From Owenia fusiformis (Eukaryota): 64,000 bases of DNA. The notes beneath the pieces were generated by a model that was given only the letters and a program-made list of their open reading frames with translations, made no database searches and was not told where the DNA came from. A program made the position numbers and the translations under genes. The stretch spans positions 5,394,001 through 5,458,000 of the forward strand of contig CAIIXF020000001.1 of the NCBI GenBank assembly GCA_903813345.2, written 5' to 3'. Within the stretch, counting starts at the first letter, position 1; the number at the start of each line of letters is the position of its first letter. Below are positions 1 through 64,000 of the stretch, piece after piece.

Positions 1-2172
1 AGACCCCTAGTGAAGAAAATGAAAGAAACTATAAAATATATAAAGCAAGGTTCAGAGCTATTTTGAGAGCTGTAGAAAAAACCCACTATCGGAATCAATT
101 TGAAACTGCATCTGGAAATATTAAACAAACCTGGAATATTATCTCTGACATTTTAAATAGAAAAAAACTTCATACAGTGGTTCAAAACGAATTTCTGGTC
201 GATGGTATTGCAGTAAATGATAAAAAGTTGATTGCCAATAAATTCAACTCATTCTTTTCTTCAATTGGATTAAAATTAAGCTCTAAAATTCCAGAGTCAA
301 ACAGAACACCAAATGAATATATTAGTAATATGGGACATTTTGAAAATAGATTTCACTTAACACCAGTTGATGAAACAGAATTGTCATTATTAATACAAAC
401 TTTGAAAGACAAGGCAGCATCTCTTGATAATATTAAACCGATTATTGTAAAACATGCAAAAAATGAACTTATACAGCCTTTACTTTTGATATTCAATAAA
501 TCCTTCCAACAGGGAATTTTCCCGGATAAACTCAAAATAGCCAAGGTAACACCAATTTTCAAAAAAGGTCAAAAAGACAATTTCTCAAACTATAGACCAA
601 TTTCAGTCTTGCCAGTTTTTTCTAAACTTCTAGAAAAACTTATTAACTTTAGGCTCTGTAATTTTATCACAGAAAACGAAATATTATATATACATCAGTA
701 TGGCTTTCAGAAAAATGTCTCTACCTTTATGGCAATCTTAACTTTTGTTGAAAACATACGACATGCGCTGGAGAACAATGAATATTCGCTTGGTATTTTT
801 TTAGACTTGTCTAAAGCCTTTGACACCATTAATCATAAAATCCTTCTAGATAAATTAAATTTTTATGGAATTCAAGGGTCTGAACTTTCTCTTTTTAAAT
901 CATATCTAAAAGATCGAAAGCAAGTTGTATCATATAACAATATTGACTCTGATTTACAAAGTATATCATGCGGTGTGCCCCAGGGCTCAGTCCTTGGGCC
1001 GACATTATTCATATTATATGTAAATGACATGTTTAAGGTTTCCAATATTCTTAAAACCGTAATATTTGCTGACGACACTAATTTGTTGGCCTCAGATAAA
1101 GATTTGAAATCTCTAATAGAAAAGGTTAATGATGAACTTGATCTTATGGACGATTGGTTCAAAGCAAATAAATTGTCAATAAACTATTCTAAGACAAAAT
1201 TTATCTTGTTCAATAAACAGAAACGACAAATCTTTAGAGATATTAAAATTGATATGTCCGGGAAACAAATTGAAAGAGTAAAATCTATCAACTTTTTAGG
1301 TGTCATTGTTGATGAACATATTACCTGGAAAGAACATATTAAACATATAGAAGCAAAAATATCCAGAACAATTGGTCTCTTATATAAGATTCGCCACCTA
1401 TTGAATAAAACAAGTCTTTTGGCAATCTATAATTCCCTGATATACTCACATTTAAATTACTGTAATTTAATCTGGGGTGGCCATAGCAATGCTCATACAA
1501 ATGAGCTGCATTCTCTACTTCTATTTCAAAAGAGATTCCTTCGAATATTAGACAACCAGCCAAGAATGGCACATTCAGCACCTCTCTTTAAGAAGTACAA
1601 CATTTTACCTGTAAACCAGGTGTATGAATTTAATGTTTCGAATTTTGTCTATTGTTGTATTTACCAGGAACCTGTTTATTCAAAACTATATAATGATTAT
1701 TTTAATCAAAATGAATATTTTCACAATTATCCTACCAGAAGAAGTCATGATTTACATGCTAGGGCTTACAAAACAAAAATAGGGTTATATTCAATCAAAG
1801 TACAGGGTCCAAGAATCTGGAATTCTATCTCAGATCATGTCAGATTTTTGCCTTCATTACTTCAATTCAAAATGACTAGAAAGAAAAACTTAATTGCTGA
1901 AATATAATTATATATTGTCACCTCATCTACCTTTCCATCCATACATTTTTTCCTAAACTGAAATAGAGTTAACACACATTGGCAGCCACAACTCACCACC
2001 ACTAGCCATAAGTTAGATGCATACATATGCTATCAATATGTATAGTTATTATTAAATTTTCATTTTTGTCACAAAAACAACTTCATACACTTGTTAAAGT
2101 GTCAGTTGATGTATAATTTATGTATCATAGTTTGACAATAAAGTATGTAACTAACTAAAACTAAAACTAAAA
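1..2172 (+). mobile_element. 3' part of a CR1/L2-group non-LTR retrotransposon; 5' end outside the window
   Basis: RT ORF ends at 1907, followed by a 3'UTR with AATAAA (~2137) and a (CTAAAA)n-like tail to ~2172. Confidence 0.85.
63..1907 (+). CDS. LINE ORF2 reverse transcriptase, N-terminally truncated by the window edge
   Basis: Motifs NYRPIS, QYGF, DLSKAFD, GVPQGSVLGP, FADD, FLGV in a 614-aa stop-free frame. Confidence 0.92.
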   Translation: MRAVEKTHYRNQFETASGNIKQTWNIISDILNRKKLHTVVQNEFLVDGIAVNDKKLIANKFNSFFSSIGLKLSSKIPESNRTPNEYISNMGHFENRFHLTPVDETELSLLIQTLKDKAASLDNIKPIIVKHAKNELIQPLLLIFNKSFQQGIFPDKLKIAKVTPIFKKGQKDNFSNYRPISVLPVFSKLLEKLINFRLCNFITENEILYIHQYGFQKNVSTFMAILTFVENIRHALENNEYSLGIFLDLSKAFDTINHKILLDKLNFYGIQGSELSLFKSYLKDRKQVVSYNNIDSDLQSISCGVPQGSVLGPTLFILYVNDMFKVSNILKTVIFADDTNLLASDKDLKSLIEKVNDELDLMDDWFKANKLSINYSKTKFILFNKQKRQIFRDIKIDMSGKQIERVKSINFLGVIVDEHITWKEHIKHIEAKISRTIGLLYKIRHLLNKTSLLAIYNSLIYSHLNYCNLIWGGHSNAHTNELHSLLLFQKRFLRILDNQPRMAHSAPLFKKYNILPVNQVYEFNVSNFVYCCIYQEPVYSKLYNDYFNQNEYFHNYPTRRSHDLHARAYKTKIGLYSIKVQGPRIWNSISDHVRFLPSLLQFKMTRKKNLIAEI

Positions 2173-2529
2173 AATAGATTAGAATTTCTCAAATCGCAGC
2201 CCATCGATTTTTAAAGAATTGCAATAAAATACAGCAGAACTTCTCACCTTTATGTCGTAAACATTTAAACAAAGAGGCCACGAAAATCAAAACCTCTGCT
2301 GTCCTGGTTGGTTAAAGTGCAAAAACGTCGCCACATTTATGTAAATGAGCCAAATTACCGGGGCCCACAAACAATTGTGTGCCCAAAATTTTTGCAGTGG
2401 GCCTTTTTAGGTCAAATTATCAAAAATGGGCATTCAAAGTTTTTTGATTTGAAATGTACACCCCCCCCCCTTGTTAACTTCTGGATTCGCCAGTGGTTAT
2501 GATCACAAATCTACAAGTTATTCTTTACT

Positions 2530-3512
2530 CTCTCTCGCGAATAGGCCTACGGGCGTTTATTTTGCACAGGGCGTTTATTTGAAAGAATTTTTAATAAACG
2601 CCCATGGGCCTATATTAAGAGGGAGAAAACAATTTTCCAAGGAGGATAGGCGTTTATTTAGAGGAATAGCTAGGGGGATATTATCGATTGTATAGTTGAC
2701 ACATGGCCTTCATACTCACGCACTAGTATGATCACGAACGTGGGCAAAAACGTTGACCAATATGTGACCTCATTTTTATTAATCATTTGTACTTGAACGA
2801 CATTAATCACGTATTACCTTACATTATGTACTATTCGCAATTTCATCCCTTTTCTCGAATGTTTTGCCAACTGGGCATTTATTTGAAATAATTTTTAATA
2901 AACAAATTTATATTGGAAAGTTAATCCAATAGCCAGCCAATTTACCTTGAAGGTGTGAAATATATGAATAGCATCGTGAATAGCCCTATTAAGATAGGCT
3001 AGGCTAATTCTGTTAAAACTATACTCATATTAATCACGTATTATTTTGGTAAATAAATGTCATATTTTGTTAAATTAAAAGTGTTTAGCATAAACTTCTC
3101 TAGATAAAACCAATATGATTTAATCTTTTAGAATTAATTCACCTAACTTTTTTACAATCAATAAATTCAGAAAATTACTTAACATTTCCGATTTATATCT
3201 AGTTTCTAATTTATCCCTAATTCTTTCAAAATTCATCAATATCATAATGAAAGGTACATCTAATTGTTTTTATAGATATTTAAATATGGTGGGGTCGAGT
3301 TGACTAAGGGTTGAGTTGACCAAGGGTTGAGATGACTTGGGGTCGAGTTGACTAAGGGTTGACTTGACTTGGGGTCGAGTTGACTAAGGGTTGACTTGAC
3401 TTGGGTTGAGTTGACTTGGCGTTGAGTTGACCAGTTACCTTTTTAAAGAGGGAAAAACCTTTTCATACACCCCACTTTCAAATAAACGCCCATGGGCCTA
3501 TTCGCGAGAAAC
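2530..3512. mobile_element. MITE-like element with terminal inverted repeats, interrupted by a minisatellite-bearing insert
   Basis: TCTCGCGAATAGGCCTACGGGCGTTTATTT (~2533) is inverted at ~3480-3510 (AAATAAACGCCCATGGGCCTATTCGCGAGA). Confidence 0.55.
3290..3438. repeat. GGGTTGAGTTGACT-type minisatellite
   Basis: About 10 degenerate 14-16 nt units. Confidence 0.85.
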
Positions 3513-4182
3513 TAACATCGTATGTGTACAAAATAGATATATATGCCAGCATGTACATATGCCAGCAGATGAACTGGAATCAATATTCAATGTACGTACA
3601 GTACACCTACTAATAAGGTGTGGAACTGTTACAAAGAAACAGTGGAGCTTCGTGTCAAATTGTGTTGATCGTCAAATGGGATGGAATATTATATGAACGA
3701 ACAAAAGGATATTATCTTTAACATTCATGGCACAATTCCAATTATATGTGGTAGCTGGGGGAACTAATACAAACACGAGTTTTACCAAAACAACTGGCCA
3801 CGAGAGATTTTCGAATGATAATTCCCGACTGTGCGCCCGTTTATGAAGAAACTTGAGGTAAGCTGGCGTGGGACATGGGTGAAAATGGTAGATAAATATG
3901 TGATTCAACTTATTAGACCATAAACAGATCGGATAATTATTGTGAATTACGATTTAGATGCAGTTCTATGACCTACCTGTCCGTGATTTCTACTCGAAGG
4001 GGCGGTATTTCTACTCGAAGGCGCGGTAACCTCTACGGAAAACGGCGGTAAGAACGGGAAGGGGCGAATTTGATCCCTACCTGTGATGATTATTCATAGC
4101 TGTTCATAGCATAGGCAATGGACAAAAAGCCAATCTCACATGAATTGTTAATGTTCATCTTCACTTGTCATTTATTCTACAG

Positions 4183-7100
4183 GAGTTGATGGCCAAAGTA
4201 ATAGACAAAATGCCAGAAGAACCCGTTCCATACATAATCCGAGTTTTACAGCGAAAATATGGTCTTTCTGAGGTAAGGAATTTTGATTTTCTGGAATGAA
4301 CCACTGTGCTTTTACAAGAGCCAATAAAAGTTGGAACATTTTTCAATTTATTCAAATTTTCTTTATTATTGCAGTTCAATCCACAATTCAGATAATTGTA
4401 AAATGCTTATTTGTGAAAACATTAAGGGAAAAAATAAGGAGTACAATTATTTTTGCCTTGTCATGGTCAGGCTCTGTATCCTGTGTGTGTCATGAAAATT
4501 TTCCAATTTTCTCTGCGTGAGACATCACTCCTGGAAATACAGTATCTTTCATACCATACAATATGTACCCTCCAAATGGTCTCAGCACAATTTCCATCAA
4601 TTAAAACATATGTAGTTATCCCTCAAAGAAGCTATACATGTCTCCCTTGGATTATATAGCTTAACTGTTCTCAGCTTTTGTTCAAAACTCTCACAATATA
4701 TCTCAAAACCTATCATTTTAGCATAAAGAATACATTAAGCTCTATACCATTGTATTTCAGTCTGATGATTTTGGCCAAGTCAGAAGGAGCACAGGGGAAT
4801 ATGGAGGTAAGTAGATAAAAAGGCTCAAGAGTACAACATTTCAAATACTTGGAAATAAAGTGTGTTAATTATAACCCTATGGACTCGAATGGAGAGAAAT
4901 AGATTTGCTACACAATCTAAAATAATTGAATAACATTACATAATGGAATAAGTTTGATTGAACTGTTTCAAAATTTTCACTTGATATGACGTGTTCATAT
5001 GCACTATTTTTCAGACACATTCGGTGTTGCCAAGGAAAAGGCGAGTTACGACAAACCATGGAAGACAAACAGTAAACGATTAAAGCCAAAGAAATCTGAA
5101 GATGTAGAGAATAAAAGACCAGGTAAGGAAAATTATGTAGCTTATTTGTAGTTGCATTTTGTTGTTTCCATATGTTGTCTCCTTTAACATTCTCTATTTT
5201 GAAGGAGATATCTTAGGAGCTCTTATTGGTTCCAGTTGTTGTTGGCTGTTTCATTTCTTTAGCAATTTCAACCCTTCATTTGGAGATTTATTATGAGAAT
5301 ATTTTTGATTTGACTTTATTTTACATGATTCTTTAAATTTCAGATCTTCTGTACAGTGTGAATTATTCAATGCTCAGACATATTTTATTTTGAATAAATA
5401 CACTTCTAAGTTTTAGTACAATATTTATTATTATTTGTTTGATATCAGGTTAATTATATGAACAATTGTTGCCAATACATAATTGCAGCAATTAGAAAGG
5501 CTTCCCCAACAAAGGATAGGTTCATCCAGTCTGCACCAGTTGATGCAGAATTCAATGATCTTTTCCGTGTTAGCCCCATAACTCCCAGAAATGTCCGCAG
5601 TGCTACCCCACGAGTTAACCAGGAATCGAGTCCGAGACTTCCACAGATTTCTCCTTCCCCCAGTAGAGGTTAAATATGAATATTAGCATGGTGCTGAAGG
5701 ATTTTTCTTATATGTACTAGGTGGCATTGGGTTAAACATAATTTGAAGTTCACAATATACATTTACTGTGCTTTTTATGACACTACCAAGAAGAAGTGAC
5801 ATATTTTTTTGTATCTCATACTTGAGTGGGTTTGCGGTAGATATCACCTGGGAATACATATCATATCTGAGGAGCAGGCAGGATATATTGTATATGTCCC
5901 ACTCCAGACCAAATGAAGGCAGATATAATATATCCATCCCACTCCTGGGAATTTTTCAAAAGTTTAAAAAAGTTTAATTTTTTTTAAAGTTTAGATGTTT
6001 CAATTTAATTGTATTGAACGAAAGGAATATTACGAAAATGTTGAATATAAATTGTGCTTTCACAGTATAGGCCTATCTTGTCATTTGAAAAGGTGGAACC
6101 CCAAACCCACACAAGTATGAGATACACCAGTTATGTACGGTCGGTTTTGGATATAGGGAATATCCAAAACCTCCCAGTACATAACCCTTATATATTGTTG
6201 TCATTTTTTGACTGGCACGGTGGTGGGTATTAACTCAGCATTATAAAAGTGATTACGCTTTTTTAACCATTTGCACTAACTTATGAGGTGACTGCATTTT
6301 GTCGTATTGATGCCTTAATTGAGCAGGTCGTTGTTCCCCCCTCAAAAAAGAGGAGATGCAAAAATCTTTCCTTATAAGGTTAAAATATTTCCCATGATGC
6401 AGTTCGCAGAGGAACAAATTTATACTTCCTTGTTTTCCCCCATAGCTTTAACATGGGGATTGTCACACCTATTTTTCAAACGATATATTTGTTTATATTC
6501 CCGTACGAGAGCACAGAAAAAATTATCAGAAACCGCGAAATGGACAATTGCCTAAATTCGTCTCAATATAAGAATACCATATAAAATGCTTTTTACATGT
6601 ATATTGTATGTTTGATCTTTTTATGAATTCTTTCCATGCTTTTACATCCTTTGTTATTTTTAGCTCAATTGTGACTGTAAATGTAATGTGAACTTAAAAA
6701 TCATTGCTTTATGTTTAAATCAACCAAATATCTCCTCTGAAATAAGGATGATTTGTCATCAATGTGGAACTCTAATGTGGAAAAGAATGGTGCTTTTTAT
6801 GTGCTAATAACTAACAGGGAACATGCTTCAAATCATGAATGGAGAAAAGGGTATCAGCCAATCTACACCTGGAAAGAAAATCCATGATTTACTTCATAGC
6901 TTGTATATTCTGGTATTTGTAATAGGATTAAAGTTGGGAATAGTTGCATGAATTCTAATGGTAATACGGAATGGTTAGTTTAGCATGTATCTGACACTGA
7001 AAAAAATATGTAATGACATACTGTACTTCAACTAATATTTGATGCTATTATATTTTGCATTTTACGATTTTGAAATTTTGCAGCAATATGTATTCATTTT

Positions 7101-10100
7101 TGCTAAATTTCGGTTTTTCGAAATTTTTCGGCTATTAATTTTTCTGGATTTGTGAGCTCTCAAAATGTTTCCAGCTTCTTTAATTCTTTGATTTAAATCT
7201 TTTAAAATCCAAAATGAAATTTAGGAAACATTGTCTTTTAATTCCAACCTTGTATTGTCCAGCATTGGACAAAATATTGTCAACATATTGACTGAAATAT
7301 ATTCGTGGGAGATTCGTGACTGCTATATTCCATGAATTAGAATTATTGGAATTTTGCGTCTATTATATTTCACGAATTTTACTGAAACACATTGATACAC
7401 TGGTAAAAATAGTTGAATTTAATCATATGGCTTGTGTTTCCAGCAGGTGGCATGTCCCAGAGCAATGAAGAATGGGATTCCAACACAAAGACAAAGTCCC
7501 AGAATTTTGATGAATTGTTTACAGAGACACAACAGAAGAAAACTGCAGCCATTAAGAAACAGACTGCAAATTCAACATCAAAGAATCTGTGGCGTACTGA
7601 AGCTGAGGTAATATTGCATCTTTTTGATAAATGTACAGTAATGTATTTCTTGACTTCACAATTGTGCACATTTAGAATGTCATCATAATCTTTTCAGATA
7701 GCATCAGGTTTAAGATAAAACATTTTCCCCAAAATCACGGAGTGCGATTGAAAGATTTGTCTGGTATTGGGAAGCATGCTACTTTTCATAAGAACACCAA
7801 GAAAACTTCATCAATTAATTTTGAAGCAATAGGTTTGGTTATACCAAAGAAAATCACCTACTCCATGCAATGGATATATCATTTGTAGATAGTTTTAATT
7901 TCTGTTTGAAGTCCAATAATGCTAGTGTACTCTAAAATGGCACAATATAGTGACATGATAATATTTTCATATATTTAATTTATGCATTGGGTCTTTTAAT
8001 TTTTTTCATAAAAAGTTTTTTTGAACTGCTAGAGTTTGAAAATTTAAAACCTATCATATTCATAGGAGAAACATTTGAAAGGGAGTTGTCAAGGGTATGA
8101 GTTGTCTAGTGGTTGAGTTGTCAAGGGTATGAGTTGTCTAGGGCTTCAATTGTCTGGTGGTTGAGTTGTCAAGGGTTGAGTTGTTTAGTGGTTGAGTTGT
8201 CAAGAGTATGAGTTGTCTAGTGGTTGAGTTGTCAAGGATTGAGTTGTCTTGTGGTTGAGTTGTCAAGGGTATGCGTTGTCAAGGGTTGAGTTGTCTAGTG
8301 GTTGAGTTGTCAAGGTATGAGTTGTCTAGTGGTTGAGTTGTCAAGGGTTTAGTTGTCTAGTGGTTGAGTTGTCAAGGGTATGAGTTGTCTAGTGGTTGAG
8401 TTGTCAAGGATTGAGTTGTCTGGTGGTTGAGTTGTCAAGGGTATGAGTTGTCTAGGATTGAATTGTCTGGTGGTTGAGTTGTCAAGGGTATGAGTTGTCT
8501 AGGGTTGAATTGTCTGGTGGTTGAGTTGTTAATGGTATGAGTTGTCTAGGGTTGAATTGTCTAGTGGTTGAGTTGTCAAGGGTATTCGTTGTCAAGGGTT
8601 GAGTTGTCTAGTGGTTGAGTTGTCAAGGTATGAGTTGTCTAGTGGTTGAGTTGTCAAGGATTGAGTTGTCTGGTGGTTGAGTTGTCAAGGGTATGAGTTG
8701 TCTAGGATTGAATTGTCTGGTGGTTGAGTTGTCAAGGGTATGAGTTGTCTAGGGTTGAATTGTCTGGTGGTTGAGTTGTTAATGGTATGAGTTGTCTAGG
8801 GTTGAATTGTCTAGTGGTTGAGTTGTCAAGGGTATGAGTTCTCTAGGGTTGAGTTGTCTGGTGCTTAAGTTGTCAAGGGATGAATTGTCTAGGGTTAAGT
8901 TGTCTGGTGGTTGAGTTGTCGAGGGTATGAGTTGTCTAGGGTTGAGTTGTCTGGTGGTTGAGTTGTCGAGGGTATGAGTTGTCTAGGGTTGAGTTGTCTG
9001 GTGGTTGAGTTGTCGAGGGTATGAGTTGTCTAGGGTTGAGTTGTCGAGGGTTTGAGTTGTCTAGGGTTGAGTTTTCTGATGGTTGAGTTTTCAAGGGTAT
9101 GAGTTGTCTAGGGTTGAGTTGTCTGATGGTTGAGTTGTCAAGGGATGAATTGTCCAGTTATTGAATTGTCACCTGGTTATTTGAAATAGTACAATAGTGC
9201 AGTGAATGGGCAATGCTTTTTGTAATTCTCTTTAGGACCATGACTTCACTTACCAAAGTTCAGGCTACACAGGTCCAAGACGAGCAAAAACAGGTGAAGA
9301 CTCCTTGGCATCAGAACTAATTGTTACTCACAGTTCTAGGACCAAAGAAGACCCCATACAAACTGCAGCAGTTACATCAGGGTAAATTGATAATAGGCTC
9401 GAAGCTTAAAGATTTACTGTATGTATGTCACTAGACAACACTAGGCAGGCATGCTTTTTGAAATGATTGCTTTCAACATTTTATACTCTTTTTGTAAACT
9501 TCCTATTAACAAGAAAAAATAAATAGTTAGGTAGTCAAATGCTGGGGACATGAGAAAATTCTTTCATCCAATATGTGTTGATTCCAGGAGCAAGAGAAAG
9601 GGCCAGGCAGTGGATGCTCATAAACACAGGAAAAAGCTAGAAGAGATGATATTATCAGAACAGAAGGCTCAGGATTCTGGTTACTATGATGAGAGAGAAG
9701 AGAAAGACGATGCACTGGAGGTCTTAGGTAATGTTTCAGATGTTTTATCCAATTACAATATTTAGATAAGAGACTACAGGTTCAGTATATGCATACTAAT
9801 ATGGAATATACTGAAAACTGAAAACCCTTGACCTACACCTTTGGCCAAAGACTGACTGTGCATCAAAAAATATAATTTATATTAGTGTTTCAGTCATTTC
9901 TCATTGTAAGTACATTGTATAAGTTTCAAGTTTAAAAACTGATTAGTTTTGGGGTATTCCGGGTCAATTTTTAAGGTGGCCATTTTGGATTAAGGGCTGA
10001 AAATCCACAATGTTCACATTAACATTTACCCAGAATGACAGTTCTAAAACTTGGAACTAATTAAGAACTTTATTACATGTATTTACAATGAGAAAATGGC

Positions 10101-13100
10101 ACTTGACTGAAATATGAATTTGAATTACAATTTTTTGATACCCAGTAAGTCTTAGGGATGTTTCTTGGTATACAACTTTACAACTGATTTGTTTTGGGGC
10201 ATTATGGGTGAATTTTAAGGTGGCCATTTTGGATTTTCTGTCCTGAAATCTTATCTGTAAAGATTTTTATAGTTTTGAGTCAAAACATTTCTTGGATCAA
10301 TCTGAAATTTTCAGAGATGTTTCTTGGTATAAAAGTGTACAAATGCTTAGTCTTTGGACATTCTGGGTAAATTTTCAGGTGAGATGGGTGTCACAATTCA
10401 CAGTCATTTGTGTGAAATCTAATTTTATATTGTCAAGGACACCTGGTCCTTTATTCACTATATAAGAATCCACCCCATTTCTCTTAAAGGGAATGCGAAG
10501 TTTTGTCCCTTAAACTTGATAATAAGTTAGAATAAAGATACATCTTTCATTCCAACTTCGTTTTATTGTTCTATCATCACCCCCTTAATTGTTATTGAGC
10601 CCCGGGTTTTGTATATGAACTGGACCACGGAGCTGCCATTTCAACCGTAAAGTGGTTCTTTACGACATTGTTATGACGTCATTGATGCCAGATTGATGCC
10701 TTGGCATTCCAAAAGTTTTGTGGCGCCATTTTTGAATCAAAAATTAAATGCTGAGTTGTTGCCATTCCAAAACCGAATAAATCATTTTAAAGGAACTAAA
10801 AGAATACGTATATAAACTTACCACCCATAATAAAGAACGATTTCAATAGAATATTAACGCCGGCATTTTCGGAATTGCTTTTTACCTATCAAGACATGGA
10901 ATGCAGGTTACATTTATTCGTTATTTAGCCTACACTTGAAATAATCTGGGATTCGTGATGATTTAATTTGCTTGTCTCATTACAAAAATACGTGTTCGTA
11001 CTTCAATATTCATTGCATTTATGTTTATCTTTAACATAAGTATTCGAAGAAAATTTTAAAATTAAATTTAAACTGTATTCAATTACTATCATGGATTCTC
11101 AGCCTCACGTCGCATTTTTACGGGGACCGTACAGTCTATCATTTCTGCGGTAAGTAAAATCTCTACGGTTGCCAAAGTATTTCTGCAGTCAGATAATTTA
11201 GCAGTCACATTTGCTAAGATAGCTGTACGGCGTATTTTGATTATGAGGAAAAACTACGATTCCCGTACGGCTGATAAACGATGACGCACGATAAGTGTAG
11301 GGCGGCCCTACGACGTGCGTAGTTTTTCTTGAAGGCCTCCACATGTACAAGGGGTTCTACGGTTCGGAAAGGTCAATTGTAACCTATGAAATCCAAGCGC
11401 AGCCGCAAGTCGACCGTGAACCTGACGTACAGCCGCCGTGGGACCTACTTTTTGGCTGCTACTTGTTGATATCTACAGTGACCATAGAAAAGAAAAAGTT
11501 CTCCGACTCTACGCCCTGTAAAAACTTAATTTGCCGTGTACGTAGACCGCAAGGTGACCTTAAGGTGACTGTAGTTGTCCTTTGATTGCCGAAGAAATTT
11601 ACTGATTTCAGGGAAATACGGTCGACATGCTGTCGCATTGAGCAAATGTGACTGAAGCTTTTAAAGTTCAACTTATTTTAGAAGAAACGATATGGAAAAA
11701 CAAAAGGTGTATGCCATTAAATTGAAAATCATTATTTGGAAAATACTGTAGAACTGTACTTACAACTTACGGATGTTATATAATTCAATTCGAGCTCGAA
11801 ATCAGGAATTGTTTTTAACAAAAAATAAATATGTATTAAAATAAATATTAAAATAGCGTACTATCAATACGGAAATTGCCTTATCGTCGTTGAAATGAAA
11901 TATCATACTACAATCAACCCCATCGTCTCCCCGCATCACTGAACGTTATGAGCCTTCTGTCACGATCCAAGGTGACATACCATTGAAAAGCTTTTTGTAA
12001 TATTGAATGTCGCTATTACGGTGATATGATGATTGGAATATTACGTATTATTCTTTGAAAATATGACAGTGGCATGTCCTTGTAAAGCTATTGCCAATCT
12101 TAATATTTAGGAGATTGACATTTACATAAGTATCATTTAGACCACATCGATTTTTCGTTTTTTGTTTGTGTTTTTCATCAGAATTTAAATGGTTAAACAC
12201 TTTAGGGAGTTACTGTTTCATATGATTACTACTTTTCGTTCTATTTCTTTCATTCTCCAATATGCACCTATTTATATTTGAATAGAACACTACAGATAGA
12301 AGAAATCTACCATTTATGCCTATTTGCCGACGTATACCAGGGGCGTAGGAAGGTGTAAATTCAACACTACGCCAAAAATATGTGTCAATTGTGTCAAACC
12401 TTCTGCTTATATCAAAACGCCTATTTTATGGCAATACCTTTCTAATGTGCTTAAAATGTTCGAATGTTTTCCATCATACAGTGAAACCGGTTTATCTGAA
12501 CACCTCTTTAATCTGAACAGCCCTCAAGGTGAACACTTTCTCTTTCCCAATTTTGTGATCTCCCATTGACTCACATGTTAATAAACCCTTAAAATGTGAA
12601 CATCTCCTAATTTGAACACCTTTGACTGGTTCCAGATATGTTCGAATTTGCGAATTAGACAAGTTTTACTGTATAAAATCACCATGGAAAGCCGATCTTT
12701 TTAATCTCGACATAACTCATTCTTACTTTTCTCATGTAAATGCTAATTTTCTCAAGGGATATAGAGTAGACGACCAGATAACAATAAGAGGTTTTTGATC
12801 ATTTTTGAATATTGAATTTAGATACATAATTTTCTGATTCCATCGTGTATCGTTCAATGGGACAATACAAATTGAAGAAACTAGTATGATTAATCGATTT
12901 AAAGAAACATTCGTGATCAATGATACAATTAACCCTATTGTCTGCAACCTTTTTTATAACAACAATTCGCAACACCAAATGACCCCCCCCCCTCCAAAAA
13001 GGTCAAATCGAGGTCAATGTGACTAGGGGGGGGGGGGGGGGGGGGGCGCCAAAAATGCCATATATCCGAAAATAATAATCTATTATCTTGCAAATGAAAT

Positions 13101-16100
13101 AAAAATCCAGATAAAAGCTTTTCTAGCACTGAAGTTATGTACTTTCAAAGATAACAGGTATTGCCAAAACTCATTAAAATCAAGGGAACGTGGAATTGAA
13201 TAATCAACAATTTCATGTTGTTTTTGTCTACAAGTACTACCAATAACAATAAGTGATTTAGTAAGAAATAGATTTTTGCTGACTTATATTATTATTCCAA
13301 TATAATTTCGGTCCATGATTTTGTCTAGCAACGGAATATAAATTGAATTAGTGAAATTCAAAAATTGGGGATAGGGGATAATTAATAAATATATATCTAA
13401 AATTTCAAGGGGTCCATCACCATAATCATGAACCACACCATGCACAAAAATTGAAAATGTATTCATCAAGTTGTTTTTGAAAAAAAGGTTTTTCTCTCAA
13501 ATTCGTGAAGTAAATGCGATTCACGAATATTTGGTGAAATTGTATTTCACTTTTAAAATTCATAAGATAGTCAATAGTGGCTCGATTTTCATAAAATAAG
13601 GCATGTCGGAAAGAGGATCCAATCTGTTAAGTGGTTATTTACCAAACAGCGCAATATTGATTATATTGCATTTTCGACAGTATCAGAAACAAGGTAACTT
13701 TCAATATTTTATGAATTTCATTTTTCAAAAAATGTCATTTATCTGTGGCCCAGGCTAGAAAAATAACAGAGGCACAAAAACCTTGCAAAAGAATACTTTT
13801 GAGGATATCATATATGGTATTAAATATAATATTTCTTAAGGCTTCTGTGCTGACGATTAGTTTTAAAATTTATGCACAATGAGAGAATATGACTAAAGAA
13901 CAGAATATAGGAAAAATAAAAAGCATTTTTTATTCTCACTTTTCAACACTACGCACTGGCGTTTTGGCGTACATTGTTCCTACGCCACTGTATACCTTAT
14001 CATTATATAAAATAATTCTAGTGGATATTTTTCAAGTGGAATATAATGCGATGACTTTTCAGTCAAAACCAGTTAAATTGCAAATCGCGTAGCCGATATT
14101 TCAGAAGTTTAGTGATTTTCCTACCTAGCCTATACTATATTACATTGGAGAAAATAAATAGAAACATTTGAAAAAAGACATTGCAACAATTCAATTTCTA
14201 TGAAGAATATATTGAAGCAACCTTTCCAAATATATAATATGATATGGACACGAACATGCGGCAACAATGTTAAGCGGACAGAAATAGTTAAAAAATATCA
14301 GTGAAATGTGTTTTATTTCTGCGATCCGAGTATGACGTGATTTCCCAGGCATCAATTTTAAGGCATCAATGACGTCATTGATACATAACAATGGCGGCAT
14401 CCGCAGCGATCCAGATATGGGTACTTTGAACTTGAATTATATGTTAGTTCAAACACGATATATCCAATGAGTGAGCTGAGGTGATAGATTATGGTTATAA
14501 GTAGTCAGAGTATAATTTAGAACATGAAACTTCGCATTCCCTTTAAATGTCATATTTTACATATGGATTTATATTTCAACGATAAAGACAATTATAAATA
14601 CACATCTAAGTACAATTCTGTTATCTAATGTTATGTATATGGACCTTATTCTGTGACAATGGCGATTTTTGCTTTTTGTCCTGAAAACTAGTTTTGAAAT
14701 CTTGTCTTCTCCATAATAAATACACAACTTGACAATATTATTAAAGACAAATGGGTAGATTTGATATATTGATGATAACATATGTGAAAGCAATCCAGAA
14801 ATAACTCAGACAGAAATCCCAATTTCAGAAAAAACTTTGAACATTTTTTGACGATTTCACCGAGAGCATTCCTGGACGAAAAATGTGATATCCCTAATTA
14901 AATCATACAGTTGTTGATGCTACACAAGTAAAATTTTTCTTCCATTGAACACTCTATTTACACGCAAAAAATGACAAAGATTCTTTCATTATTGAGAAAG
15001 ATATTCCAAAATTAGTGGGTGGCATTTTTTGTGTCACCATGTACATTCCAAGAAATTTTGGACACCCTGCAAGTCATAGATTGAAGGTGCAAGTTGAAGG
15101 GTTTTTAGTATATTCCTGCTTATATACCCATTAGTAAATTAGTGTTTTGGTTGACTTTCATGACTTAGAAAATGGAAAATCTTACTTCATAATATATTTT
15201 TTCAGAAAATGCAGGAGACCTAGAATCTGAAGGTATTAGCATATCTAAAGGTCAAGGCGTCAAAGTCAGTAGGTCACAGAGGAGGTCACCTGATGAAAAA
15301 GTCAAAGTTAGCATATGTGCTATGTGTGCCAAGTAAGTAGAAATGCCTAAAATAATTAATAAAAGAAATGATTGCTTAGATGAAAAAAAATGATTAATCT
15401 ATTTTAGAATCAAAAATAGCCTAGTTGCTTATTATTATCAATTGGTGATTGCATGTCTGATGAATCATTTCATCTACTTAAGGGTTATGAGTGGCCAGAG
15501 AGGACCACAGCCAAGTGAACCTGCCATGGGTAAGTCTTCCCTCTAGAGCCTACACTGTTCATAATTTACAAGTACTGAATCTCACAAGTATTGTTTATTT
15601 GCATTATTCATCTTTCTCAAAAGTAATGGCACACATCAGGTTTTTTTGACGGCGGTTGGTTTGGCGGTTGGCTTCCAATAACTTAAAAAATACTTTTTAG
15701 ACTGACTTCAATTTTTTCAAAATCATCTACATGTTTTCAGATGTTCAAATCTGACTATGTATTAAAGATTTGACTTTCAATGCCCTTTTCAAGGTCAAAA
15801 AAGGTCATTTTCAACTTGCTTTAAATTGACCAATTTTTTTTCAAAATCATTTACATGTTCTCAACAGTTCATCAATGACATTCTCATGGTCAAAAAGGTA
15901 TTTTTCATCTTGCTTCAAATTGACTAATTCTTTTTTCCAAAATCATCCACAATTTCTCAGAAGTTCAAATCTGACTTTAAATATGAGATTTGACCTTCAA
16001 TGACCTTCTCAGGGTAAAAAAGGTCTTTTTTCTACTTGCTTCAAATTGACCAATTTATTTTTTCAAAATCATCTACGAGTTCTCAGAAATTCAAATCTGA

Positions 16101-19100
16101 ATTAAGATTGAACTCATAATATTGTGAGCACTTAGGTGGTGACATTTTGTCATTTTAATGCCTTGTTGTTCTTAGTGGTGTTCTCTTATTTTTGCATTAT
16201 GTACGCCGTACGCATTAAGGCATCAAAGTTGTACTGTAATTTGACAATAAATAATTTTGTATCAGATCATCAATTTAAATCTTTTTGGAAAAACAGTTTA
16301 CTGTGTAATCCTATGCTGTTTAGATATAATTCATGAAAAAATCAGCCAAACTCAATAGCCGTCAATGCTCTGAAAAGGGGAAATTCAATTTAAATTAATT
16401 CAAGTATTATTTTACGCGCTGCAGGTACAAGGTTTGGCGAGCTACCAGACTTTGACTATGAGACTGATCGAGATTTCCCAAGTCGACCACAATCATCAGT
16501 GCGTTATACACCAACGCCCCCTAGTGATGTGGAGGATTTTGAGAGTGTATCACAAGTGACAGGTCCTAGGAGACCTGTATGGCATAATGAGGTGAATTTC
16601 ATAACCAGTTTCTATCACAGTAATTTGTTCTGCTTGTTGTTATAAAGGTAGATATCACAAGTTTTTTTGATTTGTTTTTTGAATAAGCCATTTATTTTGA
16701 ATTTGGTGGATTTATTGACTCCCTTTTCACTTTTTTACATTTTAAGCTATATTTATGTATATTTGGCTTCCTGTTAATTTTTTGAGAAGTACTAAAATTG
16801 AAAAATTGAAACGCTTGAATTGAGTAGTTTTCCAATACATCACTGTTATATGAATTCTAATATCTGATGGACAAGTGGATACTGGTTCATATCTTTGTAT
16901 AGATTGATATACGCTTTATGGGTCATTGGAATACATGACAGGCATCTTTAGCTCTATTTCTTCCATTTTCACCCGCCTTGCTACTTTAATTCCTGCAATG
17001 CGTTTATTGAAATCTTTACCAGTACATGTAGTTCTCTTTTTGTCGAATTATTTAAGGGCATCAGAGTTTTTTCTTTACACGCTACAGTTGTGCGGCCATA
17101 TTCATCAAAGGGGGGGGCAGAAACAGGGACTTTCCCTCCTCTTGTTCAAAAGATAATGAATATTTTTTTGTTTCAACAGGACTCTGATGCAGATACTATA
17201 ACACCCAGGAAGGGAACACATATGTTTTCCAAGGTTGTAGACACGGATCAACATCCTGAACAACCCATGTATGCTGGGTAAGCATGTATTTTATTTCAAA
17301 GTCGAACTAAAGGCTGTGTAATTTGCTAGTCTTTCTTAGACATAAATCTGACAATAACTTGTGAACAGGGCACTTAGATGATAGTTTCAATGAAAACAAT
17401 GCAATGGACTAGAATTGTGTTAAAATAAGAAATAAAACTCCATATATTGTCTCATCTAAATAATTGAAATAAACAGTACTTATTATCAATTCAAATCCTG
17501 GTACATTTTAGCTGGCGAAGAACTTAGTTAACAGATTTGATTCAAATTCAACATGCTGATGCCTTTGGGACATAGAACTCCGCTTAAGAAAGAAATTTCT
17601 AATGATTAATGAATTAAAAGTGGCCACCATTTTCATGAAAAAATACAATTTTTGATAACCGAAATACCAGTTGGAGGTCCCATGCAGTGTCTCATCATAG
17701 ACACTGTGGCGGTCAGATGGAGAAATAACCAAATATTGGTGAAAATAGTCCCCTTTTTAACCTCTTGAATCCCAGGCTCTAAAATTGGCATGAAACCAGA
17801 GAATTTTTCATTTTTTGCCACCTTTTGACATTTTATTACATACCTATACAACTTTAGATGCTCAGCTTAGTAAAATTGGACGGCAGTGATCATTTCTACA
17901 CGTTTTAAAACAATTTTTTTGTAAATTGGATGAAAATTGTTCAAATGAGAGCAATTTTTGTGAAAAATTTTGTGACGGATTTTCTCGTCCCTCTGGGCAC
18001 CAGTCTTATTTCATTTGTGACGGATATATCCGTCACTCTGGGTATTCAAGAGGTTAATCAGTATATTCATCCAATTTTGTTATAGCTTATAAAATATTTA
18101 TTCTTTTACATTATTATTTTGTAAGAATATTTCGGATACGTGGTCTATCCATACCTTGTAATTCTTTTGACTGTAATCTGATATTTCAGTACGAGATCTC
18201 CAATGTCTCCTAAGAGGGCCACAGGAACCCCTAGTCGATCACGTAGCCCTGGGAGGAATGCCCAACTGTCTGGCACTCTCCCTCTACGCTCTGTAGACAT
18301 GCGCAGCAGTTATTCTAACACCCAGGTAGCAGATGATGAGAAGTCCCTTGAGTTTATGAGGAAGACATGGAGTCCCAATACACATTCCTTTGACACTGAG
18401 GTGAGTCCCAATGCACATTCCTTTGACACTGAGGTGAGTCCCAGTGCACATTCCTTTGACACTGAGGTGAGTCCCAGTGCACATTCCTTTGACACTGAGG
18501 TGAGTCCCAATGCACATTCCTTTGACACTGAGGTGAGTCCCAGTGCACATTCCTTTGACACTAAGGCGAGTCCCAATGCACATTTCTTTGACACTGAGGT
18601 GAGTCCCAATTCACATTCCTTTGACACTGAGGTGAGTCCCAATGCACATTCCTTTGACACTAAGGTGAGTCCCAATGCACATTCCTTTGACACTGAGGTG
18701 AGTCCCAATGCACATTCCTTTGACACTGAGGTGAGTCCCAATGCACATTCCTTTGACACTGAGGTGAGTCCCAATGCACATTCCTTTGACACTGAGTGGA
18801 GTCCCAATGCACATTCCTTTGACATCAAGGTGAGTCCTAATGCACATTCCTTTGACACCGAGGCAAGTCCCAGTGTCATTTGACTCCAATATTGGGATTT
18901 TGCCAAATAGTCTGGCAGAAATATAGGGTATTTTGACATTCAATCATTTTCTTCGGATTACAATGTTTTTTTAACTTATCAACATGAATATAGGATTGGG
19001 ACCTCAAAACCACCGGATGCCGGTGCGGCACCCTTGGGCAACTCTCTACAGAGCATTTCTTATACCCCCCTGATAAAATATACAGGGGGTACTATAAGAC

Positions 19101-22100
19101 ACCCTCATATCTCAGATACTGATAAGTATATTAACTTGAGATTTACAGGAATTAGTTTTAGTATGATGCTTGACATGTATGACAAAAATCAAGAAAAAAT
19201 CTTAATCCGTTGCTATAGCAACAGTAACAGAACACTATTTGTTACCGTAGAGATGCATTATTTTGCTGATTTTCAACATTTCTTCATATAGTTGATTCTT
19301 AAACTAGTATATAGTATTACACTAGTATATAGGACACTGCATATTTTATATTTAGTATATACATGTATATCAAATGAAATCTAATGAATTTATACAGTAG
19401 TGAGGTTGGCATATAGTCTAGACTTTGGCATTTAGAACATGCATCATAATAAAATCTAATGTAATTATACAATAGAGAGGTTGGCATAGTCTAGATTTTG
19501 GCATAATGTCTAAATTTTATAAGCATTGGCTTTCCTCATCTGAGCAATCAGACTACTGGGGGGGGCCCTGTATAGCTTCTGGGGGCCACTGGGGACCATC
19601 GTATAGCTTTTAAAGGCACTGTGAATATTTGATTTAACAGTGAATTCAATTGGATATTGAAGCTTCGAGCTTTGTTGTTAAAATAGCTCTGTGGGTTCTT
19701 CATAAAATAATATGGATTGGTCTTGTAATGTAAAAAAGACAAGATTAACACAGAATTAATATACTCATAAAACTGTACTTTATTCCAAGTAAAAGACTAA
19801 ACATGTACAATTACACTCTTCAGTATAAAATAAAACTGTTCAAAGATAAAGAAAGAATGAAAATGAGATTAATAAGATGAAAAGAAATGATGTGTGATGT
19901 TCCCCCCGATCTAACTCTCTACTGAATGAAACCCAAAATTTCTCTTAAATACCCCCAAGTTATAAAAAATGAAAGGCAATCCCTTACCCTACAAAACCTA
20001 TAAGAAACCCATAGAAAGATGGCAGCACAGTACGGTGAATCAACATGAAAAATGCTATACAACCCCCACCCAAATAAAATGACAATTCTCCTGACATTGT
20101 ACGTACTAAAAAAACTGAAAATATGCTAAATCTAAATAAATGTATATGATATTCTAACAATGTCCTATATGAATGTTTACTAACACAGTGCCGCATACAT
20201 AGTTCGTGTATAATCCATATCCATATCCAATATCCATATGAAATATCCACGCAGAGTTCGTGCAAATATCCTTGCTTCATACGTAGTTCCTGTTGATAAA
20301 TGTCGTTATAATAAACCATAATAAGTTCCGATTTTATAATCCGCGTATCTAGTCCTGGATCCAATGCGATGCTGTAATACGTGCATCTAGTCCACGATGT
20401 AATATTTTCGAATCCAAAATATGCACCGTCTTAGTAGTCGAAATAATATCCATAATCCGTATATCACATGCACGTCCGCATCGTGTCCATTATCGAATAT
20501 GTCCGTATCCTCGCTGAAGAATCCATAATAAAATATCCATTTCCTTGTAGCAGTGTTCATAATAAACGTTTTCGTTGGAGAAAAGAATTGTTTATAATAA
20601 CAGGAGATCGTACATCTTCAGCTCCTTCATCAGTTGTCGAAATCCTCTGTGGCTCCACTCCATCCGAAATCCGCGTCGTCTGCATCTCCATAAGACATAG
20701 GCATCGCCTTCACAGGTCATCTTCATCGCTTCTTCACGGTTAGGTAGTCGTCATCTACTTCAGGTCGTCATAGGAAATCGCTTACTGGGATCCCGGGCAA
20801 TTAATTTTTTAATTCTCAAAAAGTTCTCCAAAAGTGTCTTTAAGAAACATTTTTTATTAACATGTCTTTAACTTGCTTTTCTATGTGACATAAACAAGTC
20901 TTCTTCGTGTTCTAAACTCTTCATGAATTTAATTTTCTTCAAGACATCAATTTCTCTTCATTGACAAGTAACTAGTCTTTCTATCTCTTCAACATACAAA
21001 CTTTTCACTTGACTTGTCTTTCATGACTGAGCGTTTTTCAACTCTTCAACTCTTCTAGCAAATCTTCAACTTCAACTCTTCATGAAATTATTTACATTTT
21101 CTCTCTATTCTTCAAAATGATCTCTGATTGTTACTTGTGAAACTTGTCTTTATCTTTAAAATGCACTGAGTGGTTAGTCTTTTAAAATAAAAGATGCAAA
21201 TTGCTTACGAACAGTAAGAAAGAATATAAATATGGCTTAACATGTTTTCCATAATAGGCAGGACAAATTCTAAAAAGTAATAACACAATTATACATATCT
21301 AGCGATTTAACATTAACATCAATAATGCATGCAACATGGGTTTCAGACTCTGCCAAGATTACTAAAACCTTTTCTTCAGGTCGCCCCCTCTTGCTAGGAC
21401 TTTGTTTCCGAAAGTAAATCAGTAACACCTCAGTGCACAATAGCATTTTACTTTTGATTTTCCAAAGAATTCTATATTTTCATACTTAGCGCTATGTATT
21501 GTACAAATACAAACAAATTGCTATATTCAAATATAAATGACTAATCTCTCATGTATTCATTTCACTAAACCTGATGATTGATGGCTGTCATAACAAAATC
21601 TCGTTGTAGGATCCACAGTTTGTACTTTCTTACAAAACTGAGAAAACCACTTGCCTGGGCTTCAATTCAATTCTCTATTGAACCCTAAAGGGGCAGGGAA
21701 AGTATCGCAACAGACTTTTGACAGTTGATAATTTTTTGTGAGTGGTTTCTGGCTGTAAAAAATAAATGCTTGTGAAAGGCGAATCTATAATCTTCAAGAA
21801 ATGTTCAAAGAATAGTTTCCAGATCAATTGGATTATCTTATAATCCATGTTTAATCCACCCATCAACAAGCTTTTTCAAAATACATTCGTCATTTTCACC
21901 ATCGTCCCTCATTTTTTTTACAATTTTTCATGCAAAGTTACATTGTACTTGAACACATGTTTCATCACGTAAAATATATAAGGAACTCCATGAAGTTTGT
22001 TTTTGAGTTTTTTTGGAAAAAATGAACCTCTTAAAATGCATGTTTACAAAAATAATTTAGAAGCGATGTAAAAGATGGCAATGTTTTTCAATAATAACAT

Positions 22101-25100
22101 GCATAGGTGCGTGAATTACTCATGTGTGTTGTGTTTTAATCCTGCATTCACTGACTGAGTTAGCCTATTGAAAAACCATAGAGATTAATAATACAAACAG
22201 TAATACCATGAATACTTCTACTTCAAGCTCAAATAGAGCTTTCAGGGTCCTGTGTTGAAATACTAGATCACCTTATGTGCATGAATTTTTGATTTGTAAG
22301 GATCAAGAGAAAGCATTAGTGCAAGCAATTAAATGAAAGCATCATCCGAACATCACTTGAAAAGTAATAATGTGGTGAAAAATTGCAGGATGTTGACAGA
22401 AAATATGGCTAGGGGAGAGTGTCGTCTCTCAACCCCCCCCCCTCCTCCCCCTCCCTGGGCACGGGACTAATACATGTGATATGGCAAAGTCCAATTCATA
22501 GATTAAGTTTCCCTGGCAGTCTTGTTGGCATTTTTATTAGAGTTCATGTTTTGTTTATGTGATGGGTGAGTGGAAGACCCTTGGGTGGCAATCAAATATA
22601 AAATGTTTTCTAAAATATATATTTGAAATACTTTGTGTATGTACAGTCACAAACTCTAGGCATCATTAACTAGTAGGGCAACACCCCAACTCAATTGAGT
22701 GAATGTGTAAACCATATATGGAACAAAAAACATTACACAAAACAAACTCAGCATGCAAACATGTAAAACTGGCATGGCAAAACAATAGATTGTGAAACTG
22801 AATAATAAAAGCACATACGACTTGAAAACAAGGGATTAATAAACACTGGTGTAAAGTAATGATGGGACCTGTTAAAATGACATGAATGGGGATTGGTCAA
22901 TATGAATAGTAGAAATATAATTTGTGAAAATTTTACATTTAGTATTGATCATGAACATTAGAGAGGTTAAGTACACAGGCTCGTAGCCAGGTAGAGTGGG
23001 AGAGATAAAGGGAGCTGCTGCTCCCCCAAGAGATTCTTTCAAAATGATGCAGTTTCTCACCAATCTGAGCACTTTTCGCATGATTTTTTAGCCAAAACTG
23101 TCAAAAAGTTCCTCCCTAGGCAAAAGCTTTGCCCTTGGTAAAACTGCTCCTATCCCTTGGTAAAAGGTGGCTACAGCCTGTGTAAAACATTTGTGTGAGA
23201 ACTTGAATGTGAACGAGTACTGTTATGACCCCCCGTAATGATGTCCATCTCTCAACTGGTTTAACTGGGGACCATTACACCAATTGGCATTATATCAATC
23301 AGGCAAAAAGAGGCCAGTGATGTGAAAAAAGCCAATAGCACAGTGTTATAGCATGATGGTCACGCCACCTCTGAAAACGAGGTTGGACAGCTACGTTCAC
23401 TGATTTATTCAATAAAATGGCCGCGATGGAAGAGAAAACTAAGCTTGGCGCATTATTTTCTACTACTGTGTATCAATCAATTTCGCTTAACCGTCCATCA
23501 ATTGTTTACACTACCGCAAATTCAAAATACATCATTATGGCTTGAGTAGAACATATTAGGTAGTTTCCAATGCTCAATTGGCTTTGTATGATCGTATATA
23601 GGTTACATCTATATACCACAAGGTTTTTAGGCAATGTGGACCATGCCCTAACAAAAAAATGAACAAATTACTAAATTTTTATGTAGTTTTGAATTTCAAA
23701 ATCGACAGTTTTTCTCTTATTTCACGTTATCCCCGGGCATCAATTTGCAAAGACTACGTTCAAAATATACATTTCTGAATGTATCACCGAATGCCATTCT
23801 TACATAAATCGTTCATCCTTTCATTGATACACAGTAGTAGAAAATAATGCACCAACCTTAGTTTTCTCTTCCATCACAGCCATTTTATTGGGTAAATCAG
23901 TGAACGTAGCCATGCAACCTCGTTTTAAGAGGTGGCGTAACCGTCATGCTATAACACTGTGGTTACCGTCCATAGAATTCATACTTCGATAGAAGTCATA
24001 CGTAGTCGTCTAACGACATTGCGTTTGAAACCTTATTATTTACAATATACACCACGTTCCTGTTCTGGATTTGTCATTTTATGCCTTGTTTATAAACAGT
24101 TAACTTACACTTAATATTTTGAGTGGCTCATGTACTGAGAAAACACGAGAATGAACCAAAAATGATAAAGTTTGATATCTCAGTCGGTAGGTTTACAGCT
24201 TATATTCTGTTTCTTGTAGACCACCTGGCAGATTTGACCCAGTCTTTATAACCATCCATATATACGTCACCGAATGAAAGTAGTTTAAAAGGAGATCTTA
24301 TCTGCGAATATTGCCTACAGGCGAGAAAGAGGACATGCTGCCTTTCCCATCCGCCATTTTTTGTTATCGTTACCGCAAAATTTTGCAAATCGCCTTGACG
24401 TAACCGTCATGCTATAACACCGTGAATAGGGGACCATAAGTTTACACATTCCATGTGTACGTTCATCAGAATAGTGCGATCTTAACCTCCCTTAAAATTG
24501 AAATTGTTGGCTCAACCAATAGACTCATTCTATGTTTGTTTATATTTGTTCACATTAATATGGAAGAAAATCTGACATTTTGCTAAAAAGATGTTATTGT
24601 AAATCTTAGAAATAATGATAAAGGTATTATACACAACACACTCAATGGTATTGATTATGGTTTTCAGAGACTCTCAATAGGGACCTTAAGCTTGTAATGT
24701 TCACAACCTAAATGTGAATGGAAAATGTTTAGCGATGCATTTGTGTGGGTGATTGGTCATAGGTTGGTGTTTCGATTTTATATGCAAGCTTAATCTCCCT
24801 AATGTTAACATTAAGGTAAGAGTGTATGTTACTCATAACATTTTCTTAGGATAACATTTCTTGAATTGATGGATATGCAAAAAATATTCTTAGCATATCA
24901 TCCTTCATTTTATTATTTGAATAATCAATCTGGAGATATACTCAAATAAGGAAGTGTGTTATAACACATCATCATATAGAAACATGTCCAATGTTTTTTC
25001 AGAAGCTGGATCAAAATATTTGTCTTACTAAAATTATTGGCAAAGGTATGATATACTAAATACTTGTACTGTATTTATGATTTTGATAGCACTGAATACC

Positions 25101-28100
25101 TCGTGAATCATTACTGATAAACAAGATACAGAAAACCTGTTCAAAGTAAATGCTATAATAAGGACATCATAGAAATTATCATAAAGAGAGGTATTTAGAA
25201 TTTCTTAACAACTGACACACACAGGTTTAACTGCACTCAAACATTAAACTGTCAACTTGACAGGTATTCAGAATTGTTTGGGAAATGCTGAGGTTATGCT
25301 CCATTGATTTAAACAGGGGATCAAACAGCAGGGGGTCAAACAAGTCCAACCATTCATTTATGAAAACATTTTGAACTAACTTTATGGCACACTAATGACA
25401 TCTTATATGAGTGTGCTGTACTAAAACCATAGCCCCATTGGATCCCCTTATATTGGATTATCATAATCCTAATCCAGAAGGAGTTCCTTATACATTTTAA
25501 GTGATGAAACATGTGTTCAAGTAAAATGTAACTTTGCATGAAAATTGTAAAAAAAAATGAGGGACGATGGTGAAAATGATGATTGTATTTTGAAAAAAAG
25601 CTTGTTGGTGGGTGGATTAAACATGGCTTATGAGATAATCCAATTGATCTTCCTTGAATTTTTCTTAAAGATTATACATTGGCGTTTCATATGCATTCAT
25701 TTTTATACAGCCAGAAACTACGAGAAAAAAATTATTTACTGTCAAAAATCTGTTGCGATACTTTCCCTCGTTCTTTGACAATTTATGATCGTCATCATAA
25801 CATTATCCAGTTGCCGCTCGGGAAATAACCATTTATTTCGAGCATGTACATGGCAAAATCTCATAACAAATAGTGTGGAATAAAACAATAAAAAACAAAA
25901 TCAGAAACTTAAAGACAAGATATCCCAAAGATAACATTATCCCGTCCAGCAGGAATATGTTTCTTGATAGACTAAAATCATCATAATCTTATGATGCAAT
26001 TTCCACAATACACAAACAGAAAAACATGCCATATACTTTTATGCTTTTCGCATCCTGAAAAGATACAACTTGCTCACTGTAAGTAATATTTAAAATTATT
26101 AGCCATTTGATTCCTCTTAAAGTCATAGCAAAATTATTCTCCAACCCTGGTTTATGAGGCCGAGTCTTAAAACAAAACTGCACTAATTCTACATAATACC
26201 GAGTAATTCCAACTAATGTTACTGTCAGTGCACGTGGGCTAACTGATACCTATGATTCGACTTAGATGCGATATCCAAGGATAAATACCAGTTATTCTAC
26301 CCCACTGCTTTACATGTGGATCATTTGTTACCTATGATTCAACTTAGATGCAATATCCAAGAATAAGTAACAACCACAAAACCTCATCTAAAACAACATT
26401 GAACTCTTCTTCTAGCTAACTTATCAACTTAGATGCAATATCCAAGAACACATGACAAGAAACCTAGTTCAAATCTCATAACTTAACAACAATGAATTCT
26501 CTTCGTCTAGCTAACTTATCAACTTAGATGCAATATCCAAGAACGCATGACAAGAAACCGACTTTACTTTTCATCATTTAAGTACCATATAACTGCCAGG
26601 CCTTACTACACGAATGGAATATGAAATTCCATCATAATTTTCTATAACAAACCACCAGTCTCAAACTACCCCCTCCATTTTCATGGAATTTCATATCTCT
26701 TAATAAAACCAGATAAAACGATCCCTATGTGTATTTTCGACAAGCACACGTTTAATTACTGTAAAACATAAATTGTCTTCAGAAATCTCATTTTAAAAGT
26801 TACTTTTTCAATCTTCTCATTATCTTAAATGCTTACTTCTTATTGTTCACTCTTAATTGTTTACTTCTAATTACTTATTTCTAATTGTTTACTCTTTATT
26901 GTTACTTCTAATTGCTTATTTCTAATTGTTTACTTCTTATTGTTACTTCTAATTGCTTATTTCTAATTGCCCGGGCAACCACATATTACAAAAATGACAA
27001 ATCTCATTCATCCATTCAGCGACACAAAACAAACATGCATTCTTGCCAAATACGGATGTTTGACTCTTTCTATGCATAATTAATAAAGAAAAATGTTCTT
27101 CAATACTACAAAATGGTCCTGTTTTCATACTTGAAAGGCTTTACCTCCCCTAAACAATTTCTTTTGCAAGTCATGTTTTCATCCACTAGCCATTAAAATA
27201 TACCTATATGCAATTCCATTGAGAGTTTGAAATAAAAGATCTTTTAAGGTATGCATTGATGACTTTTACTTAACTCTGTATTATGTACTTTTTCCCTTTT
27301 AAATAATCACGAGATAAACAATGCCCATGCAGCACACATTTAACTAACTTACTACTAACCGACTATCTACCCAACTACCTAACTAACTAACTAGCTAACT
27401 AAATATGTTCCCTTTATATTTACTTATACCAGAGACATATAAAATGTTTTATAGGTCTCTGCTTATACACACTATATACATTCTTTGACTAAACAATCAA
27501 TTAATCCCATCCATATCTTGTAGGCGCTCTTCTATTTCTTGCATTTCAATATTGAAGCAAGACTATGCCTTAATAAACCATCCGACGATTTCTTTTCTTC
27601 ATTTTGATTTTCAGGTGAAACCGTGATTTTGCCATCTGTGTCTTTCTCGTCATGGAGACTTACATTTTTATCTGACCAAATCAAATCAAAGTTTTCATTA
27701 TTTTCGTCTTTCTCATCTTCATTTTCCCCAACGGCACCTAACACGACAGAACACCCATTTTCACATTGATCCTTCCCCTCCATATTCACAAGGTATCAAC
27801 TTCTATTTAATGAATGAGGTATAATCTATATGTAATATCAAAACACAAACAGAATCAAGTACGCTTTTATCATCAATACAGGGATTTTTACAAAATACAA
27901 AGACCAAAAACTAGATCTTGAACATTCAAATCAAATATTCTCAATTAATAATTTCGTCTACAAGGTCTAACACCAATTCGGGACTATCTTAACACTATAG
28001 CCACAGCCAAACAAATAGATACGCGCTCGATTTTGCCAATTTTAAAGCAATGCGTCTTAGCATGCACAATTGTAGAAATAAAGGATAGAAAGAAAGTAAA

Positions 28101-31100
28101 AGAAAGTGTTTTTGAAGTAACTAAAACAGGAGCCTGTTACATGAGCTTCTTGTTGATAGCAAATACAGAAATTAGTACAACGCTGAAATGCAAGCGTTTT
28201 CGTATTTCAATTTAAAAGTAACTACAACGGGAGCCCGTCTTCATTACTAAATGATGATTCCCTTAAGAATAGCACGTGTAAACATAAAATATGCTCGACT
28301 CTTTGTCTTCTCTTTGTTCACAAGATCAAGGTAAAGTTACGCATAAATTAACTGAGCGTACACAAACGCAAGATCATTATCAGTCTTTTAAGTGAAGACT
28401 GTCAACTTAAATGCATGCATAAACCCCAGGGCATAAACAAACATTGTGCATAAAGACAAAGTTAATACTTAATAGTACAGTGAAGACAAATACTCTTCAT
28501 TCAAAGAGAATATGAACTGAATATGAACTGAATATGAAGACAAAATCCTAAAGAAAGAGTTGAAGAGAACTAATCTTCACTCTTCGGTATAGAATGAACC
28601 TAACTTAAAAGAGAGAAACGAAGAGAACTAATCTCCGCTCTTTTGTAAGAGTAAAGCTAGATTGAAGATGCGAAGAGAACTAATCTCCACTCTTCAGTGA
28701 AAGTTGATCAAACTTAAAGATGTGAAGAGAACTAATCTCCACTCTTTAATGAAAATAAAAACACTAAAACTGCGAAAAGAATCTCTTTACAAGACAAAGA
28801 CCAATCCCACCGCTGCCACCAATGAAGCTTCGAGCTTTGTTGTTAAAATAGCTCTGTGGGTTCTTCATAAAATAATATGGATTGGTCTTGTAATGTAAAA
28901 AAGACAAGATTAACACAGAATTAATATACTCATAAAACTGTACTTTATTCCAAGTAAAAGACTAAACATGTACAATTACACTCTTCAGTATAAAATAAAA
29001 CTGTTCAAAGATAAAGAAAGAATGAAAATGAGATTAATAAGATGAAAAGAAATGATGTGTGATGTTCCCCCCGATCTAACTCTCTACTGAATGAAACCCA
29101 AAATTTCTCTTAAATACCCCCAAGTTATAAAAAATGAAAGGCAATCCCTTACCCTACAAAACCTATAAGAAACCCATAGAAAGATGGCAGCACAGTACGG
29201 TGAATCAACATGAAAAATGCTATAATATTTTCTCTAACAGTGAAATTTAAGGGTTATGAAACATTTCAGATTGACAACATCATGAATTTTTTGTCAGTGA
29301 ATTTGGGCTTTCTTCTTGGGGCCACTGGGGGCCCTCGTATGGTTTCTGGAGGCCACTGGGGGCCTCTGTATAGCTTCTAAGGCCACCATATAGCTTTTTT
29401 GGGCCACTAGGGGCCTCAGTATAGCTTCTGGGGGCTCCTGTTTAGCTTTTTGGGGACACTGGGGGGCCACCATATAGTTTTTGGGAGCCACCGTATAGCT
29501 TCTGGGGGCACTAGGGGCCACTGTATAGATTCTGGGGGCTACTTTGGGCCCCTGTATAGCTTCTGGAAGTCACCATATAGCTTCTAGGGGCCATTTGGAG
29601 CCCCTGTTTAGCTTCCGGGGGCTACCATATAGCTTCTGGGGGCTACTAGGGGTGCCTGTATAGCTTCTGGGGGCTCCTGTTTAGCTTCTTGGGGACACTG
29701 CATACCATCCTATAGCTTCTGGCGGCTACTTGGGGCCAGCGTATAGCTTCTGGGTGCCATCATATAGCTTATGGGCCTACCATATAGCTTTTGGGGGCCA
29801 CTGTAAAGCTTCTTGGAGCTACTGGGGACCACCATATAGCTTCTGGGGGCTACTAGGGGCCACTGGATATGCTTCTGGGGGCCACCATATAGCTTTCCAG
29901 GGCCACCATATATCTTTATGGGGGCACCAGGGGCCACTGTATAGATTCTGGGGGCTACTGGGGGCCCCTTTATAGCTTCTGGAAGTCACCATATAGCATC
30001 TAGGGGCCATTTGGAGCCCCTGTATAGCTTCTGGGGGCTACCATATAGCTTCTGGGGGCTACTAGGGGTCCCTGTATAGCTTCTGGGGGCTACCTTATAG
30101 CATCTTGGGGCCACTGGGGGCCCCTGTATAGCTTCTGGGGCCACTGGGGTCCATGGTATAGCTTCTGGGGTCCACTGGGGGCATTTTTTATTTGAACCTT
30201 GAAAATTAATCTATTTTGCCAGATTTGGTGGCTGTCGAGGTGGGGTAAAATTAAATTATAATTTTTTTTCAAATTCATGTGACTATTTATCTCTAAAGCA
30301 TCACTTTTTTACCTAGGGAGCATAACCTTTTCAAGAAGTGTTATTTTGGACCACCTTTTTAAAGAAAGTGAAATGTAAAAACCTGATTATTAAGTGATGT
30401 TACCATAGCAACTGAAATGTTAGATATATTACATAAACCATATGATGAATTATTTCATCTTTACTTCTAATCATGTACATTTGTATATAACAGATACGTA
30501 TATACTTCAGATGCTTAAAGAATCAAGAATATGAAGAAAATTATGAAAATCAGCAAACCAATGCATTTCTACGGTAACAAATAGTGTCTATTTCTGTTGC
30601 TATAGCAACGGATTAAGATTTTTTCTTGATTTTTGTCACATGTCACATTGTCATATTTTATCAGGGGGGTATAAGAAATGCTCTGGAGAGAGTTGCCCAA
30701 GGATGCCGCTCCGGCATCCAATGGTTTTGAGGTCCCAACCCTATATTCATGCTGATAAGTTAAAAAAACATTGTAATCCGAAGGAAAGGAGACAATACTA
30801 CTACTACTTCTTCCTGGTTATTATTTCTATCATGTGATGTCCAAAATGACAAGGGATGCAATAAAATAGGTTGTGTTTGATGAGATATTCTACTCCACAG
30901 AGTTGCCATTTTTAAGTTCATTTTAACATTTTTTTTGTTATTTTTAGGAATTACTTTTAAAACAGCGGCACGCATTAAAACAATTGTAGGACACCCACGT
31001 CCCACATACAAACATGCATTTACATGCATTGTCTATTAGAACAATGAATATTACTTTCTTTGCATTAAAACAATTGTAGCACACCCACGTCCCACATACA

Positions 31101-34100
31101 AACATGCATTTACATGCATTGTCTATTAGAACAATGAATATTACTTTCTTTGCATTAAAACAATTGTAGCACACCCACGTCCCACATACAAACATGCATT
31201 TACATGCATTGTCTATTAGAACAATGAATATTACTTTCTTTGCATTAAAACAATTGTAGCACACCCACGTCCCACATACAAACATGCATTGTCTATTAGA
31301 ACAATGAATATTACTTTCTTTGCATTAAAACAATTGTAGCACACCCACGTCCCACATACAAACATGCATTTACATGCATTGTCTATTAGAACAATGAATA
31401 TTACTTTCTTTGCATTAAAACAATTGTAGCACACCCACGTCCCACATACAAACATGCATTTACATGCATTGTCTATTAGAACAATGAATATTACTTTCTT
31501 TGCATTAAAACAATTGTAGCACACCCACGTCCCACATACAAACATGCATTTACATGCATTGTCTATTAGAACAATGAATATTACTTTCTTTGCATTAAAA
31601 CAATTGTAGCACACCCACGTCCCACATACAAACATGCATTTACATGCATTGTCTATTAGAACAATGAATATTACTTTCTTTGCATTCAAACAATTGTAGC
31701 ACACCCACGTCCCACATACAAACATGCATTTACATGCATTGTCTATTAGAACAATGAATATTACTTTCTTTGCATTAAAACAATTGTAGCACACCCACGT
31801 CCAGTGTAGACACTAAGGGGCTGAAACCTGCTGGTCAAAATGATATTACGGACCAGTTGCAATGTTATTTTCCTATACCTAGTGAAAAAATCAACTGGTC
31901 CGTATCAAAAGTAACCAGATAATGACCAGTGGACCGGCTGTTAATGACAACACTGCCCACGTCCCACATACAAACATGCATTTACATGCATTGTCTATTA
32001 GAACAATGAATATTACTTTCTTTGCATTAAAACAATTGTAGGACACCCACGTCCCACATACAAACATGCATTTACATGCATTGTCTATTAGAACAATGAA
32101 TATTACTTTCTTTGCATTAAAACAATTGTAGCACACCCACGTCCCACATACAAACATGCATTTACATGCATTGTCTATTAGAACAATGAATATTACTTTC
32201 TTTGCATTAAAACAATTGTAGCACACCCACGTCCCACATACAAACATGCATTTACATGCATTGTCTATTAGAACAATGAATATTACTTTCTTTGCATTAA
32301 AACAATTGTAGCACACCCACGTTCCACATACAAACATGCATTTACATGCATTGTCTATTAGAACAATGAATATTACTTTCTTTGCATTAAAACAATTGTA
32401 GCACACCCACGTCCCATATACAAACATGCATTTACATGCATTGTCTATTAGAACAATGAATATTACTTTCTTTGCATTAAAACAATTGTAGCACACCCAC
32501 GTCCCACATACAAACATGCATTTACATGCATTGTCTATTAGAACAATGAATATTACTTTCTTTGCATTAAAACAATTGTAGCACACCCACGTCCCACATA
32601 CAAACATGCATTTACATGCATTGTCTATTAGAACAATGAATATTACTTTCTTTGCATTAAAACAATTGTAGGACACCCACGTCCCACATACAAACATGCA
32701 TTTACATGCATTGTCTATTAGAACAATGAATATTACTTTCTTTGCATTAAAACAATTGTAGCACACCCACGTCCCACATACAAACATGCATTTACATGCA
32801 TTGTCTATTAGAACAATGAATATTACTTTCTTTGCATTAAAACAATTGTAGCACACCCACGTCCCACATACAAACATGCATTTACATGCATTGTCTATTA
32901 GAACAATGAATATTACTTTCTTTGCATTAAAACAATTGTAGCACACCCACGTCCCACATACAAACATGCATTTACATGCATTGTCTATTAGAACAATGAA
33001 TATTACTTTCTTTGCATTAAAACAATTGTAGCACACCCACGTCCCACATACAAACATGCATTTACATGCATTGTCTATTAAAACAATGAATATTACTTTC
33101 TTTGCATTAAAACAATTGTAGCACACCCACGTCCCACATACAAACATGCATTTACATGCATTGTCTATTAGAACAATGAATATTACTTTCTTTGCATTAA
33201 AACAATTGTAGCACACCCACGTCCCACATACAAACATGCATTTACATGCATTGTCTATTAGAACAATGAATATTACTTTCTTTTCTCCAGGATGAAGGCC
33301 GTAACATGGCCACACCAGATATACTATCCAAAAGAACAAAAGGCTGGCAGATACCAGCAGATGATTCCGATACCAGTAGTGTAGACTGGGACAAAGGTAA
33401 GCTACCATTTAGTGATTCAGAAAGGTGTTGTTATACCAATTCCTCTGAGACACTTACACCAGTGTTGAGTGGCAATTTACAAGGCACAAAGAAATTAAAA
33501 GGAGAAAAAATTGTGTACATGTTAGTGGTGTTTTTAGAATACTTAAATCAACAGATGTTGTATATGGTGGAAACTTAGACCAAAAAATGAATCATTTGTG
33601 TGGTATTTTATACGCCAACCAGTGTTAGCCATTGGAAAAACATGACATGAAAGTTTTTGACTGTTAAATAAAAAGTTTTTTAAAAAAGATTTTAAGTAAA
33701 TAATAACATGCCTGTTTTTTTATTATTAGCGCTATATTCTTTCTATTATGTTTCATGTGTAAAACCAGGCTTCTGATTTTGTCCAGCAGTATCATTGCTA
33801 AAGCATGAGGCTATTATGTACTTAGCCAGCTCAGCAGTAGGAGATCATCTCAACTGAGATCTTTAAATGCTCCCATGTATATGAAACCGTATAACCTTGT
33901 TTTGTTTTACTTTATCTTTCAGATGGCAATGTGACAGGGCTAAAAAGACATAAACCAAAAACTAAAAGTGGTTTATCTGCAAGCCAAGGATCTAGATCTG
34001 GTTTGTAGTCCTAAATTTTCTTTTGTCATTGTAGTCTTAAATTTTCTTTTGTCATTGTAAAACTAGATAACTTGATTTTGTATTCACATAGCAAGGTGTG

Positions 34101-35409
34101 TACAAGGTGATTCCGGCTAATCCGAATACAGTATTTCATATAACCAATCACCGCATCCAAAGTCATTCCTTAAGTGGTTGTCAAGATGACAACTGTAAAG
34201 CTTGAAATTGATGCTTTGCCAACTTGACCCTTGCATAAAGTTTCATTGAACATATGTTCTTTTAGTGATTTCTTATCTTTTAGTGACATTATAGAAAATA
34301 TTTTGCAGTGTGAGAAAAGAATTTAAAGGCAGAATCAGATCTAAAGGGCTTGACAAAATTGCAAGTAATATGTACATTTCACCTACCCAAGTTCAAATAT
34401 AATATCCCCCAAAAGATATGTGATACATCACCAATTGGTGAAGTTATTTTAAGACTCAAAGTGCAAAAATATTTAAACTCTCCCAAATAATAAGAAAGGT
34501 AGCTTAGACAAATGATTGCATAATTGTTAAAATATTAAATTTTCCTCAAATTATATATTTGGGTTATTTTTAGAAAATAGCCATGACAAGGAATATGAGC
34601 CCAAGATATTCTATAAAATTGAAATAATTTTCATCAAGGTGAAGCAACAGAGTAATATTGCTAGATCTGATTCTGCCTTTAAGCCCGAGACTCAATGCAT
34701 TGTGGAATGACCATTTAGAGAGAGCTCAAGGAGATTTTCAGATAAGCCCCAGTTAAGCTGTTTCCTCTTATTGATTTAGCACTCTTTTTGATACGTTTAA
34801 ATGTTAAAATACATATTCCTACATTCGTTTTAACCTGTTCAGGCCCCTCAAGAGGGGAATGGGGGGAGGAGGTGTTAGGTGCGACTGCACCCCCTCACTG
34901 AAACTGAAAATGCATCGTTTCATTTTTTCTAATTGACTCAAACACTCTTGAAGTGCATAGAAATCACTAAATAGCACTGTACCCCTTTGGTCTTATTTTT
35001 CAGTTGAAATCGTATATCGAATCGAGTTTATGATAATTTATTTACTTATTGACTATCTATTCAAAATTATTCATCGAATACAAAAAAATCTTTTGAAAAA
35101 TGACCCCTGCATAATCCCAAATATATGATCAATGGTAACAAGCAATACTATGTTCAATGATATTAAATCTACCAATACAATCCATTTAAAACAGTGCTGC
35201 TCCAACAGGAGGAAGTAATTAAAATTTTGTCAATTCCTTTAGTACTAATTCCTTTCAGGCATTGTTTCTTAAAATTAACACTCTAGTCTAGTGCAAATTT
35301 TGGAAGGCAACACCTTCAAGAAATGGTCATCCCATATCGCACCGAATCCAGGGCTTAAATGAGATGTATAATGTGTATGTTCATATTCATTCCAGGTCGT
35401 CAATACTGA
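4183..35409 (+). CDS. C8orf34: C8orf34 (VEST1)-like protein with N-terminal RIIa/Dpy-30-like docking domain; spliced, first coding exon not fixed
   Basis: GT-AG exons with consistent phases: 4183-4272, 4761-4806, 5015-5122, 5489-5668, 7444-7607, 9236-9381, 9588-9727, 15206-15332, 15483-15529, 16425-16591, 17180-17277, 18190-18400, 33291-33396, 33923-34000, 35396-35409(TGA); total 1722 nt. Motifs ELMAKVIDKMPEEPVPYII, SYDKPW, WDSNTKTKSQNFDEL, DSLASEL, DDALEVLENAGDLESEG, VKVSICAMCAK, DFESVSQVTGP, WQIPADDSD are colinear with human C8orf34 as recalled. Confidence 0.85.
8080..9178. repeat. GGTTGAGTTGTC(TAGT/AAGG) minisatellite, ~1.1 kb, intronic
   Basis: Dozens of 15-16 nt units alternating as a ~31-32 nt higher-order repeat; related to the 3290-3438 array. 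Confidence 0.92.
10488..14542. mobile_element. Non-autonomous Kolobok-like DNA transposon (~4.05 kb)
   Basis: TTAA at 10484-10487 and 14543-14546; 16-bp TIR AGGGAATGCGAAGTTT; subterminal inverted ATGACGTCATTGATGCC motifs; no transposase ORF. Confidence 0.75.
12479..12671. mobile_element. Tc1/mariner-type MITE nested in the Kolobok-like element
   Basis: TA|CAGTGAAACC...GTTTTACTG|TA termini. Confidence 0.65.
15640..16105. repeat. Interspersed repeat with internal subrepeats (AAAATCATCTACA..TTCAAATCTGAC); copies on the opposite strand at ~50975-51340 and ~47815-47900
   Basis: Direct similarity between the copies within the window. Confidence 0.65.
17761..18053. mobile_element. piggyBac-type MITE
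   Basis: TTAA|CCTCTTGAATCCCAG ... CTGGGTATTCAAGAGG|TTAA. Confidence 0.75.
18368..18883 (+). repeat. 33-bp tandem array (15 full units plus a partial) straddling an exon/intron junction of the C8orf34-like gene
   Basis: Unit GTGAGTCCCAATGCACATTCCTTTGACACTGAG = VSPNAHSFDTE; in frame with exon 18190-18400 up to TGA at 18881-18883. Confidence 0.95.
22976..23180. mobile_element. CAGG-terminus MITE, same family as 39529-39738 in opposite orientation
   Basis: CAGGCTCGTAGCCAGG...TGGCTACAGCCTG termini and shared internal sequence. Confidence 0.6.
23339..24424. mobile_element. Non-autonomous Transib-like element with an internal inverted copy of its left end
   Basis: 5-bp TSD AATAG (23334-38, 24425-29); ends CACAGTGTTATAGCATGA / CACGGTGTTATAGCATGA; ~140-bp left end repeated inverted at 23823-23961. 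Confidence 0.75.
29318..30183. repeat. G-rich minisatellite (GGGGGCCAC...TATAGCTTCT); a short piece at 19552-19620 lies on the other side of the LTR insertion
   Basis: Degenerate ~21/31-nt units; same motif on both flanks of the LTR element. Confidence 0.85.
30972..33283. repeat. 90-bp tandem satellite (~24 nearly identical units) abutting the 3' splice site of exon 33291
   Basis: Unit GCATTAAAACAATTGTAGCACACCCACGTCCCACATACAAACATGCATTTACATGCATTGTCTATTAGAACAATGAATATTACTTTCTTT; one unit has a 10-bp deletion (~31290). Confidence 0.97.
31802..31955. mobile_element. hAT-type MITE (154 bp) inserted in one satellite unit
   Basis: 8-bp TSD CCCACGTC (31794-31801, 31956-31963); imperfect TIR CAGTGTAGACACTAA / CAGTGTTGTCATTAA. 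Confidence 0.85.
34327..34678. mobile_element. Kolobok-type MITE
   Basis: TTAA|AGGCAGAATCAGATCTA ... TAGATCTGATTCTGCCT|TTAA. Confidence 0.75.
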
Positions 35410-36044
35410 TCAACTGATTTCCATCATTCCGCAAATGCCCTCAAATAAATCCTGTAATTACACAATTTCCATGGAGATTGGGAGGACAGATTCAGAATCC
35501 GAGGACTGAACTATTATTTTGTTAACACTGAATCCTGTGAACATTATTTTATATTCAGAGGAGTTGGGATTTCTCTAGATTTACTATTTACAACATGATG
35601 TAGTGAGGCTCATAATATATGTATATTATACACATTTACTATTATACAAAATACACCACTTTTTTAAACTATGCTGTAACTTTTTTATTTAATTTTTGAT
35701 CCAAAATCATAATTTGCATACCAAATGAAACTTGAAGTTGAAAATCTAGCCATGCATTATTTATGGTATATAAATTATAGATAGGGTTTGGGGAGGTCTC
35801 CAGGAGATGGTATATAGGAACCCAATCTCAACTAAAGCTGGCAATTTGGACAGACAAGTTGAAAGAAACTTGGCAAACATTTCACTGATACTGCTATATC
35901 TGAATGGTGACTAATACTCAAAGCTATCATCAAAGAGGGGGTAGACCTAGAACTCATTTTTGATCAAATACAATCTAAGTTGAAGGACTGATTCCATTAT
36001 TTTATTACTCATCACCTGAGTAATCTGGCACTCTAGAACTGGGA

Positions 36045-36182
36045 AATAAAAAAGTGTTTTATTAAAAAAAAGTGGCACTTATTTTGGCCCACTTTGTATT
36101 TAGTGAATAATAAAAATAAAATAATAAATGAATATGATACTGATAACATAAACCAGATATTTCATGTTTTGTGACATTTATT
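36045..36182. terminator. Opposed polyadenylation signals of the convergent genes
   Basis: AATAAA on + at 36045, 36109, 36115, 36123; AATAAA on - at 36177-36182 and ~36058-36063. Confidence 0.5.
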
Positions 36183-36783
36183 TCACAAATATATATAATA
36201 TAATATTATCACTTTCTAATGTTGAGTAAAAAAATCTCAATCACAACAAATATTTCAATAGAATTTTTATGTAACATGATACTACACAACTACTTCTGTT
36301 CAGCAATATGAGACACATATTGTAAAAACATAATTATGCATGAACAACAAATAATCAATGACAATACAGCAAATAGTGAATTAAGTTTTAGGGAACTTGT
36401 TAAAAACTTGTTTGGCAAAGTTTGTTCATGTGAATTGGAATGGTAAAGATAAAAGTCTATCACACCACAAAAAATTAAATATTTCAGTTAAAACCATTCT
36501 TCCATATCAATGTGTCAAGTCAGGTGTGTTATCCATATTGCATCCAGTATAAATAGAGTAATTTCAGTCCACATATTGATTGAGAATCTCCTCAAAACTA
36601 TATAGAATTTAGGAAATGCAAGAAAACAATGTCAACTCAGATACATTTCCTGGTATGGCTCTACTATGTTCTTGGAACTGTCCATGTGATGATTATGATG
36701 ATATGGATGATGATTGTAGAAATGAGGACAGAGCCATCTAATGTTCGACTGTAGATCATGACTTGAATTGAAGATATTCAGGA

Positions 36784-55402
<18,619 letters not shown>

Positions 55403-58400
55403 GTTAGATTTTGAAACTTATGGCTCTCAAACATAGAAGTGAACAGCTGATCAATAGTGACCTTTGAAATTGAATTAAGTCGATCCGCGGCTTACTTTTG
55501 GTCTCTAACTGTGTCTTACATCAGTATCATCAATCCATGTAAGTATTGGAGCGCTGGAGTACTTCTTTTTCGATCAAGACTTGTAAATTGTTCATCGAGT
55601 TAAAGTTTTACAGACCTATTTCCAATATGGCGGTTTGCTAGGTGCGAGATACGCAACAACGAAATGAATTTTGAGAATTAGTTAAGTTCGGACAACCTCC
55701 GGAGATTTACGAAAATGTCCGAGCAGAAACCGCCATATTGGAATTTGGCAGTAAAACGATTCACTCGACTAACAATTACAAGTCTTGATCGAAAAAGAAG
55801 TACTCCAGCGCTCCAATACTTACACGGATTGATGATACTGATGTAAGACACAGTTAGAGACCAAAAGTAAGCCGCGGATCGACTTAATTCGATTTCAAAG
55901 GTCACGATCATTGAGCTGTCCAAATGCTCCGTGGGAAAGCTATTATATCAAAATCCAAATAGCTTTCGCAGGAAGTAAGCCGTTACCATTTCAATTCATG
56001 AAATATCAATGGAACGATTTTTAGAATATCACATACATTTTTTGAACGACAGCGATTTTACAATAGTTCACGGTGTTCCAGATAGAATCACTTCTAGCCA
56101 AGAATTGGCTAGAGACTCGAGTAACACAGGGTTAACTTCGTGAACATCTGCACGGTGCACGGGCCTGCATGACTTGCATTTTGCGTTTCTCGTTCAATCA
56201 AAATCCACTAAAACGCTGCATGCCTGAACCCTTTCCATAGGCTCTGGATTTGGGTCCGGATCTAAAGCCTAATTCATGAAAGCTCCGCAAGCCTGCGCAA
56301 TTCCGCAACTCACTGCGGTACCGCTATTTCCAATTCACAAAGGGACCGCAAAGTCAGCATCATCGCAGATATCTTGCGGTACCGCGAGAATTACGTCATT
56401 ATCGTGCGATACCTCTGTACTTACCGCAAGTCACTATCTGAAAATTCAGTGTAATGAATCCTCTTGAAAAATCACTTAACATTACCTTTCAGTGATGGTA
56501 ATACGTACATGTGTAAACCTGGTATTGTCCTTTTATCAGGTTCAGTTTCCAAATAAAAAAATTAAAATTGAATGTGATATAGACGTTGAAATATGGCTGT
56601 AAAAGCAACCTGTTCAGAGTATGTTTTTAAGATTTTTAAGGTTGCGGAACAACGCAACTTTAAGGTTAGTTTGTATGTTGCTGCAATCCTCAATAAAGTC
56701 ACATGTTATTTTTCAATTAGGAATCACTCCTTCATCACATTTATTGTCTATATTTTAAGTTTTGAACAAAAAATGCACTAATGTACCTAGAAAAGACCGG
56801 TGAGAACATTTGCTTCGTAAAATGCATAAAACGAGAAAATTCAGTGACATAAGGTTAATTACGAACATACACGACAACCTTTTATAATTATCGCCATTTT
56901 GAATATCAATAATAAGTACTCTCTGGGAGCAATTGGAGAAACGTGAGACGTAAACGTGTCTTTAGAGATCCGCCAGAGATTTTTGGCGAACACGAATTAC
57001 TGGAAAGATATCGTATGCATTAAATTGTTATATATCAAAACGCATATTGACAGAATCTGCAAGAATGAAGCATCAAATAAAACGATCGCAAGCACTTCCC
57101 TTTAATGCAGGTATATTGTTGTAATTATATTCTCCGAAATGTGAACCATCTCCCTTTAATTTCTAGAGAATACTAGATCCATTTTGCCTTTGCCCGGCTC
57201 TACTATACTAATGCAAGGCCCTACAAAATGTTGATGTAAAAACCGGTAAAACAACGAGGTAGAACCATGACTTAGAAGTAAAATTTCCGGTATTATGGCC
57301 ATTGTTGATAAAAAAAATGTGACTCCGAGGTCATGATTTACAAGGGACACTATAGCTAAAATGGGTCAAACTGACATTTCTGCCCTAATAAATGATACGG
57401 TCGTCATGGACACAGATTGCGCACTGAAAACAGCTTAAGTGTGAAACAAATTTTGTTAAAAATTCAAAAAAGCATTAAAATGATTTTTTCAAATAGACAT
57501 GTAGTAGGTATCTATATACATTTATACACACGTTACCCAAAGCATTGAAGTAAACTCCACGGAACATAAGGTGGAATTTCAAATTGAAATTAGGGCCCGT
57601 CTCCAACGTGACGATTTTCACAGTTTCAGTCCGTGATTAATATGCCAAGATATTCACATTAGAATGCAACATTTTCAAAAAACCAAGGACTTTCCTCATG
57701 ATACTCTCCTGTCCTTTAAAATCATAAATGAATTTGGAACTTCAAGTATTTTCCTTTTGATGTGCATCACTTGTCAACATGAAACATCCGAATCCATAAT
57801 TTTTCTCGATTTTTTCATACGTTGTGTTTTTAATTTGAGTAAAATTGAAAGGGGTCGATCCTATTTGAACATGAATCGATTCGTTCATGAAAAATGATAC
57901 TTTAGACGAATAGAAAATGACAAAAAAATTATTTTGGAAGCAATGATCATTTGGCTGGTTCACCATTTTTCCGCGTGTCGTTTTTCACAAGAAAATTGAA
58001 AACAAATGACAATGAGTTATATGTTCACTTAATTAAAGAATGGTCATTTTTTATGACTATAGCTAGATGAATTGAGAAACAAGTTTGTATTTTTGTCTTA
58101 TATTATCACCTTTATGTTTAATTTTCCGTCAAAACTCGACATAAAGCATGAATAGTAGAATCGTGCCGTGTTTCACCTTCTCCAAGGAAAAAGCAGTTAC
58201 GTACATGTTACATATGTGGACTCATATGCAATCATAGCTTATATGTACTGAACACCTCTTTTCTATTTTCAATAACTATGTGCACACCACATTATTTATC
58301 TTTTTAAATCAACTTCACCGAAACTTTTCACTGATTCAAGAAACCAGCGCTTTTACACTTTACATCGATGGTGCAAATGCCATGTCGTCAAGCACCTAAT

Positions 58401-60073
58401 CACCCTAGTTCCCTTTTAATCTCTTTTAGTGTATGAGGTAAGACACTTTGATTTTTTTTTTACAATTTGAGAAACTTTTACTATGGGTGTTTACTTTTTG
58501 GACCAACTGCAGGGTGACGTAGTGAAGTCTTTCCTGCATGCACCACAAACAGCAGGGCAACCATGTACATGTTCATACCAAATGACATTAAAGGCATTCA
58601 ATCATGCATCAGAAAAGTCCCTTTTAAAGATTTCAAATTTAAAGAGAAACTTTTTCATTTAAAATTAATGGTTACTCTACTTGATTGTACGTTATCATTT
58701 GAAAGATATAAGAATGATATTGCTGACGTATTTAAGTCTGACGTAGCCAAAGCATAAAAATCATCTACACTGTGAATATGAAATTTTCTTTTGGTCTGCG
58801 GAGCGCTTCATCGATGCCCCGATCTCATCACAAGGTCATTTTTCATGGCCACTGAAAACGTTCTTATCGTTATGTTTTGCTTCATTCGAGCTGAGTTAAG
58901 TCGCTAGTCCTAGAACGACTTTTGTCAGACTCGATACTTTTTCAACGGTTTCTGATATCACATAACAGAACTCTCAGCATAAACTCAATTCTTTCCTGTG
59001 ATTTTCATTTTTTCTTTGAAGTTCTGGAAGTTTAATATTCAGTGCAATGAGTTATCCCGGTTTTGTTTTAGAGAAAGAGAACGTTAAAAGAATTAATCTC
59101 TCTTTGTTGCCTCCATTCTCGAAGCGTGCATTTTGTGCTGATTTCTTTTTGCTAGTCGGTTGGCGATATATTTCAAAGAGGAGTGTTTTTTTGCATTGCT
59201 TGCCTTCCATTTTCTTTAATATTCTCGGGGATTGCTTAGTTTTTGCTTTTCTCTATCCCTTTTCCAACGAATTGCGTTTCGCAAAGGCATATTGAATATT
59301 ACAGATCATATACAGATCGTGCAAATGGAATTGAAATAGATAAAAATTAATTATAACACGAAAACATCGTTGAAAAGCTGTAATCGTTCATATTACTTAA
59401 CGCGAGTTTTCGGTTTATGCTGTTCTCCATTTATAATAATTGCAATCATTGAAAAGAAAACAGAATGCAAACATTAAGTGACTTTATGATTGAATTCAGC
59501 GATCCCCGGGAATACAATGAACGAAATGTTATTTACTGAGGGTCAACTATTTTGGGCTTTAATGGTCTTCATATAACATTTTTTGTTATGACTTTTCCCA
59601 AAAAATTACGCTTATGGAATTCCCAAATAACTTGTCATTTGCTTGCATGTTATGTATTATTGTAAAGACGTATAAAATGTAAAAAGCACATTTACAAAAG
59701 GGCAAATTCGTTAGGTGTTATCGTTTCCTTGCCTATAAATCGATCTTTATGCGTAATCACTGAATAACTTTTAAACATGTGTTTTAAGAATATGGGTCAT
59801 AATATAAAATTAAATCACTCGATCTGGGATTTATAAAATTGTCTAATTACTGCTTTGAGTTAAATGCTATAACCGTGACGTTTTTCACGCGTGACGATTG
59901 TCACAGTTTCGCACAATATCAGTCCATAGATGAGGTTTATGTTTATGTTTATGTATCTTTATTTCCACCTATGCAGATGAGTACATAATAATTATAAAGT
60001 TAATGTGGCAATATTAAAAATATAAAAATAAAAATATATATATATACAACGCAAACTGTGTTGATTTAATAGT

Positions 60074-63000
60074 TTATAGAGCTATAGCTGCAGCTCTTGT
60101 TTTTAACATGTGTTTGACACTTAACATTATCTTCACATACATTCTGTAGTCTAATGCTTCATTTTTTCCTAGTAAGATCTCCATTTTTTCAACCATATTA
60201 TATCCATCAAATATTCTGTCACTTAAAACTGCCAACAAGTCACTCCTACTTTCATGAAGTTCAAGGCAATCTAAGAGAAAATGCCTTGTCGTTTCATTTG
60301 TCATCCCACACAGAGGACAAATGGTGTCATAGTTGAGTGGGAAAGCACCTGTTAGCAGTTTTACCATATCCCTACACATCCCTATATATTTACAATTCGA
60401 TTGACAGATTCTCCACCATACGCATGGTTTTATCGTAACTTGTATCGTTCTATAAACGCTAAGTCTGTTAGATATGTTACATAACAAGTGCCATCTGTCT
60501 TCTTCATACTGCATTATGCGTGCTTTAACAATCCGTTTCCACGCACATTTGGGCATCAGGTCATAATTCAAAAAATATTCATCAATATATCGCCATAAAT
60601 TGTATCTTGTCACAAGGTTCAAAACTGCATTTATTACTGAATAGTTGCTATACAACTTTGAGTGTTCAGAAATTGACTTCCATCTAAAGAACTCAATTAT
60701 AAAAATCATTTTATACACACATGTGGTTGGTAGATTTAGGATACACCACAGAAACATTAACTTTTTTGTATCTATGACCGCACGAATCCTCGACCAGCCC
60801 AGTTGTGCCAAGGAAGCTTCGTTATGCACATTACATGGCAATTGTTGAATTCGTTTTGCTATTTGTCTATGTGTCAATTCAAGGGTATCATAATCACATT
60901 GTTTCAATGGCAGGATATCCATACCGTATGTCATGGATGGTACCGATATGGACCAATATAAAATAGAGGCCGTCAGTGGATTGTATTCGAAGGAGTCACT
61001 GCTGAGAAGCCCCACCCCCGCGTTGATAGCCCTTCTAGCCTTTCCCATTGCATTATCAATATGTTGTTTCAAGTTACCATTTGTATTTAAAATGAGACCC
61101 ACATGTGTACATTCTCTGACATGATCCATTTTATCTGGTCCAAGGTAAAAACACAAGTCTTTGCGGCCCTGTCTCTCTTTAGTGCAAACCATCAACGTTT
61201 TTGACTTCCCAGGGTGGAAGGTGAAACGCCATCGCGTACTGAAACGATATGCTATGTCCAGTAATGTTTGTAAGGACCTTGGGAACACAGCCATGAGGAT
61301 CAGGTCATCGGCGTATGTGGGTGAGGTTACATTGATATTGCCGATTCTGCATCCAGCATTGCTTTGTTCGAGTTCCTTTAAGAGGCTATTTGTGAAACGC
61401 ATATAGAGCATCAAACTACAGACACCCCCCTGATGGACTCCCTGGTTAATGAAGAAAGGATCAGACATAGTTTTTCCCACTCTAACCCTGCATTGATAAT
61501 CCGAATACCAAATTTTCAAAATTCTCCATATTTTCCCCTTGAAACCTTGGTTAAAGAGTGTATACAACAACCCATCTATCCAGACAGAATCGTAACATTT
61601 TTTAATGTCCAATGATGCTATATATGTATCACTACCCCTGTCCGCATTATGCGCGACAGTCTCCCGCACGACCATCGATGTGTGGATACAAGAAGTACCA
61701 TCTATTGCTGCCCCTTGCAGACAATGTATCGGTTCAATGTTATTATCGGCCTTAACTCGTGCTATGTATAAATTTTCAAATAGTTTGCTAAATATGGTCA
61801 TTAACGTGATACCCCTATGGTTATCTTTTTCTAAAATATCTTTGTTCCCTCCTTTGAATAACGTTATTAAGACCCCTATTTTAAAAGAATCCGGAAAGAA
61901 CTCATTTTCGATTATAGCATTGAATAGATACGTTAAGACCGAGATTAACCTTGTACCACCGTACCTTATATGCTCTGGGGTGACAAGATCGTGCCCCGGT
62001 GCTTTATTTAATCTCAATCTATCTATAGCAGCGATAACTTCGACTTCCGAAAACGGTTCCTGTAAATTATCGTCAGTTTGGGTGCGCGTTAATTGATCAA
62101 TTCTATGAATTGCGCCTTCGACCTCTTGCTTAAAGCCGTTATCAAAAACAGGATTATTTGCAGGTGTATAAAGTTTTTGAAAGTACGCTTTCCACTCGTT
62201 ACAAATATCTACTTCCGTGTCTAAAATACTACCATTGTCACCCCTCAATTGTAACACATTTTTCCCATTCCCCTTTCGTTTAGTTTTAACTAACCGCCAG
62301 AAGTCATTAATATTAATATTGCCCGATACGTCTAGCTCTCTCTGTGTTTCCATTGCATGTTCGTATTGTTTATTCCTGAGCAGTTTTCTAAACTCGCGTT
62401 TCGTGTTTTTATAAATAGCATAGTTTCGACCCGTTCTCGGTTTTCCACTTTCCCGCCAAGTATGATATGCAATCATTTTCTGTTTATACATAACTTTCAA
62501 TTCCGGGCACCAATATGGTTTAATGTGTTTACGAAATTTCCCTTTGGGTAGATTGTTTTGCGAAGTATCTTTTAAGAGCTTAGCAAGCTGATTGAAGTAA
62601 TTGCTAATTTGTTTGTTTGATAACGAGGGGGTCCTACTCAACTCATTTTCTATATCTATAAGTTTACTTGAAACCACATCAGTGAACAAGGATTTAATTT
62701 GACTTTCACTGATCTTATTCCATTTTACATTAACTGCCCTCAATGCCTCAAGGTTACCCTTACAAAACACTGAATTTGTCGCCGCAATAGTCAAAGTTAA
62801 CGTTAAGGGGAGGTGATCAGATGTGTTCAGTAGGGTCTCCTCGTGTACTTCACATGTAACACAGCATCTTATAAGAGGTGCTGTAACTAATATATGATCA
62901 ATATACGTATTTATGTTGGGTTCTTTATAAAACGTGTACTTGGGTCCATTACGACAATCTGACATATCAGCACATATCAACCCATTCCTTAGCATAAAAT

Positions 63001-63610
63001 TATACAAGAGTCTACCATTTTTTGAGTGGTCCCCTTGACCCATGTCGGTCACCAAATTCCCAAGATTAGCATTCATGTCCCCTACAATGATGACCTCACC
63101 GATACCCCTGACTTGTTGCAGGCATTCGTCAAGTGTATCTAACACAACATCAAAACTGTCCCTTACACAAGTAGGTTGAGGTAAGTACACTGACAGAATA
63201 TGCATAAAACAATCATTCCATCTAACTTTAAGTCCTACTATTCTGTCCGATTCGAAATACACTGGCATTGCATTGATGTTCTTTCTATAGAGGATCCCAA
63301 CCCCGCCATGCCCTATATGAGAACCCTTATTCAATGGCTCTAAACTGCTACTACTGACTCCTATACCAAAGAAATCCTCATGTAATTCACTCAATGTTCC
63401 AATTTCATTGGGATATAACCAATGTTCTGATATACAAATAATATCGGATGAATTACACAGTTCACGTACATAATGTCTTTTTGTACTAAGACAATTCACG
63501 TTATAACCCGTGATGGATAGCAATGTCATAATAAAATGTATATAAAACATATTTACAAGCATGTTTCTTGCATAAGCTACAGGCAGAAGTCGTTTTAGCA
63601 ATCGTCCCAA
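60074..63610 (-). CDS. LINE ORF2: AP endonuclease + reverse transcriptase + zinc knuckle (probable start ATG 63529)
   Basis: YNV, SEHW, GDMNA, IDH, SDHLP; APGHD, HRGITL, QGGVCS, YADD; CPLC..HFLLDC; 1178 aa with no stop. Confidence 0.95.
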   Translation of the reverse strand: MGRLLKRLLPVAYARNMLVNMFYIHFIMTLLSITGYNVNCLSTKRHYVRELCNSSDIICISEHWLYPNEIGTLSELHEDFFGIGVSSSSLEPLNKGSHIGHGGVGILYRKNINAMPVYFESDRIVGLKVRWNDCFMHILSVYLPQPTCVRDSFDVVLDTLDECLQQVRGIGEVIIVGDMNANLGNLVTDMGQGDHSKNGRLLYNFMLRNGLICADMSDCRNGPKYTFYKEPNINTYIDHILVTAPLIRCCVTCEVHEETLLNTSDHLPLTLTLTIAATNSVFCKGNLEALRAVNVKWNKISESQIKSLFTDVVSSKLIDIENELSRTPSLSNKQISNYFNQLAKLLKDTSQNNLPKGKFRKHIKPYWCPELKVMYKQKMIAYHTWRESGKPRTGRNYAIYKNTKREFRKLLRNKQYEHAMETQRELDVSGNININDFWRLVKTKRKGNGKNVLQLRGDNGSILDTEVDICNEWKAYFQKLYTPANNPVFDNGFKQEVEGAIHRIDQLTRTQTDDNLQEPFSEVEVIAAIDRLRLNKAPGHDLVTPEHIRYGGTRLISVLTYLFNAIIENEFFPDSFKIGVLITLFKGGNKDILEKDNHRGITLMTIFSKLFENLYIARVKADNNIEPIHCLQGAAIDGTSCIHTSMVVRETVAHNADRGSDTYIASLDIKKCYDSVWIDGLLYTLFNQGFKGKIWRILKIWYSDYQCRVRVGKTMSDPFFINQGVHQGGVCSLMLYMRFTNSLLKELEQSNAGCRIGNINVTSPTYADDLILMAVFPRSLQTLLDIAYRFSTRWRFTFHPGKSKTLMVCTKERQGRKDLCFYLGPDKMDHVRECTHVGLILNTNGNLKQHIDNAMGKARRAINAGVGLLSSDSFEYNPLTASILYWSISVPSMTYGMDILPLKQCDYDTLELTHRQIAKRIQQLPCNVHNEASLAQLGWSRIRAVIDTKKLMFLWCILNLPTTCVYKMIFIIEFFRWKSISEHSKLYSNYSVINAVLNLVTRYNLWRYIDEYFLNYDLMPKCAWKRIVKARIMQYEEDRWHLLCNISNRLSVYRTIQVTIKPCVWWRICQSNCKYIGMCRDMVKLLTGAFPLNYDTICPLCGMTNETTRHFLLDCLELHESRSDLLAVLSDRIFDGYNMVEKMEILLGKNEALDYRMYVKIMLSVKHMLKTRAAAIAL

Positions 63611-64000
63611 TCAGACCATCTTTTTGACGTATAGCCTGGCCACATCCTATCATCCTTGTCGGCGTTGTCGGCGTTGTTAACGCTGTCATCGGTACTATAA
63701 CCGGCGATGTCAACATCTTCACGGCGTTGATCATTATCATTGATTCTGTCGTATGTCCTCTCATAGGATGTTCCGCGCCAAAATCCACCACGCGGCGTTG
63801 ATCCGTAGTTACGACGTGTACGTGTTGGAGGCTCGCGTGACCACTCCCTGCACGTGACGTTTTCGGGCCAAAGGGATTCGCTCAGCATCACATCGCGCTG
63901 CGTATCGGGTATTGTCATTTTTATGCCGAAAGTATCACTACTGACCCGATTACGGATGATATATGAGTTCATTACACGTACTTTGTTATGCCTAAGATGG
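63595..64000 (-). CDS. C-terminal part of LINE ORF1
   Basis: LWPENVTCREW resembles the typical ORF1 C-terminal motif; directly upstream of ORF2. Confidence 0.65.
   Translation of the reverse strand, partial: HLRHNKVRVMNSYIIRNRVSSDTFGIKMTIPDTQRDVMLSESLWPENVTCREWSREPPTRTRRNYGSTPRGGFWRGTSYERTYDRINDNDQRREDVDIAGYSTDDSVNNADNADKDDRMWPGYTSKRWSDWDDC

Follow-up and report, generated by a model that had tools for sequence, protein, structure and literature searches.

A tandemly reiterated 5′ splice site in a C8orf34-like gene of Owenia fusiformis, with the most upstream donor taken by the dominant mRNA

In the C8orf34 homolog of the annelid Owenia fusiformis, the final 33 nt of a coding exon are repeated in tandem in the following intron together with the 5′ splice site, and the mRNA that dominates the data is spliced from the most upstream donor of the series. 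We consider it probable that this is an intronic minisatellite founded by the end of the exon, whose first donor is used and whose downstream pseudo-sites are silent or nearly silent. The feature is of a known kind, a minisatellite with a first monomer that straddles an exon–intron boundary, and calls for no new mechanism. Most probably, the array is a neutral VNTR, possibly length-polymorphic, and not a dial for protein length. Positions refer to the window, the whole 64-kb stretch of DNA analysed, and the features are collected in Table 1.

The array and its series of donors

The annotated O. fusiformis protein P0002 (534 aa) matches PF17824 (DUF5586) across residues 4-297 (E 1.2e-22; 81 bits, cut-off 26.6), and the same family was present in 17 of the 17 matches of one homologue search, several of them named 'C8orf34 homolog' by NCBI. 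The C8orf34-like identity proposed in the initial annotation is therefore right, given a PF17824 match above the gathering score and relatives that carry the C8orf34 name. By BLASTP, exon 18190-18400 is identical to P0002 residues 399-469 at 70 of 71 positions.

Tandem Repeats Finder placed a 33-bp array at 18370-18872 (15.2 copies, 94% matches, 0% indels, score 880), that is, a head-to-tail array whose unit lies between 10 and 100 bp. In the register starting at 18368, our unit table contains 15 full 33-nt units, the first of which (unit 0) encodes WSPNTHSFDTE; a 16th register unit resembles the others across its first ~13 nt alone, with 17 of 33 letters differing. When the 33-mer unit was searched with up to 6 mismatches, all 15 occurrences in the 64-kb window fell within the array on the + strand, none being found outside it on either strand, and consensus 31-mers of the unit occur on average 5.9 times in the window. 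The array is not a product of chance. Further minisatellites are present at the locus (8083-9154, 29328-30182 and 30972-33283), and the last monomer of the third, a 90-bp array, forms the 3′ splice-site region from about −82 to −8. Between 16000 and 34100, Rfam gave 0 matches at gathering score and a tRNA search found 0 genes.

The first monomer includes the exon–intron junction, and the donor recurs in the intron as 11 GT and 2 GC copies. Twelve of the 15 junctions (18401 and the 11 pseudo-donors of Table 1) read GAG/GTGAGT or AAG/GTGAGT, two are of GC type (AAG/GCGAGT at 18566 and GAG/GCAAGT at 18863), and one, GAG/TGGAGT at 18797, has no donor; the junction list of the initial annotation, which had claimed a tandem donor array, agrees exactly with this table. 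The predicted U1 duplex was −10.7 to −10.8 kcal/mol at all 12 GT sites, about −6 at the GC sites and −2.8 at 18797. The match to the MAG/GTRAGT consensus was 9 of 9 at 18665 and 18830 (both AAG/GTGAGT) versus 8 of 9 at the used site, 18401. Masking of the pseudo-sites by RNA structure is unlikely, as the array RNA folds worse than 100 of 100 shuffles (z = +4.13). Equal predicted pairing at the 12 GT sites and poor folding together indicate that position, and neither strength nor structure, marks the donor in use.

Table 1. Features of the array-bearing intron and its flanking exons (positions in the window)
Feature	Position	Strand	Basis or remark
Coding exon of C8orf34 homolog, 211 nt, ends ...WSPNTHSFDTE	18190..18400	+	Encodes P0002 residues ~399-469; tblastn
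Unit 0, exonic founder copy	18368..18400	+	Unit table; 3/33 letters off array consensus (TG at 18368-18369, A at 18380)
Donor in use, GAG/GTGAGT, most upstream of series	18401..18406	+	Spliced contigs of X8, X5, X6 and annotated protein
Array-bearing intron, 14,890 nt	18401..33290	+	Gene's longest intron inside window; contigs, tblastn
Units 1-14 of 33-bp minisatellite, intronic	18401..18862	+	Repeat finder and unit table
11 GT pseudo-donors in units 1-14	18434, 18467, 18500, 18533, 18599, 18632, 18665, 18698, 18731, 18764, 18830	+	
Degenerate partial 15th intronic unit	18863..18883	+	GC-type junction GAG/GCAAGT at 18863 and first in-frame stop TGA 18881-18883
Inverted repeat, left arm, 138 nt	18944..19081	.	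93% complementary to 30653-30790; copy of dispersed element; just inside 5′ array
Inverted repeat, right arm	30653..30790	.	Directly upstream of 90-bp array
Second minisatellite, 90 bp x 26	30972..33283	+	Last monomer stops 7 nt short of acceptor AG
Next coding exon, DEGRNMATPDIL...VDWDK	33291..33396	+	Acceptor exon joined to 18400; own donor AAG/GTAAGC at 33397

Donor choice in spliced RNA

We aligned contigs of 4 of the 12 available sequencing runs (X1; X8 and X5 from study P2; X6 from study P3) to 16300-19100. The label 'RNA' on all 12 runs is a guess, and the RNA nature of X8, X5 and X6 rests on their spliced joints, the GT..AG joints 16589>17178 and 17276>18189 being found in contigs of all three. 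In each of these runs, one contig was continuous from unique exon sequence (X8 from 18259, X5 from 18237, X6 from 18189) to 18401. The contigs leaving at 18401 continue into ATGAAGGCCGTAAC..., a sequence matched in the window solely at 33292-33321, so that the link from 18400 to 33291 consists of the loose ends of contigs and this unique match, with no listed joint. The X6 spliced contig (1933 nt) is near full length, and no variant letter was listed at 18380, the marker of unit 0, in the X8, X5 and X6 contigs. In all 3 spliced runs, which represent 2 studies, the most upstream donor was thus used without any added unit, and the join in P0002 is identical (SFDTE/DEGRN, zero extra units). These results show that the most upstream site is chosen for the predominant mRNA in the data.

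No junction from a downstream donor to the next exon was present among the loose ends listed for the 4 runs, to which 56 more belong; because assembled contigs drop rare variants, downstream donors may still be used at a low level. None of the 4 runs has a contig on 18402-18649, and X8 and X6 lack one throughout 18402-18837, a gap that is evidence neither of absence or silence nor of a different allele in X1. From ~18932 onward the depth was very high in all runs, coinciding with the left arm of the dispersed element (18944-19081). Cover of the distal array in X5 was low (bin means 21.3 and 18.7, versus 1358-3553 for the exon and 3.48 for a single-copy contig of the intron), which could reflect pre-mRNA or about 1% of transcripts carrying array sequence. 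A search for proteins with extra units gave P0002 alone among the longer candidates (1 of 6044) and none among shorter fragments for residues 399-534 (0 of 27), both uninformative, since transcript contigs of the species seem to be absent from that collection.

The way in which such a series may have arisen and be read can be outlined from these data. A 33-bp segment that included the 5′ splice site of the exon would have been duplicated in tandem, and since the duplication took the splice site along, the donor at 18401 is trailed at 33-nt spacing by 11 GT copies of the same strength and 2 GC copies. The downstream copies would then lie silent or nearly silent in a 14.9-kb intron, drifting neutrally, while splicing would take the first functional donor after the exon, identical later sites presumably not competing, by analogy with human F7 IVS7. 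That oriented-scanning mechanism was demonstrated in mammalian cells, and the organism here is an annelid.

Coding signal and alternative readings

The frame entered at 18188 stays open until TGA 18881-18883, whereas almost every unit holds a stop in each of the remaining two plus-strand frames, and the phase is 0 both at the donor 18400/18401 and at the acceptor 33291, as checked against the annotated protein. The frame scan and this protein confirm what the initial annotation had said of an in-frame array open to 18881 that meets a phase 0 acceptor. The open frame is nonetheless of little weight, because only 1 of the 99 possible single substitutions in the unit creates a stop; with the 10-15 differences observed, a frame free of stops has a probability of 0.86-0.90. 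A minus-strand frame (18310..18939, 209 aa) is just as open from one end of the array to the other, and a second minus-strand frame has one stop there. Units 1-14 carry 15 differences, 10 of them distinct; synonymous changes make up 2 of 10, versus 21 of 99 expected without selection. Changes that destroy the donor are tolerated as well (18797, and GT>GC at 18566 and 18863). The intronic copies of the unit drift neutrally. Pfam matches of the read-through peptide P0001 (PCC_BT, NOMO_5th, DUF3622 and Apolipoprotein) were rejected as repeat-driven, three having 0 stretches that pass and the fourth lying far under the cut-off.

We scanned 101 proteins (P0002, 98 search matches, and P0003 and P0004, neither of the latter two checked by alignment) for the motif SPNxHSFDTE. 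It was found solely in P0002, once, with no copy in the other 100 proteins, nearly all of which are relatives. Among 10 aligned orthologs, compared as proteins with their introns out of sight, none had a tandem unit at the corresponding place. One relative, the predicted protein P0018, carries a 14-aa SPEPFQ... unit about 5 times, which indicates that coding repeats can be accommodated by the disordered linker of the family, at least in this relative. The period-11 repeats of P0088 were set aside as relatives of the array unit, since they consist of EPAPSLRRACA, lie at the N terminus of a weak match (E 8.6e-4) and are unrelated.

The initial annotation had proposed that donor choice could add 0-14 copies of the 11-aa unit to the protein. 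The join of 18400/18401 to 33291 in 3 of 3 spliced runs and in P0002 leaves this proposal unsupported, and the neutral drift of the copies and the absence of the motif from 100 other proteins likewise count against it, whereas its fallback, a neutral VNTR with one donor used, is favoured by the contigs, the annotated protein, the neutral drift and the human precedents. A true dial would use many of the 13 downstream donors under regulation or according to the allele, giving 0-14 units, and read-through would give a truncated isoform ending at 18881; this reading could draw on the 12 near-consensus in-frame GT donors, the frame open to 18881 and the low X5 cover on the distal array. It is nevertheless extremely unlikely, since the major mRNA takes donor 18401 in all three spliced runs of both studies, the copies drift neutrally under an open frame expected by chance, the minus-strand frame is equally open, the motif is not repeated in relatives, exons would have to reach up to 673 nt, and no human precedent described goes further than the first two pseudo-sites (PMC1557585). 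It is very unlikely, too, that stage-, tissue- or allele-dependent donors yield, from one polymorphic minisatellite, a ladder of 11-residue SP-unit isoforms, with the 90-bp array at the acceptor and the inverted repeat on either side of the intron's interior helping to set the choice. A more restricted use of several donors, in which 18434 and/or 18467 would also be spliced at a low but constitutive level and add 11 or 22 residues (VSPNAHSFDTE, VSPSAHSFDTE), is rather doubtful but has more in its favour: the donors are identical in sequence and predicted U1 pairing, in-frame splicing would give stable products, the exon would be just 244-277 nt, rare forms are invisible in contigs, the linker of P0018 tolerates coding repeats, and of the 5 comparable human minisatellites reported in the same source, 2, those of IFI6 and CBS, behave in this way (PMC1557585). 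Against it, no such junction was found among those listed in the 4 runs, each spliced run showed one form, the annotated model has zero extra units, and the coding sense of the unit shows no sign of selection.

Two further readings concern what the array does and whether it is real. Intronic U1 sites have roles in exon definition and in the protection of long introns. The pseudo-donors might, while unspliced, recruit U1 snRNP and so assist upstream exon definition or protection from premature cleavage and polyadenylation, a role compatible with the first-donor explanation of donor choice; the strong U1 pairing predicted for the 11 intronic sites (−10.7 to −10.8 kcal/mol), their unusually unstructured RNA context (z = +4.1) and their location where the longest intron of the gene begins are in line with it. 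We nevertheless judge such a function improbable, given that donor-destroying changes at 18797, 18566 and 18863 are tolerated, that the locus is rich in other minisatellites without donors, and that the 10 aligned orthologous proteins (introns unseen) have no repeat at the corresponding place. As regards assembly, near-identical 33-mer arrays are difficult to assemble and no contig of the 4 runs spans this one, but it would be most surprising if the array or its length had been made by mis-assembled repetitive reads. X1, a DNA-like run without spliced joints whose intron depth equals its exon depth, represents another haplotype, distinguished at 18082-18193 by 6 variant letters and a deletion of 8 nt, and contains a 63-nt pure-repeat contig with a depth of 118.6 versus 7.4-9.97 on single-copy flanks, so the repeat is multi-copy in independent reads; the collapsed contig stands at 12-16 times the flanking depth, contig depth being a rough measure. 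The units also carry ordered private variants, as is typical of a real array. Single letters distinguish them: unit 0 is marked by TGG at 18368 and A at 18380, units 2, 3 and 5 share an AGT (Ser) variant, and units 6, 7, 8, 13 and 14 have changes of their own. Copy-number polymorphism of the 33-bp array is only hinted at.

Comparison with known systems

For the choice of 5′ splice sites in a non-mammalian gene, the locus amounts to a natural experiment, with 12 donors of the same sequence, context and predicted U1 pairing. Every site being in frame, products of the downstream donors would escape nonsense-mediated decay, which consequently cannot conceal the use of these in-frame and unstructured donors. 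Selection of the first donor, with a 14.9-kb intron to be bridged, fits the position rule ('oriented scanning' or exon definition) demonstrated for human F7 and speaks against a simple preference for the site nearest the 3′ splice site. The locus is a clean potential minigene or population-genetic system, and it advises caution in gene prediction and variant calling where exon ends bear repeats.

Short-range tandem splice sites (GYNGYN donors and NAGNAG acceptors) lie 3-12 nt apart, arise from point changes and are often both used. They resemble the Owenia series in offering close-spaced alternative sites with in-frame outcomes, whereas here the sites belong to a minisatellite with a period of 33 nt and one site is used.

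The nearest counterpart is IVS7 of human F7, a 37-bp VNTR whose first monomer lies across the exon–intron boundary and of which the most upstream site alone is used (Borensztajn et al. 2006, PLoS Genet, PMC1557585). In both genes an authentic donor is followed by identical pseudo-donors; the first site is the only one seen in F7 mRNA, according to that account (PMC1557585), and the first is the one seen in Owenia, where contigs could miss minor forms. No masking RNA structure was found in F7 either (PMC1557585). The F7 unit differs in being 37 bp, not a multiple of 3, and present in 5-9 copies, versus 33 bp, in frame and 15 copies in Owenia; the F7 donor is weak (UGG/gugggu) and the Owenia donor near-consensus; and the F7 monomer has 4 bp of exon whereas the Owenia founder monomer is wholly exonic (PMC1557585). 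Mutagenesis of F7 with 50 constructs yielded, in the account given there, a 5′-to-3′ position rule ('oriented scanning' and exon definition) and silent pseudo-sites (PMC1557585), so that silence and the scanning rule come from constructs in F7, while in Owenia we infer them from contigs.

The same source describes further boundary-spanning minisatellites that reiterate a donor, as in Owenia, in intron 2 of IFI6 (6-16; 25 pseudo-sites) and intron 13 of CBS (a 31-bp VNTR of 15-20 repeats); there the first two pseudo-sites are used besides the authentic donor, whereas none is listed for Owenia, where contigs may miss them (PMC1557585). LMNB2 (100 bp, 10-15 copies) and intron 4 of PDGFA (81 bp, 16-18 copies) likewise have a boundary minisatellite, with units longer than the 33 bp of Owenia, and for both the source reports that the authentic donor alone is used (PMC1557585).

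The array, its junctions and its gene

Tandem Repeats Finder detected a single array at 18370-18872, with a period of 33, 15.2 copies, 94% matches and no indels (score 880). In the register starting at 18368, unit 0 is the final 33 nt of exon 18190-18400 and encodes WSPNTHSFDTE, units 1-14 reach 18862, and a 16th register unit resembles the others only over its first ~13 nt. No copy of the unit was found elsewhere in the 64-kb window, on either strand, with up to 6 mismatches allowed. GAG/GTGAGT or AAG/GTGAGT is present at 12 of the 15 junctions; 2 are GC-type (18566 and 18863), and the donor is lost at 1 (18797, GAG/TGGAGT) because unit 13 (18797-18829) starts with TGGAGT, as exonic unit 0 does, and not with GTGAGT. 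The coordinates in the initial annotation match our unit table exactly at all 15 junctions, and its reading of the frame held as well: the exon frame has no stop until the TGA at 18881-18883, and the used donor, like the acceptor at 33291, is phase 0.

The exon peptide is identical at 70 of 71 positions to residues 399-469 of P0002, the annotated 534-aa protein of the annelid Owenia fusiformis, and tblastn mapped the exons of the gene to about 4165-34002, + strand. P0002 matches Pfam DUF5586 (PF17824; E = 1.2e-22, 81 bits, cut-off 26.6), a domain present in 17 of 17 hits of a second protein search, and several hits bear the NCBI name 'uncharacterized protein C8orf34 homolog' (Lineus, Lingula, Babylonia, Patella and Physella). 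The C8orf34-like label originally given to the gene is therefore correct.

The locus is minisatellite-rich. With the 33-bp array at the donor and a 90-bp array at the acceptor, the intron borders at either end on a minisatellite overlapping a splice signal. The last 90-bp monomer forms the 3' splice site at 33291 from about position -82 to position -8, and 23 of 24 anchor copies of that array instead precede ...TTGTAG/[CG]ACA, a possible pseudo-acceptor. The arms of an inverted repeat lie just inside both arrays, after the 33-bp and before the 90-bp one; it is part of a dispersed element whose depth is very high in 4 of 4 runs. In the pre-mRNA, pairing of the arms could loop out the greater part of the intron. 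The ribophorin II gene is convergent with the C8orf34 homolog, and the long open frames may represent a decayed intergenic transposon.

Features surrounding the 33-bp array (window positions)
Feature	Position	Strand	Remarks
LINE-like ORF	3-1907	+	reverse transcriptase domain, 634 aa, cut by window end
47/31-bp minisatellite, about 1.07 kb	8083-9154		C8orf34-homolog intron between exons 7440-7607 and 9236-9382
Inverted repeat, 138 nt, 93% complementary	18944-19081 and 30653-30790		arms 11.6 kb apart
90 bp x 26 minisatellite	30972-33283		ends 7 nt upstream of acceptor AG (33289-33290), same intron as the 33-bp array
Long open frames, 96, 175 and 149 aa	39938-41347	+	no Pfam match for the two tested
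Ribophorin II gene exons	44563-53438	-	Pfam Ribophorin_II N-terminal and third domains
LINE-like ORF	60074-63610	-	intact-looking, 1178 aa, Exo_endo_phos endonuclease and RVT_1

Donor use in assembled transcripts

Of the words sampled from 16300-18900, 14-25% are present in 12 public runs of the same organism, whose label as RNA is in every case only a guess; this is roughly the exonic share. Contigs of 4 of the 12 runs (X1, X8, X5 and X6, from three studies) were aligned to 16300-19100. Those of X8 and X5 (study P2) and X6 (study P3) omit 16589>17178 and 17276>18189, with GT..AG ends, and therefore come from spliced RNA. One contig in each of these runs, starting at 18259 (X8), 18237 (X5) or 18189 (X6), passes without gaps from unique exon sequence through unit 0 to 18401, beyond which it diverges from the window and reads ATGAAGGCCGTAACATGGCCAC.... 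This string has a single window match, at 33292-33321, and 100 shuffles gave no match by chance. Positions 18401 and 33291 are both G, which places the junction at 18400/33291, with zero extra units in X8, X5 and X6 among the loose ends listed; these ends come from 4 of the 12 runs, and assembled contigs lose rare variants. No variant letters were listed at 18380, which is A in unit 0 and G in all other units. The X6 contig (1933 nt) is almost the entire mRNA, and P0002, reading ...WSPNTHSFDTE/DEGRNMATPDIL..., has a join identical to that of the contigs.

The initial annotation had proposed a length dial, in which donor choice adds 0-14 copies of the 11-aa unit, and as a fallback a neutral VNTR with one donor used. 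The contigs of X8, X5 and X6 and P0002 join the first donor to 33291 without extra units, which gives the dial no support and favours the fallback; a true 0-14 dial is now highly improbable. The distal array (18650-18837) has low contig cover in X5, a spliced-RNA run (bin means 21.3 and 18.7), compared to 1358-3553 in the exon and 3.48 in a single-copy upstream-intron contig, so that array cover is about 1% of exon cover. On the collapsed consensus part this is the level that pre-mRNA would give, and the cover of units 13-14, which are unique, exceeds that of the upstream intron by a factor of a few; the signal could reflect nascent RNA or a roughly 1% array-containing isoform. Minor isoforms with 11 or 22 additional residues, of the IFI6 and CBS kind, are plausible because every site is in frame, and we consider them unlikely.

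Coding status, copy number and origin of the units

The evidence indicates that units 1-14 are not coding. Compared to their own consensus they carry 15 differences, representing 10 distinct changes, of which 2 are synonymous, in line with the 21 of 99 expected without selection; donor-killing changes were tolerated three times in the array. A stop arises from 1 of 99 single changes of the unit, the probability of an open frame after 10-15 changes is 0.86-0.90, and one minus-strand frame is equally open across the array. A full HMMER scan gave 88 proteins at E <= 0.001, self included. Alignment of P0002 with 10 of these revealed a single W-(S/A)-P ... D-(T/S)-E/D stretch, loosely conserved, at the place of the array and no tandem unit there, and the SPNxHSFDTE motif was found in P0002 only, once, among 101 proteins scanned. 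The family relative P0018, a predicted protein, has at residues ~280-360 a 14-residue SPEPFQGPERYQTQ unit (SPEPFQ... repeat) that occurs about five times, directly before the conserved DDEFESVSQV motif and in a different part of the linker from the Owenia unit. This repeat is either a coding expansion in the same disordered linker, which can tolerate repeats, or a gene model reading through such an array.

Run X1 has similar intron and exon depth (about 4-10) and no spliced joints, and behaves like DNA; one of its loose ends resembles what we take to be a tagmentation adapter. It represents another haplotype: the stretch from 18082 to 18193 has 6 variant letters and a deletion of 8 nt. A 63-nt pure-repeat X1 contig (window 18667-18729) has a depth of 118.6 compared to 7.4-9.97 in flanking single-copy contigs; independent reads thus contain the repeat in multiple copies. 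The length of the contig (63 = 33 + 31 - 1) would be that of a collapsed perfect 33-nt cycle, if contigs were built from 31-letter words. The 31-mers of the contig occur on average 5.9 times in the window. Their excess in X1 is 12- to 16-fold, a hint of greater length or uniformity of the array in that sample, which would make it a VNTR; contig depth is too rough a measure to establish such a polymorphism.

A similarity of 11-13 nt, at a distance of 33 nt, connects the end of the exon (TGGAGTCCCAAT...) with the degenerate last unit (GCAAGTCCCAGTG...) and could have seeded slippage. The start of unit 13 suggests that the duplicated segment once took in the Trp codon of the exon, and the identity of units 9-12 to the consensus suggests a recent internal expansion.

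Donor position and human counterparts

Donor strength was rejected as the cause of first-donor use: predicted pairing with the U1 5' end is equal for all 12 GT sites (-10.7 to -10.8 kcal/mol), and two downstream sites, 18665 and 18830, fit MAG/GTRAGT better (9/9 positions versus 8/9 for the used donor). Structural masking of downstream donors was rejected as well, the array RNA folding being less structured than 100 of 100 shuffles (z = +4.13). Since pairing is equal and structure is lacking, strength and masking fail to explain the choice, and position probably does.

Our literature search, which was not exhaustive, found no paper on the Owenia array. PMC1557585 describes a 37-bp VNTR in intron 7 of human F7, whose first monomer lies across the exon-intron boundary and of whose donors only the most upstream is used. 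According to the introduction of that paper, the authentic site alone is used at similar minisatellites in LMNB2 and PDGFA, and the first two pseudo-sites are used too in IFI6 and CBS. The Owenia array, a clean natural test of position rules in 5' splice-site choice and of modest interest as such, resembles the F7 VNTR in its boundary-spanning first monomer and use of the first donor; by this analogy it is best regarded as a non-mammalian addition to an already described kind.
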